NCBI GenBank assembly: GCA_903831455.1 | Contig: CAIKXV010000296.1 | Span: 3,363 to 67,362, forward strand | Origin: an uncultured Pseudomonadota bacterium | Lineage (GTDB): Bacteria; Pseudomonadota; Gammaproteobacteria; Burkholderiales; CAIKXV01 | Length of the DNA stretch: 64,000 nt | Direction of reading: 5' to 3' | Part shown: piece by piece, positions 1-64,000 of the stretch | Layout of the letters: every line of letters starts with the position of its first letter | Numbering within the stretch: the first letter of the stretch is position 1 | Notes under the pieces: generated by a model | Told to the model about the DNA's origin: nothing | Seen by the model: only the letters and a program-made list of their open reading frames with translations | Databases searched by the model: none | Program-made: the position numbers and the translations under genes

Positions 1-1
1 C

Positions 2-3233
<3,232 letters not shown>

Positions 3234-3293
3234 GGCTCGACGGGCAAGGGCGGCCCCGTGGCCCGAGCCCGGGGCCCGGGACTCGCGCAGTCG

Positions 3294-5963
3294 TCAGGCG
3301 GAACGGCGCCGTTTCGCCGGTGCGGCGCGAGGGGGTGCCGCTTCGGCGTCGCCCGCCTCCGGGCGGGCGGCGGCCTTGCCGCGAGGTGCCCGGGGTTCGA
3401 ACTCGAAGCTCACGCGCCCGTCCGCGCCGCGCACCAGGTAGGCGGAGAACGGACGACCCTTCTTCGAGATGAACTTGTGCAGCAGTTCCGTCCGGCCGGT
3501 CGCGAGCAGGCGGGTCATCTGGGCGGGTTCGATTTCCCGCTGCAGGATGATCTTGCCGGAGCGGAAGTCGCAACTGCGCTCGGGGCCGACCGAACGCTCG
3601 CACTGGTACGCGAGGCCGGTGTCGTACACCTGGCTGGCGCACTTCGGGCAGGGCCCCAGCGCGGTCATGCCGGAGAAGTCGACCGGGTCCCCGCCGCCGT
3701 CACCCGAGGACTGCCCGAAGTCGAACTCGATCGAACATTCGTCGTTGAGCTTGATCATCGCGGCGAACGGCCGTCCCAGTCGGCTGCGAAAGCCCTGCAA
3801 CGGTCCGATGCGCCGCGCGATGATCAGTTCCTCGATTTCGGCGGGATCGAACTGGCGCCCGGACAGGATGCGCCAGACCGAGAACTCGCAGGACTGGCAC
3901 TGGAACTTCTTGTAGTTTTCGCGAACAACGCCGCCACACCGCGGACAGGGCGCGTCCAGCGTGACGAAATCGCCCGGGACCGTGTCGCTCTCGTAGCGCT
4001 TGGCGCGCTCGACGAGGTTGCGGGTCATGGTGGCGATCTCTTCCATGAAATCCGGTCGCGCGAGGTGGCCGTGTTCCATCTGGGAGAGCTTGAACTCCCA
4101 TTCGCCGGTGAGTTCCGGCGAACACAGCTCCGCGATGTCCAGGCCCTTGAGCAGCGTGATCAGCGAGAACGCCTTGGGCGTGGGACGCAGGTCGCGGCCT
4201 TCGCGAACGACATACTCTTCGAGGATCAGCTTCTCGATGATGCCCGCGCGGGTGGCCGGCGTGCCCAGGCCGCGTTCCTTCATGGCTTCGCGCAGCTCTT
4301 CATCGTCGACCAGTTTGCCCGCGCCTTCCATGGCCGAGAGCAGCGTGGCTTCATTGAAGCGCGCAGGCGGTCGGGTGGTTTCGGACCGCGCCTCGATCTC
4401 GAGGGTGTCGACCGTCTCGCCCGCGGTGACCGGGACGAGCGACGGCGAGTCCTCGTCGGCGGCCTCCTTGCCGTAGATTGCGAGCCACCCCGGGGACACG
4501 AGCACCTTGCCGTCGGTGCGGAAGGCTTCGCCCTCGACGCGGGTGATGCGGGTGGTGATCAGGTACTCGGCTGCCGGGTGGAAGACCGCCAGGAAGCGCT
4601 TGACGACGAGGTCGTAGACCTTTTCCTCGGCCTCCGAGAGCGCCCGTGGCGCCACCGGCGTGGGAATGATCGCGAAGTGGTCGCTGACTTTCGCGTTGTT
4701 GAAGATGCGCTTGTTCGGCTTGAGCCAGCCCTGTTCGAGCACGCGCTCGGCGAACACCGAGTAACGCGAGGACGACATCGATTCGAGGGTGGTCCTGACC
4801 GTGCCGAGGTAGTCCTCGGGCAGCGCCCGCGAGTCGGTTCGCGGATACGTGAGGACCTTGTGCTTCTCGTAGAGCGCCTGCGCGATCGCGAGCGTGGTCT
4901 TGGCCGAAAAGCCGAACCGACCGTTGGCCTCGCGCTGCAGGCTGGTGAGGTCGTAGAGCAGAGGAGAGAGCTGCGTCGAGGGCTTGCTTTCCTCCTCGAC
5001 GATGCCGGGCTTGCCCTGGCAGCGCGCGACGATGGCCTGCGCCCTGGCGGCGTCCCAGAGACGCTCGGCACGCAGATCGGCATCCGCGGTATCGCCCTGC
5101 CCCTCGGCGGCCTTGTCCTTCGGGCGGACGAACGACTCGTCGAACCAGCGACCGGGGTAGTCGCCCGCGGCGGCGCCGAAACGCGCGTGGATCTCGAAGT
5201 ACTCGCGCGGCTTGAATGCACGGATCTTCTGCTCGCGCTCGACCAGGATGGCGAGCGTGGGTGACTGGACTCGACCGACGGTCGTCTTGTGGAACCCGCC
5301 CGTCTTGGAGTTGAACGCGGTCATCGCCCGCGTGCCGTTGATCCCGACCAGCCAGTCCGCCTCCGAGCGGCAGACGGCCGCGTCGGCCAGCGGCAGGAGA
5401 TCGGTGCCGTCGCGCAGGTGTTCGAAGCCGTCGCGGATGGCGGCCGGCGTCATCGACTGCAGCCACAGGCGGCGGACCGGCTTGTCCACGCCGGTGTGCT
5501 GGAGGATGTAGCGGAAGATGAGTTCGCCCTCGCGGCCCGCGTCGCAGGCGTTGATGAGCGAGGCCACGTCCTTGCGCTTGATGAGCCGCGTGAGCAGGCG
5601 CAGCCGCTCTTCGGACTTCTCGATCGGCCGCAGACCGAAGTGGGGCGGGATCACCGGCAGCTGGGCAAACGACCACTTGCCGCGCTTGACCTCGAACTGG
5701 TCGGGGACGACCAGCTCGAGCAGGTGGCCCACGGCCGAGGACAGCACGTACTGCTCGCTCTCGAAGTAGTCGCCGTGGCGTTCGAATCCGCCGAGCACGC
5801 GGGCGATGTCGTTCGCCACCGAAGGCTTCTCGGCGATGATCAGCGCCTTGCCCTCCGCGGTGGGGGTCGCGGCACTGCGGGCCCGGGCCGGGCGCGACTT
5901 CGCGCTCGCGGTGCGGGTGGTGGCAGTGGTGGAGGTGCGAGTCCGGGTCGAGCGAGTGGCCAC
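3294..5963 (-). CDS. topB: DNA topoisomerase III (type IA) with C-terminal zinc-finger repeats and a basic tail
   Basis: 889-aa ORF. N-terminal TOPRIM LIIAEKPSVANDIA, then GHLLEL, CDAGREGELI and GRVQSPTL blocks as in TopB rather than TopA. Several CxxC...CxxC pairs lie in the C-terminal third. Confidence 0.85.
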   Translation of the reverse strand: MATRSTRTRTSTTATTRTASAKSRPARARSAATPTAEGKALIIAEKPSVANDIARVLGGFERHGDYFESEQYVLSSAVGHLLELVVPDQFEVKRGKWSFAQLPVIPPHFGLRPIEKSEERLRLLTRLIKRKDVASLINACDAGREGELIFRYILQHTGVDKPVRRLWLQSMTPAAIRDGFEHLRDGTDLLPLADAAVCRSEADWLVGINGTRAMTAFNSKTGGFHKTTVGRVQSPTLAILVEREQKIRAFKPREYFEIHARFGAAAGDYPGRWFDESFVRPKDKAAEGQGDTADADLRAERLWDAARAQAIVARCQGKPGIVEEESKPSTQLSPLLYDLTSLQREANGRFGFSAKTTLAIAQALYEKHKVLTYPRTDSRALPEDYLGTVRTTLESMSSSRYSVFAERVLEQGWLKPNKRIFNNAKVSDHFAIIPTPVAPRALSEAEEKVYDLVVKRFLAVFHPAAEYLITTRITRVEGEAFRTDGKVLVSPGWLAIYGKEAADEDSPSLVPVTAGETVDTLEIEARSETTRPPARFNEATLLSAMEGAGKLVDDEELREAMKERGLGTPATRAGIIEKLILEEYVVREGRDLRPTPKAFSLITLLKGLDIAELCSPELTGEWEFKLSQMEHGHLARPDFMEEIATMTRNLVERAKRYESDTVPGDFVTLDAPCPRCGGVVRENYKKFQCQSCEFSVWRILSGRQFDPAEIEELIIARRIGPLQGFRSRLGRPFAAMIKLNDECSIEFDFGQSSGDGGGDPVDFSGMTALGPCPKCASQVYDTGLAYQCERSVGPERSCDFRSGKIILQREIEPAQMTRLLATGRTELLHKFISKKGRPFSAYLVRGADGRVSFEFEPRAPRGKAAARPEAGDAEAAPPRAAPAKRRRSA

Positions 5964-6092
5964 GTGGGTGTGCGTTCAGCTGGGGCTGGCGTCCGTGAAT
6001 GGGGTCAGCCGTAAAAAGGGCCGCCGATCATACGGGCAATCCGGCGACAGCGGAAACCGGCCTGCCGATCGTCCGGCCCGGCCGCATCATTG

Positions 6093-7220
6093 CTACGAAT
6101 CGTCGTCCGACGCAACCATGGCCGGCAATCGCTGGTACTGGCCCGCCGCGGTCCGCGAGACCCATCCCCCGAGTTCGAGTGCGAGAAGCCCTGCGCTGAC
6201 CGCACCGATGTCCCACCGCAGGTGCTCGGCGATCAGCTCCGCTGGCGCGGGTGCAAGGGGGACGGCTTCGAGCAGGGGCGCGAGGGCCTCGGGCACGTCG
6301 GGCAGGCGATCGGGGGCGGGCACCGGTCGGGAGACGATGGCGCGGGGCCAGCGCAGTTCCTCGAGGATATCCTCCACGCATTCGGTGAGACGCGCACCCT
6401 GGCGGATGAGCGCATGGCAGCCGCGGGACATCGGCGAGTGGATCGAGCCGGGGATCGCGAAGACTTCCCGGCCCTGCTCGGCGGCCAGGCGCGCGGTGAT
6501 CAGCGAACCGCTGCGCGGAGCCGCCTCGACCACGAGGCAGCCCACCGACAGGCCACTGAGGATGCGGTTGCGTCGCGGGAAGTGGTCGGACCGGGCCGGC
6601 GTCCCGAGAGGGAACTCGGACACCAGTGCACCGTGGGCCGCGATGCGATGGGCGAGATCGCGATGCCCGGCGGGGTAGACGCGATCGAGGCCGGTGCCCA
6701 CGACGGCGACCGTGCCGCCCTCGCCCGAGGCCAGTGCGCCCTCGTGGGCACAGGCGTCGATGCCCAGCGCGAGGCCGCTGACGATCGTGAGGCCCGCGCA
6801 GGAGAGCGCATTCGAGAAGGTTCGCGCGGTGTGCTCGCCCAGCACCGTGGGATTGCGGCTGCCGACGATGGCGAGCATCGGGCGGGCGAGTCGCGCGGGG
6901 TCGCCGTTGACGTGCAGCAGTGGAGGCGGGTCGGGGATCTCGCGCAGCAGTGCCGGGTAGCGAGGATCGTCGAGCGACACCAGGTGATGGTCGGCGGCGT
7001 CCAGCCAGTGGAGGGTAGCCAGGACGCGCGGGTCTTCGCCAGCGCGGGCAAAGGCGGCCGGCACATCGACGCCGAGGGCGCGCGCGGTGCCCGAGGCGGC
7101 CCGGGCCGTCCAGCCGGCCTCGGGCGGCGCGCAGGCGACCAGCGCGCGCAGGTGACGGTCGGTCAGACCGGGCGCGAAACGCGCGATCAGCCAGTCTCGG
7201 TCTTGGGGACCGACGGGCAT
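6093..7220 (-). CDS. dprA: DNA-processing protein DprA/Smf
   Basis: 375-aa ORF with GLALGIDACAHEGAL and GTGLDRVYPAGHRDL motifs. Sits in the classical dprA / LysM / def-fmt neighbourhood. Confidence 0.9.
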   Translation of the reverse strand: MPVGPQDRDWLIARFAPGLTDRHLRALVACAPPEAGWTARAASGTARALGVDVPAAFARAGEDPRVLATLHWLDAADHHLVSLDDPRYPALLREIPDPPPLLHVNGDPARLARPMLAIVGSRNPTVLGEHTARTFSNALSCAGLTIVSGLALGIDACAHEGALASGEGGTVAVVGTGLDRVYPAGHRDLAHRIAAHGALVSEFPLGTPARSDHFPRRNRILSGLSVGCLVVEAAPRSGSLITARLAAEQGREVFAIPGSIHSPMSRGCHALIRQGARLTECVEDILEELRWPRAIVSRPVPAPDRLPDVPEALAPLLEAVPLAPAPAELIAEHLRWDIGAVSAGLLALELGGWVSRTAAGQYQRLPAMVASDDDS

Positions 7221-7300
7221 CGGGGATCTCCGGGGACGGCGTCCGCGCGGCGCCGCGGCCCCGGGATGCGGGCCTGGCGGACCCGCGGGAAAGGGTCAGG

Positions 7301-8566
7301 TCAGGGGTTTCGGACCCGGTCGTTCACGTACACCGGGCGCGTGGTGTCCATGATGATCGCGTAGCTCACCCGGTCGAACGTTCGAAACACCATCAGCATG
7401 CCGTAACGTTCCTCGGGTCCCTCGCCGGGCTTCGCGGAAGCCTGGCGCGGCCTCACGTCCGGTCCCGATCCACCGTACGGGCGGTCGGATCCGGTCGGTC
7501 CTACCCGCCCCCACAGCGCCTGTCCGCGGGGGTTGGCCATGTCGAACTCTTCCCGCGGATGGCGCTGGATGTCCCACGCCGCGTCGGAACCGGTGGGTCC
7601 GACCCGTCCCCAGAGCGTCTGCGGACGGCTGTTGGTTCGGTCGGCCAGCGGGTTTCGGAACAGGGCGAGCACATGGCCGACCTCGAGCCCGTCGCGCGCC
7701 CCCCGATTGAGGGTGACCACGTCGTACTGGGCAACCTCGACCACGTTTGCCCGTCCGTAGACGCCGAGCACCCGTCCGCCGATCGACTTGCCCGGTGGGC
7801 GGGGCAGGTATTCCGGGTAGCGCGTGGGCGGGGCGGCGATCAGGCGGTCGCCGACGACGATTTCCTGGGTCGAGCGAACGATCTCCACCGTGGACACGTC
7901 GCCCCGGCGTACGAGCCGCGCATCGCCCAGGTGCAGCGCCTCGAGGCCGAGCGCCTCGCCGGACTCCGGATCGCGCAGCACGCCGGCCGGCCGGAAGATC
8001 TGGAAGTCGCGGCCCATGGTCTCGGAGATGCCGCGGACGTAGGCGATGTTCCCCGAGCCGATGACGACGCGGTTCTCCTGCGTCTCGATGATGCTGGCGG
8101 CCGACTCGACCTGCGCGGGTTCGACGATGAACGGCTTGACCAGGAAAGGCTCGATGCGATGCGGAGGAATGGCCGGGATCGCGGTCGGTCCGATCGTCTG
8201 GACACGGGCCGACGGACTCAGCTTGACCGTGCGATCGGCCTCGACGACGCGAGCGGCCGGTTCACCCGCCGCCGCCTTGCGGTTGAGCACGATCACGTCG
8301 CCCGGGAAGATGCGATCGGGGTTGGCGACCTGGTCCTTGTTCGAGGACCAGAGTTCGTTCCAGCGCCAGGGGTCCTTGAGGAATCGCGCGGAGATGGACC
8401 AGAGCGTGTCGCCCGGAACCACGACGTAGCGATCCGGGGCGTCCGGACGCAGTTCGGGTGCAGCGGCCGCCGGTGCCGGCTGCGATTGCGCGAACGCCCG
8501 GGGCGGCGCGGCCGACAGCAGGGCGAGCGAGAGGGCGAGCGTTATAATCCAGCACGAGCGCATCAT
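7301..8566 (-). CDS. LysM peptidoglycan-binding domain protein (secreted)
   Basis: 421-aa ORF with an N-terminal signal peptide (LALSLALLSAAPPRAFA). LysM block YVVVPGDTLWSISARFLKDPWRWNELW...IFPGDVIVL. Confidence 0.8.
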   Translation of the reverse strand: MMRSCWIITLALSLALLSAAPPRAFAQSQPAPAAAAPELRPDAPDRYVVVPGDTLWSISARFLKDPWRWNELWSSNKDQVANPDRIFPGDVIVLNRKAAAGEPAARVVEADRTVKLSPSARVQTIGPTAIPAIPPHRIEPFLVKPFIVEPAQVESAASIIETQENRVVIGSGNIAYVRGISETMGRDFQIFRPAGVLRDPESGEALGLEALHLGDARLVRRGDVSTVEIVRSTQEIVVGDRLIAAPPTRYPEYLPRPPGKSIGGRVLGVYGRANVVEVAQYDVVTLNRGARDGLEVGHVLALFRNPLADRTNSRPQTLWGRVGPTGSDAAWDIQRHPREEFDMANPRGQALWGRVGPTGSDRPYGGSGPDVRPRQASAKPGEGPEERYGMLMVFRTFDRVSYAIIMDTTRPVYVNDRVRNP

Positions 8567-8717
8567 GGATTCTCCGACACCGGCAACCCGCGAGTCGTGT
8601 TCGCGGTGGGCTTGGTCCGGGCAGCGCGGACGATCGCCGCACTGCGGAGGTCAGCGACCCCGAAGTTGAACTTTCGCATTAGAGTCTGCGGGTAACGTAC
8701 CAGATTAGCAAGGCATT

Positions 8718-9221
8718 ATGGCTCAGCTACCGATCCTCCACTACCCCGATCCCCGGCTCGAGACGGTGGCCCAGCCGATCCTCTCCGTCGACGACGAGGT
8801 CAGGCGGCTGGCAGCTGACATGGCCGAGACCATGTACGAGGCGCCCGGGATCGGGCTGGCGGCCACGCAGGTCGACGTGCACCGGCAGCTGATCGTGATC
8901 GACGTGTCGGAGTCCCGCGACCAGCTGCTCACGTTCATCAACCCGAAGATCGTGGCGGCCTCCGAGGAGATCGCCAGCTACGAGGAAGGTTGCCTGTCGG
9001 TGCCGGGCATCTTCGACGAGGTCGAGCGGCCGGCGCGGGTGACGGTCGAGGCCCTGGGCCTCGACGGGAAGCCGTTCACGCTGGAGGCCGATGGCCTGCT
9101 GGCGGTCTGCATCCAGCACGAGATGGATCATCTCCGCGGGGTCGTGTTCGTGGAGCACCTGTCCCGACTGAAGCGGACCCGCATACTCGCGAAGTTGCGC
9201 AAGCAGCAGCGCGCGATGTGA
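8718..9221 (+). CDS. def: peptide deformylase
   Basis: 167-aa ORF with the three PDF motifs: [22 protein letters not shown]. Confidence 0.97.
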
Positions 9222-9271
9222 GGCGCCGCGCCGCCGCCGCGGCGCAACGATCGGGGAGCGGGCGGGGCACG

Positions 9272-10228
9272 ATGCGACTGGTGTTTGCCGGAACGCCGGA
9301 ATTTGCGGCAGTGGCGCTGTCGGCCGCGCACGGGGCCGGGCATGACATTGTCCTTGTCCTGACTCAACCTGATCGACCGGCTGGCCGCGGGATGAAGCTG
9401 CAGCCTTCTTCGGTCAAACAGTGGGCGCTCGCTCACAACCTGCGCGTCGCCCAGCCGCCGTCCTTGCGCGGCGAGGCGGCGGACGTGCTGCGCGAGGTCG
9501 GACCGATCGACGCGATGGTGGTGGTGGCCTACGGCCTGCTGCTGCCGCCCGAGGTGCTGGCCCTGCCCAGGCTGGGCTGCGTGAACGTGCATGCCTCCCT
9601 GTTGCCGCGGTGGCGGGGCGCGGCGCCGATCCAGCGCGCCGTGCTCGCCGGCGACGCGGCGACGGGCGTGGCCGTCATGCAGATGGAGGCCGGCCTGGAC
9701 ACCGGTCCGGTGTGGGCGGAACGGGAGACGCCGATCGGCGCGCGCGAGACGGCGGGGGAACTGCACGACCGACTGGCGGCGCTGGGCGCGGACTTGCTGG
9801 TCGAGGTGCTCGATCGACTCGACCGCGGCATCGGTGCGGGAGCGCCGGTCGCCCAGCCCGCCGAGGGCGTGACCTACGCGCACAAGATCGGGAAGGCGGA
9901 GGCGCTGCTGGACTTCTGCGGGTCGGCAGTCGACCTCGATCGCAGGGTCCGGGCGTTCAATCCGGCCCCCGGTGCCAGCAGCGAGTTCCGGGGTGAGCGG
10001 CTCAAGGTCTGGCGCGTCGAGCCTGACGCAGCCGCCGAGCCCGGTGCCGACCCCGGGACGGTGCTGGCGAGCGACCCGGAGCGCGGCGTGCGCGTCGCCT
10101 GCGGCCACGGCAGCCTGTGGCTGCAGGAAGTGCAGCGCGCCGGCGCCCGGCGGCAACCCGCCGAGGGCCTGGTCCGCTCCGGATGGCTGCGCGCCGGAGA
10201 CCGGCTGGCGAGCGCCCCGCATGCGTGA
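9272..10228 (+). CDS. fmt: methionyl-tRNA formyltransferase
   Basis: Internal ATG at 9272 of track ORF 8990..10228 gives MRLVFAGTPEFAA..., plus the SLLPRWRGAAPIQ motif. The upstream 94 codons of the ORF are Arg/Gly-rich noise. Confidence 0.93.
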   Translation: MRLVFAGTPEFAAVALSAAHGAGHDIVLVLTQPDRPAGRGMKLQPSSVKQWALAHNLRVAQPPSLRGEAADVLREVGPIDAMVVVAYGLLLPPEVLALPRLGCVNVHASLLPRWRGAAPIQRAVLAGDAATGVAVMQMEAGLDTGPVWAERETPIGARETAGELHDRLAALGADLLVEVLDRLDRGIGAGAPVAQPAEGVTYAHKIGKAEALLDFCGSAVDLDRRVRAFNPAPGASSEFRGERLKVWRVEPDAAAEPGADPGTVLASDPERGVRVACGHGSLWLQEVQRAGARRQPAEGLVRSGWLRAGDRLASAPHA

Positions 10229-11540
10229 GGTGCAGGCGCGAGCGGCGACGGTCGTCGCGGCCGTGCTGGCCGGTCGCAGCCTGTCCGCCGAGCTGGCCCG
10301 CGCGCTGGGCGCCCGCCCCGCGCTGGATGCGGGCAGTCGGGGACAGTTGCAGGATCTCTGTTACGGGACCTTGCGCCATCTGGGTGCACTGCGGGCCCAG
10401 CGGGACCTGCTGCTCGAGCGACCCGTGACCGAACCGCGCCTGGCCGCGCTGCTGGTCGTCGCGCTCTACCAGTTGCTGCACACCCGCGGCGCGCCGCATG
10501 CCGTGGTCGATGGGGCGGTCGACGCGGCCGCGCGGGTGGGCGCGGCGCGGGCTCGCGGGCTGGTCAACGCCGTGCTGCGCAACGCCCAGCGCCGCCGGGC
10601 CGAGCTGGACGAGGCCGCGCGCGCCACCGACGAGGCCCGCTACTCGCTGCCGCGCTGGTGGATCGATCGCCTGCGCGCCGACTGGCCCGAGGACTGGACA
10701 TCGATCCTCGAAGCCTCCGCCGGCCATCCGCTGTTCTCGGTCCGGGTGAATCCGGCGGACCTCTCCCGCGACGCATTCATCGAGCGCTGCCGCGAACAGG
10801 GCATGGCGGCCACGGGGCTGCCGATGCCCGATGCCGTCCGACTCGACAAGGCGGTCCCGGTCGAACGGTTGCCGGGTTTCGCCGAGGGCTGCTGCAGCGT
10901 GCAGGATGCCGGCGCGCAACTGGCCGCCGCGCTCCTGGACGTGCGGGACGGCGAGCGCGTGCTCGATGCCTGCGCCGCGCCTGGCGGAAAGGCGCTGCAC
11001 CTGCTGCAGCGCGCGCGCGTCGAGCTCACCGCGATCGATGTCGATGCCGCCCGCCTCGACCGCGTGGAACAGAATTTCCACCGTGCCCGCGTCGCGGCAC
11101 GGTTGGTCGCGGCCGACGCCGCCGACCTCGGCGCGTGGTGGGACGGTCGCCCGTTCGATGCCATCCTGCTCGACGCGCCGTGTTCGGGATCGGGCGTGCT
11201 CAGGCGCCATCCGGACATCCGCTGGTTGCGCCGGCCGGGCGACCTGCCGACACTCGCCCGCCGCCAGCGGCAGCTGCTCGAGGCGCTGTGGGGCACGCTC
11301 GCTCGCGGCGGGCGCCTGCTGTACTGCACCTGTTCGGTGTTCGCGATCGAGAACGACGGGGTCGTCGCCGGTTTTCTCGCCGACCACGACGATGCCTGTC
11401 GGGTATGCTGCGCCGGGCACGCGGCCGCGCTGCGTGCTCGCGGCGAAACCCGCCTGCGCGTGAACGCCGGGGGTTCGCTCGATCTGCTGCCTGGCGACGA
11501 CCACGATGGCTTCCATTACGCGCTCCTGTCGAAGCGATGA
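10221..11540 (+). CDS. rsmB: 16S rRNA (cytosine967-C5)-methyltransferase
   Basis: ATG at 10221 overlaps the fmt stop by 8 nt. NusB-like N-terminus, SAM-binding VLDACAAPGGK, catalytic DAPCSG and YCTCS motifs. Confidence 0.9.
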   Translation: MREVQARAATVVAAVLAGRSLSAELARALGARPALDAGSRGQLQDLCYGTLRHLGALRAQRDLLLERPVTEPRLAALLVVALYQLLHTRGAPHAVVDGAVDAAARVGAARARGLVNAVLRNAQRRRAELDEAARATDEARYSLPRWWIDRLRADWPEDWTSILEASAGHPLFSVRVNPADLSRDAFIERCREQGMAATGLPMPDAVRLDKAVPVERLPGFAEGCCSVQDAGAQLAAALLDVRDGERVLDACAAPGGKALHLLQRARVELTAIDVDAARLDRVEQNFHRARVAARLVAADAADLGAWWDGRPFDAILLDAPCSGSGVLRRHPDIRWLRRPGDLPTLARRQRQLLEALWGTLARGGRLLYCTCSVFAIENDGVVAGFLADHDDACRVCCAGHAAALRARGETRLRVNAGGSLDLLPGDDHDGFHYALLSKR

Positions 11541-12108
11541 CCGCCGCAGCGGCGCGCAGGCGCCGCTGCTGCTCGTGCTCGCCTTCGCCCTCGCGATGCT
11601 GCTGCTGCCGCAGCCTGCGCGGGCGGATACCCTGGTCGCGCGCGGCGCGTCGCTCGCGCCTGGCGAGGAGGCGTGGCTGCTGTCGGCGGATTTCGATGTC
11701 GCGCTGCCGGCGGCCGTCGAGGACGCGCTGTCGAAGGGCGTGAGCCTGTTCTTCGTGCTCGAACTCGAAGTGACCCGGTCGCGCTGGTACTGGTTCGACC
11801 AGCGGGCGGGCAGCGCGACGCAGACCTACCGGCTCGCCTACAACACGCTGACCCGCCAGTACCGGCTGTCGACCGGGCCGCTGTTCCAGACCTTCACCAG
11901 CCTGGAGGAGGCCCTGGCCATGATGGGACGGGTCCGTCGTCGCCCGATGCTGCCCGCCAACGCGCTCGCGCGCGGCTCGAGCTACCAGGCCGCGGTACGC
12001 ATGCGGCTGGACATCTCGCAACTGCCGCGTCCGTTCCAGGCCAGTCCGTTCGCCGCGCGCGAGTGGGCCGTCGGTTCGGACTGGTACCGCTTCACCGTCA
12101 CGCCATGA
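11506..12108 (+). CDS. DUF4390-family periplasmic protein
   Basis: 200-aa ORF with a signal peptide. The block FFVLELEVTRSRWYWFDQ...YRLAYNTLTRQYRL matches the conserved gene found between rsmB and ntrY in Betaproteobacteria. Confidence 0.75.
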   Translation: MASITRSCRSDDRRSGAQAPLLLVLAFALAMLLLPQPARADTLVARGASLAPGEEAWLLSADFDVALPAAVEDALSKGVSLFFVLELEVTRSRWYWFDQRAGSATQTYRLAYNTLTRQYRLSTGPLFQTFTSLEEALAMMGRVRRRPMLPANALARGSSYQAAVRMRLDISQLPRPFQASPFAAREWAVGSDWYRFTVTP

Positions 12109-14342
12109 TGTCCCCGACGTCCGGCATCGTGGGCCGGACCCTGTCCGGTCGGCGCCGACTGGTGGTGGCGGCGGTGCTGCTGATCGGGCTGACCGCGGTG
12201 CTGCTGTTCATGCTGTCCACCGCCACCGCGAACGGCCAACGCTTCGCCAACCACCACCGGCTGCTGCTGTTCCTGAACATCGGGCTGGTCGTCGTGTTCG
12301 GGACGGTGATCGGCCTGCAGCTCTGGGCCCTGCGCCGACGCATCCGGTCGGGGGTGTTCGGCTCCCGCCTGTCGTTCCGCCTCGCGGTGTTCTTCTCCCT
12401 GGTCGCGCTGCTGCCCGGCGCGCTGGTGTACGTGGTGAGCGTGCAGTTCACCTCGCGCAGCATCGAATCCTGGTTCGATGTGCGCATCGACAAGGCGCTC
12501 GAGGGGGGGCTGGCGCTGGGCCGGTCGGCGCTCGAGGGCTCGCTGCGCGAACTGGTTTCACGAGCCGAGGTGATGGCCTCCAGCCTCGCCGACCGTGGCG
12601 ACGCCCAGCAGCGCGTGGCGCTCGAGACGCTGAGGGAGCAGAACCGGTTCGACGAAGTCGAGCTCTACAGCAGTCGCGGCACCCTCATCGGATCGGCAGG
12701 ACAGGAGAGCGGCATCTCGCCCGAACTGCCGGTGAGCGCGGTGATGCGGCAGATCCGCCTGCAGCAGCCGTTCTCCTCGATCGAGGCCTTGCCGGACGGT
12801 CGACTGTTCCTGCGGGCGGTGGTTGCGGTGAACACGCTGTCGCTCGCCGACGACATCCGCGCGCTGCAGGTGCTGCAGCAGGTGCCTCCCGCGGTGGCAG
12901 CGGCGGCCGATACGGTCCAGGTCGGCTACCGCGACTACCAGGAGCTGCTGCTGTCGCGTACCGGCCTGCGGCAGCTCTACGGACTGACCCTCACCCTGAC
13001 CCTGCTGATCGGGCTGCTGGTCGCCGTCGCGCTCGCGTTCTTCCTGTCCGAGCAGCTTGCTTCGCCGCTCGGGATTCTGGCCGAGGGCACGGCGGCGGTC
13101 GCGCGGGGCGACTTCCGGCCCCGCGAAACGGTCACCAGCGGTGACGAACTCGGCCTGCTGACCGGATCCTTCAACACCATGATCCGCCAGCTCGACGATG
13201 CGCGCGCGGCGAACGAGCGCGGGCGCGCGCAGATCGAAGCGGCGAGGGCCTACCTCGAGAGCGTGCTGGGCAACCTGTCCTCGGGCGTGATGTCCTTCGA
13301 CGGCAACCTGCGGCTGCGCGCGGCCAATCGCAGCGCCACCGATATCCTCGGCATCGAGATGGGAAGCCTGCTGGGGTCGTCGCTGTCGCGGCACGCCGAA
13401 GGCGACTCGCCGGTGGCGCAACTCGGCGCCGAGCTTGCCGCTCGCTTCGGGCAGACAGCCGCCGGCGGCGGCACCCAGACCTGGGAGTCCCAGTTCGAGT
13501 ACCTGCGTGGCGGCGGCTCGCGCACGCTGCTGCTGCGCGGTGCGCTGCTCCAGCCCGAGCCCGGTGGGGATGCCGGCTGCGTGGTGGTGTTCGACGACAT
13601 CACGAACCTGATGCGCGCCCAGCGCGATGCAGCCTGGGCCGAGGTCGCGCGAAGACTCGCGCACGAGATCAAGAACCCGCTGACCCCGATCCAGCTCGCC
13701 GCCGAGCGCATCCACCACAAGCTGGCCGAGCGGTTGTCCGCACCCGACGCGCAGATGCTCGAGCGATCGACCCGCACCATCGTCAACCAGGTCGCGGCGA
13801 TGAAGAGCATGGTGGATGCCTTCGCCGAATACGCGCGCAACCAGCCCGAGCCGGTCACCGGCGAGCTGGATCTCGACGCGCTGGTGCGCGAGGTGCTCGG
13901 CCTGTACGAGGCCACGCAGGGGCCGGTCTCGTTCGAGACCCGACTCGCCGGAGGACTGCCGCGGATCGCGGGCAGCCAGACCCAGCTTCGGCAGGTCCTG
14001 CACAACCTGCTCCAGAACGCGCAGGACTCGCTCGCGGGCGTCGAACATGCGCGCGTCACGGTGTGTACCGAGGCGGTACCCGCCGCAGCAGGCCAGCGCG
14101 CCTGGGTCCGGCTGACGGTGACGGACAACGGCGCGGGCTTTCCGCCCGCGATGCTTGCCCGGGTGTTCGAGCCCTACGTCACGACCAAGGCCAAGGGCAC
14201 CGGCCTTGGGCTGGCCATCGTCAAGAAGATCATCGACGAGCACCACGGCCACATCGAGGTGGTGAACGTCGAGCCGGCCGGCGCGAGGGTGGATATCCGC
14301 CTGCCGGTGGCGGTGCGCGCCGATGCGCAGGCTGCGGCCTGA
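12105..14342 (+). CDS. ntrY: sensor histidine kinase NtrY-like (TM, HAMP, PAS, HisKA, HATPase)
   Basis: ATG at 12105 forms an ATGA overlap with the DUF4390 stop. TM segments, H-box RRLAHEIKNPLTPIQL, N/G boxes DNGAGF and GTGLGLAIVKKI. Confidence 0.85.
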   Translation: MMSPTSGIVGRTLSGRRRLVVAAVLLIGLTAVLLFMLSTATANGQRFANHHRLLLFLNIGLVVVFGTVIGLQLWALRRRIRSGVFGSRLSFRLAVFFSLVALLPGALVYVVSVQFTSRSIESWFDVRIDKALEGGLALGRSALEGSLRELVSRAEVMASSLADRGDAQQRVALETLREQNRFDEVELYSSRGTLIGSAGQESGISPELPVSAVMRQIRLQQPFSSIEALPDGRLFLRAVVAVNTLSLADDIRALQVLQQVPPAVAAAADTVQVGYRDYQELLLSRTGLRQLYGLTLTLTLLIGLLVAVALAFFLSEQLASPLGILAEGTAAVARGDFRPRETVTSGDELGLLTGSFNTMIRQLDDARAANERGRAQIEAARAYLESVLGNLSSGVMSFDGNLRLRAANRSATDILGIEMGSLLGSSLSRHAEGDSPVAQLGAELAARFGQTAAGGGTQTWESQFEYLRGGGSRTLLLRGALLQPEPGGDAGCVVVFDDITNLMRAQRDAAWAEVARRLAHEIKNPLTPIQLAAERIHHKLAERLSAPDAQMLERSTRTIVNQVAAMKSMVDAFAEYARNQPEPVTGELDLDALVREVLGLYEATQGPVSFETRLAGGLPRIAGSQTQLRQVLHNLLQNAQDSLAGVEHARVTVCTEAVPAAAGQRAWVRLTVTDNGAGFPPAMLARVFEPYVTTKAKGTGLGLAIVKKIIDEHHGHIEVVNVEPAGARVDIRLPVAVRADAQAAA

Positions 14343-14423
14343 CGTGGGTGCCCTCGCCGAGTCGCCGGGGTTGCGGCATGATCGCCGCTGGTGGTGCGGG
14401 ACCGCACGGACACATGGCTGCGC

Positions 14424-15755
14424 ATGAGCGATATTCTGGTCGTCGATGACGAGGTTGGCATCCGTGAACTGCTCTCCGAGATCCTGAGCGACGAGGGCTA
14501 TACGGTTCGCCTCGCGGAGAATGGTGACCAGGCTCGGCGCGAGCGCGCCCGGGCCCGGCCGGACCTCGTGCTGCTCGACATCTGGATGCCCGACACCGAC
14601 GGCATCACGCTGCTCAAGGAATGGGCGCGTTGCGGCCAGCTCACGATGCCGGTGGTGATGATGTCCGGCCACGCGACCATCGACACCGCGGTCGAGTCCA
14701 CGAAGCTGGGCGCGTCGGATTTCCTCGAGAAGCCCATCGCGCTGCAGAAGCTTCTGTCCACCGTCGGGCGCGTGCTGCGCCGGGCGGGGGCGGCACCCTT
14801 GCCCGAACTGTCGCTCGACAGCCTGGGACGATCGGCGGTCGTCGCCCAGCTCAAGCAGCGCCTCGCGCAGTTGCGCGCGGCGCGCGGCCCGGTGCTGATG
14901 GTGTCGGAGCCGGGGTGCCGGGTCGAGCTCTGTGCGCAGTACCTTCACACCGCACACACCCCGTGGAAGGTGCTGGAGGATGCCCGCGCGCTCGCCAGCG
15001 CACCGCTCGAACTGGCCGAGGAGGTGGCCGAGGGCGTGCTGTTCATCCCCGCCCTCACCCAGCTCACGCGCGCCGAACAGCGGGGGCTGGCGCTGCTCAT
15101 GTCTCGCGGCGACCGGCACCGGGCGCGGGTCGTCGTCGCCAGCGCGCGCGGCCTGGGCGAACTGGTCGCGGCGGGCGATGCCGAGCCGCGGCTGCTCGAG
15201 GCGGCGCCGGCGACCCTGCAGGTGCCGGCGCTGCGCGAGCATCGGGAGGATGTGCCCGAACTCGCCAACCTGTTCCTCACGCGCATCATCGAAGCGCGCG
15301 AATGCCCGCCGCGCAGTTTCGATACCGCCGCGCTCAACGCGCTGCGCAACCACGACTGGCCCGGCAACCTGATGCAGCTCGAGCAGGTCGTCCGATCGCT
15401 CGCGATCACCGCGCTGGGCACCGACATCACGGCCGAGGACGTGCTGCGGCTGGTCGCCTCGGTCGAGGCCGCGGTCGCGCCGGCGTCGAGCGCCGAGCCG
15501 GTCGCGCCGGCGCCGCTCGACGAACCTGTCGCCGCGCCGCCGGCCGCACCGCCGGGTCCGGGCGCCGGGCTCCGATTCGATGCGCCGCTGCGCGAGGCCC
15601 GCGACGCGTTCGAGAAGGCCTACCTCGAGCACCACATCGCGCTCGAGGGCGGCAACATGAGCCGCGTGGCCGACAAGGTCGGCCTGGAACGGACCCACCT
15701 GTATCGCAAGATCAAGCAGCTGGGCATCCGGACGCGCCGCGGCGAGGACGGCTGA
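14424..15755 (+). CDS. ntrX: response regulator NtrX-like (REC, degenerate AAA+, Fis-type HTH)
   Basis: [16 protein letters not shown] receiver with [15 protein letters not shown]-terminal [29 protein letters not shown]. An alternative ATG lies at 14391. Confidence 0.85.
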
Positions 15756-15844
15756 GGCCCGCACTCCGCCCGTCCGCGGGCAGTTGCGGGATAATCCCGC
15801 GGGTTGCGCAGGCACCCGGCCTGCGCCGTTCCGGTCCCGCGCGC

Positions 15845-17866
15845 ATGCCCACCCGAACCGAACTTGCCAATGCCCTCCGCGTCCTGGCGATGGACGCCGT
15901 GCAGAAAGCCAACTCCGGCCATCCGGGTATGCCGATGGGCATGGCCGACATCGCCGAAGTGCTGTGGCGCGACCACCTGCGCCACGATCCGGCCGACCCG
16001 CGCTGGCCGGACCGCGATCGCTTCGTGCTGTCGAACGGCCATGGGTCGATGCTGCTCTACGCGCTGCTGCACCTGACCGGCTACGACCTGCCGATGTCCG
16101 AGCTGCAGGCCTTCCGCCAGTTGCACTCGCGTACGCCTGGCCACCCCGAGTTCGGCGCCACGCCCGGCGTCGAGACCACGACCGGGCCGCTGGGGCAGGG
16201 CCTGGCCAACGCGGTGGGCATGGCCCTGGCCGAGGCGCTGCTGGCCGCCGAGTTCAATCGTCCCGGGCACACGATCGTCGACCACCGCACCTGGGTGTTC
16301 GCGGGCGACGGGTGCCTGATGGAGGGCATCTCGCACGAAGCGTGCTCGCTGGCCGGCACCCTCGGGCTGGGCAAGCTGGTCGTCTTCTACGACGACAACG
16401 GCATCTCGATCGACGGGGCGGTCGAGGGCTGGTTCACCGACGACACGCCGGCCCGGTTCGAGGCCTATGGCTGGCGGGTCATCCGGGGAGTCGACGGCCA
16501 TGATCCGCAGGCGCTTTCGGCGGCCATCGCCGAGGCGACGCGGCAGCAGGACCGTCCGGTGCTGGTCTGCTGCCGCACCGTGATCGGCAAGGGTGCGCCG
16601 AACAAGCAGGGTAGTGCCGATACGCACGGAGCGGCGCTGGGCGAGGCCGAGGTCGCGGCCACCCGCGCGGCGCTGGGCTGGACCGCCCCGCCCTTCGAGA
16701 TCCCGGAGGCGGTGCGGGCGGCGTGGGAGGGACGGACCGCGGGTGCGCGGAGACGTACCCGCTGGCAGGAGGCCTACGACGCCTACGCGGCCGCCCACCC
16801 CGGGCTGGCCGCCGAGTTCACCCGCCGCATGTCGGGCCGACTGCCCGCCGATTTCGCGCAGCGGTGCGCCGGCATCCTGCAGGCCGCGCAGGACAAGGCC
16901 GAGGCGGTCGCCACGCGCAAGGCGTCGCAGAACGCGCTCAACCAGCTGGCCCCGATGCTGCCCGAGCTGGTCGGCGGTTCGGCCGACCTGATGGGCAGCG
17001 TGTTCACCGACTGGAAGGGCAGCCGCGTGGTGGCGCGCGACGACACCGGCGCCCTGCGCGGCAACATCGTGAACTTCGGGGTTCGCGAGTTCGCGATGGC
17101 CGCCATCACCAACGGCGTTGCGCTGCACGGCGGCCTGATCCCGGAGACCGGCACCTTCCTCACCTTCTCCGACTACTCGCGCAACGCGCTGCGCATGGCG
17201 GCGATGATGAAGCTGCGCAACGTGTTCGTGTTCACGCACGACTCCATCGGGCTGGGCGAGGACGGACCCACCCACCAGCCGGTCGAGCACGTGTCCGCGC
17301 TGCGCCTGATCCCGAACCTGGACGTCTGGCGGCCCTGCGATGCCGCCGAAACCGTCGGCGCATGGGCCTCGGCGCTCGTGCGCGAGGACGGCCCCTCCGT
17401 GCTGGCGCTGTCTCGGCAGGCGCTGCCCGCGCAGGCCCGCACGGCGGCGCAGGTCGCCGGGATCGGTCGGGGCGGCTACGTCCTGGCCGACGCGCAAGCC
17501 CCCGCACCGGCCGTCGTCCTGATCGCCACCGGATCGGAGGTCGCGCTGGCGATGCAGGCGCGCGAGTTGCTGGCGAAGGACGGTATCGCCGCACGGGTGG
17601 TGTCGATGCCCAGCGCGGGGGTGTTCGACCGCCAGGATCCCGCGTGGCGCCGCTCGGTGCTGCCGCCCGGCGTGCCGCGGGTGGCGATTGAGGCGGGGGC
17701 CACCGGCTTCTGGCATCGCTACACCGGTGCCCTGGATGACCCGCGCGGTGCGGTGCTGGGGCTGGATCGCTTCGGTGAATCGGCCCCGGCGGGCGTGGTG
17801 ATGCGCCACTTCGGATTCACCGCCGAGTCGGTGGCGTCCCTCGCCCGGCAGGTACTGGCCGGCTGA
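15845..17866 (+). CDS. tkt: transketolase
   Basis: Internal ATG at 15845 of track ORF 14621..17866. Motifs [54 protein letters not shown]. Confidence 0.95.
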
Positions 17867-18060
17867 CGCGTGCCCTGCCGCCCGGCGTCATCGGGCAAGT
17901 GCACGCGTTGCGGTAGACTTGCGCCCTTCCGGGGCGGTTCGAGCCGCCCTGCCCCCGGGGTCCGGCCCGGCCGCCCGAGCGCGTGCCGGCTCGCCCGCCG
18001 CGACCCCGCCTTTTTCCACGCGGCCCCGCGGGGCCGCCCGCAGAGATCCCGGAGGACTCC

Positions 18061-19074
18061 ATGGCGATTCGCGTAGGCATCAACGGGTACGGCCGCATCG
18101 GACGCAACATCCTGCGTGCGCTCTATGAATCCGGTCGCACCGGCGAGATCCAGGTCGCCGCGATCAACGACCTCGGCGATGCCCAGACCAACGCGCACCT
18201 GACCCGCCACGACACCGCGCACGGCCGTTTCCCGGGCAAGGTGGAAGTCGATGGCGACAGCATGGTGGTCAACGGCGACCGGATCCGCGTGTTCGCGGTG
18301 CGCAACCCCGCGGAAATCGCCTGGGGTTCGGTCGGGGTCGACGTGGTGCTCGAGTGCACCGGCCTGTTCACCACGAAGGAGAAGGCGGGTGCGCACCTCA
18401 AGGGCGGCGCGAAGAAGGTCGTGATCTCGGCCCCCGGGGGCAAGGACGTCGATGCCACCGTGGTCTACGGCGTGAACCACGGGGTCCTCAAGGCCAGCGA
18501 CACCGTGATCTCCAACGCGTCCTGCACGACCAACTGCCTCGCGCCGCTGGTCAAGGTGCTGCACGAGAAGGTGGGCGTGGTGAACGGCCTGATGACCACC
18601 GTGCACTCGTACACCAACGACCAGGTGCTCACCGACGTCTACCACGAGGACCTGCGGCGCGCGCGGTCGGCCACGCAATCGATGATTCCCACCAAGACCG
18701 GTGCCGCGGCCGCGGTCGGACTGGTGCTGCCCGAGCTCAACGGGCGCCTGGACGGTTTCGCGATCCGCGTGCCCACGATCAACGTGTCGGTGGTCGACCT
18801 GTCCTTCGTCTCCGCGCGGGCGACCAGCGTCGAGGAAGTGAATGCCATCATGAAGGAGGCGGCCAGCCGCCCCGAGTGGCAGGGCGTGCTCGGCTACAAC
18901 GACGCGCCGCTGGTGTCGATCGACTTCAACCACGACTCGCGCTCGAGCGTGTTCGACTCCACCCTCACCAAGGTGTCGGGCAACCTGGTCAAGGTGTCGT
19001 CGTGGTACGACAACGAGTGGGGTTTCTCCAACCGCATGCTGGACACCACGCTGGCCCTGATGGCGGCGAAGTGA
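18061..19074 (+). CDS. gap: glyceraldehyde-3-phosphate dehydrogenase (type I)
   Basis: ATG at 18061 preceded by [16 protein letters not shown], active site [23 protein letters not shown]. Confidence 0.95.
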
Positions 19075-19105
19075 CCGGATCGGGTACTCGGGCGGGGCAG
19101 GCACG

Positions 19106-20293
19106 ATGAACATCCGGCGCATGCAGGACCTGGATCTTTCCGGCAAGCGGGTGTTCATCCGCGCCGATCTCAATGTCCCCCAGGACGACTCGGGCGCCAT
19201 CACCGATGACACCCGCATCCGTGCGTCGGTGCCCGGCATCGAACTGGCGCTTGCCGCCGGCGCCCGGGTGATGGTCACCTCGCACCTCGGCCGACCGAAG
19301 GAGGGTGAACTGCGCCCCGAGGATTCGCTCGCGCCGGTGGCACGGCGGCTCTCGGAACTGCTCGGCCGACCGGTGCCGCTGGTGCGCGACTGGGTCGATG
19401 CCGCCGAAGTCGCACCCTCCCCGGGTTCGGTGGTGCTGCTGGAGAACTGCCGCTGCAACCGGGGCGAGAAGAAGGACGACGAGGCGCTGTCGCGCCGGAT
19501 GGCCGCGTTGTGCGACGTGTACGTGAACGATGCCTTCGGCACCGCGCATCGCGCCGAGGCCACCACGCACGGCATCGCCCGCTTCGCGCCCGTGGCCTGC
19601 GCCGGCCCGCTGATGGCCGCGGAGGTCGAGGCGCTGACCCGCGCGCTCGCGCAGCCGCGGCGTCCACTGGTGGCGATCGTCGCCGGCTCGAAGGTCTCGA
19701 CCAAGCTCACCATCCTCAAGTCGCTCGCCTCGCGCGTCGATCGGCTGATCGTGGGTGGCGGCATCGCCAACACGTTCATGCTGGCACGCGGGCTGCCGAT
19801 CGGCCGCTCGCTGGCCGAACCGGACCTGCTCGAGGAGGCGCGCTCGGTGATGGCCGAACTCGCCGCGAAGGGAGGCGAGGTGCCGATCCCGGTCGACGTC
19901 GTGGTCGCGCCGGCCTTCGCCGCCGATGCGCCGGCCACCGTCAAGGCCGCGAACGCGGTGGCGGCCGGGGACATGATCCTGGACATCGGTCCGAAGACCG
20001 CGGCGACACTGGCCGACCTGCTGCGCGGCGCCGGCACGATCGTCTGGAACGGTCCGGTCGGCGTGTTCGAGTTCGATGCGTTCTCCGGCGGCACGCGTGC
20101 GATCGCCGAGGCCGTGGCCGAGTCCTCCGCGTTCTCGATCGCCGGCGGCGGCGACACGATCGCGGCCATCAACCGCTTCGGCGTTGCCGATCGCGTCGAC
20201 TACATCTCCACCGCCGGCGGTGCCTTCCTGGAATTCCTGGAGGGCAAGGAACTGCCGGCACTCGCGGCGCTGCAGGCGCGCGCGGCGGCCTGA
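19106..20293 (+). CDS. pgk: phosphoglycerate kinase
   Basis: 395-aa [30 protein letters not shown] motifs. Confidence 0.95.
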
Positions 20294-20316
20294 GCGGCGC
20301 GCGCACGGGGGAATCG

Positions 20317-21753
20317 ATGAATCGCCGAACGAAGATCGTCTGCACGCTGGGTCCGGCCACCAACGACCCGAAGGTGCTCGCGCGCATGATCGACGCCGGC
20401 ATGGACGTCGTGCGCATCAACTTCTCCCACGGCACGGCCGAGGAACACGCGCGGCGGGTCGAGACCATCCGCTCGCTCGCCCGCGCGGCGGGCCGCACCA
20501 TCGGCGTGCTGATGGACCTGCAGGGCCCGAAGATCCGGATCGGCAAGTTCGAAGCCGGCAAGACCGTGCTCAAGCCCGGGGCACGGTTCGTCCTCGATGC
20601 CCGCTGCAAGCTCGGCAACGACGAGCGCGTCGGGCTCGACTACCCGAACCTGCCCCGCGACGTGCGGGCGGGCGACACGCTGCTGCTGAACGACGGCCTG
20701 ATCGTGCTCACCGTGGCCGAGGTCAAGGGCCAGCAGATCGTCACGGTGGTCGACCAGGGTGGCGTGCTCTCGAACAACAAGGGCATCAACCGCAAGGGCG
20801 GAGGACTCACCGCCCCGGCACTGACCGAAAAGGACATGGAGGACATCCGGATCGCCGCCGAACTCAAGGCGGACTATCTCGGGGTTTCCTTCCCGCGGTC
20901 GGGCCAGGACATCGAGTGGGCGCGCAGCCTCCTGCACAAGGCCGGCGGTCGCGCGCTCATCTGCTCGAAGATCGAACGCGCGGAGGCCATCGCCTCGCTC
21001 GAGGAGATCGTCGAGGCCTCCGACGTCATCATGGTCGCGCGCGGCGACCTCGCGGTCGAGGTCGGCGACGCGGTGATCCCGGCGCTGCAGAAGCGCATGA
21101 TCCGGCTCGCCCGTGCGCGCAACAAGGCGGTGATCACCGCCACGCAGATGATGGAGTCGATGATCTCCTCGCCGATTCCCACGCGCGCCGAGGTGTCCGA
21201 CGTGGCCAACGCGGTCCTCGACGGCACCGACGCCGTGATGACCTCGGCGGAGACGGCGGCCGGCCAGTATCCGGTCGAGACCGTCGAGGCGATGGCCCGG
21301 GTCTGCATCGAGGCCGAGAAGGCGGACCTCGCCTCGTATGGCGAGCGGCGCGCTGCCGAGGAGTCGAGCCGCGACGTCGAGGGGGCGATCGGTCGGGCGG
21401 TGATGTCCACGGCCAACTACCTGCCGATCCGCGCGATCGCGGCGCTGACCCAGAGCGGGCGCACCGCGCTGCTGATGTCGCGCAACGATTCGCCGGTGCC
21501 CATCTACGCGCTCACGCCGCTGGTGGAGACGCGCCGGCGCGTGACCGTATTCCGCGGCGTGCATCCGGTGAACTTCACCGTGAAGTCGAAGGATCCGGAG
21601 GAGACGCTCAACGCCGCCGAGGACGAGCTGCTGCGGCGGGGCGCGGTGCAGAACGGCGACCTCATCGTGATGACGATCGGCGAGCCCTTCGGCAAGGCGG
21701 GCGGAACCAACACCATGAAGATCGTCCGCGTGGGCGAACATCGAAAGCCCTGA
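20317..21753 (+). CDS. pyk: pyruvate kinase
   Basis: Internal ATG at 20317. TKIVCTLGPAT, MDVVRINFSHG, MVARGDLAVE motifs. Confidence 0.93.
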   Translation: MNRRTKIVCTLGPATNDPKVLARMIDAGMDVVRINFSHGTAEEHARRVETIRSLARAAGRTIGVLMDLQGPKIRIGKFEAGKTVLKPGARFVLDARCKLGNDERVGLDYPNLPRDVRAGDTLLLNDGLIVLTVAEVKGQQIVTVVDQGGVLSNNKGINRKGGGLTAPALTEKDMEDIRIAAELKADYLGVSFPRSGQDIEWARSLLHKAGGRALICSKIERAEAIASLEEIVEASDVIMVARGDLAVEVGDAVIPALQKRMIRLARARNKAVITATQMMESMISSPIPTRAEVSDVANAVLDGTDAVMTSAETAAGQYPVETVEAMARVCIEAEKADLASYGERRAAEESSRDVEGAIGRAVMSTANYLPIRAIAALTQSGRTALLMSRNDSPVPIYALTPLVETRRRVTVFRGVHPVNFTVKSKDPEETLNAAEDELLRRGAVQNGDLIVMTIGEPFGKAGGTNTMKIVRVGEHRKP

Positions 21754-21827
21754 GCACGAGCAGACCCTTCGCGCCTGTCTCTCGATCGGCGCGGCACTGG
21801 ACCGAAGGACCAACCGGGAGACCCGAG

Positions 21828-22856
21828 ATGGACAGCAAACTGATGGCCGCGACCGCCGCGGCGATGGTGGCCAGCGGCAAGGGCCTGCTGGCGGCCGACG
21901 AGAGCAGCGCGACCGTGGCCAAGCGCTTTGCCGGCGTGAACGTCGAGAACACGGAGGCCAACCGGCGCACGTACCGCGACCTCCTCTTCACGACGCCGGG
22001 CATCGGCTCGCATATCAGCGGCGTGATCCTGTTCGACGAGACGATCCGCCAGTCCTCGCTGGCGGGCAAGCCCTTCCCGGCGCTGCTCGAATCCCAGGGC
22101 ATCATTCCCGGCATCAAGGTCGACGGCGGCGCCAAGGATTACGCCGGCCATCCGGGCGAACAGGTCACCGAGGGACTGGACGGCCTGCGCGGCCGGCTCG
22201 CCGAGTACTTCAAGCTCGGTGCGCGCTTCGCCAAGTGGCGCGCGGTGATCAACGTCGGCCGCGACATCCCGTCCTCGGGTTGCATCGAGGCCAACGCCCA
22301 CGCGCTCGCGCGCTACTCGGCCCTGTGCCAGGAGGCGAGCATCGTCCCGATCATCGAGCCCGAGGTGCTGATCGACGGCGACCACACGATCGAGCGCTGC
22401 CACGAGGTGAGCGAGGCGGTGTTGCGCGCGACCTTCCAGGCCTGCTATGGCCAGCGGGTCTCCGCCGAGCACCTGATCCTGAAGGCCAGCATGGTGATCT
22501 CGGGCAAGTCCTGCGCGACGCAGGCCCCCGAGGAGCAGGTGGCCGACATGACCGTCGAATGCCTGAAGCGCGCCGTGCCGGCGGCGCTACCCGGCGTGGT
22601 CTTCCTGTCCGGCGGCCAGAGCGACGAGAAGGCGGCGGCGCACCTGTCGCTGATGAACTCGCGGCACGCCGGTCGACTGCCCTGGCCGCTGACCTTCTCC
22701 TACTCGCGCGCCCTGCATCAGGCCGCACTCAAGGCCTGGAGCGGTCGCGAGGGCAACGTCCAGGCGGCGCAGGGCGTGTTCGCGCATCGCGCGCGCATGT
22801 GCAGCCTCGCCTCGCAGGGGCGCTACACCGCGGTCGAGGAGCGCACGGCGGGCTGA
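21828..22856 (+). CDS. fba: fructose-bisphosphate aldolase, class I (Schiff-base type)
   Basis: Internal ATG at 21828. GKGLLAADESSATVAKRF, ISGVILFDETIRQ, ILKASMVISG (Schiff-base Lys context), VVFLSGGQS. Confidence 0.9.
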   Translation: MDSKLMAATAAAMVASGKGLLAADESSATVAKRFAGVNVENTEANRRTYRDLLFTTPGIGSHISGVILFDETIRQSSLAGKPFPALLESQGIIPGIKVDGGAKDYAGHPGEQVTEGLDGLRGRLAEYFKLGARFAKWRAVINVGRDIPSSGCIEANAHALARYSALCQEASIVPIIEPEVLIDGDHTIERCHEVSEAVLRATFQACYGQRVSAEHLILKASMVISGKSCATQAPEEQVADMTVECLKRAVPAALPGVVFLSGGQSDEKAAAHLSLMNSRHAGRLPWPLTFSYSRALHQAALKAWSGREGNVQAAQGVFAHRARMCSLASQGRYTAVEERTAG

Positions 22857-22871
22857 GTCCAGCCCCGGGTC

Positions 22872-22894
22872 GACGCCCGCCCGGTGCGGGCGTC
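22872..22894 (+). terminator. candidate intrinsic terminator hairpin after fba
   Basis: Perfect 9-bp stem GACGCCCGC/GCGGGCGTC with loop CCGGT, 16 nt after the fba stop. No U-tract follows. Confidence 0.35.
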
Positions 22895-23052
22895 GTCCTG
22901 GCCCGGAGGATCAGGGAACACCCCGCCGCGAGGGTGTGGTGATCGGTGAACCGGGTACTCGTCGCCGACAGGGCCGGCCGCGGCATGGCGCTCGTCGGCG
23001 GCCCGGCGAGGGCGAGTCGCGGGCCTGCGGGCGGCCCGGACGACCCACGAGG

Positions 23053-23071
23053 GGGCGGGTGCTTCCCGCCC
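23053..23071 (-). terminator. candidate terminator hairpin at the distal end of the minus-strand island
   Basis: 7-bp GC stem GGGCGGG/CCCGCCC with a 5-nt loop, 17 nt beyond the stop of the cupin gene (23088). No U-tract. Confidence 0.3.
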
Positions 23072-23087
23072 GCCTCGGGTGTCGCCG

Positions 23088-23564
23088 TCAGTGTCCCGGG
23101 TTGGGGTTGTGTTCGGCCCAGCCCGTGGTCTTGGCACCTTCGGTGGCGATCAGCACGAAGGCCATGATGCAGTCCTCGGTGCCGGGATTGCGCCAGTTGT
23201 GGTTCGTCCCGCGCTGGATCACCACGTCACCGGGCTTGAGATGGACCGAGCCCTCGTCCATCTCCATGATCATCTCGCCGGCCAGGCAGATCGCATAGTC
23301 GACCGAGTCGGTGGCGTGCCAGCGAGGCACGTTGCCCGGCGCGTAGCGGCCGAAGCGGAATACCGATCCACCCGCCAGGCTGGTGCCCAGGTCCCAGGTG
23401 TTCGGATCGTCCTGCGTGCTCTCGGCCGGCAGCTTGCGGGTCGCCCACATCGGGATGTTGTCGAAGCCGGGACGCAGGTTGATCGGATCGATCAGGCTGT
23501 CCCACTGGATGCAGCTCTTGCCTTCCTTGTTGAAGCCGGTGACGACGCGACGGAATTGCTTCAT
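23088..23564 (-). CDS. cupin domain protein
   Basis: 158-aa ORF. Cupin-type motifs WHATDSVDYAICLAGEMIMEMDEG and LKPGDVVIQRGTNHNWRN. Confidence 0.75.
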   Translation of the reverse strand: MKQFRRVVTGFNKEGKSCIQWDSLIDPINLRPGFDNIPMWATRKLPAESTQDDPNTWDLGTSLAGGSVFRFGRYAPGNVPRWHATDSVDYAICLAGEMIMEMDEGSVHLKPGDVVIQRGTNHNWRNPGTEDCIMAFVLIATEGAKTTGWAEHNPNPGH

Positions 23565-23681
23565 TGCTCGAGAGTCCTCCAGGGTGGCGCGGCTGGCGAT
23601 CGGCCGCTCGCTGCGGCCCGGGCCGCAGCCGGGCTCAGAGTATATGCCTGCGGCCGCGGGCGTCGGTGGCGGCGTCCCGGC

Positions 23682-24209
23682 TCAGGCGGTGAGTTGCTTG
23701 ACCAGCACGTCGAGGTGGCCGAGCGTGACGGCGCGCATCTCATCGGCACCGAGGTTGCTGATGGGATGCGGCAGCTCGATGTAGGGATGGCCCGGCATGC
23801 CGCGCGACCTGAACTGGAACACGCAGGCATTGCGGAACGCCTGGGTGATGATCACGGTGGCGGGGATGCCGCGACGTTCGAACTCCACGGTGTCGTGCAC
23901 ACTGCACAACGTGCACGACCCTCATCCACCGACGGCGGCCACCGCCAGATGCGCCTCCTGGGCGAGCTCGTCGATCAGCTGATCGGTGGCGGGCTTCGAG
24001 TAGTGTTCCTTGCTGCGGATGATCACCCGGGCCACGCCGTGGCGCTCCTTCAGCGCCGCGGCGATCGTCTCGAGGATCAGCGTGCCCTGCTCCTTGGTGT
24101 TGTCCACCATGGCCACGACCCTGCCGGCAAGGTCCATGGGTCGGGGCGCAAGGGGTATGGCCGGGCGGTTGCCTCCGGCAGACGGATCGATGAAGGGCAA
24201 GGGTTGCAT
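23682..24209 (-). CDS. UGSC-motif (seleno)protein candidate, 175 codons, with in-frame TGA (Sec) at 23922..23924
   Basis: ATG at 24209 preceded by AAGGAGG. Minus-strand reading is continuous across the TGA: ...AVAAVGG-U-GSCTLCSVHDTVEF... The track splits it into 23922..24500 and 23682..23909. The downstream piece has only a TTG start and no RBS. A stable hairpin follows the TGA directly. Confidence 0.7.
23892..23919 (-). promoter_or_regulatory. SECIS-like RNA hairpin immediately 3' of the in-frame UGA
   Basis: Minus strand UGA-GG-GUCGUGCAC-(GUUGUGCAGU)-GUGCACGAC. Perfect 9-bp stem with a 10-nt G/U-containing loop. The stem can extend by G-C pairs across a bulged A. Confidence 0.6.
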
Positions 24210-24237
24210 CGGCGGTCCTCCTTGGAAGTCGGATGGA

Positions 24238-25263
24238 TCAGGCGCGGGGTACGCGATAGCGTCCATGGACCGCACGGCTGCCGCCGCTCCAGCCATGGCA
24301 GATCGCGGTGCAGGGGCCCCAGCCGCCGGCCACCACCAGCAGCAGGTCGTCGGGATGCTTGATCGCCGGCACGAAGCAGCCATCGTCGTCGGGGTCGACG
24401 GCGATCGGCAGCGCCAGCGCCCGCTCGCGTCGCCAGTTGCCGCCGCGCCGAAGGTCCCCGACCGTGCGTCCGGCGCGTTCGACCAGCCACCGGTGGACAT
24501 CGGTGCGGCTCATGCCCGCCTCGGCGCAGAGCGTCGCGTGCTGCGGACCCATCGCGACCACCATGTCCGACCGCGCGTGCATGTTCCATGACCCCAGCGC
24601 CGCCATCCCGTCGGCGATGCCGGTGAGCAGGCGTTCGGGATCCTGGCTCACGTCGTCGAAGTGCAGTCGCGGAGATTCGACCATCGCGCATGCGATCGTG
24701 TCCTCGTCGACGCGATGGCCCTGCGCGACGGCGAGCGTCTCCCAGGGGCTGCGCTCGACGTTCTCGGTGATGCAGGCCGTATAGCGCAGGGGCGAGCCGA
24801 AGATCGTGGCCGAGGCGACACCGGCCATGCCGCCGCCGAGGTTGAGCAGGATCAGCCGGATCGCGCGCCCGATCGACGCGTTGGCCCGGAAGCCGGGGCC
24901 GAAGCAGCCATTGCCGCCGTTCAGTCCGACGCGCGCGGCGTGCGGCCCGTTGACGATCATCAGCGGCGCGACGCCATGCATGGTGCCCTGGACGCCGTTG
25001 AGATTGAACGGTTCGAGCAGCATGAGGTCGAGCGCGGCGATGACGACCGGCAGGTGGTCGGGCCGGCAGCCGGCCATCAGCGCGTGCAGCGCGACGTCAC
25101 GCACGGTGGCGACGTTCATGGCCGGGGGTACCGCGCCGATCACGTCCTCGGGCAGGCGCCCCGCGGCCGCCAGCATCGGGGCGAGCCGGGCTTCGGTGGG
25201 CGTGACGACCGGCAATCCGTCCGACCACGGTTTTTCCAGAAAGAACTCGAACTCGTCGATCAT
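24238..25263 (-). CDS. uncharacterised protein, tandem paralog A (341 aa)
   Basis: ATG at 25263 preceded by AAGGAG. High GC3 coding signal. Conserved blocks WSDGLPVVTPT, AVPPAMNVATVRDVALHA, NLNGVQGTMHGVAPLMIVNGP, GPGFRANA.IGRAIRL, VVAGGWGP. I recognise no family. Confidence 0.8.
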   Translation of the reverse strand: MIDEFEFFLEKPWSDGLPVVTPTEARLAPMLAAAGRLPEDVIGAVPPAMNVATVRDVALHALMAGCRPDHLPVVIAALDLMLLEPFNLNGVQGTMHGVAPLMIVNGPHAARVGLNGGNGCFGPGFRANASIGRAIRLILLNLGGGMAGVASATIFGSPLRYTACITENVERSPWETLAVAQGHRVDEDTIACAMVESPRLHFDDVSQDPERLLTGIADGMAALGSWNMHARSDMVVAMGPQHATLCAEAGMSRTDVHRWLVERAGRTVGDLRRGGNWRRERALALPIAVDPDDDGCFVPAIKHPDDLLLVVAGGWGPCTAICHGWSGGSRAVHGRYRVPRA

Positions 25264-25282
25264 GCCCGGCCCCGCTCCTTTC

Positions 25283-26314
25283 TCAATCGACCCGGTAGCG
25301 GCCATGCACCGCACGGCTGCCACCGCCCCAGCCGTGCGCCACGGCGCTGACCGGCCCCCAGCCACCAGCGACGATCAGGTGGAGGTCCTGCGGGTCCTTG
25401 ATGACCGGCACGAACGCGTCGTTGCATGCCGGATCGACGCCGATGCGTCGCGCCCGCTCGTCGCGCCAGTTGCCGCCGCGGCGCAGGTCGCCCGCGGTCC
25501 GGCCCGCCTGCCGCACCAGCCATTCGTGCACGCGAGCGCGGTCCCAGCCGGCGCGTGCGCAGATCGTCGCCTGCTCGGGCCCCAGCACCACCACCATGTC
25601 CGAGCGCACGTGCATGTTCCAGCTGCTCATCGCAGCCATCGAGTCGGCGATGCCGGTGAGCAGGCGCTCGGGACCCTGGCTGACGTCGTCGTAGCAGAGA
25701 CGGGGCGCCTCGACCATCGCGCAGGTGATCACGTCCTCGTCGACGCCGTAGCCGCGCGAGACCGCGAGCGTCTCCCACGGGCTGCGCTCGATGTTCTCGG
25801 TCCAGCAGGCGGTGTAGCGCAGCGGCGAGGACAGCACCGTGGCCGAGGCGAGGCCGGGGATACCGCCGCCCAGGTTGAGCAGCAGCAGCCGGATCGCGCG
25901 GCCGATGGTGGCGTTGGCCCGGAAGCCCGGTCCCAGGCAGCCGTTGCCGCCATGCAGTCCGATGCGCGTCGCGTAGGGGCCGTTGACGATCATCAGCGGT
26001 GCGACGCCGTGCATGGTGCCCTGCACGCCGTTGAGGTTGAACGGTTCGCGCAGCATCAGTGCGAGGCCGCCCAGCACCACCGGCAGATACTCGGGCAGGC
26101 AGCCGGCCATCACCGCGTGCAGCGCCACGTCGCGCACGGTGGCGACGTTCATGGCCGGGGGAACCGCGCCGATCACCTCCGTCGGGTCGCGGCTCGTCCC
26201 GTGCAGCATCCAGTCGAGCCGCTCCTGCGTCGGCGTCACGACCGGCAGGCCGTCGCTCCACTCCTTCGCGAAGAAGAACTCGAACGGATCGAGTCCGTCC
26301 CCGGCGTCGGTCAT
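25283..26314 (-). CDS. uncharacterised protein, tandem paralog B (343 aa)
   Basis: ATG at 26314 forms an ATGA overlap with the stop of the upstream Bug gene. Colinear with paralog A over its full length. It occupies the lower third of spurious track ORF 25283..28033. Confidence 0.8.
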   Translation of the reverse strand: MTDAGDGLDPFEFFFAKEWSDGLPVVTPTQERLDWMLHGTSRDPTEVIGAVPPAMNVATVRDVALHAVMAGCLPEYLPVVLGGLALMLREPFNLNGVQGTMHGVAPLMIVNGPYATRIGLHGGNGCLGPGFRANATIGRAIRLLLLNLGGGIPGLASATVLSSPLRYTACWTENIERSPWETLAVSRGYGVDEDVITCAMVEAPRLCYDDVSQGPERLLTGIADSMAAMSSWNMHVRSDMVVVLGPEQATICARAGWDRARVHEWLVRQAGRTAGDLRRGGNWRDERARRIGVDPACNDAFVPVIKDPQDLHLIVAGGWGPVSAVAHGWGGGSRAVHGRYRVD

Positions 26315-27294
26315 TCGGCCTTGATCCCCGCGGCCTTCACCACGCGCGTGTAGCGTCCGATCTCGCCCTCGATGAACTTGCGGAAGTCGGCGGGTGAGTT
26401 GGCGAACGGCTCGGTGCCGAGCTTGACCAGGGCGGCCTGGTTCTTCGGATCGCCCACGGCGCGGGCGATCTCCTTCGCCAGGCGCTCGACGATCTCGCGC
26501 GGGGTGCCGGCCGGGGCGAGGAGCCCGTACCACTGCGTGACCTGGAAGTCCTTCAGAAGCTCCGCGATCGCAGGCACCTCGGGGATGGTGCGCTTGAGGC
26601 CGGTGGTGGCGATGATGCGCATCTTGCCTGCCTTGGCGAAGGGCACCACGGCCGGGCCGGTGCCGTAGAGCATGGTGGCCTCGCCCGAGAGCACCGCCAC
26701 CGCGGCCGGACCGTTGCCCTTGTAGGGCACGTGCAGGATGTTCACGCCCCCGAGCAGGTTGAGCAGCTCGCCCGCGAGGTGGGGCCCGCCCAGCAGGCCG
26801 CTGGAGGCGAACGAGAGTTCGCCGGGGCGTTTCTTCGCCAGCGCGATCAGGTCCTTGAGCGAGCGCACCGGCAGCGACGGATGCACCGTCAGGATGTAGT
26901 CCGAGGTGGCGGCGAGGCTGATCGGCGCGAGATCGCGCAGAGGATCGTAGGGGAGCTTCGGGTTGGCCGCCGGCAGGATGGCGATCGGGGCGACGTTGCC
27001 CAGCACCAGCGTGTGGCCGTCCGCGGGCGCCTTGGTGGCGAGTTCGGTTCCGATCTGGCCGCTGGCCCCGGGACGGGTGTCGATGACCAGCGGCTGGCCG
27101 AGCTGTTCGCCCAGTGCCTGCGCGACGATCCGACCGACCGCGTCGGTACCGCCCCCGGGCGGATAGGGAGAAATCATCCGGATCGGCTTGGCCGGCCATG
27201 CCGCCTGTGCGCTCGCGACGGCGGGCAGGGCGAGCAGGGCCGCGGCGGCGAGTCCGCTTGCGGCGAGCAACGGATTGCGGTTCATGGGGTTCAT
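26311..27294 (-). CDS. Bug-family (TctC-like) tripartite tricarboxylate transporter substrate-binding protein
   Basis: 327-aa ORF. Signal peptide ending ASAQAAWP. Typical Bug blocks PIRMISPYPPGGGTD..GR, V.N.PGA.G and HVPYKG. Confidence 0.85.
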   Translation of the reverse strand: MNPMNRNPLLAASGLAAAALLALPAVASAQAAWPAKPIRMISPYPPGGGTDAVGRIVAQALGEQLGQPLVIDTRPGASGQIGTELATKAPADGHTLVLGNVAPIAILPAANPKLPYDPLRDLAPISLAATSDYILTVHPSLPVRSLKDLIALAKKRPGELSFASSGLLGGPHLAGELLNLLGGVNILHVPYKGNGPAAVAVLSGEATMLYGTGPAVVPFAKAGKMRIIATTGLKRTIPEVPAIAELLKDFQVTQWYGLLAPAGTPREIVERLAKEIARAVGDPKNQAALVKLGTEPFANSPADFRKFIEGEIGRYTRVVKAAGIKAE

Positions 27295-27411
27295 CCTCGC
27301 GGTGAGGGGGGATCGCTCTGGCGCGAGCGACGACGTTGCGGATGCTAACGGATTCGGGAGTCCTGGCCCGGCCTGGCGGTGCCGGAGTGAACCCGGGCCG
27401 CCGATCGCGGA

Positions 27412-28083
27412 TCAGCCCTCGACGTGGTTGGCCGGATCGGCGCTGAATCGCTGGAAGGCAGGGCGCTGGACGATCCGGGAATACCAGCGCTCGATGTTCG
27501 GGAAGGACGGGCGCACCGGCTCGAGCAGTACCCAGCGGTGCACGCGGATGCCGATCGGGATGTCGCCGAAACTGAACGCCTCGCCGGCCATGTAGGCGGT
27601 ACGCGCGAGCTGGTCCTCGACGATCCGCAGCTTGCGCGCGAATGCGTCGCGCGCGGCGGCGAGCGTCGACGGATTGCGCTGCTCCAGCGGCAGCCGGACC
27701 CGCTCCATCACCATGTCGTGCTGGGGCGGCAGCAGTTCGTTGTTCTCGAAATCCTGCCAGCGCGACGCCGAGGCGAAGGTGCGCAGATCGTCGCCGTAGA
27801 GGGCCTGCGGCGCGTAGCGCATGGCGAGATAGCGGCAGATCGCGTTCGACTCCCAGAGCACGAAGCCCTCGTCGTCGATGGTCGGGATGCGTCCGTTCGG
27901 GTTGAGTGCCCGGTACTCGGGCGTGTCGACGACACCGAACGGGCGATTGCCCTTCGCGACATGGCCCCCGGGCCCCATCACCGCGCTGGCCGGGATGAGT
28001 TCGAAGTCCACCCCGCACTCGGCGAGTGTCCACAGCACCTTCTGCGTACGGTTGGAGGTAAGCCTGCCCCAGAGCTTCAGCAT
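27412..28083 (-). CDS. glutathione S-transferase family protein
   Basis: ATG at 28083 (MLKLWGRLTSNRTQKVLW...). N-terminal thioredoxin-like GST fold with RIPTIDDEGFVLWESNAICRYL, plus a helical C-terminal domain. Confidence 0.8.
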   Translation of the reverse strand: MLKLWGRLTSNRTQKVLWTLAECGVDFELIPASAVMGPGGHVAKGNRPFGVVDTPEYRALNPNGRIPTIDDEGFVLWESNAICRYLAMRYAPQALYGDDLRTFASASRWQDFENNELLPPQHDMVMERVRLPLEQRNPSTLAAARDAFARKLRIVEDQLARTAYMAGEAFSFGDIPIGIRVHRWVLLEPVRPSFPNIERWYSRIVQRPAFQRFSADPANHVEG

Positions 28084-28117
28084 GATCGCGATCAGGATCC
28101 CGTCGTTGACATGAGGT

Positions 28118-29062
28118 TCAGGCGACCGTGCGGCCGTGCGCGACCACGGCCGCGGCGACCCGTTGCGCGTCGGCGATGGCATCGCCGAGGCGCCCGCCAT
28201 ACCCGCTTCGCACCGCGCCCACGGCAAACACGCCGGCGCGGGTGGTTGCGCCGCTGGCGTCGGTGAGGATCGCCCCCGCGCTATCGGTCGGCAGTCCGGC
28301 CCAGCCCGACCGCGGTTCGAGTCCGATGCAGGGGAACACCGCATCGACGGCCAGCGTGCGTCGGGTGCCGTCGGAACCCTGCAGCACGATCGCCTGCAGC
28401 GTCTGCGCGCCCTCGATGCCGACGACCTGATGCTCCGGGTGCAGCGCGTAGCGGTCGGGACTGTCGATCCGCGCGCGGTCGAAAAGGGTGCGCAGCCGCG
28501 CCCGCGCGCGGGGCTCTCGACCCCGCAGCACCAGATGCACGCGGCTTGCATGGCGCGCGAGCACCATCGCCTCCTGCAGTGCGCTGTCACCACCGCCCAC
28601 GACGGCGACCTCGCGGCCGCCGAGCAACGGCGCGTCGCAGTCGGCACACCACGACAGGCCGCGCCCCTCGAAGCGATCGAGACCGGCGATCGGCAGTCGG
28701 CGGCGCGCGGCTCCGGTCGCAACGATCACGCAGCGTGCGGCATGGACGGCCTCGGGGGTGGCGACCTCCCATCCCTCCCGGAGGGACCGGAGCGACACCG
28801 CCGCCTCAGGCAGGCGCACGACGCCGGCGTCCATCGCCTCGCTGGCGAGCAGCGTCGCGACATCGATGCCCGAGCCCTCGAGGTCGGCGCCCTCGAGGTC
28901 GGTGCCGGCGTCGACGAGTTCGTTCACGCTGGCGACCAGGCCGCCGTACAACTCCGGCTCCAGGGACAGCACGGAGAGCCCCGCGCGCGCGCAGGCGAGC
29001 GCAGCGGCCAGCCCGGCGATACCCTCGCCGGCGACGATCACATCATGCTGCTCCATGGACAT
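28118..29062 (-). CDS. thioredoxin-reductase-like FAD/NAD(P)-dependent disulfide oxidoreductase
   Basis: ATG at 29062 preceded by GGAG. DVIVAGEGIAGLAAA (FAD GxGxxG), redox CxxC in SWCADCDAP (compare TrxB CATCD), VAVVGGGDSALQEA (NAD(P)H site), GVFAVGAV. Confidence 0.8.
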   Translation of the reverse strand: MSMEQHDVIVAGEGIAGLAAALACARAGLSVLSLEPELYGGLVASVNELVDAGTDLEGADLEGSGIDVATLLASEAMDAGVVRLPEAAVSLRSLREGWEVATPEAVHAARCVIVATGAARRRLPIAGLDRFEGRGLSWCADCDAPLLGGREVAVVGGGDSALQEAMVLARHASRVHLVLRGREPRARARLRTLFDRARIDSPDRYALHPEHQVVGIEGAQTLQAIVLQGSDGTRRTLAVDAVFPCIGLEPRSGWAGLPTDSAGAILTDASGATTRAGVFAVGAVRSGYGGRLGDAIADAQRVAAAVVAHGRTVA

Positions 29063-29070
29063 GTCTCCGC

Positions 29071-30030
29071 CTACCCGTGAACGCGATGGGGCACCGGCTC
29101 CCCGGCGAAATGCGCACGCAGGCTCTCGAGCCAGCAGGCTTGCCGGTGGGCCCGGATCTCGCGGGTCGATGAACCGAGGTGCGGCACGAGCATCACCTGC
29201 TCCATCGCGCGCAGCGCGGCCGGAACCCGCGGCTCGTCGGCGAACACTTCCAGCCCGGCGCCGGCGATGCGGCCCCGCGCGAGCGCGTCGATCAGCGCCG
29301 GCTCGTCCACCACCGCCCCGCGGCTCACGTTGACCAGGTACCCCGAGGGCCCCAGCGCCTCCAGCACCCGCGCGTCGATCATGCCGCGCGTCTGCGCCGT
29401 CGACGCGCAGGCGACGACCAGGCAATCGGCGCGGGTCGCGAGATCGAGCAGCCGGGGGACGTAGGTGCCCGGGGCGTCCGGCTTGTCGCGCGGCCCGTGC
29501 CATTCGATCCGAAGGCCGAAGGCCGCCGCGCGGCGCGCCACCGCGCGGCCGATGGCGCCCATGCCGACGATGCCGCAGGTCTTCCCCCGCAGGTCGGTGG
29601 ACAGCGCGAAGGGTCCGGCCTCCCAGCGGCCTTCGCGCACGAAGCGATCGGCTTCGCACAGGCGGCGCAGGGTTCCCAGCAGCAGGCCCAGCGCGACGTC
29701 GGCGACCGCCTCCTCCGTCCAGTCGGGCGTGTTGGTGACCACGATGCTTCGCGCCTGCGCCGCGGCGAGATCCAGCGTGCCATGGCTCTGTCCGAAGCAG
29801 GCGATGATCTCGAGCGCGGGCAGGTCGTGCAGGTCATCGGCGCGGAACCCGCGCACGCCGGTGGTCACCAGCCCGCGTACACGTCGCAGCGTGGAGGGGT
29901 CGGCCGTCGCGGCGCCGCAGCCAGGCCAGCGGCGGTGGACCGTGTACTCGTGGGCGAGCGCGGCGAGGGCGGGCGCATGGATGGGCGCGATCGCCAGCAG
30001 TGCGGGGGACGGCGGGGCGTCCACGCTCAT
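29071..30030 (-). CDS. D-isomer-specific 2-hydroxyacid dehydrogenase family protein
   Basis: ATG at 30030 forms an ATGA overlap with the upstream stop. GIVGMGAIGRAVARR (NAD GxGxxG), LVNVSRGAVVDE, AGLEVFADEP, PHLGSST. Confidence 0.8.
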   Translation of the reverse strand: MSVDAPPSPALLAIAPIHAPALAALAHEYTVHRRWPGCGAATADPSTLRRVRGLVTTGVRGFRADDLHDLPALEIIACFGQSHGTLDLAAAQARSIVVTNTPDWTEEAVADVALGLLLGTLRRLCEADRFVREGRWEAGPFALSTDLRGKTCGIVGMGAIGRAVARRAAAFGLRIEWHGPRDKPDAPGTYVPRLLDLATRADCLVVACASTAQTRGMIDARVLEALGPSGYLVNVSRGAVVDEPALIDALARGRIAGAGLEVFADEPRVPAALRAMEQVMLVPHLGSSTREIRAHRQACWLESLRAHFAGEPVPHRVHG

Positions 30031-31040
30031 CGGCCAAGGGGTTCGCGCAACAGCGCCATCGCGTTGCCGCCGAGGATGCGGTCGCGGTCGCTCGCGGACA
30101 GACCGTCCACCGCGGCAAGGCGGCCGAGCGGGTCGGTCTCGGCCATGTCGAAGGGCGCATCGGTGCCGATCATCACGCGATCGGCACCGACCCTGTCGAT
30201 CAGGAAGGCGAGCGATCGGCTGTCGTGGGTGAGCGAGTCGAAGTGAAAGCGACGCAGCTGCGACTCGGGCGAGTGGGCGGTATGCGCGCGCGCCTCGGGG
30301 CGCACGCGGTAGCCGTGGTCGAGGCGGCCGTACTGGTAGGGCAGGTGGCCGCCGCCGTGTGCGAGGATCATGTCCAGACCGGGCAGGCGGTCGAGCGTGC
30401 CGCCGAGCATCAGGTGCACGGCCATCAGCGCGGTGTCGAACGGCAGCCCGTGCGTGTTTCCGAGGTAGTAGGCGCACAGGTCGGTGGGCAGCTGGCCTGC
30501 GATGTAGGGGTGCGCGAACACGCTGACCTTCAGTTCGGCGGCACGCCGGAGCACCGGCTCGAAGCGTGCATCGGAGAGCAGCGTGCCCTTCACGCGGCAG
30601 CCCAGTTCCACCGAGCGGAACCCCAGGTCGCGCACGATCCGCTCGAGCTCGGCGATGGCCGCGTCGGCGTCCTGCATCGGCAGCGTGCCCATGCCGCGCA
30701 GGCGCGCGGGGGCCGCGTCGACCATCCGGGCGATGCCGTCGTTGAGCAGGCTCGCGGCGGCGATGCCGTCGTGGCCGTCCAGCCAGTAGAAGAACACCAC
30801 CGGGGTGACCGAGATCACCGAGATGTCGATGCCCTTGCGATCCATCGACTCGAGCTTGGCCTCGACGTCGAAGAACTCCGGGTGCAGCGGCGACCCGTGG
30901 CCGTCGTCGCGCACCAGCGCGATGTCGTTGCCCTCGCCCCGCACCGACATGCCGTAGGCCCGCGGCTGGGCGCGGATGGCCTCGACCATGTTGCGCGGGA
31001 GCACGTGGCTGTGCACGTCGATCACGGGGGTGCGGCTCAT
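30027..31040 (-). CDS. amidohydrolase_2 (ACMSD-like) family metal-dependent hydrolase/decarboxylase
   Basis: 337-aa ORF. VIDVHSHVLP metal site, FAHP, ILAHGGG, MIGTDAPFD. Confidence 0.8.
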   Translation of the reverse strand: MSRTPVIDVHSHVLPRNMVEAIRAQPRAYGMSVRGEGNDIALVRDDGHGSPLHPEFFDVEAKLESMDRKGIDISVISVTPVVFFYWLDGHDGIAAASLLNDGIARMVDAAPARLRGMGTLPMQDADAAIAELERIVRDLGFRSVELGCRVKGTLLSDARFEPVLRRAAELKVSVFAHPYIAGQLPTDLCAYYLGNTHGLPFDTALMAVHLMLGGTLDRLPGLDMILAHGGGHLPYQYGRLDHGYRVRPEARAHTAHSPESQLRRFHFDSLTHDSRSLAFLIDRVGADRVMIGTDAPFDMAETDPLGRLAAVDGLSASDRDRILGGNAMALLREPLGR

Positions 31041-31084
31041 CGAGGTCGTTCTCCGGGTGCGGCGGCGCGCTGTCTGTCCGCGGG

Positions 31085-32095
31085 CTATTCGGGCTTGATG
31101 CCGGCGTCCTTGATCACCCGCGCGAACCGGTTGGCTTCGCTGCGGATGAAGCGCCCGAACTCCTCCGGCGTGCTGGTGAGCGGCTCGACGCCGGCGGAGG
31201 CAAAGCGCGGCTTCATGTCGGCGGCGGTCACGGCCTTCGCGAGTTCGGTGTTGAGCCGGGCGATGATCTCCCGCGGCGTGCCGGTCGGCGCGAGCATGCC
31301 GTACCAGACGCTGATCTCGAAGTTGGGGAAGCCCTGCTCGCGGGTGCTGGGAACGTCCGGAAGGTCGGGGAAGCGCTGCGGCATCAGCACGGCCAGCGCG
31401 CGAACGCGCCCGGCGTTGATCTGCTGCACGGCCGCCGGGGCCGCGACCACCAGCATGTCGATCTCGCCGCCCACCAGCGCCGAGAGCGCGACGCCGGAGC
31501 CCTTGTAGGGCACGTGCACGATGTCGAGTTTCTCCAGGCTCTTCAGGAGCTCGGGCGCCAGATGCGTGGTGGTGCCGATGCCGCCGGATCCGTAGTTGAG
31601 CCGACCGGGGGTGCGGCGGGCCAGCGCCACCAGTTCCTTCAGGTTGCGGGCGGGCACGGATGGGTGGACCACCAGCACGTTGCGCACCGCACCCACGAGC
31701 GCGATGGGCGCGAGGTCCTTGTACGGGTCGTAGTTGAGGCGGCTGTAGAGCAGCGGGCTCAGCGCGATCACCGGCGAGCTCAGCACGATCGTGTAGCCGT
31801 CCGGCGCCGATCGGGCCGCCGCCTCGAGGCCGACGTTGCCGCTGGCTCCCGGGCGTGACTCCACCACGATCGGCTGGCCGAGCTGCTCGGCGAGTCGCGC
31901 GGACACCAGCCGGCCGACGATGTCGGTCGGGCCCCCGGGCGGGAACGGCGAGATCATCCGCAACGGCCTCGACGGATACTGGGCCTGCGCGTGGGCCATG
32001 GATGCCGCGAGCGGCGCGACACCGAACGCGAGGGCGACGACCGCGGCTCGGGCCATGCGGCCGGTGGGCCGCGGTGCGAACGGATCTCGATGCAT
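31085..32095 (-). CDS. Bug-family (TctC-like) substrate-binding protein, second copy
   Basis: 336-aa ORF. Signal peptide ending AHAQAQYP. PLRMISPFPPGGPTD..GR, HVPYKGSG. Confidence 0.85.
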   Translation of the reverse strand: MHRDPFAPRPTGRMARAAVVALAFGVAPLAASMAHAQAQYPSRPLRMISPFPPGGPTDIVGRLVSARLAEQLGQPIVVESRPGASGNVGLEAAARSAPDGYTIVLSSPVIALSPLLYSRLNYDPYKDLAPIALVGAVRNVLVVHPSVPARNLKELVALARRTPGRLNYGSGGIGTTTHLAPELLKSLEKLDIVHVPYKGSGVALSALVGGEIDMLVVAAPAAVQQINAGRVRALAVLMPQRFPDLPDVPSTREQGFPNFEISVWYGMLAPTGTPREIIARLNTELAKAVTAADMKPRFASAGVEPLTSTPEEFGRFIRSEANRFARVIKDAGIKPE

Positions 32096-32174
32096 GATTC
32101 CTCCGGGCGATGGCGAGTCGACCGCTCCGCGGAGCCGGCGGCGGCCGGCGCCGGGGAGCGCGGCGGCGCCTGTT

Positions 32175-32639
32175 CTAGTAGTGCGACTTGAAGCTGATCG
32201 CCTCGCGGTAGGCGAGATCCTCGAGGTCGATGTAGGAGCGCTTCGTCTCGCGGTCGACGGTGAACTGCATCTTGCGATCGGTCTCGTTCGTGGCGCGGAT
32301 ATCGAGCAGCTCGAGGTATTCCTTCACCTCCCACTCGTGCGCCCCGGCGATGCCCGCGGGCGCGTAGATCATCGAGCCGGGACCGACCTCGAAGGCGTCG
32401 CCGTTGAGGTTGCGTACCGTCGCCCGGCCCGCGATCACGTAGTAGCAGGCCTCGATCGGATGCCAGTGCAGCTTCTCCACCGTCCCGGGCTTGTAGGTGG
32501 CCCGGCCGATCCGCACCCGGTCGGTGGGCTGGATCTCCGGCCACCCCACCAGCCGCTGGTAGGTCTGGCCGTCCACGACACCGCGCCGACCCGGGCAGTC
32601 GGTTTCGCTCAGTACTCGCAGGGTGGGTTTCACGTCCAT
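32175..32639 (-). CDS. cupin domain protein
   Basis: ATG at 32639 preceded by GGAGGAG. Cupin motifs HWHPIEACYYVIAGRATV and PGSMIYAPAGIAGAHEW. It occupies the lower part of spurious track ORF 32175..33377. Confidence 0.75.
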   Translation of the reverse strand: MDVKPTLRVLSETDCPGRRGVVDGQTYQRLVGWPEIQPTDRVRIGRATYKPGTVEKLHWHPIEACYYVIAGRATVRNLNGDAFEVGPGSMIYAPAGIAGAHEWEVKEYLELLDIRATNETDRKMQFTVDRETKRSYIDLEDLAYREAISFKSHY

Positions 32640-32816
32640 CGTCGGCTCCTCCGCTCGCGGCTCAGGCGGCCGCGTCCGGCGGCGACGTTCCGCGAATTCA
32701 ACGGGCTTGTCAACGCGCGTGGCCGCACGGGGATGCACCGCGGGCCTGCGGTCGCGCACCGCGTCCTCGCCCGACGGCGCGCGCAGGCTTAGAATCGGGC
32801 TTTTGCCGAGGCTACC

Positions 32817-33362
32817 GTGATGGGCGCTACTCCTCGCGTCGGCGTCGTGATGGGCAGCGACAGCGACTGGGACGTGATGCAGCACGCGACGACGGTGCTC
32901 GCCGACTTCGGCGTGCCCTTCGAGGCGCGGGTCGTCTCGGCGCACCGAACCCCGGACGCGATGTTCGACTACGCCGCGCGCGCGCGCGAGCGCGGGCTCG
33001 CCTGCATCATCGCCGGCGCGGGCGGGGCGGCGCACCTGCCGGGCATGCTTGCCGCCAAGACCCTCGTGCCGGTGCTCGGCGTGCCGGTGCCTTCGCGCCA
33101 TCTGCAGGGCATGGATTCGCTGCTGTCGATCGTCCAGATGCCTCGCGGCGTGCCCGTGGCGACCTTCGCGATCGGCGAGGCCGGCGCGGTGAATGCCGCC
33201 CTCCATGCGGTGGCCATGCTCGCGGTGGAGGACAAGGGGCTCGCCACCCGGCTGCAGGCGTATCGCACGTCGCTCGAGCGCAAGGTCGCGGGGATGCGCC
33301 TGCCGGTGCCCGAGCCGGCGAAGCGCGGGGCCCGCGGCGCCCGGGGTGCCCGCCGATCGTGA
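32817..33362 (+). CDS. purE: N5-carboxyaminoimidazole ribonucleotide mutase
   Basis: 181-aa ORF. VGVVMGSDSDW, SAHRTPD, AGGAAHLPGM motifs. Confidence 0.95.
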   Translation: MMGATPRVGVVMGSDSDWDVMQHATTVLADFGVPFEARVVSAHRTPDAMFDYAARARERGLACIIAGAGGAAHLPGMLAAKTLVPVLGVPVPSRHLQGMDSLLSIVQMPRGVPVATFAIGEAGAVNAALHAVAMLAVEDKGLATRLQAYRTSLERKVAGMRLPVPEPAKRGARGARGARRS

Positions 33363-34528
33363 TCGAGCCCGGGGCATGGCTCGGCCTGCTCGGCGGCGGG
33401 CAGCTCGGCCGCATGTTCGCGATGGCGGCCCAGTCGATGGGCTATCGCGTGGCCGTGCTCGATCCGGCTGCGGACGGTCCTGCCGCGAGCGTTGCCGACC
33501 GGCATCTCCAGGGTGACTACCTCGACCCCGAACGCCTGCGCGAACTGGCCGACACCTGCCGGGGGGTGACGACCGAATTCGAGAACGTGCCCGCCGACAG
33601 CCTGAGGTTTCTTGCCGCCCGCTGCACGGTCAGCCCGGCTGCCGAGTGCGTGGCGGTCGCGCAGGATCGCCTGGCCGAGAAGACCTTCCTTTCGCGGCAC
33701 GGATTCCCGGTCGCCCCGTTCGCGGCGGTGAGCGGCAGCGAGTCGCTCGAACGCGCGCTGGCCGATAGTCCCTCGCTGCTGCCCGGCATCCTGAAGGCCA
33801 GCCGCTTCGGCTACGACGGCAAGGGACAGGCGCGCGTCGCCGATGCCGAGTCCGCTCGGGCGGCACTCGCGGCGTTCGCCGGGGAGCCGTGCGTGCTCGA
33901 AGCCTTCCTCCCGCTGGTGCGCGAGCTGTCGGTGGTGGTGGCGCGCGGATTCGACGGCGAGGTGCGCACCTTCCCGGTGGCGGAGAACCACCACCAGGAC
34001 GGCATCCTCGACGTGACCGTGGCGCCGGCGCGGATTCCGGGGTCGCTGGCCGCGCAGGCGCGCGAGGCCGCGCTCGGCGTGGCCGAGGCGCTCGACTACC
34101 GCGGCGTGCTGTGCGTGGAGTTCTTCGTCCTCGCCGACGGACGACTGGTCGTCAACGAGATCGCGCCGCGTCCGCACAACAGCGGCCACTACACCATCGA
34201 CGCCTGCGTGAGCTCGCAGTTCGACCAGCAGGTCCGGGTGCTGGCCGGTGCGCCACTGGGCGACACCTCGCAACTCGCGCCTGCGGTCATGGTGAACATC
34301 CTCGGCGAGGCGTGGCAGCACGCCGGAGGCGAGCCTGAATGGTCGGCCGTGCTGCGCGATCCGCGGGCGAAGCTGCATCTCTACGGCAAGCGTGAGGCCC
34401 GACCCGGGCGCAAGATGGGCCACCTGACCGTGCTGGGCGATTCGATCGAAGACGCGCTCGAGCGCGCGCTCGCGATTCGCGAGGTGCTCAAGCCCCTGCG
34501 CCAGCCGGCGCAGGCGATTCCCCGATGA
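33359..34528 (+). CDS. purK: N5-carboxyaminoimidazole ribonucleotide synthase
   Basis: 389-aa ATP-grasp ORF. GTGA overlap with pur[28 protein letters not shown]. Confidence 0.93.
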
Positions 34529-34562
34529 ACCTGCGCGCGGCCCGGCGCCGCGGAGAGCGACC

Positions 34563-35444
34563 ATGATCCCCGCCCTGCTCGAGTCGAATCTTTCCAGCCT
34601 GCCGCTGCTGCACCGGGGCAAGGTCCGCGACGTGTACGCGATCGACGAGGCGCGCCTGCTCGTGGTCCAGACCGATCGCCTGTCGGCCTTCGACGTGATC
34701 CTGCCCGATCCGATCCCGGGCAAAGGGGCCGTGCTCACCGAGCTGTCGCGCTTCTGGTTTGCCCGCCTCGCGCACGTGATCCGCAACCACCTGCTGCCCG
34801 ACGATCCGCTGTCGGTGGTCTCGCCCGGCGAGCGCGACCAGGTGGCGGGACGCTCGATGGTCGTGCGGCGCCTCACGCCCCTGCTGGTCGAGGCGGTCGT
34901 GCGCGGCTACGTGGCCGGGTCCGGCTGGAAGGACTACTGCGATACCGGGGCGATCTGCGGCATCGCGCTGCCGCCCGGCCTGGCCCAGGCCGAGCGCCTG
35001 CCCGAGCCGATCTTCACGCCGGCGAGCAAGGCCCCGAAGGGGCAGCATGACGAGAACATCGACTTCGCCGCCGCCGAGCGCACGATCGGCGCGGCGAACG
35101 CGGCTGCGGTGCGCGAGGCCTCGCTGCGGCTGTATGCCGAGGCCGCCGAATACGCCGGCACCCGCGGCATCCTGATCGCCGATACCAAGTTCGAGTTCGG
35201 CGTCGATCGGCAGGGAGGCCTCTGGTTGATCGACGAGGCGCTGACGCCCGATTCCTCGCGGTTCTGGCCCGCCGACGAATACCGGACCGGCATCAGCCCG
35301 CCGAGTTTCGACAAGCAGTTCGTCCGCGACTGGCTGGAGACGCAGTCCTGGGACAAGAAGCCCCCTGCGCCCCGCCTGCCCGTCGAGGTACTCGAGCGGA
35401 CGGCCGCCAAGTACCGCGATGCGCTGCAGCGGCTCGTGGGCTGA
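34563..35444 (+). CDS. purC: phosphoribosylaminoimidazole-succinocarboxamide synthase
   Basis: 293-aa [33 protein letters not shown]. Confidence 0.95.
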
Positions 35445-35474
35445 GTCGGCCCGCACCCGCGCCGATCGACTGCC

Positions 35475-36503
35475 ATGACCGCGCCGCTGCCGCTGGAGGC
35501 CGAGATCGAGGCGGCGGCATGCGCGCTCGCGCGCGGCGAGGTCGTGGCGTTCCCGACCGAGACCGTGTACGGGCTGGGGGCCGACGCCACGAGTGCCGCG
35601 GCCGTTCGCCGGGTGTACGCACTGAAGGGCCGGCCCGCGACGCACCCGCTGATCGTCCACCTGTCGGGTATCGAGCGCCTCGAGGACTGGGCGTGCGAGG
35701 TGCCGCAGGCCGCACGGCGCCTCGCGCGCGGTTTCTGGCCCGGACCGCTCACGCTGATCCTGCGCGCCCGCGCCGACATCGACCGAACCGTCACCGGTGG
35801 GCAGGACACCGTGGGCGTGCGGGTACCCTCCCATCCGGTCGCGCAGGCGCTGATGCGGGCTTTCGAGCGTTGCGGCAGCGGCGCGATCGCAGCTCCGTCG
35901 GCGAATCGGTTCGGGCGCCTGTCGGCGACCCGCGCCTGGCACGTGCGTGCCGAGTTCGGCGACGCGATCGCGCGGGTACTCGACGGGGGGGCGTGCACGA
36001 TCGGCGTGGAGTCGACCATCGTCGATCTCAGCACCGGTCGCCCCGTGCTGCTGCGGCCGGGCAGCATCGGTCCTGCCGCGCTGGCCGACGCGTTGGGCGA
36101 GTGGCCTGCTGCGCCAGGGGCCGACGCCCCGCGCGCGTCGGGGACGCTCGCGTCCCACTATGCGCCGCGGGCGCGCGTGATGCTGGTGGAGGCCGACCTC
36201 GTGGTCGAGGTCGCTCGCATCCTGCTCGCCGAGGGCCGTCGTGTCGCCGCCCTCGCCCGCGAGGCGCGGCAGCCGTTGCTGCCCGAGTTGCGCTGGCAGC
36301 AGGCGCCGCCCGACCCCGAGGGTTACGCGCACGCGCTGTACGACACCCTGCGCATGCTCGATGAGGCGGAGACGGAGGTCATCGTCGTCGAGCGGCCGCC
36401 CCCCGCCGAAGCCTGGCTCGCGATTGCCGATCGCCTGCAGCGCGCGGCTGCCGACCGGTCGGCCGAGGGTGGCGCGCGAGCCGGTGGCGAGCCTCGCTCG
36501 TGA
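35475..36503 (+). CDS. tsaC: L-threonylcarbamoyladenylate synthase (Sua5/YwlC/TsaC type with C-terminal Sua5 domain)
   Basis: 342-aa ORF. FPTETVYGLGADA, KGRPATHPLIVH, SANRFG motifs. Confidence 0.88.
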   Translation: MTAPLPLEAEIEAAACALARGEVVAFPTETVYGLGADATSAAAVRRVYALKGRPATHPLIVHLSGIERLEDWACEVPQAARRLARGFWPGPLTLILRARADIDRTVTGGQDTVGVRVPSHPVAQALMRAFERCGSGAIAAPSANRFGRLSATRAWHVRAEFGDAIARVLDGGACTIGVESTIVDLSTGRPVLLRPGSIGPAALADALGEWPAAPGADAPRASGTLASHYAPRARVMLVEADLVVEVARILLAEGRRVAALAREARQPLLPELRWQQAPPDPEGYAHALYDTLRMLDEAETEVIVVERPPPAEAWLAIADRLQRAAADRSAEGGARAGGEPRS

Positions 36504-37294
36504 CCTGGCTGCTGGCCTACGTCGCCTGCGGCGTCTTCGTCGGATTTCTCGCCGGGCTGCTGGGAATCGGCGGAGGCATGACCCTGGTACCCATCCTCGC
36601 CGCGCTGTTTGCCGCGCAGGCGCTCGCGCCGGATCATTCCGTGCACCTGGCGCTGGGTACTGGCATGGCCTCGGCCGTCTTCACCTCGTTCTCGAGCGTG
36701 ATGGCGCACCACCGGCTCGGTTCGGTCGACTGGGCGCTGGTGCGGCGCCTGGTCCCGGGCGTGGTCACCGGCACGCTCGCCGCGACGCTCGCCTCCGGCT
36801 GGCTGACCCAGGGCCAGCTCGCGGCCTGTTACGCCGCGACTGCGGGAGTGGGCGCTCTGCAACTGCTGCGCCGCGGTCCGCCTGCTGCGACGCGAACCCT
36901 GCCCTCCTCGCCGGTGCTGTTCGCGGTGATGGGCACGATCGGAATCGTCAGTGGCCTGCTGTCGGCCGGTGGAGCCTTTCTCACCGTGCCCTTCATGGTC
37001 TGGTGCGGAGTGCCGCTGCGCACGGCGATCGGGACCGGTGCCGCGCTGGCCTGGCCGATCAGCGCCGTGGGTTCGGCAGGCTTCGTCATCAGCGGCCTCG
37101 CCACGCCTGATCTACCTGCGGGCACGCTGGGTTTCGTGCTGCTGCCGGCCCTGGTGCCGCTGGTGATTGCCAGCATCCTGGTCGCGCCCTACGGCGCCCG
37201 CCTGATGCATCGCGTACCGCTGCCGCTGCTGCGACGCCTGTTCGCCCTGATGCTGCTGCTGCTCGCGCTGAAGATGGCGGTGACCTACCTCTGA
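36500..37294 (+). CDS. TauE/SafE-family sulfite/anion exporter (membrane protein)
   Basis: 264-aa polytopic ORF. GTGA overlap with tsaC. GLLGIGGGM.LVPIL and GLLSAGGAFLTVPFM repeats. Confidence 0.8.
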   Translation: MTWLLAYVACGVFVGFLAGLLGIGGGMTLVPILAALFAAQALAPDHSVHLALGTGMASAVFTSFSSVMAHHRLGSVDWALVRRLVPGVVTGTLAATLASGWLTQGQLAACYAATAGVGALQLLRRGPPAATRTLPSSPVLFAVMGTIGIVSGLLSAGGAFLTVPFMVWCGVPLRTAIGTGAALAWPISAVGSAGFVISGLATPDLPAGTLGFVLLPALVPLVIASILVAPYGARLMHRVPLPLLRRLFALMLLLLALKMAVTYL

Positions 37295-37361
37295 GGCGTC
37301 GCCGATCGGCGGCGCGGATGCCGATGCGCGGACGATCGCGAGCGGTTGGCTCGGACACCGC

Positions 37362-37388
37362 GCCCGCGCCGCAGCCGTCGGCGCGGGC
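37362..37388. terminator. candidate bidirectional terminator hairpin in a convergent intergenic region
   Basis: Perfect 9-bp stem GCCCGCGCC/GGCGCGGGC with a 9-nt loop. Lies between the TauE stop (37294, +) and the small ORF stop (37458, -). No U-tract. Confidence 0.3.
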
Positions 37389-37457
37389 CGTCGCCGGGGG
37401 CCCGTACGGGCGCGCGGCGAGGGCGGTTGCCGGTGACGTGCGCAGACCGGCCGTCGA

Positions 37458-37739
37458 TCAGCGACCGGACCAGCGCAACCGAAGGTCGACCAGATGCGCG
37501 GCAAGCGCGAGCAGCATGCCGCCGGCCACCAGCAGCGGCCGGGGCGGGTCGAGCAGCGAGGCCAGCAGCGCGACGAACAGCCCGGCGCCGGCCAGGCCCA
37601 TGGCCAGGGTGCTCCCCAGCGCAGGGCCGCGGTGCGCGAACACGCGCAGGGCTGCGAGCAGCGCGGTCTCGGCGAGCAGTGCGAGGAGTATCGCGCCGAT
37701 GACCGGTGCCGTCACCAGCTGGCTGGCGAGCGTCTCCAC
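37458..37739 (-). CDS. small hydrophobic protein (about 93 aa, about 3 predicted TM helices), function unknown
   Basis: GTG start 29 nt after the bchP stop. Strong GC3 bias in this frame. No clear RBS and no family recognised. Confidence 0.4.
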   Translation of the reverse strand: METLASQLVTAPVIGAILLALLAETALLAALRVFAHRGPALGSTLAMGLAGAGLFVALLASLLDPPRPLLVAGGMLLALAAHLVDLRLRWSGR

Positions 37740-37768
37740 GGCACCGCGCGCGATTCAGCTTCGCGGGC

Positions 37769-39013
37769 TCACGCGCGGACCAGCCCCAGCAGATGCGCGA
37801 GGTCCTTGAAGAAGATGCGTACCTGCGCCATGGGTTTGCGCCGGGTGAGCTTCTTGTTCATGTAGGACTCCCAGGTGAGCTTCTGGACGTCCGGGTCGCG
37901 GCAGATCGATACGAAGCGCTCGCGGCGTCGGTCGGAGCTGTACCAGAAGCGCTGCATGATGCCCAGTACCCAGAACACCCGACCGTGGGCCTTCATGAAG
38001 CGGCGCCGAGCGGCGCCCAGCGCCGAGGCGCGTCCGGTCTCGAGGAAAACCTCCACCGCGTCGGCGGCCATGCGCCCACCGGTCATCGCGTAGTAGATGC
38101 CCTCGCCCGACGCCGGGGCCACCACGCCCGCCGCATCGCCGGCGAGCACCACGTCGCGACCGTTGTCCCAGCGCGTCATCGGGCGCATGGGGATGGGCGC
38201 GCCCTCCCGGCGAACGGTGCGCGAGGAGCTCAGGCCGGCGGAGCGTCGCAGCTCGGTGGTCGCATGGCGCAGCGAAAACCCGCGCTGGGCGGTTCCCACG
38301 CCGACGCTGGTGGTCGCCCCGTGGGGAAACACCCAGCCGTAGAAGTCGGGCGAGAGCCGGCCCTGGTACCAGACATCGCACCGCGCCGGATCGAAGCGGG
38401 AACCCGCGGGGGACGGTTCCGGCGAGGTGACGATCTCGTGGTAGGCATAGACGAAGGGTGCGGGCGCGACGTCGGGCAACGCGTCGCGGGCAACCGCCGA
38501 CTGCGCGCCGTCGGCACCGATCACCGCGCGCGCGCGAACCGAGCACGACGTCCCGGGACCGTCGGGTGCGTCGGCGGCGCGCGATCGCCAGTAGACGACG
38601 GCAGTGCCGTCGGCATCGCGGCCGATCCGGTCGAAGGTGCCGTTGACCCGGTGCGCACCGTTCGCGCGCGCCCGTTCGCGCAGCCACTCGTCGAAGTGTT
38701 CGCGGTCGACCATGCCGACGTAGCCGTCCTCGATCGGCATGTCCACCTCGCGCTCGCTCGGCGAGACCATGCGCGCCGAGGTGACCTTGGCCACGAGTTG
38801 CGAGTCGGGCACCTCGAATTCGCGGATCAGCGCGGGAGGTACCGCGCCTCCGCAGGGCTTGATCCGCCCGGCGCGATCCAGTAGCAGCACCGAGCGGCCG
38901 CGCCGGGCGAGATCGTCGGCCGCGGTGGCGCCGGCGGGGCCGCCGCCGACGATCACGACGTCGTACTGGAGGAGCGTGGAGGCTGCGTTCGGTGTGGCGA
39001 GGGGGGTCTGCAT
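37769..39013 (-). CDS. bchP: geranylgeranyl diphosphate / geranylgeranyl-bacteriochlorophyll reductase
   Basis: ATG at 39013. YDVVIVGGGPAGATAA, RIKPCGGAVP, MVDREHFDEWLR. Located after bchG and the PucC-like gene, as in other photosynthesis gene clusters. Confidence 0.9.
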   Translation of the reverse strand: MQTPLATPNAASTLLQYDVVIVGGGPAGATAADDLARRGRSVLLLDRAGRIKPCGGAVPPALIREFEVPDSQLVAKVTSARMVSPSEREVDMPIEDGYVGMVDREHFDEWLRERARANGAHRVNGTFDRIGRDADGTAVVYWRSRAADAPDGPGTSCSVRARAVIGADGAQSAVARDALPDVAPAPFVYAYHEIVTSPEPSPAGSRFDPARCDVWYQGRLSPDFYGWVFPHGATTSVGVGTAQRGFSLRHATTELRRSAGLSSSRTVRREGAPIPMRPMTRWDNGRDVVLAGDAAGVVAPASGEGIYYAMTGGRMAADAVEVFLETGRASALGAARRRFMKAHGRVFWVLGIMQRFWYSSDRRRERFVSICRDPDVQKLTWESYMNKKLTRRKPMAQVRIFFKDLAHLLGLVRA

Positions 39014-39113
39014 GGCGATGCTCCCGGAGGGGGGGCCGACGGCGGTCGAGGGCGGGTGGTCGCGATTCTCGGAGCGGGATGCGCGCAGGGGAGTCGAGCC
39101 GAAGGCGCGGTCT

Positions 39114-40490
39114 TCAGCGTCCGCCGAGGCCGGCGGCGTAGTGCTCTGGAGACACCGGAAGCGCGCGCGAGCCGGTGTCCGGCACATGCGCGCGACCGAT
39201 GCGAAGGGCGAGGAGGGCCGAGACCACGAACAGCACGGCCTCCAGCGCGAATACCGTGGTGTAGCCGACGGCAGCCGAGCCGCTCGCGTGGCGGAACACG
39301 TCGCTCAGCACGGCGCCGACGAAACCGCCGGCACCGAAGGCGATCGCCTGCGCGGCTCCCCACAGCCCCATGCGCGTGCCCTCGCGATTGCGTACGCCCT
39401 CGCCCGCGAGCGCCATCATCGAGCCGATCGCGGCGACGGCGAAGGCGCCGTTGCCGGCGCCGAGCAGGAAGACGTTGATGACGAGGGGCCAGTCCTCGCC
39501 CGCGTGGCCGCCGACCGCAAGCCCTGCCAGGGCCAGGGCCGACGCGATGCAGCCGCCCACCGTCCATCCGGAGAGCGTGCCCAGCCTGCGGCCGCGCACG
39601 CCCCGACCGGCGAGCAGCGCGACGAGCATCATCCCGCACAGCACCCCCGCGTTCTGCTGGCCGGCGAGGCGGGTCGACTGTCCGGGCGTGTAGCCGAACA
39701 CGGTGCCGGCGAACGGCTCGAGGATGAGGTCCTGGGCGCTGAAAGCCAGCATCGACATGAAGACGAAGACCGTGAAGCGGCGGGCGCGGTGGTCGGACCA
39801 CACCTCGGCCAGGGCTTCGCGGAATGGCACCTGCGTGCGCGTGGGCGCCGCGCGGGTGCCGGCGCGCTCGACGCCGGCGACCGCGAGCAGGGTCACCGTG
39901 AAGGCGATGGCGGCGACCGTGGCGGCGACGCCCACGAGTCGCGCGGGGGAGAACGGGTCGAGGAAGTGCCCGGCGGTGGCGGCGGTGATGATGAAGCCGA
40001 CGATCATCATCATCCACACGATGGTGGCGGCGGCACCGCGGCGGGCGGGTGCCACCTCGCGTGCAAGCAGGGTGAGCAGCGCGGTCCCGGAGGCGCCCAC
40101 GCCGACGCCGATGAGCGTGAAGGCCAGCGCGGCCAGCGCGATGCCCGCCCAGAGTTCGCTGGCCATCCAGGCGGTGGCCAGCGCCGCGAGCGTACCGCCC
40201 GCGGCGAGCACCCCCATGCCGCCGACGATCCACGGGGTGCGTCGACCGCCGACGTCGGATCCGTAGCCCAGGCGTGGCCGCAGCATCTGGATCGCGTAGT
40301 GCAGTCCGACCAGCGCGCCGGGCAGGAGCGCGGGCAGCGCGTACTCCACCACCATCACCCGGTTCATCGTCGAGGTGGTGAGCACGACGATCGCACCGAG
40401 CGCAGTCTGCACCAGGCCGAGCCGCACGATGCCAAGCCAGCCGAGGCCGTGGGGACCGTCGTGGATCGGGGCGGGAGTGTCGTCGCGCAC
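39114..40490 (-). CDS. PucC/BCD-family MFS protein (Bch2-like)
   Basis: 458-aa 12-TM ORF. LVQTALGAIVVLTTSTMNRVMVVE and LRPRLGYGSD blocks shared with LhaA/PucC. Lies between bchG and bchP. Confidence 0.85.
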   Translation of the reverse strand: MRDDTPAPIHDGPHGLGWLGIVRLGLVQTALGAIVVLTTSTMNRVMVVEYALPALLPGALVGLHYAIQMLRPRLGYGSDVGGRRTPWIVGGMGVLAAGGTLAALATAWMASELWAGIALAALAFTLIGVGVGASGTALLTLLAREVAPARRGAAATIVWMMMIVGFIITAATAGHFLDPFSPARLVGVAATVAAIAFTVTLLAVAGVERAGTRAAPTRTQVPFREALAEVWSDHRARRFTVFVFMSMLAFSAQDLILEPFAGTVFGYTPGQSTRLAGQQNAGVLCGMMLVALLAGRGVRGRRLGTLSGWTVGGCIASALALAGLAVGGHAGEDWPLVINVFLLGAGNGAFAVAAIGSMMALAGEGVRNREGTRMGLWGAAQAIAFGAGGFVGAVLSDVFRHASGSAAVGYTTVFALEAVLFVVSALLALRIGRAHVPDTGSRALPVSPEHYAAGLGGR

Positions 40491-40497
40491 GGGGGAC

Positions 40498-41379
40498 TCA
40501 GCCGATGCTGGACTGGCCGAGGGCGAAGGCGCTCACGAGCATGCCCAGCACGTAGAGGCTCACGCCGGTGGCGTTGTACCAGGGAGCGCGGGCGCGGGGA
40601 TCGGCCAGCAGCCGGGCCATCAGCGCCAGCTGGGCGGCGAGCAGCGCGGCGACGACGGTCGCGTGACCCGGGTGTCCCCACAGCGCCAGCAGCCCGACGA
40701 CGGCCACCTGCGGCAGCGCCATCGCCCAGCAGGCCACGCGGGCGGCGCGCTCGGGACCGAGGCGAACCGGCAGCGAGCCCACGCCGGTCTGCCGGTCGCC
40801 CTCGACGGACTTGAAGTCGTTGAGCGTCATGATGCCGTGCGCTCCGAGGCTGTAGAGCCCGGCGATCGCGAACGTCCGCAGGTCGGGCACCGCGCCGCCC
40901 AGCATGACGGCGGCGCCCGTCACCCACGGCAGGCCTTCGTAGGACACCGCGACGGCGCTGTTGCCCCACCAGCCGTTCTGCTTGAGCCGTACCGGCGGTG
41001 CGCTGTAGAGCCAGGCGAGGACGAGTCCGATCGCTGCCGCGGCCAGCACGACCGGCCCCAGCGCGGCGGCCAGTGCAATCGACAGCCCAGTCCATGCGAG
41101 CGCGATATACAGGCCCCAGCGCCCGGGGATGCGACCCGAGGGAATCGGCCGTTGCGGCTCGTTGATCGCGTCGACGTGGCGGTCGTACCAGTCGTTGACG
41201 GCCTGGCTGGTGGCGCATACGAGGGGTCCGGCCAGCAGGATGCCGGCGAGCACCATCGGCCACTGGCCGGCCGCCGGGAGGCCGCTGGCCACCGCACCGC
41301 AGGCGAAAGCCCACATCGGCGGAAACCAGGTCACCGGTTTCAGCAGTTCGAGGACGGCCTTGGGCGCAGGGGTCGACAT
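40498..41379 (-). CDS. bchG: bacteriochlorophyll synthase (UbiA prenyltransferase family)
   Basis: 293-aa ORF. LLKPVTWFPPMWAF, NDWYDRHVDAINEPQRPIPSG, NDFKSVEGD. Confidence 0.92.
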   Translation of the reverse strand: MSTPAPKAVLELLKPVTWFPPMWAFACGAVASGLPAAGQWPMVLAGILLAGPLVCATSQAVNDWYDRHVDAINEPQRPIPSGRIPGRWGLYIALAWTGLSIALAAALGPVVLAAAAIGLVLAWLYSAPPVRLKQNGWWGNSAVAVSYEGLPWVTGAAVMLGGAVPDLRTFAIAGLYSLGAHGIMTLNDFKSVEGDRQTGVGSLPVRLGPERAARVACWAMALPQVAVVGLLALWGHPGHATVVAALLAAQLALMARLLADPRARAPWYNATGVSLYVLGMLVSAFALGQSSIG

Positions 41380-41408
41380 GACCCCACGTTACTGGCGGGC
41401 TGCGCGCG

Positions 41409-41426
41409 CGTCAACCTGTCCTGACA
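41409..41426 (-). promoter_or_regulatory. near-consensus PpsR-type site upstream of bchG (TGT-N12-ACG on the minus strand)
   Basis: Minus strand TGTCAGGACAGGTTGACG, 30-47 nt upstream of the bchG ATG. One mismatch to TGT-N12-ACA. Overlaps an 8-bp hairpin palindrome. Confidence 0.3.
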
Positions 41427-41442
41427 CCGCATGTGTCAGGAA

Positions 41443-42876
41443 TCAGGGGGTCTCCGCCTCCGGTTCGGGTCCGAGATCGCCGAGTCCGTAGCGCCGGAGC
41501 TTGACGTACAGGCTCTGCCGGCTGAGGCCGAGCATTTCGGCGGCGGAGGCGCGGTTGTCCCGGGACAGTTCCAGCGCGGCCTCGATGCACAGCCGCTCGA
41601 TCACGTCGGTGGTCTCGCGGACCAGTTCCTTGAGGGATACGCGGCCGACGAGTTCGGTGAGCTGCTCGACCGAACGAGGCAGGACGCGGCCGGCACGGCC
41701 TTCGGCGGAGGGGCGACGGCTCACGTTGCGGATCGAGAACCCGAGGCAGGGCGGATCGCTGCGCAGCGCGGAGACCGCGGAGATCTCCACGTCGGTGGTC
41801 CCGCCGTATTCACCGCGCAAGGCGGTGGAGAACAGGCGGACCGTGCCGTGCTGCCGCAGGTTGGCGAGCAGCGCGTTGAGATCCACGCCCGGCCGCCCCA
41901 GCCAGCGATCGATCGACTGGCCTCGAACCTGCTCCTCGGCGGCGAGCTGGGTGTAGTCGACGAACGCCCGGTTGGCGGCCAGCACGGCACCATCGGGGTC
42001 GGTGAGCACGAAACCGTCAGGCAGCCCTGCGATCACCTCGGCCAGCCGTTGCTCCTGTCCGGGTGCCAGCTGCGGCCCGGCCACCCCGGCCACCGGGCTC
42101 AGGCGCACGAGGAACATCGAGGCGTCGTCCTGGCGGAACATCGAGGCGACGACCCTGAACTCCGACTTGCCGTCGGCCAGCCGCACCAGGATTTCCTCGG
42201 GGTTCGCACCGGCGCGCACCGCGCCGAGCATGCGCTGCAGGGCCTGCGTACCCGGGGAGTCGAATCCGTCCGGGAAGGCGCGGCCAGCCAGCTTGCGCAC
42301 GTGCTCTCCGAGCAGCCGGGCCGCGGCTGGATTCGCCTCGACCACGCGCTGGTTGGCCGCGTCGACGATCAGCACCGCCTCCGAGGCCATCTGGAACAGC
42401 AGCCGGTAGCGGGCTTCGGCGTGGCGAAGTCGCAGGTAGTCGCGTTCCATCGACTGCTGGACGTCGAGCAGTCGCTGCTGGAGCGCGGCGACCGGCCGCA
42501 GGTCGCGCCCGACCGCGACGATGCGGCCCCGGGTGCCGATCGGCACCGCCGAGTAGAGCATCGCCACTTCGCCCGACGGCGTGGGATGGTTGACCTGCCG
42601 CCAGCGGGAGGGCACGTGGCCCGATGCGTCGCGCAGCAAATCCTCGATCTTGCGGCGGCTCTCGACGGTGACCGTGTCGAGCCAGGGTTTGCCGATCCAC
42701 CCGTCGAGGCTTTCCGCGGGTAGCGAGTCGCTGCCGATGGCGAGGTCGCGGATCACGCCCCCGGCATCGATGACGAGGGTGACGTCCCCGGTGGCCGCGA
42801 GCAGACGCGAGGCTGATTCCGCGTCCACTTCGGCCAGCGACCGGGAGGGAGACCTGAACTGCCGTGCTGCTTCCAC
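41443..42876 (-). CDS. ppsR: photosynthesis gene repressor PpsR/CrtJ (PAS domains plus C-terminal Fis-type HTH)
   Basis: 477-aa ORF with several PAS-like segments. C-terminal NRASAAEMLGLSRQSLYVKLRRYGL. Lies next to ppaA and bchG. Confidence 0.9.
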   Translation of the reverse strand: MEAARQFRSPSRSLAEVDAESASRLLAATGDVTLVIDAGGVIRDLAIGSDSLPAESLDGWIGKPWLDTVTVESRRKIEDLLRDASGHVPSRWRQVNHPTPSGEVAMLYSAVPIGTRGRIVAVGRDLRPVAALQQRLLDVQQSMERDYLRLRHAEARYRLLFQMASEAVLIVDAANQRVVEANPAAARLLGEHVRKLAGRAFPDGFDSPGTQALQRMLGAVRAGANPEEILVRLADGKSEFRVVASMFRQDDASMFLVRLSPVAGVAGPQLAPGQEQRLAEVIAGLPDGFVLTDPDGAVLAANRAFVDYTQLAAEEQVRGQSIDRWLGRPGVDLNALLANLRQHGTVRLFSTALRGEYGGTTDVEISAVSALRSDPPCLGFSIRNVSRRPSAEGRAGRVLPRSVEQLTELVGRVSLKELVRETTDVIERLCIEAALELSRDNRASAAEMLGLSRQSLYVKLRRYGLGDLGPEPEAETP

Positions 42877-42908
42877 TGCTGCCGGTCTCCCTGCGAAATG
42901 GGTCGTCG

Positions 42909-43781
42909 CTAATGCTGCGCGGCTAGCAGGCCTACCATCGCCTGCCCTTGCTGGACCGCGTGCAAGGCATCGTGGGCCGTCGCGTCGGCACCGACACGCG
43001 CGACCCAGTCCGGGTTCTGGGTAAACAGGGGGCCACCCACCAGCACGCCGATGTGGCGATTGCGTGACACCCTGCGGATCGCATGGATCGTACGCGCAAG
43101 AGTGTCAAGGTGGCGTTCCGCGGAAAGTGACAAGCCCACGAGATCGAACCACTGGTCCCTGACGTTGTCCACAGGTTCGGTGCCCGCCTCGGAAATCTCG
43201 TCGTGCACGGTCCAGCCGGCACGACGGAAGAATTCGGCAACGATGGACAGGCCGAAGCCGTGCTGCTCGCCGGGCGTGAGCCGCAGCAGAACCTTGCGCG
43301 GTTCGTCCGGGCTCCGCGTCGGGGGGCCGCCGACGCCGCGAAGTTCGTGCATCACGGCCTGCAGACGCCACAGCCCGATCGTCACGTCGGTGAACGAGCA
43401 GCGATCCTCCTCCCAGGCGCCGCCGGCGCCCCGGGCAGCCGGCGCCAGCAGTTCGAGGTAGGCCGCTTCCAGGGACAGCCCGTCGGCGATCAGGGCGCGC
43501 ACGAACTCCAGAGCGGCGTCCGGGTCCTGGCCGAGCGCGAGCTGGGTCAGGCGGTCGATGTCCGCCTGCCGCGGATGCGACGGCCGGGGCGACAGGCCCG
43601 CCGGATCGATGGCATGGGCCAGCATCAGGCGCGGGATGATCTCGCCCTCGATCGTGCGCAGCAGCCCGGGCGTGACCCGGGCCGCTGGGCGCAAAGGCTC
43701 GTCGTCGGAGCCTCCGGGACGCTCGCGTCCGGGTAGCGCCGTCGGTGGCGAATCCCTGTCGTCATCGGACATTCCAGCCAT
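42909..43781 (-). CDS. ppaA: cobalamin-binding antirepressor PpaA/AerR
   Basis: 290-aa ORF. C-terminal B12-binding-domain-like region (EQHGFGL...DLVGLSLS...VLVGG). Divergent from bchF and upstream of ppsR. Confidence 0.8.
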   Translation of the reverse strand: MAGMSDDDRDSPPTALPGRERPGGSDDEPLRPAARVTPGLLRTIEGEIIPRLMLAHAIDPAGLSPRPSHPRQADIDRLTQLALGQDPDAALEFVRALIADGLSLEAAYLELLAPAARGAGGAWEEDRCSFTDVTIGLWRLQAVMHELRGVGGPPTRSPDEPRKVLLRLTPGEQHGFGLSIVAEFFRRAGWTVHDEISEAGTEPVDNVRDQWFDLVGLSLSAERHLDTLARTIHAIRRVSRNRHIGVLVGGPLFTQNPDWVARVGADATAHDALHAVQQGQAMVGLLAAQH

Positions 43782-44015
43782 ACCACCCCCGTTCCTCGCA
43801 CCGGCGCGGACACTGCACCCCGCCGGGGTCGAACACCCGCAACCGCGGGAACCCCTATCCGACGCAGTACGCGGTCCGGTACCGAGGCCCCGAGGGGCGG
43901 ATCGATCCGGACGTCTTGTTAGGGAGGCGGCAATGACCGAGCGACGTCGCCCGCAGGAAAGGAGGCCCCGTGCCGGACAGCCGAGGGAACCTCACCCACC
44001 CCTTCACGATACGCC

Positions 44016-44032
44016 TGTCGCGCGGGAATACA
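44016..44032. promoter_or_regulatory. PpsR-like palindrome with non-canonical spacing (TGT-N11-ACA)
   Basis: TGTCGCGCGGGAATACA in the ppaA/bchF divergent region. Spacing is 11 nt, not 12. Confidence 0.2.
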
Positions 44033-44069
44033 ACTACCCGCCGCGCATCAGACACCTCCGCCGCCGAAT

Positions 44070-44087
44070 TGTCAATCGGCATGGACG
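44070..44087. promoter_or_regulatory. near-consensus PpsR-type site upstream of bchF (TGT-N12-ACG)
   Basis: TGTCAATCGGCATGGACG lies 74-91 nt upstream of the proposed bchF GTG. A TTGACA hexamer follows at 44098..44103. Confidence 0.3.
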
Positions 44088-44123
44088 TTAACTCAGGTTG
44101 ACAGTTCGGGGAGCGGGGTCTAG

Positions 44124-46016
<1,893 letters not shown>

Positions 46017-46026
46017 GAGTCCCCGC

Positions 46027-47611
46027 ATGCAACTGACGCTCTGGACCTACGAAGGACCTCCGCACGTCGGGGCCATGCGCGTGGCCACCTCGATGCGCGA
46101 GGTGCACTACGTGCTGCACGCCCCCCAGGGCGATACCTACGCCGACCTGCTGTTCACGATGATCGAGCGCCAGGACCGGCGGCCCCCGGTTACCTACACC
46201 ACCTTCCAGGCGCGCGATCTCGGCGGCAGCACGGCCGAGATGGTGAAGGACGCCGTGGCCGAAGCCTGGGAGCGCCATCGCCCCCAGGCGATGCTGGTGG
46301 GCGAGTCCTGCACGGCCGAACTGCTGCAGGACCAGGCCGGCACGCTGGGCCAGACGCTGGGCCTGCCCATCCCGGTGGTGCCGCTCGAACTGCCCGCCTA
46401 CTCGAAGAAGGAATGCTGGGGCGCGGCCGAAACGTTCTACCAGCTCACGCGCGCAGTGCTCGCCGACCGCGTCCCGCCGCCCGGGACGGTTCGCCCCACG
46501 CGTGGCGAGGGCGTGCGCCCGCGCGCGAACCTGCTGGGCGCCACCGCGCTGGGCTTTCGCTGTCGCGACGACGTGGTGGAGATCACGCGGCTGCTCGCGG
46601 ACCTGGGTGTCGACGTGAACGTCGTGGCGCCGCTGGGCGCAAGCCCCGAGGACCTGCGCCGCATCCCCGAGGCCGACTTCAACGTCGATCTCTACCCCGA
46701 GGTGTCGCGCACGCTCTGCGGCTGGCTGCAGCGCGCCTTCGGCATGCCGGCGACCCGCACGATCCCGATGGGCGTCAATGGCACCCGGGCCTTCGTGGCC
46801 GAGGTGGCCACGCTGGCCGGGCTGTCGGCCGAGTCCTTCCTCGAACGCGAGCGGCCGGGCGAGGCCGGACTGGACGCCTCGCGCTCGAGACTGGCGTGGT
46901 ACTCGCGCTCGGTGGACTCCACCTACCTCACCGGCAAGCGGGTGTTCATCTTCGCCGACGCCACCCACGCGGTGGCCGCAGCCCGCATCGCGGCGAGCGA
47001 GATGGGGTTCACGGTGGTGGGACTGGGCACGTTCTCGCGCGAATTCGCGCGCGAGGTGCGCGAGGCGGCGCGCGAACACGGCGTCGAGCCGCTGATCACC
47101 GACGATTACCTTCAGGTCGAGCGCGCGATCGCCGAGGCGGCGCCGGAACTGGTGCTGGGCACCCAGATGGAGCGCCACATCGCCAAGCGGCTGGGCATCG
47201 CCTGCGCGGTGATTTCGTCTCCCATCCACGTGCAGGACGTGCCCGCCCGCTACAGCCCGGTGTACGGCTTCGAAGGCGCGAACGTGCTCTTCGACAGCTG
47301 GGTGCATCCGCTGGTGATGGGTCTGGAAGAGCACCTGCTGCAGATGTTCCGCGAGGACTTCGAGTTCAACGACCGCGCGCCCGCCTCGCACCTGCCGGTG
47401 CCCGCGCGTGCCCCGCAGCCTGCCGACGAGGCCTTGGCGCCGCCCGGCGCGCCGGAGCCCGCTGCGGCGCCGACCGCTGCGCCGGCGTGGTCATCGGACG
47501 GTGAACTCGAGCTTCGCAAGATTCCGTTCTTCGTGCGCGGCAAGGCGCGCCGCAACACCGAGCGCTTCGCCCAGGAGCGAGGCATCGCCACGATCACCGT
47601 CGAGACCCTCT

Positions 47612-47640
<29 letters not shown>
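46027..47640 (+). CDS. bchB: light-independent protochlorophyllide reductase subunit B
   Basis: 537-aa [34 protein letters not shown]-terminal [18 protein letters not shown]. Confidence 0.95.
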
Positions 47641-52415
<4,775 letters not shown>

Positions 52416-52422
52416 GCGCGCG

Positions 52423-53145
52423 ATGATGGATGTCGTCACCTCCTACCAGCGGCGGCGCGGGCAGATCGAGCACTACTTCGACCGCACCGCGGCCGACGCC
52501 TGGGCGCGGCTCACCTCGAAGGCACCGGTCAGCGGGATCCGCGCCACCGTGCGTGCCGGGCGCGACCGCATGCGCGCGACGCTGCTCGACTGGCTGCCGC
52601 CCGACCTGCACGGTCGCCGCGTGCTCGACGCCGGCTGCGGTACCGGCGCGCTGGCCGTCGAGGCCGCGGTCCGCGGCGCCGATGTGGTCGCGGTGGACCT
52701 CTCGCCCACGCTCGTGGCGCTCGCGCGCGAGCGGGTACCCGCGGAGATCGCGGCACGCGCCCCGGGGCCGGGTTCGGTCCGCTTCCTCTCCGGCGACATG
52801 CTTGATCCTTCGCTGGGCGAATTCGACCACGTGGTCGGCATGGACTCGCTGATCCACTACGATGAGCCGGACGTGTTGCGCGTGCTGGCGGCGCTGGCGG
52901 CGCGTACCCGCGGCTCGATGCTGTTCACGTTCGCGCCGCGCACCCCTGCGCTCGCGCTCATGCATGGCGTCGGTCGCCTCTTCCCGCGCGGCGATCGCGC
53001 ACCGATGATCCAGCCGCTCGCCGAGGAGCGCCTGCGCCGGGCCATCGGCGCCGAGCCGGCGTTGGCCGCGTGGCGCTGCGGGCGGACGCTGCGGGTGAGC
53101 AGCGGCTTCTACATCTCGCAGGCTCTGGAGCTCGCGCGCTCGTGA
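52423..53145 (+). CDS. bchM: magnesium protoporphyrin IX methyltransferase
   Basis: 240-aa ORF. SAM motif VLDAGCGTGALA, DSLIHY. Confidence 0.92.
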   Translation: MMDVVTSYQRRRGQIEHYFDRTAADAWARLTSKAPVSGIRATVRAGRDRMRATLLDWLPPDLHGRRVLDAGCGTGALAVEAAVRGADVVAVDLSPTLVALARERVPAEIAARAPGPGSVRFLSGDMLDPSLGEFDHVVGMDSLIHYDEPDVLRVLAALAARTRGSMLFTFAPRTPALALMHGVGRLFPRGDRAPMIQPLAEERLRRAIGAEPALAAWRCGRTLRVSSGFYISQALELARS

Positions 53146-54629
53146 ACACCGCATCGGCGCCCCGCTCATCCGGCGCCCGCCTGCGGGCGGCGCTGTGGCA
53201 GGCAAGCCTGCGCGTCGCGCCGCGCTGGCGGGCGATCGCCCCGCGCTTCCTGCCCTTCGCCGATGCGGCGTCGGCCAGCCTGCCGCTGAGCCGGCTGCTG
53301 CGCCTGTCGATGTTCCAGTTGTCGGTGGGCATGGCCACCGCGCTCCTGGTCGGCACGCTCAATCGCGTGATGATCGTCGAACTGGGCGTCGGGGCCTGGC
53401 TGGTTGCGTTGATGGTGTCGTTGCCGGTGCTGGTCGCGCCGTTCCGCGCGCTCGTGGGCTACCGCTCGGACGTGCACCGATCCGCGCTCGGGTGGCGTCG
53501 CGTGCCCTACCTGTGGATGGGTTCGCTGCTGCAGTTCGGTGGGCTGGCGATCATGCCGTTCGCGTTGCTGCTGCTCACGGGGCAGGGCGAACTCGGGCTG
53601 GCCTGGCTGGGTCAGGCCGGGGCCGCGCTCGCGTTCCTGATGGTCGGGGCCGGCGTGCAGATGGTCCAGACCGCGGGGCTGGCGCTCGCCACCGACCTCG
53701 CCACCGAGGAGACGCGCCCGCGGGTGGTGGCCCTGATGTACGTGACGCTGCTGCTCGGGCTGGTGGGCAGCGGCTTCGCGTTCAGCATCGCGCTGGCCGA
53801 CTTCGGTCCGACGCGCCTGGTGCAGGTGATCCAGGCCGCCGCGGTGCTCACGCTGGCCTTCAACGTGATCGCGCTGTGGAAGCAGGAGGCGCGTCGGCCC
53901 TCCGCCACCGCGGGCGAGGCTACCGTGCAGGGCTTCCGGGCCACGTGGCGCGCGTTCATCGCGCAGCCCGGGGCGCGTCGCTTCCTCTGGAGCGTCGGGC
54001 TGGGCACGCTCGCGTTCAACATGCAGGACATCGTGCTCGAGCCCTACGGCGGCGAGATCCTCGGCATGGGCGTGGGCGAAACCTCGGCGCTGACCGGGCT
54101 TGCGGCCCTGGGTGCCCTGGCTGCCTTCGCGCTGGCCGCCCGACTCCTCAGCCGCGGCGGCGATGCCGCGCGGGTGGCGGCGCTGGGTGCGGTCGCGGGC
54201 CTGCCTGCGTTCGCGGCGGTCCTGCTCGCCGCGCCGCTGGAGGCGCCGACGCTGTTTCGAGCCGGCACGGTGCTGATCGGCTTCGGCGGCGGGCTGTTCG
54301 CCGTGGGCACGCTCAGCGCGGCGATGGCGATGGAGACGCCCGCCCACGTCGGACTCGCGCTGGGCGCATGGGGCGCGGTGCAGGCGACCTGCGCAGGCGT
54401 GGCGATCGCCGCGGGCGGAGTGCTGCGCGATGCGGTGTCGCATCTGGCGACGGCGGGTCTGCTCGGCGAAGTCCTCGCGCGCCCGGTGACCGGATACGGC
54501 GCCGTCTACTACCTCGAACTGTGCCTGCTGTTCGCGACGCTCGTGGCCATCGGGCCGCTGGTGCGCCCGATCCATCAGTTCCGGCGCGAGGGCCGCAGCC
54601 GCTTCGGGCTCGCCAACCTCCCCGGCTGA
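53142..54629 (+). CDS. lhaA: PucC-family LH1 assembly protein LhaA
   Basis: Proposed GTG 53142 forms a GTGA overlap with bchM. RLSMFQLSVGMATALLVGTLNRVMIVELGV, 12-TM MFS-like. Sits at the bchM-lhaA-puhA position. Confidence 0.85.
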   Translation: MNTASAPRSSGARLRAALWQASLRVAPRWRAIAPRFLPFADAASASLPLSRLLRLSMFQLSVGMATALLVGTLNRVMIVELGVGAWLVALMVSLPVLVAPFRALVGYRSDVHRSALGWRRVPYLWMGSLLQFGGLAIMPFALLLLTGQGELGLAWLGQAGAALAFLMVGAGVQMVQTAGLALATDLATEETRPRVVALMYVTLLLGLVGSGFAFSIALADFGPTRLVQVIQAAAVLTLAFNVIALWKQEARRPSATAGEATVQGFRATWRAFIAQPGARRFLWSVGLGTLAFNMQDIVLEPYGGEILGMGVGETSALTGLAALGALAAFALAARLLSRGGDAARVAALGAVAGLPAFAAVLLAAPLEAPTLFRAGTVLIGFGGGLFAVGTLSAAMAMETPAHVGLALGAWGAVQATCAGVAIAAGGVLRDAVSHLATAGLLGEVLARPVTGYGAVYYLELCLLFATLVAIGPLVRPIHQFRREGRSRFGLANLPG

Positions 54630-54767
54630 CGTCGTCCACCCCTTTCCCGTACATCCACCGCCAGCCTCGCCCCAACCCCGCCCCCAACCCTCTTCCGCCG
54701 CGCACGGGCGATGCCGTCGCCGCGCCATCGAGCATCACCGGCATCCGCCGGAACAAGGAGACCCGCC

Positions 54768-55529
54768 ATGGGATTCGGAGCCATCACCCAGTATGTCGAC
54801 GTCGCTCAGCTCGTGCTCTACGGGTTCTGGGCATTCTTCTTCGGCGTCATCTACTACCTCGTCCGGGAAAACCATCGGGAGGGCTACCCGATGGAGACCG
54901 ACGGCCATGCCCGCGGCGTGATCACCGGCTGGCCGGTCCCGCGTCCCAAGACCTACCGCCTCGCGCACGGGGGCGAGGTGAGCGTGCCCAACGATCGCCG
55001 TTCGCCGCAGACCCTCAACGCCGAACCCACCCACGGATGGATCGGTGCGCCGCTCGTGCCCACCGGCAATCCGCTGACCGCCGGCGTCGGGCCCGGGGCG
55101 TGGGCCGACCGCGCGGATGAGCCGGATCTCGACGAGCACGGTCACGCGAAGATCGTGCCGCTGCGCACCGCCGCGGATTTCTCGGTCGCGATCCAGGACA
55201 CCGATCCTCGCGGCCTGCCGGTGCTCGGCGCCGATGGTCGGGAGGCCGGTCGCGTGACCGATATGTGGGTCGACCGCATGGAGGTGATGTTCCGCTACCT
55301 CGAAGTGAAGGTGCCGGGCGTCGAGCGCACCGTGCTGCTGCCGGTCAACTTCACCCGGATCGGGCGCGATGCGGTCCGCGTCAAGGCCGTGCTCGCCGAC
55401 CAGTTCGCCGGCGTTCCGCTGACCCGGCATCCCGAGCAGATCACCCTGCTCGAGGAGGAGAAGATCACGGCGTACTTCGGCGCGGGCACGCTCTATGCCG
55501 AGCCGGGTCGTGCCGAGGCGCTGCTGTGA
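54768..55529 (+). CDS. puhA: photosynthetic reaction centre H subunit
   Basis: ATG 54768 preceded by AAGGAG. N-terminal TM LVLYGFWAFFFGVIYYL.REN.REGYP, C-terminal PRC-barrel region. Confidence 0.92.
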   Translation: MGFGAITQYVDVAQLVLYGFWAFFFGVIYYLVRENHREGYPMETDGHARGVITGWPVPRPKTYRLAHGGEVSVPNDRRSPQTLNAEPTHGWIGAPLVPTGNPLTAGVGPGAWADRADEPDLDEHGHAKIVPLRTAADFSVAIQDTDPRGLPVLGADGREAGRVTDMWVDRMEVMFRYLEVKVPGVERTVLLPVNFTRIGRDAVRVKAVLADQFAGVPLTRHPEQITLLEEEKITAYFGAGTLYAEPGRAEALL

Positions 55530-56206
55530 TGCGAGCGGTCCAGAACCACGGGCACGAGCACGAACTCGAGCCCCAGTACGGGTTGCCCGAGGAACTGCCG
55601 GGGAACGAGCGCGTGCTGTGGCAGGGCTCCCCGGACTGGCGATCGCTCGCCGTCCGGGCCTTCCACGTGCGCAAGGTCGCGATCTACTTCCTGCTGATCG
55701 TGGGGCTGCGCGTCGGGTTGATGGTCGACGACGGTGCCGGCGCGGGCGAGATCGCCGCCGACCTCGGTCGACTGCTGCCGCTTCCGCTGGCCGCGCTTGC
55801 GATGCTCGCGGCGCTCGCATGGCTGTCGGCCCGCACGACGGTCTATACCATCACCGACCGTCGCGTCGTGATGCGCATCGGCATCGTGCTCACGCTCACC
55901 TTCAACCTGCCGTTGCGGTTGCTGCACAACGCCGATCTGCACGCGGCCCCGGACGGGACGGCCGACATCGCGCTCCAGTTGCCTCCCGGGGACCGCATCG
56001 CGTGGCTGCACCTGTGGCCGCATGCACGCGCCTGGCATGTCCGCCATCCGCAGCCGATGCTGCGCAGCGTGCCGGACGGGCGCGCCGTGGCCGCCATCCT
56101 CGGCGGGGCATGGTCGGCGGCCACCGGGCTTGCGCTGGCCGGCGAGCGGCGCGAGGCGTCGTCCGCCGTGCCGACGGGCAGCCCCGACGGCGCGCTGGCG
56201 ACCTGA
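55529..56206 (+). CDS. puhB: photosynthetic complex assembly protein PuhB
   Basis: ATG 55529 overlaps the puhA TGA (TGATG). ERVLWQGSPDW, YTITDRRVVMRIGI blocks. Confidence 0.85.
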   Translation: MRAVQNHGHEHELEPQYGLPEELPGNERVLWQGSPDWRSLAVRAFHVRKVAIYFLLIVGLRVGLMVDDGAGAGEIAADLGRLLPLPLAALAMLAALAWLSARTTVYTITDRRVVMRIGIVLTLTFNLPLRLLHNADLHAAPDGTADIALQLPPGDRIAWLHLWPHARAWHVRHPQPMLRSVPDGRAVAAILGGAWSAATGLALAGERREASSAVPTGSPDGALAT

Positions 56207-56208
56207 CC

Positions 56209-56709
56209 ATGAACGCGCATGTGCAGGCGCGCGAAGCTCGAGCCGGCCTGTCGGCGGGTCCGCTGCTGCCGGGCGGGGCGCTCGTCGCCGTCGGGATCGT
56301 GCTCGCGGTGGCCGTGACGGCCGTCGGCTACGCCCGCCTGACCGGGCTGGAGGTCCGCGAGCCCGATGCGCGGGCAGTCGCCATCCGTGACTTGCGATTC
56401 GAGGACGGGGCGGATGGCAGCGTGGTGGTGATCGACGCGGCCAGCGGGGCGCAGGTCGAGCGCATCGCCGGCGAGCAGGGCTTCCTGCGCGGCGCGCTGC
56501 GCGCGCTGGCGCGCGAGCGCCGCATGCGCGGGCAGGGGGCGGCGCAGCCGTTCCAGCTGATCGCGCGCGCCGATGGCCGCCTGACGCTGGCCGATCCGGT
56601 CACGGGTCATCGCATCGACCTCGAGTCGTTCGGGCCGGCGAACGCCGGCGTATTCGCGCGGTTGCTGCTGGCGACGGCACCTGCCGCCGGCGAGCCCGCG
56701 ACTCGCTGA
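56209..56709 (+). CDS. puhC: photosynthetic complex assembly protein PuhC
   Basis: 166-aa ORF with a single N-terminal TM segment. FLRGALRALARER, RLTLADPVTG. Confidence 0.82.
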   Translation: MNAHVQAREARAGLSAGPLLPGGALVAVGIVLAVAVTAVGYARLTGLEVREPDARAVAIRDLRFEDGADGSVVVIDAASGAQVERIAGEQGFLRGALRALARERRMRGQGAAQPFQLIARADGRLTLADPVTGHRIDLESFGPANAGVFARLLLATAPAAGEPATR

Positions 56710-56844
56710 GGGATCCGGCTGCACGGACACGAGCACGGGGTTCGGAAGGGAACACGGGTTACGCGGCGTCGGCCATGGCCGACGCGACGATTCGACAGGG
56801 AGCTCCCGGGGCCGCGTGCCCCGATCTGAGGCAGGAGAAGCGAC

Positions 56845-57912
56845 ATGGATACCACCGCACCGAGCATCACCAGCGGAATCGAGGCAACGCGTCGGGCCGA
56901 GGCGAACACGATGCTGAGCCCGCGGTTCTACACGACCGACTTCGAGGCGATGAACCGCATGGATGTCACGCCCGTCCGCGCGGAATGGGACCGGCTGATG
57001 GCCGAGTTCGAGAGCGACGGCAACATCGACCACTTCAGGCGCACGCCGGAGTTCGTCTCCGAGATCCGCGAACTGCCCGAGGCGCTGCAACGCGAGTTCA
57101 TCGACTTCCTGATCACGTCGGTCACCTCCGAATTCTCCGGCTGCGTGCTCTACAAGGAGATCGAGAAGCACGTCGACAACCCGGACATCAAGCGGCTGAT
57201 GGGTTACATGGCGCGCGACGAGTCGCGGCATGCCGGCTTCATCAACCAGTCGCTGAAGGACTACGGCATCGCGGTCGACCTCGGTTTCCTCAAGCGCGAG
57301 AAGAAGTACACCTACTTCCGGCCGAAGTTCATCCTGTACGCGACCTACCTGTCCGAGAAGATCGGCTACGCGCGCTACATCTCGATCTTCCGGCAGCTCG
57401 AGAAGCACCCGGAGCACCGCTTCCACCCCATCTTCAAGTGGTTCCAGCGCTGGTGCAACGACGAGTTCCGCCACGGCGAGTCGCTCGCGCTGCTGATGCG
57501 TGCCGATCCGAAGCTGCTCACCGGGGTCAACCGGCTGTGGATCCGCTTCTTCCTGCTCGCGGTCTACGCGACGATGTACGTGCGCGACCACACCCGCCCC
57601 GAACTGCATCACGCGCTGGGCCTGGACTCGACCCAGTACGACATGCAGGTGCTGCGCATCACCTCCGAGATCTCGCGCCAGATCTTCCCGTTCGAGCTGT
57701 CGATCGACGACCCGCGCTTCCGCGCCGGGCTCGAACGGCTGTGCCGGATCGGCCAGGCGAGCGACCGCGCGAAGGCGCGCGGCGGCCTGATCGGTGGGCT
57801 GCAGCGGGGCGCGCTGGCGGTCGCGGGACTGGCCACCTTCGCGCGGCTGTACCTGCTGCCGGTGCGGCCAAACACGCTGCCCGACCGCGTGCTGATGGCG
57901 CCGGCGTGGTGA
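56845..57912 (+). CDS. acsF: aerobic Mg-protoporphyrin IX monomethyl ester oxidative cyclase
   Basis: 355-aa [13 protein letters not shown], di-iron motifs EFSGC and RDESRHAGF / NDEFRHGE. Confidence 0.95.
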
Positions 57913-57952
57913 GCGTGGCACTCCGCCGACCGCGGGGCGACGGAATCCGCCG

Positions 57953-58792
57953 ATGACCCTGCTTGCCCTGGCGGCGGCCTATTCGGTCTTCCTGTGGTGG
58001 TTCACCACGGGGGCGATCATCTGGCTCGACCGCAGGCCGGAGCGCACCTGGCCGCGGTCGATGCTGGGGGCCACCGTGCTGGGACTGCTTGCGCTGGCCG
58101 GCCTGCTCGCCACGCGCGACGACGCGTCGGTCGCGGGTGCCTTCCTCGCGTTCACCTGTGCGGTGCTGGTCTGGGGGTGGATCGAGGTTGCCTTCCTCCT
58201 GGGGTACGTCACCGGCCCGCGTGCGCGGGCACACCCCGAGGGCGAGGGCGAGTGGTCGCGCCTGCGCGGCGCGATCGGCACGATCCTGTGGCACGAACTG
58301 TTCACGCTCGCGATGGCGGCTGTGGTCCTGGTGGTCACCCAGGGCGCCGCCAATGCGGCCGGGCGCTGGACCTTCCTCGTGCTGTGGGTGATGCGCCTGT
58401 CGGCCAAGCTGAACCTGTTCCTCGGGGTGAGCAACCGCGGCGAGGAACTGCTGCCGGGGCGCTTGCGCCATCTGGCGACCTACTTCGGCCGCCGGTCGAT
58501 GAACCTGCTGTTCCCGGTGGCGGTGACCGCTGCCACCACGCTCGCTGCCCTGCTGTGGCTGCACGCGGCGGCGCCCTCGGCGAGCGCGCACGAGAGCGTT
58601 GCGCTGGCCCTCGTGGCGGCCATGCTGACCCTCGCCGTCGTCGAGCACTGGTTCATGGTCCTGCCGCTCTCGGGCACGGCCATGTGGCAGTGGGCGATGC
58701 AGCGCGAGCGTCCATCGCCGCCCGATGTCCCGCGCACCGTGAAAGGCGGGGCAGCCGCCCTGCCTCCGCGGGTGGCAGAGGCGGTGGACTGA
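57953..58792 (+). CDS. puhE: photosynthetic complex assembly protein PuhE
   Basis: 279-aa polytopic membrane ORF directly after acsF. LWWFTTGAI and EHWFMVLP blocks. Confidence 0.8.
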   Translation: MTLLALAAAYSVFLWWFTTGAIIWLDRRPERTWPRSMLGATVLGLLALAGLLATRDDASVAGAFLAFTCAVLVWGWIEVAFLLGYVTGPRARAHPEGEGEWSRLRGAIGTILWHELFTLAMAAVVLVVTQGAANAAGRWTFLVLWVMRLSAKLNLFLGVSNRGEELLPGRLRHLATYFGRRSMNLLFPVAVTAATTLAALLWLHAAAPSASAHESVALALVAAMLTLAVVEHWFMVLPLSGTAMWQWAMQRERPSPPDVPRTVKGGAAALPPRVAEAVD

Positions 58793-58793
58793 C

Positions 58794-60353
58794 ATGGGCC
58801 CGGACGGCACCCTCGCGGCCGCGGGCGCGCCCCTGGCCAGCCGCGCACCCTCCGGCCGACCGTCGGCCACGGCGCTCGTCATCGGCAGCGGCTTCGGGGG
58901 GCTGGCCGCCGCGGTGAGGCTGGCGAGGCGCGGCTATCGCGTGACCGTGCTCGAGAAGCTCGACGCGCCGGGCGGGCGCGCAAGCGTCCATCGCCAGGAC
59001 GGATTCGTCTTCGACGCGGGGCCGACGATCGTCACCGCCCCCTTCATGCTCGAGGAACTGTGGGCGCTGGCGGGTCGGCGCCTGTCCGACGACATCGACC
59101 TGCGCCGGCTCGACCCGTTCTACCGCGTGCGTTTCGACGACGGCAGCCACTTCGACTACAGCGGCAGTGCGGCTGCGATGCGCGCCGAGGTCGCGCGATT
59201 GTCGCCAGCGGACCTGCCGGGCTACGACCGCTTCATTGCCGAGGCGGAGCTCTGCTACCGGCTGGGCTTCGAGAAACTGGGGTCGATCGCCTACGACTCG
59301 CTGGGCGATCTCTTCGCGGCCGTGCCTTCGCTGCTGCGCATGCGCGGCTGGCGCACCATGCACTCGCTGGTGGCCAGCCACTTCCGCGACCCGCGCCTGC
59401 GCATGGCCTTCAGCCTGCAGACCCTGCTCATCGGCGGCAATCCCTTCGCGGTCACCGGCGTCTACAGCCTGATCAACGCACTCGAGCGCCGCTACGGCGT
59501 CCATTGGGCGATGGGCGGTACCGGCACGCTGGTCACCGGGCTGGTGCGCCTGCTCGAGGGCCTCGGCGGGCGTCTGCGGTGTTCCACCGAAGTCCGGCGC
59601 ATCGTGGTCGAGCAGGGCCGTGCCACCGGCGTGGAACTGGCGAGCGGGGAGCGGATCCCCGCCGACATCGTGGTCTCCAACGCCGACATGGCGTGGACCT
59701 ACCGCAACCTGATCGAGCCGCAGCACCGGCGTCGCTGGACCGACCGGCGCCTGGCCCGCGGGCGCTACTCGATGAGCCTGTTCGTCTGGTACTTCGGCAC
59801 CGACCGCCAGTTCGCCTCGGTGCCCCACCACATGATGCTGCTGGGTCCGCGCTACCGCGAGCTGCTCGACGACATCTTCCGGCGCCACCGGCTGGCCGAC
59901 GACTTCAGCCTCTACCTGCACCGTCCGACCGCGACCGACCCGTCGATGGCGCCCGCAGGCTGCGACGCGTTCTACGCGCTGGTGCCGGTGCCTCACCTGG
60001 ACAGCGGCGTGGACTGGGCCACCCATGCCGAGACCTTCCGCCAGCGCATCGCCGAGCGGCTGGAGTCGACCGTGATGCCGGGATTCTCGCGCCACGTCGT
60101 CACCTCGCGGCTACTCACGCCCCAGGACTTCCACGATCGCCTGCTCTCCTACAAGGGCGCGGCATTCGGCCTGGAGCCCACGCTGCTGCAGAGCGCCTGG
60201 TTCCGGCCGCACAACCGCAGCGAGGACATCGAGCGGCTCTACCTCGTGGGCGCCGGCACCCACCCGGGCGCGGGAGTGCCCGGGGTGCTGATGTCCGCGC
60301 GCGCGCTCGACAGCGTCGTCCCCGATCCCGAACGCCTTCACGCCCATGCCTGA
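58794..60353 (+). CDS. crtI: phytoene desaturase
   Basis: 519-aa ORF. VIGSGFGGLAAAVRLARRGYRVTVLEK..PGGRA FAD fold, C-terminal LYLVGAGTHPGAGVPGV. Confidence 0.93.
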   Translation: MGPDGTLAAAGAPLASRAPSGRPSATALVIGSGFGGLAAAVRLARRGYRVTVLEKLDAPGGRASVHRQDGFVFDAGPTIVTAPFMLEELWALAGRRLSDDIDLRRLDPFYRVRFDDGSHFDYSGSAAAMRAEVARLSPADLPGYDRFIAEAELCYRLGFEKLGSIAYDSLGDLFAAVPSLLRMRGWRTMHSLVASHFRDPRLRMAFSLQTLLIGGNPFAVTGVYSLINALERRYGVHWAMGGTGTLVTGLVRLLEGLGGRLRCSTEVRRIVVEQGRATGVELASGERIPADIVVSNADMAWTYRNLIEPQHRRRWTDRRLARGRYSMSLFVWYFGTDRQFASVPHHMMLLGPRYRELLDDIFRRHRLADDFSLYLHRPTATDPSMAPAGCDAFYALVPVPHLDSGVDWATHAETFRQRIAERLESTVMPGFSRHVVTSRLLTPQDFHDRLLSYKGAAFGLEPTLLQSAWFRPHNRSEDIERLYLVGAGTHPGAGVPGVLMSARALDSVVPDPERLHAHA

Positions 60354-61422
60354 TACCGCGCTGTCCTCCCCGCCCCCGGCCCCGCCCGTCGCCGACCTCC
60401 AGGCCTGCGAGTCGCTGATGCGCGGGGGGTCGCGCTCGTTCTTCGCGGCCTCCCGGGTCCTGCCCTCGCGCATCCGGTCGGCGGCGGTCGCGCTCTACGC
60501 GTTCTGCCGCGTCGCCGACGACGCGATCGACCTCGCGCCCGACCCCGCCCTCGCGCTGGTCGCCTTGCGCAGGCGGCTCGACCGCATCTATGCCGGCCTG
60601 CCCCTGCCGATCGACGCCGACACCGCACTCGCGGGCATCGTCGGCCCGTATGCGCTCCCGCGGGGGTTGCTCGAGGCCTTGCTCGAGGGATTCCAGTGGG
60701 ATGCCGAAGGCCGCGAGTACGAGACCATCGAGCAGGTCTGCGATTACGGCGCGCGCGTGGCGGGCACGGTGGGCGCACTCATGGCGCTGGTGATGGGCAC
60801 GCGCAGCCCGCCCGCGATCGCGCGGGCCTGCGAACTGGGCGTGGCGATGCAGCTCACCAACATCGCGCGCGACGTGGGGGAGGACGCCCGCAACGGTCGT
60901 CTCTACCTGCCGCGGCAGTGGCTGCGCGAGGAGGGCGTGGACGTGCAGCGCTGGTTGCAGGCGCCGCGCTGGACGCCTGCGATCGCCCGTGTGGTCGCGC
61001 GCGTTCTCGCGTACGCCGACGACCTGTACCAGCGGGCACCCCAGGGCATCGCCTATCTTCCCCGCGACTGCCGACCCGCCATCCAGGCGGCGCGACTGGT
61101 GTACGCGGAGATCGGGCGCGAGATCGAGCGTCGCGGCCTGGACAGCGTGTCCGGGCGCGCGGTGGTCGGCACCGCGCGCAAGCGCTGGCTGATGGTGCGC
61201 GCGCTGTCGGCAGGCGTGCTGCTGCCCACGGTCCCGCGCGGCGGCTGGCCGATCCTGCCGGCGGTCGCGCCGCTGGTCGATCTCGCCGCCGAGCCGGGGC
61301 CTCCGCTCGCGCGGGGCGAATCGTTCTATCACCGCACGATCTGGGTGATCGGGCTGTGCGAGCGGCTGCGCGAGCGCGAACGCGCGCAGTGGCTGGCGCG
61401 CGACGGACAGCCGCTCGCCTGA
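60346..61422 (+). CDS. crtB: phytoene synthase
   Basis: 358-aa ORF. Squalene/phytoene synthase motifs [12 protein letters not shown] and [18 protein letters not shown]. Confidence 0.92.
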
Positions 61423-61435
61423 GGAGCGGACCCGC

Positions 61436-61458
61436 GCGCACGGCGCCCCGGCGTGCGC
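61436..61458 (+). terminator. candidate terminator hairpin after crtB
   Basis: 7-bp stem GCGCACG/CGTGCGC with a 9-nt loop, 14 nt after the crtB stop. No U-tract. Confidence 0.25.
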
Positions 61459-61519
61459 CGTCGTCGGGTGCTACCATCGATCGCGCCGCGAGTGGCCTGA
61501 GCCCCGGATTCCATACGTC

Positions 61520-62443
61520 ATGCCCGTCGATTCGATCGTCATCGCCTCGCGCGAGAGCCTGCTCGCGATGTGGCAGGCCGAGCACGTCCAGGCACGCCTG
61601 CGTGCACGCCATCCCGGACTGCCGGTGAGCATCCTCGGCATGACCACCGAGGGCGACCGTTTCCTCGACGTGTCGCTCGCGCGCATCGGCGGCAAGGGCC
61701 TGTTCGTGAAGGAGCTCGAACAGGCGATGGTCGATGGCCGCGCTGACATCGCCGTGCACTCCATGAAGGACGTGCCGATGACGCTGCCCGAGGGCTTCGT
61801 GCTGCCGGCGATCCTCGAGCGCGAGGATCCGCGCGATGCGTTCGTGTCGAACCATTACCGCGCCCTCGCCGAACTGCCGCCCGGCAGCGTGGTCGGGACC
61901 TCGAGCCTGCGGCGCGAGAGCCAGTTGCGCGCCCGTTACCCCTCGCTCGACGTGAGGCCGCTGCGGGGCAACGTGCAGACCCGGCTGCGCAAGCTCGACG
62001 AGGGCCAGTACGCGGCCATCATCCTCGCGGCCGCCGGGCTGCGCCGGCTCGGCCTCTCCGCGCGCATCGCCTCGCTGCTCAGCCCCGAGGAGAGCCTGCC
62101 CGCGGTCGGCCAGGGAGCCGTCGGCATCGAGTGTCGCGGCGACCACGTCGCGCTCGTGGACACGCTCTCCGCGCTCGGCGACCCGGTGACCACGGCCTGC
62201 GTGAAGGCCGAGCGGGCGATGTCCCGCGCGCTCGCGGGCAGTTGCACGGTGCCGCTGGGCGGTTTCGCGGAGGTGGCCGGTGACACGATGCGCGTGCGCG
62301 GCTTCGTGGCCAGCCCCGATGGTCGCCGCATGGTCAGCGACGAGGTCAATGGCTCGCCCGCGGAGTGCGAGGCGCTCGGATGCTCGCTCGCGCAGCGTCT
62401 GACGGCGCTGGGCGCGGCGGAGATCCTCGCCGCACTCGCGTGA
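61520..62443 (+). CDS. hemC: porphobilinogen deaminase (hydroxymethylbilane synthase)
   Basis: 307-aa [44 protein letters not shown]. Confidence 0.95.
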
Positions 62444-63243
62444 GCGGGGCGACGCAGCCCGGACCCCTCTCGGGGCGGAGCATCGCGGTCACGCGGCCCG
62501 AGCAGCAGGCGCAGCGCCTGTGCGCGGCGATCGAAGCGGCCGGTGGCGAGGCGGTGCGCCATCCGCTGATCGAGATCGGCGCGCCCGTCGACCCGCGGGG
62601 GCTGCAGCAGGTGCTCGCACGTGCGGCGAGGTACGACTGGGCGATCTTCTCGAGCCCCACGGCGGTCGAACGCGGGCTGGCCGCGCTCGCCGCCGTCGCC
62701 CCGGTGCCGCCGGCCCGCTGGCGCGTGGCCGCCATCGGCGAGGGCACGGTCCGCGCGCTGGCGCGCTACGGCGTGACCGGCGTACTCGCGCCGACCGAGC
62801 GCTACGACAGCGAGGCACTGCTCGAGTGTCCCGGCCTTGGCGACCTGCGCGGGCAGGCGGTGCTGGTCTTCCGCGGGCAGGAAGGACGCGACGCCCTCGA
62901 GCGCGGGCTTCGGCAGCGCGGTGCAGCCGTGGAGTTCGCCGCCTGCTATACCCGGCGCAGGCCGGAGGGCACCGCGGCGATCCTCGCGCAGCGGGCGAGG
63001 GAGGGGCGCCTCGACGCGGTCGTGGTCACCAGCAGCGAGGCTGCCGGCCATCTGGCGGCGATGCTGGAGGGGATCGAGGCCGTCGCGCTTCGCGCGCTGC
63101 CGGTGTTCGCGCCGCACCCGCGCATCGTCGCGGCGCTGCGCGAGGTCGGGTTCGCGAACGCGCGACTCACCGCGGGCGGCGATGACGGCGTGGTCGAGGC
63201 GCTCGTCGCATGGGCCCGGGAGCCCGGCGGGGACACGGCATGA
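62440..63243 (+). CDS. hemD: uroporphyrinogen-III synthase
   Basis: Proposed GTG 62440 forms a GTGA overlap with hem[26 protein letters not shown]. Position between hemC and hemX. Confidence 0.8.
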
Positions 63244-64000
63244 CCGCGCCCGAACCGGCGCAGCCGCGCGAGGAGACGACGGTCGCCGAGGGCGCGCCGG
63301 TGGCCCCGCCCGCGAGTCCTCCGCCGCTCGAGCGCTCGCGCCGACCGGGGCTGCTGCCGGGTGTGCTCGGGGTCGCCGTGCTTGTGCTGGCATGGGCGGC
63401 CTACGACAGTTCGCGCGAGATGCGCCGCCTGCGGGCCGAGGTTGCCCAGCGGCTGACGGCGGCCGACGAGTCGGCGCGGCGCATGGAAGGGGCCGCCACC
63501 GGGGCGCAGCGTGCGGCCCGCGAGGCCGAGTCCCGGGTGTCGGCGGTCGAATCGCGGATGGCCGAGTCGCAGAGCCAGCAGGTTGCGCTCGAGGCGCTCT
63601 ACCAGGAACTCGCGCGGGGGCGGGATGATGCGCTGCTGGCCGAGGTCGAGCAGTCGCTCGCCGTGGCCGCCCAGCAGTTGGCGATCGCCGGCAACGTGCA
63701 GCTTGCGCTGGTGGCGCTGCAGGGTGCCGAGGCCCGGCTTGCGCGAATCGAGCGGCCGCCCTTCGCGCCGCTGCGTCGCGCGCTCGCTGCGGACATCGCA
63801 CGGCTGCAGGCACTCCCGGCCATCGACGCGATCGCCATCGCCCAGCGGCTCGATCGTGCCACGGCCCTCCTCGAGTCGCTCACCCCGGCGCCCGGCGCGG
63901 GTCGCGCGGCGGCGGTGTCGCGCCCGCAGGCAGCCGCTCCGGACCCCGAGGGCCAGGGCTGGCGAGCCGCGCTGACCCGGATCTGGACCGAGATCCGCGG
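63240..64000 (+). CDS. hemX: HemX-like membrane protein (uroporphyrinogen-III C-methyltransferase-annotated family), 3' end outside the window
   Basis: Not in the ORF track because it has no stop in the window. My translation from ATG 63240 (ATGA overlap with hemD) gives [12 protein letters not shown]...LLPGVLGVAVLVLAWAAY (TM), then a coiled-coil region ...QQVALEALYQELARGRDDALLAEVEQSL. Confidence 0.65.
   Translation, partial: MTAPEPAQPREETTVAEGAPVAPPASPPPLERSRRPGLLPGVLGVAVLVLAWAAYDSSREMRRLRAEVAQRLTAADESARRMEGAATGAQRAAREAESRVSAVESRMAESQSQQVALEALYQELARGRDDALLAEVEQSLAVAAQQLAIAGNVQLALVALQGAEARLARIERPPFAPLRRALAADIARLQALPAIDAIAIAQRLDRATALLESLTPAPGAGRAAAVSRPQAAAPDPEGQGWRAALTRIWTEIR

What the first reader, a model, noticed from the sequence alone, without database searches (positions are those of the whole stretch)
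23682..24209. In-frame TGA fuses two called ORFs into one U-G-S-C-T-L-C selenoprotein candidate
The track splits this locus into 23922..24500(-) and 23682..23909(-). The second piece starts on TTG and has no RBS. Read on the minus strand, the frame is continuous: ...HLAVAAVGG-TGA-GSCTLCSVHDTVEFERRGIP... An ATG at 24209 preceded by AAGGAGG gives a 175-codon gene with the TGA as codon 96. Both halves show the same strong GC3 codon bias as neighbouring genes, so translation probably continues through the TGA. The resulting U-x-x-C-x-x-C string is a redox-type selenocysteine context. From memory, to be verified: UGSC is the name-giving motif of an NCBI protein-family model called 'UGSC family (seleno)protein'. 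Also from memory: UxxCxxC is the Sec motif of the substrate-specific B components of glycine, sarcosine and betaine reductases. Standard gene callers would report a truncated gene or a pseudogene here.
Basis: partly seen in the sequence, partly recalled or inferred. Interest (0 to 1): 0.8.

Follow-up and report, generated by a model that had tools for sequence, protein, structure and literature searches.

The report
Split UGSC selenoprotein gene, real recoding
The two short ORFs are one 175-codon gene of the known UGSC selenoprotein family, in which an in-frame TGA almost certainly encodes selenocysteine; the family is known, so this is mainly an annotation fix, but its conserved neighbours suggest what this uncharacterised family does.

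Summary
On the minus strand, ATG 24209 (RBS AAGGAGG at 24217-24223) to the stop at 23682 is one 175-codon frame with TGA as codon 96 (23922-23924).

With U replaced by C, the protein passes the curated cut-offs of NCBIfam NF041046 'UGSC family (seleno)protein' and Pfam PF24696.

All 85 copies found (window plus 83 loci, about 80 species) have TGA at this column and never TAA or TAG. The true stop varies among all three. The downstream ORF is 79 codons in nearly all copies and evolves like coding DNA.

Seven codons just after the TGA show no synonymous change in 81 sequences (0 of 63 comparable codons elsewhere; p = 8e-10). They form an 8-bp hairpin whose loop G23-U24 has the spacing of the E. 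coli fdhF SECIS.

In Cys-type homologs this column is the only invariant Cys.

The family has been known since 2007 and its function is unknown.

New context: an unannotated 341-aa protein family lies directly upstream in 58 of 67 copies. That family, and a TrxR-like flavoprotein, each occur fused to UGSC in other organisms. UGSC also resembles the Sec region of GrdB/PrdB.

The selA/B/C/D genes of the source genome could not be checked.

The parts
23682..24209 (-). UGSC-family selenoprotein gene: 175 codons with Sec (TGA) at codon 96, motif U96-G-S-C99-T-L-C102, terminal stop TGA at 23682-23684.
   Evidence: continuous frame. (NF041046 130.3 bits, cut-off 125; PF24696 161.9 bits). (orthologs start at the same Met).
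24217..24223 (-). Shine-Dalgarno AAGGAGG, 7 nt upstream of the ATG at 24209.
   Evidence: Read directly from the sequence.
23922..23924 (-). In-frame TGA, the proposed selenocysteine codon.
   Evidence: TGA in 85 of 85 copies, never TAA or TAG, while the true stops vary among TGA, TAA and TAG; the column aligns with the only invariant Cys of 54 Cys-type homologs.
23892..23910 (-). Proposed bacterial SECIS core: 8-bp hairpin GUUGUGCA-GUG-UGCACGAC at positions 15-33 counted from the U of UGA, with loop G23-U24-G25. It lies inside the nucleotide stretch 23892-23912 that is invariant at synonymous sites. In this window the lower stem could extend to 23919 in an alternative 10-bp fold.
   Evidence: 7 of 7 codons use a single codon, against 0 of 63 elsewhere; Fisher p = 8e-10. 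RNAalifold consensus; the hairpin keeps its register in paralogs, with GC>AU and CG>GC double changes; the alternative MFE fold.
24238..25263 (-). Conserved partner gene 'unk341' (341 aa), an uncharacterised family with no Pfam or NCBIfam model. It stops 28 nt before the UGSC start codon.
   Evidence: no family hit. (2212 homologs; every source name given is 'hypothetical protein'). (directly upstream of UGSC in 58 of 67 copies). (fused to a UGSC domain in P0350, P0279, P0287).
25283..26314 (-). Tandem paralog of the partner gene (343 aa, 74% identical to unk341).
   Evidence: a tandem second copy is present in 31 loci.
26311..27285 (-). TctC/Bug-family periplasmic solute-binding protein of a tripartite tricarboxylate transporter; part of the conserved cassette.
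   Evidence: PF03401, E 3.4e-61. (conserved position).
27412..28083 (-). Glutathione S-transferase-like gene, conserved upstream of the cassette in several clades.
   Evidence: GST_N/GST_C. (present in 18 loci, 59-100% identity)..
28118..29056 (-). Thioredoxin-reductase-like flavoprotein (Pyr_redox_2) with a C-A-D-C redox motif; a candidate reductant for UGSC.
   Evidence: Pfam. (conserved in the closest clade, L005-L014). (P0369 is a UGSC + TrxR-like fusion; 32% identity, E 6e-23, CxxC aligned).

Best explanation
What it is: one gene, 24209 to 23682 on the minus strand, encoding a 175-residue member of the UGSC selenoprotein family. UGA at codon 96 is decoded as selenocysteine. Decoding is directed by a SelB-type SECIS hairpin 12 to 30 nt downstream, embedded in the codons for T-L-C-S-V-H-D. 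Standard gene callers stop at the UGA and report two fragments.

How it probably works (inferred, about 0.4 confidence): the protein is a small flavodoxin-like alpha/beta domain. Sec96 sits at the N-terminus of a helix and forms a U-x-x-C selenenylsulfide redox pair with Cys99. It is a stand-alone relative of the Sec-bearing region of the substrate-specific 'protein B' selenoproteins (GrdB, GrdF, GrdH, PrdB). It acts as the redox-active subunit of an enzyme whose larger subunit or subunits are the two unannotated 341/343-aa proteins encoded immediately upstream. The substrate would be a carboxylate delivered by the adjacent TctC-type binding protein. Sec would be re-reduced by the neighbouring TrxR-like flavoprotein and/or the GST-like protein.
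For: Shown:
- The frame is continuous, with an RBS and a start codon shared with orthologs.
- The joined protein passes the curated cut-offs of NF041046 and PF24696.
- 85 of 85 copies from about 80 species have TGA at this column, while the terminal stops vary among TGA, TAA and TAG. The downstream ORF is 79 codons in 82 of 85 copies; two are cut by a contig end and one has 81.
- Differences from the window sequence downstream of the TGA are distributed 1380/929/2735 over codon positions 1/2/3. Amino-acid identity downstream is 76%, higher than upstream.
- Synonymous sites are frozen in codons +4 to +10 only: 7 of 7 against 0 of 63, p = 8e-10.
- Those codons fold into an 8-bp hairpin with G23-U24 in the loop. 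The register is kept in two divergent paralogs with compensatory changes.
- The U column is the only invariant Cys in 54 Cys-type homologs.
- The closest database relatives are all fragments truncated at this position.

Supporting the mechanism:
- The window protein and 18 of 54 family members independently hit the GrdB model around its Sec region. Others hit GrdF, GrdH or PrdB.
- The AF2 model of a Cys homolog (pLDDT 93) is a five-unit beta-alpha fold with the Cys at a helix N-terminus.
- unk341 lies directly upstream in 58 of 67 copies. It stays adjacent even for paralogs of 31-34% identity in which the gene order is reversed.
- Fusion proteins exist of UGSC with unk341 and of UGSC with a TrxR-like domain.
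- The GST-TctC-unk-unk-UGSC cassette recurs in other clades.
Against: - No selA, selB, selD or tRNA-Sec is present in the 64-kb window or in about 1 Mb of related loci. Sec decoding capacity of this genome is therefore inferred, not shown.
- No Rfam SECIS model matches.
- With only 8 distinct sequences the covariation test for the hairpin is not significant: 45 of 500 shuffles reach the observed pairing. A second, mutually exclusive 10-bp fold is more stable in the window sequence itself.
- The similarity to GrdB is local, about 80 residues, and far below the family cut-off (19.9 against 602 bits).
- unk341 has no detectable similarity to GrdE or PrdA, nor to any Pfam, NCBIfam or PDB entry. 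Its role is pure inference from context.
- The TrxR-like gene is conserved only in the closest clade.
- The structural model is of a Cys homolog that is 44% identical over the C-terminal half, not of the window protein itself.
Confidence: 0.85

Rival explanations
1. The TGA is a genuine stop. The locus is a pseudogene, or two separate small genes, and the downstream 79 codons are not translated as part of the same protein.
For: Every public gene caller reports two pieces. A TTG start can be found for the second piece.
Against: The TGA is kept in 85 of 85 copies and is never TAA or TAG. The downstream ORF is 79 codons in nearly all copies and shows a coding pattern of substitutions. The downstream piece has no RBS, and its putative TTG start lies inside the frozen SECIS stretch. 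Both pieces map to consecutive halves of one HMM. Full-length Cys homologs have Cys at this column.
Confidence: 0.02
2. The gene is a UGSC selenoprotein gene by descent, but this organism lacks or has lost the Sec machinery. In this genome the UGA then terminates, giving a 95-residue fragment, or is read through only at a trace level.
For: No sel genes or tRNA-Sec are in the window. Their presence elsewhere in the genome could not be tested.
Against: The SECIS stretch, the TGA and the downstream ORF are intact and identical in three independent assemblies of this organism. The whole clade of about 80 species keeps them under selection, which would decay quickly without Sec decoding. Lineages that abandon Sec normally switch the codon to Cys, as the distant homologs have done.
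Confidence: 0.06
3. The UGA is recoded, but to a standard amino acid rather than Sec: Trp or Cys by near-cognate readthrough, or a reassigned genetic code.
For: Nothing specific. Readthrough alone would also explain the coding constraint downstream of the UGA.
Against: The same gene and its neighbours use TGA as a normal stop, so the code is not reassigned. A frozen hairpin at fdhF-like spacing is the signature of SelB-dependent decoding. The column is Cys in non-TGA homologs, the classic Sec/Cys pair. The family is an established selenoprotein family (PMC1976440, PMC2398784).
Confidence: 0.03

Closest known systems
UGSC family (seleno)protein (NCBIfam NF041046, Pfam PF24696); the 'UGSC-containing protein' of Zhang & Gladyshev 2007/2008
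   Same: Full-length HMM match above both curated cut-offs. U-G-S-C motif. Sec/Cys pair at the defining column. Size of about 175 aa. More frequent in non-marine and freshwater samples, as the GOS study reported. Function unknown in the literature.
   Different: Nothing that excludes membership. This Burkholderiales subclade has an invariant extended motif GG-U-GSCTLCSVHD with a third Cys, whereas distant paralogs have U-G-S-S or C-G-T-S. The published guess of a thioredoxin-like fold is not borne out by the AF2 model, which is flavodoxin-like.
Selenoprotein B of glycine, sarcosine, betaine and D-proline reductases (GrdB, GrdF, GrdH, PrdB; TIGR01917, TIGR01918, NF040794, NF040795, TIGR04483)
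   Same: A U-x-x-C(-x-x-C) Sec motif. Local HMM similarity of residues 71-154 to GrdB positions 321-399, reproduced by 18 of 54 family members. Both work, or are proposed to work, with a separately encoded partner subunit and a thiol/NAD(P)H reductant (PrdA/PrdB mechanism, PMC11229817).
   Different: Only about 80 residues align, and the score is far below the cut-off (19.9 against 602 bits). The protein is 175 aa, against 431 for GrdB and about 242 for PrdB. There is no GrdE/PrdA-type pyruvoyl proprotein and no GrdA, GrdC or PrdC nearby. The partner is an unrelated, unannotated family. The host is an aerobic phototrophic betaproteobacterium, not a Stickland-fermenting anaerobe.
E. coli fdhF bacterial SECIS (SelB-binding hairpin). 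The comparison sequence was recalled from memory.
   Same: A hairpin immediately 3' of UGA inside the coding sequence. The apical loop carries G23-U24 counted from the U of UGA. The upper stem UGCA/UGCA is identical.
   Different: The stem is 8 uninterrupted base pairs with a U17-G31 wobble in place of the bulged U. The loop is a GUG triloop rather than GGUC. No Rfam model matches. SelB binding has not been tested.

Membership tests
UGSC family (seleno)protein (NF041046 / PF24696) | Whole-protein HMM score at or above the curated cut-off | tested here: met
   NF041046 130.3 bits against 125, covering 29-173 of the protein and 2-146 of the 147-position model. PF24696 161.9 bits against 25 (U replaced by C).
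UGSC family (seleno)protein (NF041046 / PF24696) | U/C-G-S-C motif with Sec or Cys at the conserved column | tested here: met
   The motif is GG-U-GSCTLC. In 54 Cys-type homologs the column is the only invariant Cys, and G+1 and C+3 are at least 90% conserved.
Bacterial Sec-decoded (selenoprotein) gene | In-frame UGA conserved among orthologs, with protein-coding constraint continuing downstream | tested here: met
   85 of 85 copies have TGA. The downstream ORF is 79 codons in nearly all copies. Differences by codon position are 1380/929/2735.
Bacterial Sec-decoded (selenoprotein) gene | SECIS stem-loop directly downstream of UGA at SelB-compatible spacing | tested here: inconclusive
   An 8-bp hairpin with loop G23-U24 coincides exactly with 7 codons frozen at synonymous sites (p = 8e-10). 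Two paralogs keep the register with double changes. However, the covariation statistics are underpowered, an alternative fold exists, and no Rfam model matches.
Bacterial Sec-decoded (selenoprotein) gene | selA, selB, selC (tRNA-Sec) and selD present in the genome | not testable with these tools
   None is in the window or in 83 related loci.
Bacterial Sec-decoded (selenoprotein) gene | Selenium actually incorporated at the UGA position | not testable with these tools
   This needs 75Se labelling or mass spectrometry.
GrdB/GrdF/GrdH/PrdB reductase selenoprotein B | Full-length match to a family model above its cut-off | tested here: not met
   TIGR01917 19.9 bits against 602.2. TIGR01918 15.4 bits against 65.45. 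Only residues 71-154 align.
GrdB/GrdF/GrdH/PrdB reductase selenoprotein B | Companion genes of the reductase complex (GrdE/PrdA proprotein, GrdA, GrdC/PrdC) in the neighbourhood | tested here: not met
   The Pfam annotations of the cluster and of the whole window contain none of them. The adjacent 341/343-aa proteins match no family.
Thioredoxin-fold thiol/selenol oxidoreductases (the fold guessed for UGSC in PMC2398784) | Thioredoxin fold | tested here: not met
   The AF2 model of the Cys homolog P0268 (pLDDT 93.4) consists of five parallel beta-alpha units. The top Foldseek PDB hits are flavodoxin, lumazine synthase, REC and similar domains (TM 0.4-0.5), and no thioredoxin appears. The test was done on a homolog, not on the window protein.

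The most novel reading that the evidence does not exclude
The UGSC selenoprotein may not be a free-standing antioxidant. It may be the Sec-bearing redox subunit of a selenium-dependent enzyme that has not yet been described. Its catalytic or substrate-binding subunits would be the unannotated 341-aa family (more than 2000 members, no Pfam model, tandemly duplicated here). A TrxR-like flavoprotein and/or a GST would supply electrons, and a TctC-type binding protein would feed it a carboxylate. This would be an aerobic, betaproteobacterial functional analogue of the clostridial GrdB/GrdE and PrdB/PrdA reductases. Multiple Sec- and Cys-type paralogous modules per genome would then correspond to different substrates.
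Probability: 0.35. Interest if true: 0.65.

Novelty: new member of a known kind. Interest (0 to 1): 0.35.

Why it matters
For annotation, the gene should be called as one selenoprotein. In every public copy inspected here it is split into two 'hypothetical' fragments, so selenoproteome counts for freshwater Burkholderiales are too low.

For biology, UGSC is one of the most abundant selenoprotein families in aquatic metagenomes, and its function has been unknown since it was first reported in 2007. The conserved GST-TctC-unk-unk-UGSC cassette gives a concrete hypothesis to test. So do the fusions of UGSC with unk341 and with a TrxR-like domain, and the local homology to GrdB/PrdB. Tests could include co-expression, pull-downs, AlphaFold-Multimer, and knock-outs in a cultivable aerobic phototroph.

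The frozen 21-nt SECIS is also a ready-made search pattern for finding further copies.

Tried and rejected
I searched with the exact C-terminal 79 residues instead.
3. The apparent 468-aa in-frame extensions upstream of UGSC in L034 and L063, and the 354-361-aa ones in L004 and L014, looked like unk341-UGSC fusions. They are only stop-free out-of-frame readings of the upstream gene in GC-rich DNA, and the real start is the conserved Met. Rejected.
5. PDB sequence and profile searches for UGSC were empty.
6. Rfam gave no SECIS or other hit, at either the gathering threshold or a relaxed E-value.
7. The search for Sec machinery found nothing: no tRNA-Sec in the window or in 60 loci, and no SelD by tblastn with an E. 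coli SelD sequence recalled from memory. None of the window's larger ORFs scanned against Pfam matched a SelA, SelB or SelD family.
8. The supplementary figure of PMC2398784 showing the 'UGSC/Unknown_1' fusion is held only as an image. Whether Unknown_1 is the same as unk341 therefore stays unverified.
9. Covariation counts on 8 sequences favour the 8-bp hairpin over the 10-bp alternative (84% against 76% of cells paired; score 0.286 against 0.132). They are not statistically decisive.

Full report
**Observation.** On the minus strand the sequence reads AAGGAGG (24223-24217), then 7 nt, then ATG (24209). After 95 sense codons comes TGA (23924-23922), then 79 more sense codons and the stop TGA (23684-23682). 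The preceding gene ends at 24240-24238, only 28 nt before the ATG. Orthologs start at the same Met (M..LPFIDP...), so the long call from ATG 24500 merely reads the upstream gene's 3' end out of frame. A scan of all six frames found no other TGA in the 64-kb window flanked on both sides by at least 50 stop-free codons with gene-like GC3 and GC2.

**Family.** With U replaced by C, the 175-aa product scores 130.3 bits against NCBIfam NF041046 'UGSC family (seleno)protein' (equivalog, cut-off 125). It scores 161.9 bits against Pfam PF24696 'UGSC' (cut-off 25). The family is in the literature. [quoted passage not shown] PMC2398784 lists it among the most abundant selenoprotein families of the GOS metagenomes, with 255 Sec forms against 21 Cys forms, and more frequent in non-marine samples. 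A 2026 review still groups it with families whose functions are uncharacterised (PMC13188914).

**Is the TGA decoded?** A database search returned 769 homologs. The 120 best are almost all 96-aa proteins covering 53-54% of the query, which means gene callers truncated them at the same column. A scan of one genome per species gave 80 loci, mostly freshwater and soil Burkholderiales or Betaproteobacteria MAGs, in which tblastn aligns essentially the whole query (residues 1-6 to 173-175) at 62-91% identity. Three further loci come from independent assemblies of the window's own organism.

In all 85 copies the codon is TGA and never TAA or TAG, while the true terminator varies among TGA, TAA and TAG. 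The downstream ORF is 79 codons in 82 of 85 copies; two are cut by a contig end and one has 81. Differences from the window sequence downstream of the TGA fall 1380/929/2735 on codon positions 1/2/3, the same pattern as upstream (1162/757/2362). Amino-acid identity downstream is 76%, against 69% upstream. A search of 1.8 billion cluster representatives with the C-terminal 79 residues showed that all close relatives are fragments. The full-length relatives, at 47% identity or less, carry D-C-G-S-C at this position. In an alignment of 54 such full-length proteins that Cys is the only invariant Cys. This is the classical Sec/Cys signature.

**SECIS.** Across 81 distinct sequences, the seven codons +4 to +10 after the TGA (ACG TTG TGC AGT GTG CAC GAC) each use a single codon. 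This includes AGT for Ser and TTG for Leu in a 71% GC genome. None of the 63 other columns with a 90%-conserved degenerate amino acid is frozen in this way (Fisher p = 8e-10). RNAalifold places an 8-bp hairpin, GUUGUGCA-GUG-UGCACGAC, exactly on this stretch. It occupies window 23910-23892, which is positions 15-33 counted from the U of UGA.

The loop is G23-U24-G25, the same spacing as G23/U24 of the E. coli fdhF SECIS, and the upper stem UGCA/UGCA is the same as in fdhF. I recalled the fdhF sequence from memory. Two divergent paralogs in locus L065 keep a hairpin in the same register, with loops GUG and GUC. Their stems carry GC>AU and CG>GC double changes. With only 8 distinct sequences the covariation statistics are not significant. 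A mutually exclusive 10-bp fold is more stable in the window sequence itself, and no Rfam model matches. An RNA-level constraint is therefore shown, but the exact fold is inferred.

**What could not be shown.** The window contains no tRNA, and Pfam scans of its larger ORFs gave no SelA, SelB or SelD family. The 83 related loci also contain none. The rest of the genome is out of reach with these tools. Sec-decoding capacity is therefore inferred from the intact, selected TGA and SECIS, not demonstrated.

**Structure and relatives.** An AlphaFold2 model of a Cys-type homolog (P0268, pLDDT 93.4) has five parallel beta-alpha units, with the Sec-equivalent Cys at the N-terminus of helix 3. Foldseek finds only generic flavodoxin-like domains (TM 0.4-0.5) and no thioredoxin. 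The 2008 guess of a Trx-like fold is therefore not supported. The window protein hits the GrdB model TIGR01917 at E = 2.8e-4, aligning residues 71-154 to model positions 321-399. It also hits GrdH, GrdF and the PB subfamily model. Of the 54 Cys-type members scanned one by one, 18 hit GrdB (best E 2.6e-5), and others hit GrdF, GrdH or PrdB. UGSC thus looks like a stand-alone relative of the Sec-bearing region of the 'protein B' reductase selenoproteins, whose motif is UxxCxxC. It fails every full-length membership criterion for those families.

**Genomic context.** The genes on the window's minus strand run in this order: TrxR-like flavoprotein with C-A-D-C (28118-29056), GST (27412-28083), TctC (26311-27285), a 343-aa unknown (25283-26314), a 341-aa unknown (24238-25263), UGSC (23682-24209), and a cupin.

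The 341-aa family has no Pfam, NCBIfam or PDB relative, and Foldseek finds no significant structural match. It nevertheless has 2212 homologs, and every name the sources give them is 'hypothetical protein'. A member ends within 400 nt upstream of UGSC, on the same strand, in 58 of 67 copies that have enough flanking sequence. In 31 of these it is tandemly duplicated. Paralogs of UGSC at 31-34% identity, with motifs U-G-S-C, U-G-S-S or C-G-T-S, again sit next to a 341-family paralog and a TctC gene, but in the reverse gene order.

Fusion proteins exist in the databases. P0350, P0279 and P0287 are UGSC(Cys) plus a 341-family domain (35% identity to the window protein, E 2e-63). P0369 is UGSC(Cys) plus a TrxR-like domain that matches the window's flavoprotein, with the CxxC aligned (E 6e-23). 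The GST-TctC-unk-unk-UGSC cassette recurs in other clades.

**Proposed mechanism (inferred).** By analogy with PrdB/PrdA (PMC11229817), Sec96 with Cys99 would be the redox-active nucleophile of a two-component enzyme. The 341/343-aa proteins would bind the substrate, a carboxylate delivered by TctC. The selenenylsulfide would be re-reduced by the flavoprotein and/or the GST. I put this at about 0.35-0.4. That the locus is a Sec-encoding UGSC gene I put at about 0.85-0.9.

**Verdict.** The finding is real and correctly interpreted. It is a new member of a known selenoprotein family that is systematically mis-annotated, so it is ordinary as a discovery. The added value is the defined SECIS and a testable functional context for a family of unknown function.

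Noticed in passing
window 37700-63300: A photosynthesis gene cluster: bchF-like (44092-44721), bchN/B-type (45649-47637), Mg-chelatase H (47318-51457), bchL (51312-52412), bchM (52324-53142), two PucC/LhaA-like genes, reaction-centre H chain puhA (54630-55526), an AcsF-like rubrerythrin-fold protein (56830-57909), DUF3623 (57896-58789), crtI- and crtB-like genes, hemC and hemD. A PAS/HTH_8 protein and a B12-binding-domain protein (41446-43991) look like PpsR/AerR-type regulators. The host is therefore probably an aerobic anoxygenic phototrophic Burkholderiales with 71% GC.
   Followed up: partly
window 2-3230: The 3' end of dnaN and then gyrB lie at the start of the window, so the window probably sits next to the chromosomal replication origin.
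   Followed up: no
window 24238-26314: The partner gene is tandemly duplicated (341 and 343 aa, 74% identity). The whole family has no Pfam or NCBIfam model despite more than 2000 homologs. Several Cys and a GGNGCFGPGFRAN loop are invariant, but that loop is modelled with very low confidence (pLDDT below 50 at residues 114-135).
   Followed up: partly
L065 4241-5806 and 12040-13616; L068 847-2376 and 4940-6473; L075 3750-5271: Divergent UGSC-like genes (31-34% identity) are followed by a 341-family paralog and often a TctC gene. Four use TGA (motifs U-G-S-C or U-G-S-S) and one uses Cys (C-G-T-S). One genome can therefore carry several such modules, and the second Cys of 'UGSC' is not universal.
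   Followed up: partly
L057 984-3185; L079 3164-7352; L083 1234-5417: L057 has two complete unk341 + UGSC(Sec) modules within 3.8 kb. L079 and L083 have four consecutive 341-family paralogs a few kb upstream of UGSC.
   Followed up: no
window 29071-32639 (minus strand): A second block (cupin, TctC, Amidohydro_2, 2-hydroxyacid dehydrogenase) lies directly upstream of the cassette. Among the loci it is conserved only in L015, where it lies downstream of UGSC, so it is probably a separate catabolic unit rather than part of the UGSC system.
   Followed up: partly
window 15845-22856 (plus strand): A run of central-carbon genes lies convergent to the cupin gene: transketolase, GAPDH, phosphoglycerate kinase, pyruvate kinase and class I fructose-bisphosphate aldolase. 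This may be Calvin-cycle or gluconeogenesis related.
   Followed up: no
record titles of L007, L026, L034, L041, L042, L045, L047 and others: Several MAG records that carry this betaproteobacterial cassette are titled 'Bordetella parapertussis', 'uncultured Streptomycetaceae' or 'Nitrospinota'. These look like taxonomic mislabels or placeholders in the public records.
   Followed up: no
L016 7870-10516: In this MAG both the 341-family genes and the N-terminal part of UGSC are broken by extra stops or frameshifts. This looks like assembly error rather than biology.
   Followed up: no

What the first reader, a model, noticed from the sequence alone, without database searches (positions are those of the whole stretch)
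23892..23924. Perfect 9-bp hairpin starts 3 nt after the in-frame UGA (bacterial SECIS-like element)
The minus-strand RNA reads UGA GG GUCGUGCAC GUUGUGCAGU GUGCACGAC ACC. GUCGUGCAC and GUGCACGAC are exact reverse complements (9 bp). The 10-nt apical loop contains G and U residues. The two G after the UGA can pair with the trailing CC across a bulged A. Bacterial SelB-dependent recoding needs exactly such a stem-loop immediately downstream of the UGA. A structure this stable inside a coding region, at precisely this position, is unlikely to be chance. It is independent evidence for Sec insertion rather than termination.
Basis: partly seen in the sequence, partly recalled or inferred. Interest (0 to 1): 0.7.

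Follow-up and report, generated by a model that had tools for sequence, protein, structure and literature searches.

The report
SECIS hairpin in UGSC selenoprotein gene

Summary
The 9-bp hairpin exists exactly as described: window 23919-23911 pairs with 23900-23892 on the minus strand. RNAfold extends it to 12 bp at -19.2 kcal/mol. The gene (24209..23682, minus) belongs to the UGSC family (seleno)protein (NF041046, PF24696), known since 2007-2008. Its TGA (23924-23922) aligns with the first Cys of CGSC in Cys homologues.

I examined 160 homologous TGA-containing gene copies in three protein subfamilies. What is conserved is a nested 8-bp hairpin with a GUG triloop at nt 15-33 from the U of UGA (window 23910-23892).
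- It pairs in 121 of 121 distinct sequences, with two compensatory pairs.
- Its codons (+4 to +10) are frozen at synonymous sites, including the rare TTG and AGT.
- It meets every criterion of the published bacterial SECIS model.
- It starts 11 nt after the UGA and places G23/U24 as in E. coli fdhF.

The outer hairpin fails the spacing and loop criteria. It survives at 8-9 of 10 pairs in four of 11 Cys homologues, so it is mostly a by-product of the SCT...VHD peptide.

Verdict: a SECIS, but a different stem. This is a new member of a known kind and of low novelty. SelB binding and the sel genes could not be tested.

The parts
23682..24209 (-). UGSC family (seleno)protein gene: 95 codons, TGA (Sec), 79 codons, stop
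   Evidence: NCBIfam NF041046 scores 130.3 bits against a cutoff of 125. Pfam PF24696 gives E = 2e-47. Public gene calls split it into a 95-aa and a 75-aa ORF.
24216..24223 (-). Shine-Dalgarno-like AAGGAGGA upstream of the ATG at 24209
   Evidence: Read directly from the sequence.
23922..23924 (-). In-frame TGA read as selenocysteine (residue 96, motif U-G-S-C)
   Evidence: TGA is present at this position in 81/81 copies of subfamily A, 77/77 of subfamily B and 3/3 of subfamily C. It aligns with the first Cys of CGSC in full-length Cys homologues.
23892..23910 (-). Conserved SECIS minihelix, nt 15-33 counted from the U of UGA. 5' arm GUUGUGCA is 23910-23903, triloop G23 U24 G25 is 23902-23900, and 3' arm UGCACGAC is 23899-23892.
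   Evidence: It pairs in 100% of 968 cells over 121 distinct sequences. Two pairs show compensatory change, and 0 of 500 shuffles reach this. RNAalifold predicts exactly this helix on its own, at -11.62 kcal/mol. Its energy in the window is -10.3 kcal/mol in context and -8.8 isolated.
23892..23912 (-). Block of codons +4 to +10 (ACG TTG TGC AGT GTG CAC GAC) frozen at synonymous sites
   Evidence: Synonymous-codon entropy is 0-0.1 bits here, against roughly 0.3-1.75 bits at the other conserved residues of the gene. TTG makes up 3.2% of Leu codons and AGT 3.1% of Ser codons in this window.
23911..23919 (-). It competes with 23910-23903 for the same 3' arm.
   Evidence: It is the minimum-energy fold in the window, at -19.2 kcal/mol. 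It is not conserved. When 6 or more nt after the UGA are held single-stranded, the minimum-energy fold switches to the inner hairpin.
24241..25365 (-). Upstream partner gene of about 341-375 aa with no Pfam or NCBIfam match, conserved next to UGSC genes
   Evidence: It is 38-39% identical (E = 2e-56 and 4e-69) to the gene adjacent to UGSC in Paracoccus ferrooxidans (a Sec form) and Roseovarius (a Cys form). It is fused to a UGSC domain in a 545-aa Variovorax protein. It has no family hit.
23088..23564 (-). Downstream cupin-domain gene, same strand
   Evidence: Pfam Cupin_2, E = 1e-9. The same gene order is seen in metagenome contigs that carry the identical protein.

Best explanation
The gene encodes a UGSC-family selenoprotein, and its UGA at 23924-23922 is recoded to selenocysteine. 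The recoding signal is most likely a 19-nt minihelix that starts 11 nt after the UGA (nt 15-33, window 23910-23892). It has 8 bp: G15-C33, U16-A32, U17.G31, G18-C30, U19-A29, G20-C28, C21-G27 and A22-U26. These close a G23-U24-G25 triloop.

By analogy with E. coli fdhF, the SelB.GTP.Sec-tRNA(Sec) complex would bind the loop G23/U24 and the helix backbone. It would then deliver Sec-tRNA to the A site when the ribosome reaches the UGA.

That hairpin uses the same 3' arm with a different 5' arm (nt 6-14). A ribosome with UGA in its A site covers that 5' arm, and the inner hairpin is then the favoured fold.

What is shown: the structure, its conservation and covariation, its specificity to TGA forms, and its fit to the bSECIS model. 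What is inferred: SelB binding, actual Sec incorporation, and the ribosome-driven exchange of arms.
For: 1. Family membership: NF041046 scores above its cutoff and PF24696 matches. The family is listed as a selenoprotein family in PMC2398784, PMC1976440 and PMC13188914.

2. The TGA is kept in all 81 + 77 + 3 homologous gene copies examined (160 besides the window's own), and the downstream frame is conserved. The best 120 database proteins listed in each of two searches are all 95-115-aa N-terminal or 72-75-aa C-terminal fragments. No Cys form more than 47% identical appeared among cluster representatives of 15 billion proteins.

3. Codons +4 to +10 are frozen at synonymous sites in 81/81 and 76/76 sequences. 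Flanking invariant residues use 2-5 codons each. The frozen block ends at nt 33, the 3' end of the inner helix, and its first frozen wobble position (nt 15) is the helix's 5' end.

4. The inner helix is 100% paired in 121 distinct sequences. G18-C30 becomes A-U in L052. C21-G27 becomes G-C in Paracoccus and Acidovorax. U17.G31 is replaced by C-G in 60 sequences. None of 500 shuffles reaches these values. RNAalifold predicts the same helix independently.

5. All bSECIS model criteria from PMC13188914 are met: a 3-nt loop, an 8-bp stem, a loop that starts G-U, 19 nt between UGA and loop, and -8.8 kcal/mol.

6. The geometry matches the E. coli fdhF minimal SECIS. The fdhF sequence was verified, and its features of nt 15-31, 11 nt from the UGA, and G23/U24 come from PMC8659212. 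The window has G23, U24 and the 3' arm U26-G-C-A-C30 at the same positions.

7. Eleven Cys homologues have free synonymous codons and 2-7 of the 8 inner pairs, never all 8.

8. The G.U pairs in the helix work only in sense-strand RNA.

9. TGA is the ordinary stop codon of this genome, ending 34 of 39 strong ORFs. Recoding must therefore be local.
Against: No selA, selB, selD or tRNA-Sec gene lies in the 64-kb window or in the flanks of 83 related loci. The organism's ability to decode Sec is therefore not shown here.

In this particular sequence the outer hairpin is about 9 kcal/mol more stable than the inner one. In free mRNA the proposed SECIS would be mostly masked.

Covariation rests on few independent events: two pairs, in three distinct sequences. 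Most of the helix never varies, and an invariant pair says nothing about pairing as such.

The top 6 bp of the outer hairpin (nt 10-15 with 24-29) also stay paired in 119 of 121 sequences, so that alternative is not fully excluded.

There is no bulged U17, which is essential in E. coli. No Rfam family matches.
Confidence: 0.8

Rival explanations
1. The first reader's outer 9-12-bp hairpin (nt 4-36, loop nt 16-23) is itself the SECIS that SelB recognises.
For: It is the minimum-energy structure of the window sequence, at -19.2 kcal/mol with z = -2.3. Its upper 6 bp stay paired in 119 of 121 sequences through one-sided G-C to G.U changes. Its loop contains G and U.
Against: The pairs at wobble positions are broken in most homologues: 54 of 121 and 33 of 121 are paired, and the overall score equals that of shuffles. 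The stem is in the minimum-energy fold in only 14 of 81 and 0 of 76 sequences. The C21/G27 swap in subfamily C breaks it while keeping the inner helix.

It fails the bSECIS spacing criterion, with 12 nt against 16-37, and the loop-G criterion. It cannot explain why loop positions G18 and C21 and the weak partner U24 (AGT, never AGC) are frozen. Most of its 5' arm would lie inside the ribosome when UGA is in the A site (established footprint knowledge; inference). A similar stem persists in Cys forms.
Confidence: 0.08
2. Both hairpins are functional, as mutually exclusive conformers. The outer one masks the SECIS 3' arm in free mRNA. The approaching ribosome melts the outer 5' arm and lets the inner SECIS form just in time.
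For: The two 5' arms are a near direct repeat (GUCGUGCA and GUUGUGCA) that compete for one 3' arm. Blocking 6 or more nt after the UGA switches the minimum-energy fold from outer to inner.
Against: The full outer stem is present in only a minority of homologues, those with a TCG Ser codon (12 of 81), and its wobble positions drift freely. Selection therefore does not maintain the switch. Its complementarity follows from the S-C-T and V-H-D codons and is also seen in Cys forms.
Confidence: 0.08
3. There is no recoding. The TGA is a true stop, giving a split or decaying gene or two separately translated polypeptides. The hairpin and the frozen codons would then reflect amino-acid constraints, a restart codon (TTG/GTG), or a DNA palindrome (GTGCAC) bound by a protein.
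For: Gene callers annotate two ORFs. The second starts at the conserved TTG (subfamily A) or GTG (subfamily B). No sel genes were seen in the window.
Against: The TGA and both halves are conserved in frame in 160 homologous copies from different lineages. The TGA aligns with the redox Cys of CGSC in full-length homologues. Subfamily C has no start codon at +4 or +5.

Amino-acid constraint cannot freeze synonymous sites, and cannot do so in favour of codons used at 3%. The G.U pairs and the compensatory swaps fit an RNA helix on the sense strand, not a DNA palindrome. The family is curated as a selenoprotein family.
Confidence: 0.03

Closest known systems
Bacterial SECIS consensus model (bSECISearch, Zhang and Gladyshev 2005, as summarised in PMC13188914)
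   Same: The element is a stem-loop inside the coding region, just 3' of the Sec UGA. It has a 3-nt apical loop, an 8-bp upper stem, a loop that starts G then U, 19 nt between UGA and loop, and a free energy of -8.8 kcal/mol or lower. All model limits are met.
   Different: The loop sits at the lower limit of the allowed size (3 nt). There is no bulge or internal loop in the helix. The sequence is almost invariant across subfamilies about 40% identical in protein, whereas bSECIS elements are usually described as unrelated in sequence.
Escherichia coli fdhF SECIS (minimal element nt 15-31; U17, G23, U24)
   Same: The minihelix starts at nt 15, 11 nt after the UGA. G23 and U24 are in the loop at the same numbered positions. 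The 3' arm U26-G27-C28-A29-C30 is identical in sequence and position.
   Different: fdhF has a GGUC tetraloop and a bulged U17 that is essential for SelB binding. Here the loop is a GUG triloop. Position 17 is paired, as U.G in subfamily A and as C-G in subfamilies B and C. The helix is 8 bp rather than 6 bp plus a bulge. The host gene and organism are unrelated.
UGSC family (seleno)protein (NCBIfam NF041046, Pfam PF24696; the 'UGSC-containing protein' of Zhang and Gladyshev 2007/2008)
   Same: Both HMMs match above their cutoffs. The U-G-S-C motif is present, with Sec at the first position of a UxxC redox motif. The length is about 175 aa. Cys (CGSC) homologues exist. Fusion or adjacency to an uncharacterised domain of about 350 aa ('Unknown_1' in PMC2398784) is seen.
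   Different: Nothing differs at the family level. This copy belongs to a Burkholderiales-type subfamily (U-GSCTLCSVHD) in which I found no Cys form at all.
Glycine/sarcosine/betaine/D-proline reductase selenoprotein B (GrdB/PrdB; TIGR01917, TIGR01918)
   Same: Weak local similarity (E = 3e-4 to 7e-3) between residues 71-156 and the stretch of GrdB-type proteins at profile positions 321-401. I did not check whether the two Sec positions align.
   Different: The scores are far below the family cutoffs (15-20 bits against 65-800). The protein is much shorter, at 175 aa against about 430, and the gene neighbourhood is different.

Membership tests
Bacterial SECIS element (bSECIS model) | Lies in the coding region directly downstream of an in-frame UGA that aligns with Cys in homologues | tested here: met
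   The helix is at nt 15-33 after the UGA at 23924-23922. The UGA aligns with the first Cys of CGSC in Cys forms.
Bacterial SECIS element (bSECIS model) | Apical loop of 3-9 nt on an upper stem of 4-16 bp | tested here: met
The inner hairpin has a 3-nt loop and an 8-bp stem. RNAfold's version of the outer stem has an 8-nt loop.
Bacterial SECIS element (bSECIS model) | G in one of the first two loop positions, usually followed by G or U | tested here: met
   The loop is G23-U24-G25, invariant in 121 of 121 distinct sequences. The outer hairpin's 8-nt loop starts U-U, so it does not meet this.
Bacterial SECIS element (bSECIS model) | 16-37 nt between the UGA and the apical loop | tested here: met
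The inner hairpin has 19 nt (nt 4-22).
Bacterial SECIS element (bSECIS model) | Free energy of -7.5 kcal/mol or lower | tested here: met
   -8.8 kcal/mol for the isolated 19-mer and -10.3 kcal/mol in context.
Bacterial SECIS element (bSECIS model) | Structure conserved among TGA-containing homologues, with compensatory change, and lost in Cys forms | tested here: met
   It is 100% paired, two pairs change on both sides, and 0 of 500 shuffles reach this. Eleven Cys forms have 2-7 of 8 pairs and free codons.
Bacterial SECIS element (bSECIS model) | Bound by SelB and required for Sec insertion | not testable with these tools
   This needs binding or reporter experiments.
Bacterial SECIS element (bSECIS model) | Genome encodes selA, selB, selC (tRNA-Sec) and selD | tested here: inconclusive
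   None was found in the 64-kb window. No tRNA-Sec was found in the flanks of 83 related loci. The rest of the genome is not available.
E. coli fdhF-type SECIS | Minihelix 11 nt from the UGA with G23 and U24 in the loop | tested here: met
   The helix starts at nt 15, and G23 and U24 are in the loop.
E. coli fdhF-type SECIS | Bulged U17 on the 5' side of the helix | tested here: not met
   Position 17 is paired, as U.G in 61 sequences and C-G in 60. It works like the fdhF element but is not a copy of that type.
UGSC family (seleno)protein | Match to NF041046 and PF24696 above the curated cutoffs | tested here: met
   130.3 bits against a cutoff of 125, and 161.9 bits against a cutoff of 25.
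UGSC family (seleno)protein | U/C-G-S-C motif at the junction of the two halves | tested here: met
   The sequence reads ...AAVGG-U-GSCTLCSVHD....
Rfam RNA families | Match to any curated covariance model | tested here: not met
   No match at gathering thresholds in the window. Only chance-level hits on the other strand appeared in a relaxed search of 23700-24100.

The most novel reading that the evidence does not exclude
The near direct repeat of the two 5' arms (GUCGUGCA at nt 6-13 and GUUGUGCA at nt 15-22) makes a ribosome-actuated strand exchange. In free mRNA the stable outer hairpin hides the SelB site, and the translating ribosome exposes it only as it reaches the UGA. Separately, the almost invariant 19-nt sequence, which shares its 3' arm and G23/U24 register with E. 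coli fdhF, may define a common high-affinity SelB site across proteobacteria. Such a site would in turn dictate the C-S-V-H-D peptide of the Sec forms.
Probability: 0.1. Interest if true: 0.45.

Novelty: new member of a known kind. Interest (0 to 1): 0.25.

Why it matters
The result confirms that this gene is a selenoprotein gene. Public gene calls cut it into a 95-aa and a 75-aa ORF, so the correct product is a single 175-aa protein with Sec at residue 96.

It also pins down which nucleotides form the recoding signal for the whole UGSC family. That gives a simple search pattern: TGA, 11 nt, then GTYGTGSA-GTG-TSCAYGAC.

It shows how a hairpin that looks convincing in one genome can be a by-product of the encoded peptide while the selected structure is a weaker one nested inside it.

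The function of UGSC proteins and of their conserved partner of about 350 aa is still unknown. The tight linkage and occasional fusion make the pair a defined target for experiments.

Tried and rejected
- **Rfam.** The whole window at gathering thresholds and a relaxed search of 23700-24100 gave no relevant family.
- **tRNA-Sec.** ARAGORN found no tRNA-Sec in the window or in 83 related loci.
- **sel genes.** Pfam and NCBIfam scans of about 40 window ORFs found none. They found housekeeping genes, Calvin-cycle-type glycolytic genes and a photosynthesis cluster.
- **Mixed fragment alignment.** An alignment of N- and C-terminal fragments (A1) was misaligned by MAFFT and was discarded.
- **Over-diverse alignment.** A 12-sequence divergent alignment (A3) was too diverse for the locus finder. 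A 5-sequence subset worked.
- **Viral contigs.** A scan for the SECIS pattern gave 0 hits.
- **PDB.** The sequence search found no solved relative.
- **Restart-codon idea.** I considered that TTG or GTG after the TGA starts a second polypeptide. I rejected it because subfamily C has no start codon there and the idea does not explain the frozen AGT GTG CAC GAC.
- **DNA palindrome idea.** I rejected it because the helix contains G.U pairs, which work only in sense-strand RNA.

Full report
**Observation.** The two 9-mers (23919-23911 and 23900-23892) are perfect reverse complements. RNAfold adds one G.U pair at the top and the GG/CC pairs across a bulged A. The result is 12 bp at -19.2 kcal/mol, with z = -2.29 and 4 of 200 shuffles folding as well. 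In a 66-nt context z is only -1.04. Perfect 9-bp hairpins with 3-12-nt loops occur at about 19 places in this 71% G+C window (28 nested hits), against 13.3 +/- 5.3 hits in Markov simulations. The stem alone is therefore weak evidence, and its position is what matters.

**The gene.** Translating 24209..23682 on the minus strand gives 95 codons, TGA, 79 codons and a stop. An AAGGAGGA ribosome-binding site precedes the ATG. With Cys in place of the stop, the protein matches NCBIfam NF041046 'UGSC family (seleno)protein' at 130.3 bits (cutoff 125). It also matches Pfam PF24696 at E = 2e-47. The motif is ...VGG-U-GSC-TLCSVHD.

The family has been listed as a selenoprotein family since 2007-2008 (PMC1976440; PMC2398784; review PMC13188914). 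Its function is unknown.

TGA is the normal stop codon here, ending 34 of 39 strong ORFs, so any recoding must be local.

**Homologues.** Protein searches returned almost only halves. The best 120 hits listed for the full-length query are 96-115-aa N-terminal pieces. The best 120 listed for the C-terminal query are 72-75-aa pieces. The gene is therefore interrupted by a stop in its close relatives. Full-length Cys forms (CGSC) exist only at 47% identity or less.

I collected DNA for three TGA-containing subfamilies:
- **Subfamily A:** the window plus 80 gene copies from 79 Burkholderiales/Betaproteobacteria genome loci, motif U-GSCTLCSVHD.
- **Subfamily B:** 77 metagenome loci, motif U-GSCVSCSVHD.
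- **Subfamily C:** Paracoccus ferrooxidans, Paracoccus versutus and Acidovorax sp. T1 replicons, motif U-GSCTSWSVHD.

Every copy has TGA at the same codon.

**Synonymous sites.** In subfamily A the codons ACG TTG TGC AGT GTG CAC GAC (+4 to +10) are identical in 81 of 81 sequences, apart from one sequence discussed below. Invariant residues on either side use up to four codons: Gly+1 uses four, Ser+2 four, Glu+13 two and Pro+20 four. This is the only run with zero entropy along the gene. TTG is 3.2% of Leu codons and AGT 3.1% of Ser codons in this window. Subfamily B shows the same freeze, GTG TCG TGC AGT GTG CAC GAC, in 76 of 76 sequences. Amino-acid constraint cannot produce this, so an RNA-level constraint covers nt 15-33, counted from the U of UGA.

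On 121 distinct sequences the outer structure is paired in 84% of cells. Pair 6-33 holds in 54 of 121, pair 9-30 in 33 of 121, and the flanking pair 4-36 in 66 of 121. The overall score is no better than shuffles.

A nested helix uses the same 3' arm with the next 8 nt as its 5' arm. Its pairs are G15-C33, U16-A32, U17.G31, G18-C30, U19-A29, G20-C28, C21-G27 and A22-U26, closing the loop G23 U24 G25. It is paired in 100% of 968 cells.
- G18-C30 becomes A-U in L052 (TTA plus CAT).
- C21-G27 becomes G-C in subfamily C (TGG plus GTC).
- U17.G31 becomes C-G in 60 sequences.
- None of 500 shuffles reaches these values.

RNAalifold predicts exactly this helix without guidance. The C21/G27 swap breaks the outer stem.

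The inner helix is part of the minimum-energy fold in 66 of 81 subfamily A sequences and 66 of 76 subfamily B sequences. The outer stem is part of it in only 14 of 81 subfamily A sequences, one of which is the window.

**Fit to the known model.** The published bSECIS constraints are a 3-9 nt loop, a 4-16 bp stem, a G in the first two loop positions, 16-37 nt from UGA to loop, and -7.5 kcal/mol or lower (PMC13188914). The inner hairpin meets them all: a 3-nt loop, 8 bp, a loop starting G-U, 19 nt, and -8.8 kcal/mol. The outer hairpin fails on spacing (12 nt) and on the loop G.

The E. coli fdhF sequence I recalled was confirmed as 100% identical in 5,413 E. coli records. Its minimal SECIS is nt 15-31, 11 nt from the UGA, with U17, G23 and U24 as determinants (PMC8659212). 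The window's helix also starts at nt 15. It has G23 and U24 in the loop and the same 3' arm, U26-GCAC-30. It lacks the bulged U17 and has a triloop rather than a tetraloop. It therefore works like the fdhF element but is not a copy of it.

**Cys forms.** Eleven Cys homologues were examined. They have varying synonymous codons and only 2-7 of the 8 inner pairs, never all 8. Only one of them has a GUG loop.
- Six are Sphingobium/haloarchaeal-type metagenome and genome copies.
- Five come from Embleya, Arthrobacter, Roseovarius and two Variovorax strains.

Four of them still form 8-9 of the 10 outer pairs (L158, L161, L162, L170). The reason is that the S-C-T and V-H/Y-D codons are near reverse complements.

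One Cys form (L163) keeps 7 of 8 inner pairs. This looks like a decaying remnant of the kind described in PMC1794560.

In Cys forms the residues at +6 to +9 vary widely. In Sec forms S-V-H-D (+7 to +10) is invariant and +6 is Cys or, in subfamily C, Trp. The RNA seems to constrain the protein rather than the reverse.

**Mechanism.** It is established that a ribosome with a codon in its A site covers roughly 9-12 nt downstream. With UGA in the A site, the outer 5' arm (nt 6-14) must therefore be single-stranded. When 6 or more nt after the UGA are blocked, the minimum-energy fold of the window sequence becomes the inner hairpin. I infer that SelB.GTP.Sec-tRNA binds this minihelix through G23/U24, as in E. 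coli. Binding, Sec incorporation and the arm exchange are inferred, not shown.

**Limits.** No sel genes and no tRNA-Sec lie in the window or in the related flanks. Covariation rests on two pairs in three distinct sequences. The upper 6 bp of the outer stem are also nearly always pairable. In this genome the outer stem is about 9 kcal/mol more stable than the inner one.

**Context.** The gene directly upstream (24241-25365, no family match) is 38-39% identical to the gene next to UGSC in Paracoccus (a Sec form) and Roseovarius (a Cys form). It is fused to a UGSC domain in Variovorax boronicumulans. This agrees with the 'UGSC/Unknown_1' fusion noted in PMC2398784. A cupin gene follows UGSC, and a TctC-type binding protein and a GST lie upstream.

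**Verdict.** The finding is real and its functional reading is right, but the helix drawn is not the selected one. This is a new member of a known kind: a UGSC selenoprotein gene with its bSECIS. Interest is low. The useful outcomes are a corrected gene model, a precise SECIS definition for the family, and a cautionary example of a peptide-driven hairpin.

Noticed in passing
window 39100-62450: A photosynthesis gene cluster is present. It includes PucC-type proteins, a UbiA-type prenyltransferase, BchF, a nitrogenase-like chlorophyllide/protochlorophyllide reductase subunit, the magnesium chelatase H subunit and a NifH-like BchL/X. It also includes reaction-centre H chain, an AcsF-like rubrerythrin-fold protein, DUF3623 (PuhE-like), CrtI-like and CrtB-like enzymes, and porphobilinogen deaminase. 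The organism is probably a phototrophic or aerobic anoxygenic phototrophic Burkholderiales bacterium.
   Followed up: partly
window 17917-22853 (+): GAPDH, phosphoglycerate kinase and a class I fructose-bisphosphate aldolase lie in a row, converging on the UGSC operon. A perfect 9-10-bp G+C-rich hairpin at 22871-22895 sits just after the aldolase stop and looks like a terminator.
   Followed up: no
window 24241-25365 (-); L164 3543-4634; L168 301-1413; L169 1444-3081: An uncharacterised protein of about 350 aa, with no Pfam or NCBIfam model, is consistently adjacent to UGSC genes of both Sec and Cys type. It is fused to a UGSC domain in Variovorax boronicumulans. trxB, trxA, LysR and TctC genes recur nearby.
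   Followed up: partly
L076 1259 and 2951; MAGs with two loci (e.g. L004/L005, L018/L020, L053/L060): Several genomes carry two UGSC selenoprotein genes. In one case the two lie about 1.7 kb apart on one contig, and both have the same frozen SECIS block.
   Followed up: no
window 23925-23930 and the same codons in L001-L080: The Gly codon just before the UGA is GGG or GGA in 74 of 81 sequences. The Gly codon one position further upstream is GGC or GGT in 76 of 81. In subfamily B the preceding Asp is GAT in 48 of 76 despite the high G+C content. This may be a context effect on UGA recoding.
   Followed up: no
public protein collections: The gene is systematically called as two ORFs, of 95-96 aa and 72-75 aa, in metagenome and MAG annotations. 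The exact 95-aa N-terminal product of this window occurs in 63 blocks of the assembly collection.
   Followed up: partly
L163 (Cys form, JGI 3300003971): This Cys-containing UGSC gene keeps 7 of the 8 inner-hairpin pairs in the subfamily C version, GUCGUGG...CCAUGAC. Its relatives keep only 4-5. It may be a fossil SECIS left by a Sec-to-Cys conversion.
   Followed up: partly
window 759-9218: gyrB, a type IA topoisomerase, dprA, a LysM protein and peptide deformylase lie together, which is typical housekeeping chromosomal context. An NtrY/NtrX-like two-component pair lies at 11541-15752.
   Followed up: no
window codons -60 to -57 of the UGSC gene (about 24095-24104): There is a mild dip in synonymous diversity (0.28-0.48 bits) at the conserved D-N-T-K motif of the N-terminal half. 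It is far weaker than the dip at the SECIS and may only reflect codon bias.
   Followed up: no

What the first reader, a model, noticed from the sequence alone, without database searches (positions are those of the whole stretch)
23682..27294. Candidate uncharacterised selenium-dependent system: Bug binding protein, paralog B, paralog A, UGSC selenoprotein in one coupled operon
Four co-directional genes are packed with a 4-nt ATGA overlap (26311..26314), a 19-nt gap and a 28-nt gap. Each downstream gene has its own Shine-Dalgarno sequence. Larger 117-nt gaps on both sides (27295..27411 and 23565..23681) set the unit apart. The composition is a periplasmic Bug/TctC-type carboxylate-binding protein, two diverged copies of an unknown cytoplasmic protein, and a small UxxCxxC selenoprotein. 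This resembles the logic of Sec-dependent substrate reductases: a substrate-specific component plus a redox-active selenoprotein. Here, however, it occurs in a phototrophic, aerobic-type betaproteobacterial background and with unrelated partner proteins. I know of no characterised pathway with this composition. The likely substrate is an organic acid delivered by the Bug protein (inference).
Basis: inference. Interest (0 to 1): 0.85.

Follow-up and report, generated by a model that had tools for sequence, protein, structure and literature searches.

The report
Orphan selenoprotein with obligate partner enzyme
The four genes are real, and two kinds of them, a small selenocysteine protein of the known but uncharacterised UGSC family and an unstudied 340-residue protein present here in two copies, almost always occur together across bacteria and archaea, which suggests an uncharacterised two-part redox enzyme.

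Summary
On the minus strand lie a Bug/TctC binding protein, two 74%-identical copies of an unannotated protein ("partner"), and a UGSC-family gene with an in-frame TGA, with the stated overlap and gaps.

- **Selenocysteine.** The TGA very probably encodes Sec. It is conserved in 75 of 80 homologues (Cys in 3) and is followed by a covarying hairpin with a conserved G-U loop.
- **Conserved core.** The core is the partner plus UGSC, not the four genes. UGSC lies beside 68 of 82 partner genes from many phyla. A partner lies beside 35 of 36 UGSC genes found by DNA motif alone. The two are fused in both orders in some organisms.
- **Bug.** Bug is an accessory specific to betaproteobacteria (8 of 16 modules).
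- **Partner.** It matches no Pfam or NCBIfam family and no solved fold, despite a confident model.
- **UGSC.** It has a flavodoxin-like fold and is a probable remote relative of the Sec module of glycine/proline reductase selenoprotein B.

My best reading is a heteromeric selenoenzyme in which Sec96-x-x-Cys99 does reductive chemistry on a substrate held by the partner. The substrate and reaction are unknown. The UGSC family has been catalogued since about 2007, and a fusion to an unknown domain was noted in 2008. The obligate pairing and the remote link to selenoprotein B are not in the papers I could search.

The parts
23682..24209 (-). UGSC-family selenoprotein gene (175 codons); motif U96-G-S-C99-T-L-C102
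   Evidence: PF24696 at 2e-47 and NF041046 above its cutoff. The TGA column is conserved in 75 of 80 homologues, with Cys in 3. The UGSC domain of a natural fusion homologue models as a flavodoxin-like alpha/beta fold, with the Sec-equivalent residue at the N-terminus of a helix.
23922..23924 (-). In-frame TGA read as selenocysteine (codon 96)
23892..23910 (-). SECIS-like hairpin, 14-32 nt after the first base of the TGA: 8 bp (GUUGUGCA / UGCACGAC) closing a G-U-G loop
   Evidence: Across 67 distinct homologous sequences 89% of cells are paired, against 16-57% when the partner is slid. One pair swaps CG to GC in 24 sequences, through a synonymous Val codon position. Loop G and U are at least 90% conserved.
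24238..25263 (-). Partner protein, copy A (341 aa); family with no Pfam or NCBIfam model
   Evidence: Searches give no family. One search finds 4549 cluster representatives. The AF2 model has pLDDT 95.2 and no solved-structure match at E<=1e-3. UGSC lies adjacent in 68 of 82 cases.
25283..26314 (-). Partner protein, copy B (343 aa), 74% identical to copy A
   Evidence: The same two-copy layout occurs in L002-L005. Tandem partner-partner fusions such as P0123 exist.
26311..27294 (-). Bug/TctC periplasmic solute-binding protein with a signal peptide; accessory component
   Evidence: PF03401 at 3e-61. The closest solved relatives are carboxylate-binding Bug proteins, including Bug27, BugD and terephthalate-binding protein. 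A Bug gene is adjacent on the same strand in 8 of 16 betaproteobacterial modules and in none from other phyla.
28118..29062 (-). Thioredoxin-reductase-like flavoprotein (CADC motif); possible electron donor, membership uncertain
   Evidence: TIGR01292 at 147 bits, below its cutoff of 343, and PF07992. Similar genes or fusions accompany the module only sporadically: P0252, L068, L086, L089.
27412..28083 (-). Glutathione S-transferase-family gene between the reductase-like gene and Bug; membership uncertain
   Evidence: It is not conserved next to the module elsewhere.

Best explanation
The locus encodes a heteromeric selenoenzyme. Its conserved core is the UGSC selenoprotein plus an uncharacterised 340-residue partner, present here as two paralogs that probably form a heterodimer.

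UGSC is a small flavodoxin-like protein. It carries Sec96-x-x-Cys99 at the N-terminus of a helix and is a probable remote relative of the Sec-bearing module of selenoprotein B (GrdB/PrdB) of the glycine and D-proline reductases.

Proposed mechanism (inferred):
1. The partner binds the substrate through its conserved residues D15, C66, R133, C164 and E167.
2. The selenolate of UGSC attacks or reduces the substrate.
3. Cys99 resolves the adduct and leaves a Se-S bond.
4. A thiol system re-reduces that bond: general thioredoxin/thioredoxin reductase or glutathione, and in this window possibly the thioredoxin-reductase-like and GST genes upstream.

The Bug protein is a lineage-specific accessory that probably captures the carboxylate substrate in the periplasm.

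Shown: Sec decoding signals, obligate pairing, gene fusions, remote homology and the fold class.
Inferred: direction of electron flow, reductive chemistry, substrate class and the A/B heterodimer.
For: Sec:
- The TGA is conserved in 75 of 80 homologues, with Cys in 3.
- The hairpin covaries and has a conserved G-U loop.

Pairing:
- 68 of 82 evaluable partner genes, from Betaproteobacteria, Dehalococcoidia, Methylomirabilota, Binatia, Acidobacteriota, Actinomycetota and haloarchaea, have UGSC within 700 nt on the same strand, in either order.
- 35 of 36 UGSC genes retrieved by the Sec-site DNA motif alone have a partner gene adjacent.
- Natural fusions exist as partner-UGSC (P0124, P0161, P0166) and UGSC-partner (P0138, P0146, P0175).
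- AF2 models a fusion with pTM 0.92 despite a disordered linker, which implies a defined interface between the domains.

Selenoprotein B link:
- 18 of 30 diverse UGSC proteins hit TIGR01917. Others hit the GrdF, GrdH and PrdB models.
- hhalign against PrdB-like sequences gives P=2.7e-4 with U on U and C on C.
- GrdB carries the same UxxCxxC motif (PMC13188914).

Dimer: two- and three-copy partner arrays and single-chain tandem partners occur.

Reductant: one partner-thioredoxin reductase fusion (P0252). trxB lies in the same gene run in the Variovorax and Roseovarius plasmids and in L068. A reductase-like gene lies two genes upstream here.

Carboxylate context: Bug, TRAP, CoA-transferase, enoyl-CoA hydratase and SDR genes recur nearby.
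Against: - No experiment bears on any step.
- The homology to selenoprotein B is weak: E about 1e-4, hhalign probability 42%, covering about 76 columns.
- The partner shows no similarity to GrdE/PrdA, and nothing indicates a pyruvoyl group.
- Thioredoxin-reductase-like genes lie within 3 kb in only 1 of 78 genome loci and 0 of 48 metagenome loci, so a dedicated reductase is not part of the core.
- Some fused UGSC domains have lost both Sec/Cys and the resolving Cys. In those members the partner must work without this redox centre.
- About 8 partner genes have no UGSC anywhere in the locus.
- Neighbouring gene families differ between loci, and they are families that are abundant in these genomes anyway.
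- No Sec machinery (selA, selB, selC, selD) lies in the window, so decoding in this organism is inferred.
Confidence: 0.5

Rival explanations
1. UGSC acts as a dedicated thioredoxin-like 'selenoredoxin'. The partner is the complete enzyme and cycles through a Cys66-Cys164 disulfide or a cysteine adduct. UGSC only re-reduces it, as thioredoxin does for arsenate reductase, methionine sulfoxide reductase or PAPS reductase. Sec never touches the substrate.
For: The partner has two nearly invariant cysteines, C66 in 64 of 66 sequences and C164 in 63 of 66. U-x-x-C at a helix N-terminus is the classic layout of a redox carrier. trxB genes and one fusion accompany the module. Partner genes sometimes occur without UGSC.
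Against: General carriers are rarely fused to, or strictly syntenic with, a single client, yet here the pairing is 35 of 36 and 68 of 82. The fold is flavodoxin-like, not a thioredoxin fold. The only detectable relatives, GrdB and PrdB, use Sec on the substrate itself (PMC11229817).
Confidence: 0.27
2. The partner is a non-redox enzyme such as a hydratase, isomerase or lyase. UGSC is mainly a structural or regulatory subunit whose Sec/Cys pair senses redox state or binds a metal or metalloid.
For: Some fused UGSC domains lack both U/C and the second Cys but are retained. The best fold matches for the partner are to class I fumarate hydratases, though they are not significant: E 3e-3, TM 0.26-0.30. 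Fused forms in Vibrio and Sporomusa sit beside aconitase X dehydratase genes.
Against: Sec is costly to encode, yet it is kept in 75 of 80 homologues together with an invariant resolving Cys, which points to catalysis. The fold matches fall below any significance threshold.
Confidence: 0.13
3. The four genes form one dedicated uptake-plus-catabolism operon for a single organic acid, with Bug as an integral component.
For: The four genes are tightly packed, including an ATGA overlap between Bug and paralog B. The identical order occurs in L002 with a closely matching Bug (442 bits). A Bug gene is adjacent on the same strand in 8 of 16 betaproteobacterial modules.
Against: No Bug is adjacent in any non-betaproteobacterial locus. 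It is also absent beside the close relatives L001, L003 and L006. Different loci carry different Bug paralogs, scoring 57 to 442 bits. Bug genes are very numerous in these genomes. No TctA or TctB membrane component was identified among the adjacent genes I examined.
Confidence: 0.3
4. The TGA is a real stop or the gene is a pseudogene, so the locus encodes two small unrelated peptides.
For: Automated gene callers split the gene into products of about 96 and 75 residues in every database record seen. No Sec machinery is visible in the window.
Against: The TGA sits at exactly one column in 75 of 80 homologues, with Cys in 3. Protein conservation continues in frame after it. A covarying hairpin follows it. 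The curated NCBIfam model is named a (seleno)protein family.
Confidence: 0.03

Closest known systems
UGSC-containing selenoprotein family (PF24696 / NF041046; Zhang and Gladyshev metagenome surveys, PMC1976440 and PMC2398784)
   Same: The window protein is a full-length member scoring above the curated cutoffs, with the defining U-G-S-C motif. [quoted passage not shown]
   Different: Nothing differs at the level of the protein. What is added here is context that the searchable literature does not give: an obligate partner, a fold class that is flavodoxin-like rather than the suggested thioredoxin-like fold, and the link to selenoprotein B. Function was still listed as unknown in a 2026 review.
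Substrate-specific protein B of the glycine/sarcosine/betaine reductases (GrdB with the GrdE-derived pyruvoyl subunits) and D-proline reductase (PrdB with PrdA)
   Same: A Sec subunit with U-x-x-C (UxxCxxC in GrdB and in the window protein) works with a separate substrate-binding subunit encoded next to it. Remote sequence similarity aligns Sec to Sec and Cys to Cys. The family has diversified over many substrates. Thioredoxin-system genes are sometimes linked.
   Different: UGSC has 175 residues, against about 240 for PrdB and 430 for GrdB, and only about 80 residues are alignable. The partner is unrelated to GrdE/PrdA (PF09338 and the NCBIfam models give no hit in 66 sequences). No GrdA, GrdC, GrdD, PrdC or PrdH equivalents were seen. 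The hosts include aerobes, phototrophs and haloarchaea rather than Stickland fermenters.
Thioredoxin / thioredoxin reductase client systems (for example arsenate reductase or methionine sulfoxide reductase with thioredoxin)
   Same: A redox-active pair sits at a helix N-terminus. The module is occasionally linked or fused to a low-molecular-weight thioredoxin reductase carrying a CxxC motif.
   Different: UGSC does not have a thioredoxin fold. It is bound to one client family by synteny and fusion. It uses Sec in most members.
Bug/TctC orphan solute-binding proteins of the tripartite tricarboxylate transporter family
   Same: The first gene is a typical member with a signal peptide. Its closest solved relatives bind carboxylates.
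   Different: No TctA or TctB was identified among the adjacent genes examined. Its tie to the selenoenzyme module is lineage-specific and partial.

Membership tests
UGSC family (seleno)protein (NF041046 / PF24696) | Full-length match to the family model above the curated cutoff | tested here: met
   NF041046 scores 130.3 bits against a cutoff of 125. PF24696 scores 161.9 bits against a cutoff of 25, covering profile positions 3-171 of 172.
UGSC family (seleno)protein (NF041046 / PF24696) | U/C-G-S-C motif with the first position encoded by an in-frame TGA or a Cys codon | tested here: met
   The window reads GG-U-GSC-TLC. The column is TGA in 75 and Cys in 3 of 80 homologues, and G97 and C99 are invariant.
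Bacterial selenoprotein gene (Sec decoding) | SECIS-type stem-loop shortly downstream of the UGA, with G-U in the apical loop | tested here: met
   An 8-bp hairpin lies 14-32 nt after the UGA. 89% of cells are paired, compensatory CG/GC changes occur in 24 of 67 sequences, and loop G and U are at least 90% conserved. No Rfam family matched.
Bacterial selenoprotein gene (Sec decoding) | Host genome encodes selA, selB, selC (tRNA-Sec) and selD | not testable with these tools
   There is no tRNA gene in the window, and none of the ORFs I scanned is a sel gene. The rest of the genome was not available.
Selenoprotein B family (GrdB/GrdF/GrdH/PrdB; PF07355, TIGR01917/01918/04483) | Significant match to the family models | tested here: not met
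   Only sub-threshold hits: TIGR01917 at 19.9 bits against a cutoff of 602, and no PF07355 hit even at E<=10. UGSC is therefore not a member, only a probable remote relative.
Selenoprotein B family (GrdB/GrdF/GrdH/PrdB; PF07355, TIGR01917/01918/04483) | Sec in a U-x-x-C motif that aligns with the family's Sec | tested here: met
   hhalign of the UGSC profile against 18 PrdB/GrdB-like sequences aligns U with U and C with C (P=2.7e-4, 76 columns). 18 of 30 UGSC proteins hit TIGR01917 over the Sec region.
Selenoprotein B family (GrdB/GrdF/GrdH/PrdB; PF07355, TIGR01917/01918/04483) | Adjacent pyruvoyl proprotein subunit (GrdE/PrdA, PF09338) | tested here: not met
   The adjacent partner proteins hit no Pfam family. 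None of 66 family members hits a GrdE or PrdA model in NCBIfam at E<=1.
Thioredoxin-fold redox proteins (earlier suggestion for UGSC in PMC2398784) | Thioredoxin fold | tested here: not met
   The model of the UGSC domain of a natural fusion (local pLDDT mostly 90 or higher) matches flavodoxin-like alpha/beta domains with TM about 0.5 on the target. No thioredoxin-fold protein appears among the top matches. All E-values are weak, at 2e-3 or worse.
Tripartite tricarboxylate transporter receptor (TctC/Bug, PF03401) | Family model match plus an N-terminal signal peptide | tested here: met
   PF03401 scores 207.6 bits. The N-terminus reads LLALPAVASA-Q. The closest solved structures are Bug proteins.
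Thioredoxin-disulfide reductase (TIGR01292) | Score above the equivalog cutoff, a CxxC redox motif and FAD/NADPH motifs | tested here: inconclusive
   The gene at 28118-29062 scores 146.6 bits against a cutoff of 343. It has CADC and both nucleotide-binding motifs but is only 26% identical to E. coli TrxB. It is a divergent paralog, not the housekeeping enzyme.

The most novel reading that the evidence does not exclude
UGSC plus its partner is a widespread, unrecognised class of two-subunit selenoenzyme in aerobic and phototrophic bacteria, with Cys versions in haloarchaea. Its Sec subunit descends from the same stock as selenoprotein B of the Stickland reductases, but it has recruited a catalytic subunit with a fold not seen in any solved structure in place of a pyruvoyl protein. 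It would carry out reductive bond cleavage on a range of small carboxylate substrates. [quoted passage not shown]
Probability: 0.3. Interest if true: 0.8.

Novelty: new variant of a known kind. Interest (0 to 1): 0.62.

Why it matters
[quoted passage not shown] Three results make the problem experimentally tractable:
- **A partner.** UGSC is bound by synteny in both directions and by gene fusion to one large uncharacterised family (about 4500 clusters at 50% identity).
- **A lead on chemistry.** Its Sec module resembles that of the glycine and proline reductases.
- **Testable organisms.** Cultured carriers with Cys versions exist, so no Sec-expression system is needed: Variovorax sp. SRS16, Roseovarius sp. 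THAF8, Natrinema and Vibrio europaeus.

If the reductase reading is right, Sec-dependent reductive cleavage would extend from strict anaerobes to aerobic heterotrophs and phototrophs. The partner would also be a candidate new enzyme fold.

Tried and rejected
- **Known family for the partner.** Pfam down to E=10, NCBIfam on 66 members at E<=1 and PDB sequence search all found nothing.
- **Known fold for the partner.** Foldseek against the PDB gave no match at E<=1e-3. The top hits, class I fumarate hydratases, have TM 0.26-0.30 and rmsd about 16 A, so I did not accept them.
- **Internal repeats in the partner.** None found.
- **Partner as a GrdE/PrdA pyruvoyl proprotein.** No sequence support. 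I rejected membership, though an analogous role stays open.
- **Solved PrdB or GrdB structure for a fold comparison.** None matched the UGSC profile by sequence, and the 2024 Prd paper found relies on AlphaFold models.
- **Dedicated thioredoxin reductase as a core component.** Rejected: 1 of 78 and 0 of 48 loci. The module-linked trxB genes are not one clade, at 26-65% identity to E. coli TrxB.
- **GST and cupin neighbours as conserved parts.** Not conserved.
- **Operon boundaries.** No promoter or terminator signals in the gaps.
- **Whether 'Unknown_1' of the 2008 paper is this partner.** The figure panel is an image and the stored sequence file is truncated.
- **Protein-pattern scan of metagenomes with the UGSC alignment.** It failed for lack of a conserved stretch. 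I replaced it with a DNA-motif scan.
- **Source organism of the window.** Only a 3-kb record without DNA was returned.

Full report
**Observation.** The four genes lie on the minus strand as described.
- Bug: 27294-26311.
- Paralog B: 26314-25283 (343 aa).
- Paralog A: 25263-24238 (341 aa).
- Selenoprotein gene: 24209-23682, with an in-frame TGA at 23924-23922 (codon 96).

The ATGA overlap, the 19-nt and 28-nt spacers and the 117-nt flanking gaps are present. Paralog A and the selenoprotein gene have strong Shine-Dalgarno sequences. Paralog B has a weak one, and Bug more likely starts at its second ATG. Bug matches PF03401 (TctC). The small protein matches PF24696 and NF041046, the UGSC family, above the curated cutoffs. 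The two paralogs are 74% identical and match no Pfam or NCBIfam model.

The co-directional run is longer than the finding states. Upstream lie a 2-hydroxyacid dehydrogenase, a thioredoxin-reductase-like gene and a GST, separated by 8 and 34 nt. A cupin gene follows downstream. No promoter or terminator pattern marks the 117-nt gaps, so the transcript boundaries are open.

**Is the TGA selenocysteine?** I collected UGSC homologues that lie next to partner genes in 85 loci. 75 of 80 have TGA at exactly this column, 3 have a Cys codon, and protein conservation continues in frame after it.

An 8-bp hairpin lies 14-32 nt after the TGA. Across 67 distinct sequences, 89% of cells are paired, against 16-57% when the 3' partner is slid by one to three columns. 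One pair switches from C-G to G-C in 24 sequences. That switch links the third base of a Cys/Trp codon to a synonymous third base of a Val codon, so protein selection alone does not explain it. The loop G and U are at least 90% conserved, as expected of bacterial SECIS elements (established knowledge).

The window holds no tRNA gene, and none of the ORFs I scanned is a sel gene. Decoding in this particular organism is therefore inferred.

**What is the conserved unit?** The partner family is large. A full scan finds 4549 cluster representatives at E<=1e-3, and every named one is called hypothetical.

- *Forward test.* In 80 loci from species-representative genomes spanning Betaproteobacteria, Dehalococcoidia, Methylomirabilota, Binatia, Acidobacteriota, Actinomycetota and a haloarchaeon, 68 of 82 evaluable partner genes have a UGSC gene within 700 nt on the same strand. 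It lies downstream in 41 and upstream in 27.
- *Reverse test.* 120 metagenome contigs were retrieved only by the DNA motif around the Sec codon. Of these, 36 have at least 900 nt on both sides of UGSC, and 35 of those 36 carry a partner gene next to it.
- *Fusions.* The two proteins are fused in both orders in some organisms. Partner-partner tandem fusions also exist.

About eight partner genes have no UGSC anywhere in the locus. No third family is consistently present. The most frequent neighbours each occur in 11 to 14 of about 80 loci: Bug, luciferase-like oxidoreductases, enoyl-CoA hydratases, family III CoA-transferases and SDRs.

**Bug.** A Bug gene lies directly beside the module on the same strand in 8 of 16 evaluable betaproteobacterial modules, and in no locus from another phylum. 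The exact order Bug-partner-partner-UGSC recurs in L002, with a closely matching Bug. The close relatives L001, L003 and L006 lack it. Bug is therefore a frequent, lineage-specific accessory and not a core part. Its closest solved relatives bind carboxylates.

**Thioredoxin-reductase link.** The link is real but sporadic.
- One protein fuses the partner to a thioredoxin reductase (P0252).
- Plasmids of Variovorax sp. SRS16 and Roseovarius sp. THAF8 carry trxB in the same gene run as the pair.
- L068 has a reductase-like gene 44 nt from a UGSC gene.
- The window has a divergent reductase-like gene with a CADC motif two genes upstream.

However, only 1 of 78 genome loci and 0 of 48 metagenome loci have such a gene within 3 kb. 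The linked genes are also not one clade. I read this as reliance on a thiol-reducing system, sometimes supplied locally.

A natural UGSC-partner fusion (P0175) models with pLDDT 93 and pTM 0.92 despite a disordered linker. This implies a defined interface between the two domains. Its UGSC domain is a flavodoxin-like alpha/beta domain, not a thioredoxin fold, and the Sec-equivalent Cys sits at the N-terminus of a helix directly after a beta-strand.

**Relation to known selenoenzymes.** 18 of 30 diverse UGSC proteins independently give sub-threshold hits to the glycine reductase selenoprotein B model over the Sec region. Others hit GrdF, GrdH and PrdB. A profile-profile comparison with PrdB/GrdB-like sequences from the GOS data set aligns U with U and C with C over 76 columns (P=2.7e-4, probability 42%).

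GrdB carries the same UxxCxxC motif as the window protein (PMC13188914). In proline reductase the Sec of PrdB attacks the substrate bound to the neighbouring PrdA subunit (PMC11229817). UGSC fails the membership test for that family. The partner shows no relation to the pyruvoyl proproteins GrdE and PrdA. The resemblance is therefore one of logic plus probable remote ancestry of the Sec module.

**Mechanism.** I consider a heteromeric selenoenzyme most likely. The partner holds the substrate; in this window the two paralogs probably form a heterodimer. Sec96 performs the nucleophilic or reductive step, Cys99 resolves it to a Se-S bond, and a thiol system restores the selenol.

The main rival is that UGSC only re-reduces a C66-C164 disulfide on the partner. 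Fused UGSC domains that have lost both redox residues show that some family members work without this centre. This keeps a structural or regulatory role in play. The substrate is unknown. The transport and CoA-metabolism neighbours point weakly to small carboxylates.

**Novelty.** The UGSC family is already catalogued (PMC1976440; PMC2398784). It is known to be abundant in aquatic metagenomes, and in 2008 it was reported fused to an 'Unknown_1' domain, which I could not confirm to be this partner. Its function was still listed as unknown in 2026. The searchable literature does not contain the obligate two-way pairing, the size and apparent fold novelty of the partner family, the flavodoxin-like fold of UGSC, or the link to selenoprotein B. 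I rate the finding a new variant of a known kind: a Sec-dependent two-subunit enzyme. Interest is moderate to high because it makes a long-standing orphan directly testable.

Noticed in passing
window 37772-51457: Photosynthesis gene cluster: a geranylgeranyl-reductase-like flavoprotein (37772-39304, -), PucC (39117-40532, -), a PpsR-like PAS/HTH_8 regulator (41446-43104, -) and the BchH-type Mg-chelatase large subunit (47318-51457, +). This supports a phototrophic host.
   Followed up: partly
window 17917-22853 (+): A run of glyceraldehyde-3-phosphate dehydrogenase, phosphoglycerate kinase, pyruvate kinase and class I fructose-bisphosphate aldolase lies just before the cupin end of the cluster, on the opposite strand.
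   Followed up: no
window 31088-32323 (-): A second Bug/TctC gene lies about 1 kb upstream of the 2-hydroxyacid dehydrogenase gene, on the same strand as the cluster.
   Followed up: no
L088 6359-8044 (Vibrio europaeus plasmid) and L090 5323-7047 (Sporomusa termitida plasmid): In two unrelated bacteria a long hypothetical protein (561 and 574 aa) containing the partner domain lies within about 2 kb of aconitase X and its DUF126 small subunit. Its size matches the UGSC-partner fusions, though I did not confirm the UGSC domain. In Vibrio an enolase follows; in Sporomusa an FAD oxidoreductase follows.
   Followed up: no
P0154, P0165; L051 6050-6463; L068 10157-10561: Some UGSC domains, fused or stand-alone and next to partner genes, have lost both the Sec/Cys and the resolving Cys (for example IAEIGGSLFG and GGNPT). 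The redox centre is therefore dispensable in some members.
   Followed up: partly
L007, L068, L084, L009: Several genomes carry two or three partner-UGSC modules side by side. L009 has three tandem partner genes with the UGSC gene 4 kb away. This suggests a family that has diversified by substrate.
   Followed up: partly
window 23892-23917 (-): In the window itself the minimum-energy fold is a longer 10-bp stem with an 8-nt loop starting 5 nt after the TGA codon. It overlaps the conserved 8-bp hairpin, and only the shorter one is supported across homologues.
   Followed up: yes
PMC2398784 Dataset S1 (GOS reads): The 'PrdB-like' selenoproteins, abundant in the GOS ocean samples, share with UGSC the module strand - U-x-x-C - helix - E..G-[IL]-[PS]-T. 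I did not examine what partners they have.
   Followed up: partly
L087 6324-8020 (Natrinema zhouii plasmid) and other haloarchaeal plasmids: Haloarchaea carry the partner gene. In the two loci examined (L087, L033) a UGSC gene lies directly upstream (4-nt overlap in L087), and L033 has Cys at the Sec position. In L087 DUF6282, amidohydrolase and Rieske protein genes follow.
   Followed up: partly

What the first reader, a model, noticed from the sequence alone, without database searches (positions are those of the whole stretch)
24238..26314. Tandem duplicated pair of about 340-aa proteins from a family I cannot place
Two adjacent minus-strand genes (25283..26314 and 24238..25263) are colinear over their whole length. 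By eye they are roughly two-thirds to three-quarters identical. Shared blocks include WSDGLPVVTPT, GAVPPAMNVATVRDVALHA.MAGC, EPFNLNGVQGTMHGVAPLMIVNGP, GGNGC.GPGFRANA.IGRAIRL.LLNLGGG, SPLRYTAC.TEN.ERSPWETLAV, GDLRRGGNWR, VAGGWGP and HGW.GGSRAVHGRYRV. None of these matches a domain I recognise. They have no signal peptide and no TM segments. Retention of two diverged copies in tandem, right upstream of the selenoprotein gene, suggests a hetero-oligomeric enzyme (alpha/beta-like) rather than a recent redundant duplication.
Basis: seen in the sequence. Interest (0 to 1): 0.7.

Follow-up and report, generated by a model that had tools for sequence, protein, structure and literature searches.

The report
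Unplaced partner family of UGSC selenoprotein
The two adjacent 340-residue genes are real, anciently duplicated copies of a very large, unannotated protein family that almost always sits beside (or is fused to) the function-unknown UGSC selenoprotein and thioredoxin-type redox modules, so it is probably the catalytic part of an undescribed selenium/thiol-dependent reductase.

Summary
The genes at 25283..26314(-) and 24238..25263(-) encode colinear 343-aa and 341-aa proteins that are 74% identical. They lie in one operon directly upstream of a genuine UGSC selenoprotein gene.

- **No known family.** Neither protein, nor any of 75 diverse relatives, matches a Pfam, NCBIfam or PDB sequence. A confident AlphaFold model (pLDDT 95) has no significant Foldseek match in the PDB.
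- **A very large family.** It has at least 5193 clusters at 50% identity, and every member that carries a name is called "hypothetical".
- **Tight link to UGSC.** UGSC lies within 300 bp in 55 of 67 informative loci, across bacterial phyla and haloarchaea. In other lineages the family is fused to UGSC, to Trx-fold CxxC domains, to the ferredoxin-thioredoxin reductase catalytic chain, or to a thioredoxin reductase.

My best reading is that the family is the substrate-handling subunit of a NAD(P)H → TrxR-like → UGSC (Sec-x-x-Cys) → enzyme relay, acting on an imported organic acid.

The hetero-oligomer idea is only partly supported. The A and B copies form old orthologous lineages, both under purifying selection, and head-to-tail double fusions exist elsewhere. 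But a single copy plus UGSC is equally common, and no complex was modelled. Substrate and chemistry remain unknown.

The parts
25283..26314 (-). famA: 343-aa member of the unannotated family (A-type paralogue)
   Evidence: ORF and translation. It has no Pfam or NCBIfam hit. The AF2 model has pLDDT 95.4. A-type orthologues are 84-88% identical in the closest MAGs.
24238..25263 (-). famB: 341-aa paralogue (B-type), 74% identical to famA
   Evidence: An AAGGAG ribosome-binding site lies upstream. B-type orthologues are 79-84% identical, and dN/dS is 0.16-0.20.
23682..24209 (-). UGSC-family selenoprotein gene, 175 codons, with the Sec codon TGA at 23922..23924
   Evidence: PF24696 at E 2e-47 and NF041046 at 130.3 bits against a cut-off of 125. 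The TGA is conserved in 60 of 62 loci. A ribosome-binding site lies upstream.
23892..23919 (-). SECIS-like hairpin starting 5 nt after the UGA
   Evidence: RNAfold gives a 10-bp stem; the 60-nt segment starting at the UGA folds at -25.6 kcal/mol. The GUGCAC...GUGCAC core is conserved at nucleotide level in homologous loci, with mean z -1.6. No Rfam family matches.
26311..27294 (-). TctC/Bug periplasmic solute-binding protein, translationally coupled to famA
   Evidence: PF03401 at E 3e-61. The ATGA overlap with famA is shown. It lies immediately upstream of the family gene in most Burkholderiales loci.
27412..28083 (-). Glutathione S-transferase-like gene
   Evidence: GST_N and GST_C domains. 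The gene is conserved upstream of TctC-A-B-UGSC in 25 loci.
28118..29062 (-). Low-Mr thioredoxin-reductase-like flavoprotein with CADC at residue 139
   Evidence: Pyr_redox_2 at E 1e-30. The CxxC motif is at the TrxR position. The gene is conserved in the 11 closest loci. trxB genes are adjacent or fused to the family in other lineages.
23088..23564 (-). Cupin_2 protein downstream of UGSC; a loose neighbour
   Evidence: PF07883 at E 1e-9. It lies 117 bp downstream of UGSC. Cupin homologues are present in only a few related loci.

Best explanation
famA and famB are two anciently diverged copies of a widespread, so far undescribed protein family. This family forms a conserved functional module with the UGSC (Sec-x-x-Cys) selenoprotein.

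The most likely mechanism is a thiol/selenol redox relay:
1. NAD(P)H reduces a thioredoxin-reductase-like flavoprotein. In this window that is the gene at 28118..29062.
2. The flavoprotein reduces the selenenylsulfide of UGSC.
3. UGSC delivers the reducing equivalents to the family protein.
4. The family protein is the terminal, substrate-binding catalytic subunit.

The nearly invariant Cys72 and Cys170, together with a conserved Arg/Asn/Glu set (R132, N134, R139, R142, E173), are the candidate active-site residues. The substrate is probably a small anionic organic acid brought in by the co-encoded TctC-type binding protein.

In this lineage the enzyme is probably an A/B heterodimer served by one UGSC. 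In lineages with one copy it would be a homodimer.

What is shown: the module itself (adjacency and fusions), the conservation pattern, and the absence of any known homologue. What is inferred: the direction of electron flow, the catalytic role of the cysteines, the substrate class, and the heteromer.
For: **Adjacency to UGSC**
- UGSC lies within 300 bp of the family gene in 55 of 67 informative genome loci, and elsewhere in the locus in 5 more.
- The same holds in relatives only about 40% identical, in Methylomirabilota.
- It also holds in cultured Variovorax, Roseovarius, Arthrobacter, Paracoccus and the haloarchaeon Natrinema.

**Rosetta-stone fusions among the 150 family representatives**
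- 30 are UGSC-family, 3 are family-UGSC and 6 are family-family.
- Other N- or C-terminal extensions are a Trx-fold AhpC/TSA/Redoxin domain with CxxC, the FeThRed_B catalytic chain, a NifU-like CxxC element, and a full thioredoxin reductase.
- So every identified fusion partner is a thiol or selenol redox module.

**TrxR association**
- A trxB-type gene with CxxC is adjacent in the window and its 11 closest loci.
- It is also adjacent in Variovorax, Roseovarius and Arthrobacter; in Arthrobacter the order is trxB-trxA-family-UGSC.
- It is fused to the family in P0189, directly downstream of a Sec-UGSC gene.

**Conservation**
- C72 is present in 73 of 75 sequences and C170 in 71 of 75. D21, N134 and E173 are each in 74 of 75, R139 in 75 of 75 and W180 in 73 of 75.
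- Both window copies and both halves of the double fusions keep these residues.

**Operon and context**
- The genes are translationally coupled or have ribosome-binding sites and very short gaps.
- Transporter binding proteins (TctC, DctP, TAXI, SBP_bac_5), MFS transporters and LysR regulators recur next to the module.
Against: - No biochemical datum exists for either family. The literature held still lists UGSC as uncharacterised (PMC13188914).
- No fold or sequence relationship to any known reductase was found, so catalysis itself is inferred.
- C170 is replaced or shifted by one position in some members, for example P0145 and the double fusions, so a strict Cys72-Cys170 redox pair is not universal.
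- Seven loci with enough flanking sequence, and Haladaptatus, lack an adjacent UGSC.
- The TrxR-like gene is conserved only in the closest relatives of this window.
- Neighbouring catabolic genes differ between lineages, so no substrate can be named.
- The heteromer was not modelled.
Confidence: 0.6

Rival explanations
1. This is a Stickland-type reductase analogue. UGSC is a free-standing version of the Sec domain of glycine/betaine/sarcosine/D-proline reductase protein B. The family protein would be the substrate-activating subunit, equivalent to GrdE/PrdA and perhaps pyruvoyl-bearing through self-cleavage at the GNGC motif. The Sec would attack a substrate carbon and reductively cleave a C-N, C-S or C-O bond next to a carboxylate.
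For: - The window UGSC weakly matches four GrdB-type NCBIfam models around the Sec site: TIGR01917 at E 2.8e-4 over residues 71-154 against model positions 321-399, plus NF040795, NF040794 and TIGR01918.
- One other UGSC member touches the PrdB model at E 0.02.
- The U-x-x-C motif is shared.
- The family-UGSC fusion order resembles the GrdB layout, in which the Sec domain is C-terminal.
- Carboxylate-binding proteins are co-encoded.
Against: - All the GrdB/PrdB scores are far below cut-off, for example 15.4 against 65.45 bits, and only 1-2 of 8 diverse UGSC proteins give them.
- The family protein has no hit to any Grd or Prd model in Pfam or NCBIfam.
- Cys126 of GNGC is present in only 30 of 75 family members, so a conserved self-cleavage cysteine is not supported.
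- No GrdA, GrdC or GrdD homologues are in the operon.
- The hosts are aerobic or phototrophic Burkholderiales, not amino-acid fermenters.
Confidence: 0.15
2. These are two independent isozymes. famA and famB do not assemble with each other. Each forms its own homo-oligomer with a different substrate preference, and they share one UGSC reductant.
For: - Single-copy family plus UGSC loci are about as frequent as pairs.
- Loci L070 and L073 carry two separate family-UGSC units, and L078 has four copies.
- Both copies keep the full conserved residue set, so neither looks like a non-catalytic partner.
Against: - The A-B pair, with a single downstream UGSC, is kept in tight tandem in at least 32 loci, in both AB and BA order.
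- Covalent family-family fusions exist in other lineages, with both halves intact. This argues that a two-module unit is functional.
Confidence: 0.3
3. The family is not an enzyme. It would be a dedicated protein substrate, scaffold or maturation factor for UGSC, for example a regulated protein whose disulfide state UGSC controls.
For: - No catalytic motif of any known enzyme class was recognised.
- The only consistent partners are redox carriers.
Against: - Conservation is very strong, with 67-78% identity across phyla in one subfamily.
- There is an invariant polar cluster including three arginines.
- The gene is embedded in LysR-regulated operons with solute-binding proteins, dehydrogenases and CoA-transferases.
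- Fusion to several alternative reductant modules is the pattern typical of terminal reductases such as Msr-Trx fusions. That comparison is general knowledge and was not tested here.
Confidence: 0.1
4. The family is an Fe-S hydro-lyase-like enzyme distantly related to class I fumarate hydratase, and the redox partners maintain its cluster or cysteines.
For: - The best Foldseek match in the PDB is the alpha subunit of the M. jannaschii two-subunit class I fumarate hydratase, followed by the Leishmania class I enzymes.
- Aconitase X genes lie next to the fused forms in Vibrio and Sporomusa.
Against: - The match is not significant: E 4e-3, TM-score 0.28, rmsd 16 Å, 10% identity.
- Only two cysteines are conserved, whereas these enzymes use three cluster ligands (for the count; the three-ligand rule is general knowledge).
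- There is no Pfam Fumerase hit.
Confidence: 0.05

Closest known systems
UGSC family (seleno)protein (Pfam PF24696, NCBIfam NF041046) and its 'UGSC/Unknown_1 fusion' noted by Zhang & Gladyshev 2008 (PMC2398784)
   Same: - The gene downstream of the pair is a bona fide member of this family.
- The 2008 paper reports UGSC fused to a conserved domain of unknown function, 'Unknown_1'. That domain is probably the family studied here, because UGSC fusions are frequent in this family.
   Different: - UGSC is the partner, not the family itself.
- The identity of 'Unknown_1' could not be verified, because the figure is held only as an image.
- No paper in the held library describes the partner family, its size, the TrxR link or the tandem A/B form.
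Glycine/sarcosine/betaine/D-proline reductase selenoprotein B (GrdB/GrdF/GrdH/PrdB; TIGR01917, TIGR01918, TIGR04483)
   Same: - Both use a Sec-x-x-Cys redox motif.
- The window UGSC shows weak local similarity around the Sec.
- The enzyme is multi-subunit and acts on small carboxylates.
- Recycling by a thioredoxin system or dithiol. This last point is general knowledge of the Grd and Prd systems.
   Different: - Scores are far below the family cut-offs and are seen for only 1-2 of 8 UGSC proteins.
- The 340-aa family has no detectable similarity to GrdB, GrdE or PrdA.
- There is no conserved cleavage cysteine.
- The hosts are aerobic or phototrophic rather than fermentative.
Thioredoxin-dependent terminal reductases that occur fused to their reductant (e.g. 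Trx-MsrA/MsrB fusions, PAPS reductase, ArsC)
   Same: - The logic matches: a constant catalytic domain with conserved cysteines is found next to, or fused with, interchangeable CxxC/UxxC carriers and a TrxR.
   Different: - There is no sequence or fold similarity to any of them.
- The resemblance is one of architecture only, and the comparison is drawn from general knowledge.
Class I (Fe-S) fumarate hydratase alpha subunit (PDB 7xky_A)
   Same: It is the top-ranked Foldseek match to the AF2 model.
   Different: - The match is not significant: E 4e-3, TM-score 0.28, 10% identity.
- The three-cysteine cluster motif is absent.

Membership tests
UGSC family (seleno)protein - applies to the neighbouring gene 23682..24209 | Scores above the curated cut-offs of PF24696 and NF041046 | tested here: met
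   PF24696 gives 161.9 bits against a cut-off of 25. NF041046 gives 130.3 bits against 125.
UGSC family (seleno)protein - neighbouring gene | In-frame UGA (or Cys) in a U/C-G-S-C motif, followed by a SECIS-like hairpin | tested here: met
   GG-TGA-GSC lies at 23922..23924. TGA is present in 60 of 62 homologous loci. A hairpin starts 5 nt downstream and is conserved.
Any Pfam-A or NCBIfam family - famA and famB themselves | Match at or near a curated cut-off | tested here: not met
   famA has no hit at E<=1. famB has only chance-level HTH and sorting-motif hits. None of 75 diverse members shares any family.
GrdB/PrdB selenoprotein B family (TIGR01917/TIGR01918/TIGR04483) | Whole-protein score above cut-off for UGSC, or any similarity for famA/famB | tested here: not met
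   UGSC scores 19.9 bits against 602 and 15.4 against 65.45. Only 1-2 of 8 UGSC proteins hit at all. famA and famB give nothing.
Pyruvoyl proproteins GrdE/PrdA | Conserved self-cleavage Cys that generates the pyruvoyl group | tested here: not met
   The candidate, Cys126 in GNGC, is present in only 30 of 75 family members. No profile hit was found. Cleavage itself cannot be tested with these tools.
Class I Fe-S fumarate hydratase / related hydro-lyases | Significant fold match and three conserved cluster-ligand cysteines | tested here: not met
   Foldseek gives E 4e-3 and TM-score 0.28. Only C72 and C170 are conserved.
Low-Mr thioredoxin reductase - applies to gene 28118..29062 | Pyr_redox_2 fold with a redox-active CxxC near residue 135 | tested here: met
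   Pyr_redox_2 matches at E 1.4e-30. CADC lies at residue 139 and aligns with the CATC/CAVC of the trxB genes linked to the family elsewhere. Identity to those genes is only 28-37%.
   A and B lineages are conserved in at least 32 loci, and family-family fusions exist. But 26 loci have one copy only.

The most novel reading that the evidence does not exclude
The family is the catalytic subunit of a previously unrecognised class of selenium-dependent (or cysteine-dependent) reductase with a fold that has no solved relative. UGSC is one of the most abundant prokaryotic selenoprotein families in aquatic metagenomes and has had no assigned function since 2007-2008. On this reading its selenol acts directly on a substrate held by the family protein. 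Together they would carry out, in aerobic freshwater, soil and marine bacteria and in haloarchaea, a reductive bond cleavage on a small organic acid analogous to Stickland reductases.
Probability: 0.3. Interest if true: 0.85.

Novelty: new variant of a known kind. Interest (0 to 1): 0.62.

Why it matters
UGSC has been listed among the most abundant prokaryotic selenoproteins of aquatic metagenomes since 2007-2008. It was the top family in several non-marine GOS samples (PMC2398784). It is still described as uncharacterised in a 2026 review (PMC13188914).

This work gives it a concrete biochemical context:
- It has a near-obligate partner that is a huge, strongly conserved family with no Pfam or NCBIfam model and no solved homologue.
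- That partner repeatedly recruits thioredoxin-type reductant modules.

The work also identifies cultured hosts that carry the module. Paracoccus ferrooxidans encodes the Sec form and has selB nearby; P. versutus replicons carry the family gene as well. Variovorax sp. SRS16, Roseovarius sp. THAF8, Arthrobacter sp. ERGS1:01 and Natrinema are the others. With these hosts the question "what does UGSC do?" becomes directly testable.

There is a practical annotation point too. The UGSC genes are systematically truncated at the Sec codon by gene callers, and the partner is named "hypothetical protein" everywhere.

Tried and rejected
1. **Shallow-alignment AlphaFold run.** A 26-sequence alignment gave pLDDT 60, which is unusable. 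It was replaced by a 75-sequence alignment that gave pLDDT 95.4.
2. **Sequence and profile searches.** Single-sequence and profile searches of PDB sequences found nothing. Pfam and NCBIfam found nothing for the two proteins or for all 75 alignment members.
4. **Pyruvoyl or self-cleavage at GNGC.** Rejected, because Cys126 is not conserved family-wide.
5. **UGSC as a clear GrdB/PrdB homologue.** Downgraded to a weak lead, because only 1-2 of 8 UGSC proteins give sub-threshold hits. No PrdB or GrdB structure was found in the PDB by sequence, and the PrdH/PrdA paper reports AlphaFold models only.
6. **The 2008 'Unknown_1' alignment.** It is held only as an image.
7. **UGSC homologue search for other fusion partners.** It returned only N-terminal fragments of about 96-115 aa (most 96 aa), cut at the Sec codon.
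8. **Other features in the window.** No further paralogues, no tRNA-Sec and no Rfam elements are present.
9. **First neighbourhood count.** Counting on raw ORFs was confounded by antisense ORFs in 70% GC DNA. It was redone with defined proteins.
Full report

Yes. The two minus-strand ORFs are at the stated coordinates. They translate to a 343-aa protein (famA, 25283..26314) and a 341-aa protein (famB, 24238..25263). BLASTP aligns them end to end with 248/337 identities (74%), 82% positives and two gapped positions.

The short famB start at 25263 is the right one. AAGGAG precedes it, and homologues begin at the same residue. The famA ATG overlaps the stop codon of the upstream gene as ATGA.

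The gene downstream, 23682..24209, is a true UGSC selenoprotein:
- Pfam PF24696 matches at E 2e-47, and NCBIfam NF041046 scores 130.3 bits against a cut-off of 125.
- It has an in-frame TGA at 23922..23924 in GG-U-GSC.
- The same TGA is present in 60 of 62 homologous loci.
- A hairpin begins 5 nt after the UGA, and its core is conserved at nucleotide level.

**2. Can the family be placed?**

No.
- famA has no Pfam or NCBIfam hit even at E<=1. famB has only chance-level hits.
- A scan of 75 diverse members finds no shared family in either library.
- Single-sequence and profile searches of all PDB sequences give nothing.
- With a shallow alignment AlphaFold failed (pLDDT 60). With a 75-sequence alignment spanning 33-85% identity (A2) it gave a very confident model: pLDDT 95.4, pTM 0.93.
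- Foldseek of that model against 350,542 PDB chains gave no match at E<=1e-3. The best was a class I fumarate hydratase alpha subunit at E 4e-3, TM-score 0.28 and 10% identity. It was followed by Toblerone-fold amide hydrolases and PurM-like proteins, all below TM 0.3.

**3. How big and how conserved is the family?**

- A word-indexed search found at least 6538 clusters at 90% identity.
- An exhaustive HMMER search of 1.84 billion representatives found 5193 clusters at 50% identity with E<=1e-3, and 1281 with E<=1e-30.
- Every source name is "hypothetical protein", including RefSeq annotations of cultured strains.
- Across the 75-sequence alignment the invariant or nearly invariant positions (famA numbering) include D21, G22, P24, T29, M69-A70-G71-C72, P78, G112-P113, G128, N134, G138-R139, C170, E173, P179-W180 and G317-G318.
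- Two cysteines stand out: C72 in 73 of 75 sequences and C170 in 71 of 75. There is also an arginine-rich motif, GPGxRANATIGRAxRL.

**4. The link to UGSC**

- A genome scan returned 215 loci. The 80 kept are almost all Burkholderiales or Betaproteobacteria MAGs, with a few labelled Chloroflexota, Dehalococcoidia, Nitrospinota or Rhodospirillaceae.
- A tblastn survey shows a UGSC gene within 300 bp of the family gene in 55 loci and farther away in the same locus in 5. It is absent despite adequate flanks in 7, and 13 contigs are too short to tell.
- The pairing persists in relatives only about 40% identical, in Methylomirabilota. There the gene order is MoxR-type AAA ATPase, VWA_CoxE, DUF3047, family, then Sec-UGSC.
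- It also persists in cultured organisms found by tblastn in plasmids and chromids:
  - Variovorax sp. SRS16: trxB-TctC-SDR-family-UGSC. The 169-aa "hypothetical" protein is UGSC by Pfam.
  - Roseovarius sp. THAF8: LysR-family-UGSC-trxB.
  - Arthrobacter sp. ERGS1:01: trxB-trxA-family-UGSC.
  - Paracoccus ferrooxidans: a Sec-UGSC split by the annotators, then the family gene, with selB nearby. Paracoccus versutus replicons also carry the family gene.
  - Two Natrinema species: UGSC-family-DUF6282.

**5. Fusions**

Of the 150 best 50%-identity representatives:
- 30 are UGSC-family. Many were called from just after the Sec codon.
- 3 are family-UGSC, ending at the Sec codon.
- 6 are family-family doubles.
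- Remaining extensions that Pfam could name are an AhpC/TSA/Redoxin Trx-fold domain carrying CxxC (P0178, P0184; P0175 and P0222 by eye), the catalytic chain of ferredoxin-thioredoxin reductase (P0171), a weak NifU-like C-terminal CxxC element (P0160, P0170) and a complete thioredoxin reductase (P0189).
- P0189 lies directly downstream of a Sec-UGSC gene.
- Vibrio europaeus and Sporomusa termitida carry proteins of about 561 and 574 aa that contain the family domain. Only the Sporomusa N-terminal half was scanned, and it matches UGSC weakly.

So every identifiable fusion partner is a thiol or selenol redox module. This is the strongest clue to function.

**6. The window's operon**

On the minus strand, from 5' to 3':

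| Gene | Coordinates | Evidence |
|---|---|---|
| Amidohydro_2 | 30027..31040 | |
| D-2-hydroxyacid dehydrogenase | 29071..30030 | |
| TrxR-like flavoprotein with CADC | 28118..29062 | |
| GST | 27412..28083 | |
| TctC/Bug binding protein | 26311..27294 | |
| famA | 25283..26314 | |
| famB | 24238..25263 | |
| UGSC | 23682..24209 | |
| small cupin | 23088..23564 | |

GST-TctC-A-B-UGSC is conserved in 25 loci. The TrxR-like gene is added in the 11 closest. No convincing promoter or terminator interrupts the TctC-A-B-UGSC core.

**7. The duplication**

- In related loci the two copies sort into an A lineage (84-88% identical to famA in the closest MAGs) and a B lineage (79-84% identical to famB).
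- There are 27 loci in AB order, 5 in BA order, and 13 A-like plus 13 B-like singletons.
- dN/dS between orthologues is 0.16-0.20 for both copies.
- Both copies keep all conserved residues.

So this is an old, maintained duplication, not a recent redundant one. Covalent family-family fusions occur elsewhere, with halves 28-41% identical and both intact. Together with the single UGSC per pair, this makes a two-module (hetero)dimer plausible. However, the pair is not obligatory, two loci have two complete family-UGSC units (L070, L073), and no complex could be modelled. The hetero-oligomer therefore remains a reasonable but untested inference.

**8. Most likely mechanism**

I propose a redox relay. 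Each step below is inferred, not shown.
1. NAD(P)H reduces the FAD and CxxC of the TrxR-like protein.
2. That protein reduces the Sec96-Cys99 selenenylsulfide of UGSC.
3. UGSC reduces a disulfide or sulfenate on the family protein (candidates C72 and C170), or attacks the bound substrate directly.
4. A small anionic substrate, held by the conserved arginines, is reduced.

What is shown is the gene-level module, the fusion pattern, the conserved residues, and the recurring company of solute-binding proteins or transporters and LysR regulators. Confidence that the family and UGSC act together is about 0.9. Confidence that the family is the terminal catalytic subunit of a thiol/selenol-dependent reductase is about 0.6. 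Confidence in an A/B heteromer is about 0.5.

**9. Rivals**

- **Stickland-type reading.** UGSC would be a free GrdB/PrdB Sec domain and the family a GrdE/PrdA-like activating subunit. It rests on weak hits of the window UGSC to four GrdB-type models (E 3e-4 to 7e-3). These are far below cut-off and are seen for only 1-2 of 8 UGSC proteins. The family shows no Grd or Prd similarity, and the putative cleavage Cys is not conserved.
- **Independent isozymes.** Discussed in section 7.
- **Non-enzymatic partner.** Disfavoured by the conserved polar cluster and the catabolic operon context.
- **Fe-S hydro-lyase relationship.** It rests only on a non-significant Foldseek hit.

**10. Comparison with the literature**

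- UGSC-containing proteins were reported from Hyphomonas neptunium and from metagenomes (PMC1976440).
- That paper mentions a "UGSC/Unknown_1" fusion. Unknown_1 is probably this family, but the figure is held only as an image.
- Reviews from 2022 and 2026 still list UGSC as functionally uncharacterised.
- Among the 17 papers in the held library that contain the word UGSC, the nine selenoprotein papers do not describe the partner family, and the other eight use the term for unrelated things.

**11. Verdict**

The "cannot place" statement is correct. The hetero-oligomer idea is plausible but unproven.

The finding is best described as the undescribed catalytic partner of the UGSC selenoprotein, here in an anciently duplicated A/B form. 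In kind it is a new variant of thioredoxin-system-dependent reductases. There is a realistic chance (about 0.3) that it is a genuinely new selenoenzyme class.

Noticed in passing
window 37769..61422: There is a bacteriochlorophyll/carotenoid photosynthesis gene cluster. Pfam confirms PucC-like, BchG (UbiA), a PAS+HTH_8 regulator, BchB, BchH, BchL, BchM, an AcsF-like rubrerythrin-family cyclase, CrtI-like and CrtB. The host MAG is therefore probably an aerobic anoxygenic phototrophic Burkholderiales.
   Followed up: partly
window 89..3233: ORFs whose N-terminal sequences look like dnaN (partial) and gyrB sit at the left end, suggesting the window lies next to the chromosomal replication origin. 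The names were given by eye and were not checked by Pfam.
   Followed up: no
UGSC genes in L081-L083, L086-L088, L094 and all hits: Gene callers systematically split or truncate UGSC at the Sec UGA into fragments of about 96 aa and 62-80 aa. Fused UGSC-family proteins are called from just after the Sec codon. Public annotation therefore under-reports the selenoprotein and its fusions.
   Followed up: yes
L077, L079 (Dehalococcoidia/Chloroflexota), L059 (Nitrospinota), L012 (Rhodospirillaceae), L013/L016 ('Streptomyces' bins): Family copies in MAGs assigned to distant phyla are still 67-78% identical to famA. This points to horizontal transfer, mis-binning or unusually strong constraint. I did not resolve which.
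   Followed up: no
P0175, P0178, P0184, P0222 (N-terminal extensions): In the Trx-fold::family fusions the linker carries a conserved 'PGCG[SA][KR]' motif that resembles the G-U-G-S of UGSC. It may be a remnant or mimic of the UGSC active-site loop.
   Followed up: no
L090, L096, L097 (haloarchaeal plasmids): A DUF6282 protein recurs next to or near the family gene in all three haloarchaeal loci examined. Amidohydrolase, CoA-transferase and CoA-ester lyase genes are also nearby. The Haladaptatus locus has the family gene without an adjacent UGSC.
   Followed up: no
L091 (Sporomusa termitida) and L093 (Vibrio europaeus): In both organisms a long protein containing the family domain lies next to an aconitase X + DUF126 gene pair. 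In Sporomusa the N-terminal half matches UGSC weakly. This recurs in two unrelated organisms, and its meaning is unknown.
   Followed up: no
L090 (Natrinema zhouii) and L095 (Arthrobacter sp. ERGS1:01): A phosphosulfolactate synthase gene lies within a few kb of the family-UGSC module in both an archaeon and an actinobacterium. This is a possible hint of sulfonate metabolism, and it is unexplained.
   Followed up: no
L015 861-1826, L021 3052-4023, L027 3689-4660; L078 4946-9132: Some loci carry an extra, very divergent family paralogue (32-34% identical) a few kb upstream of the A/B pair. One MAG has four tandem copies, three of them 51-56% identical to famA and one 69%.
   Followed up: no
window 24238..26314 compared with L001, L009, L043: Synonymous divergence between A and B within a genome (dS 0.46-0.61) is no larger than between orthologues of different MAGs (dS 0.52-0.68), although amino-acid divergence is roughly twice as large. 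This could reflect dS compression at about 90% GC3 or some gene conversion.
   Followed up: no
L095 5015-5830 (Arthrobacter UGSC, 271 aa): This UGSC has a C-terminal extension with a CSDC motif. It is similar to the NifU-like CxxC tails fused to the family protein in P0160 and P0170. The same small redox element therefore appears attached to either partner.
   Followed up: no
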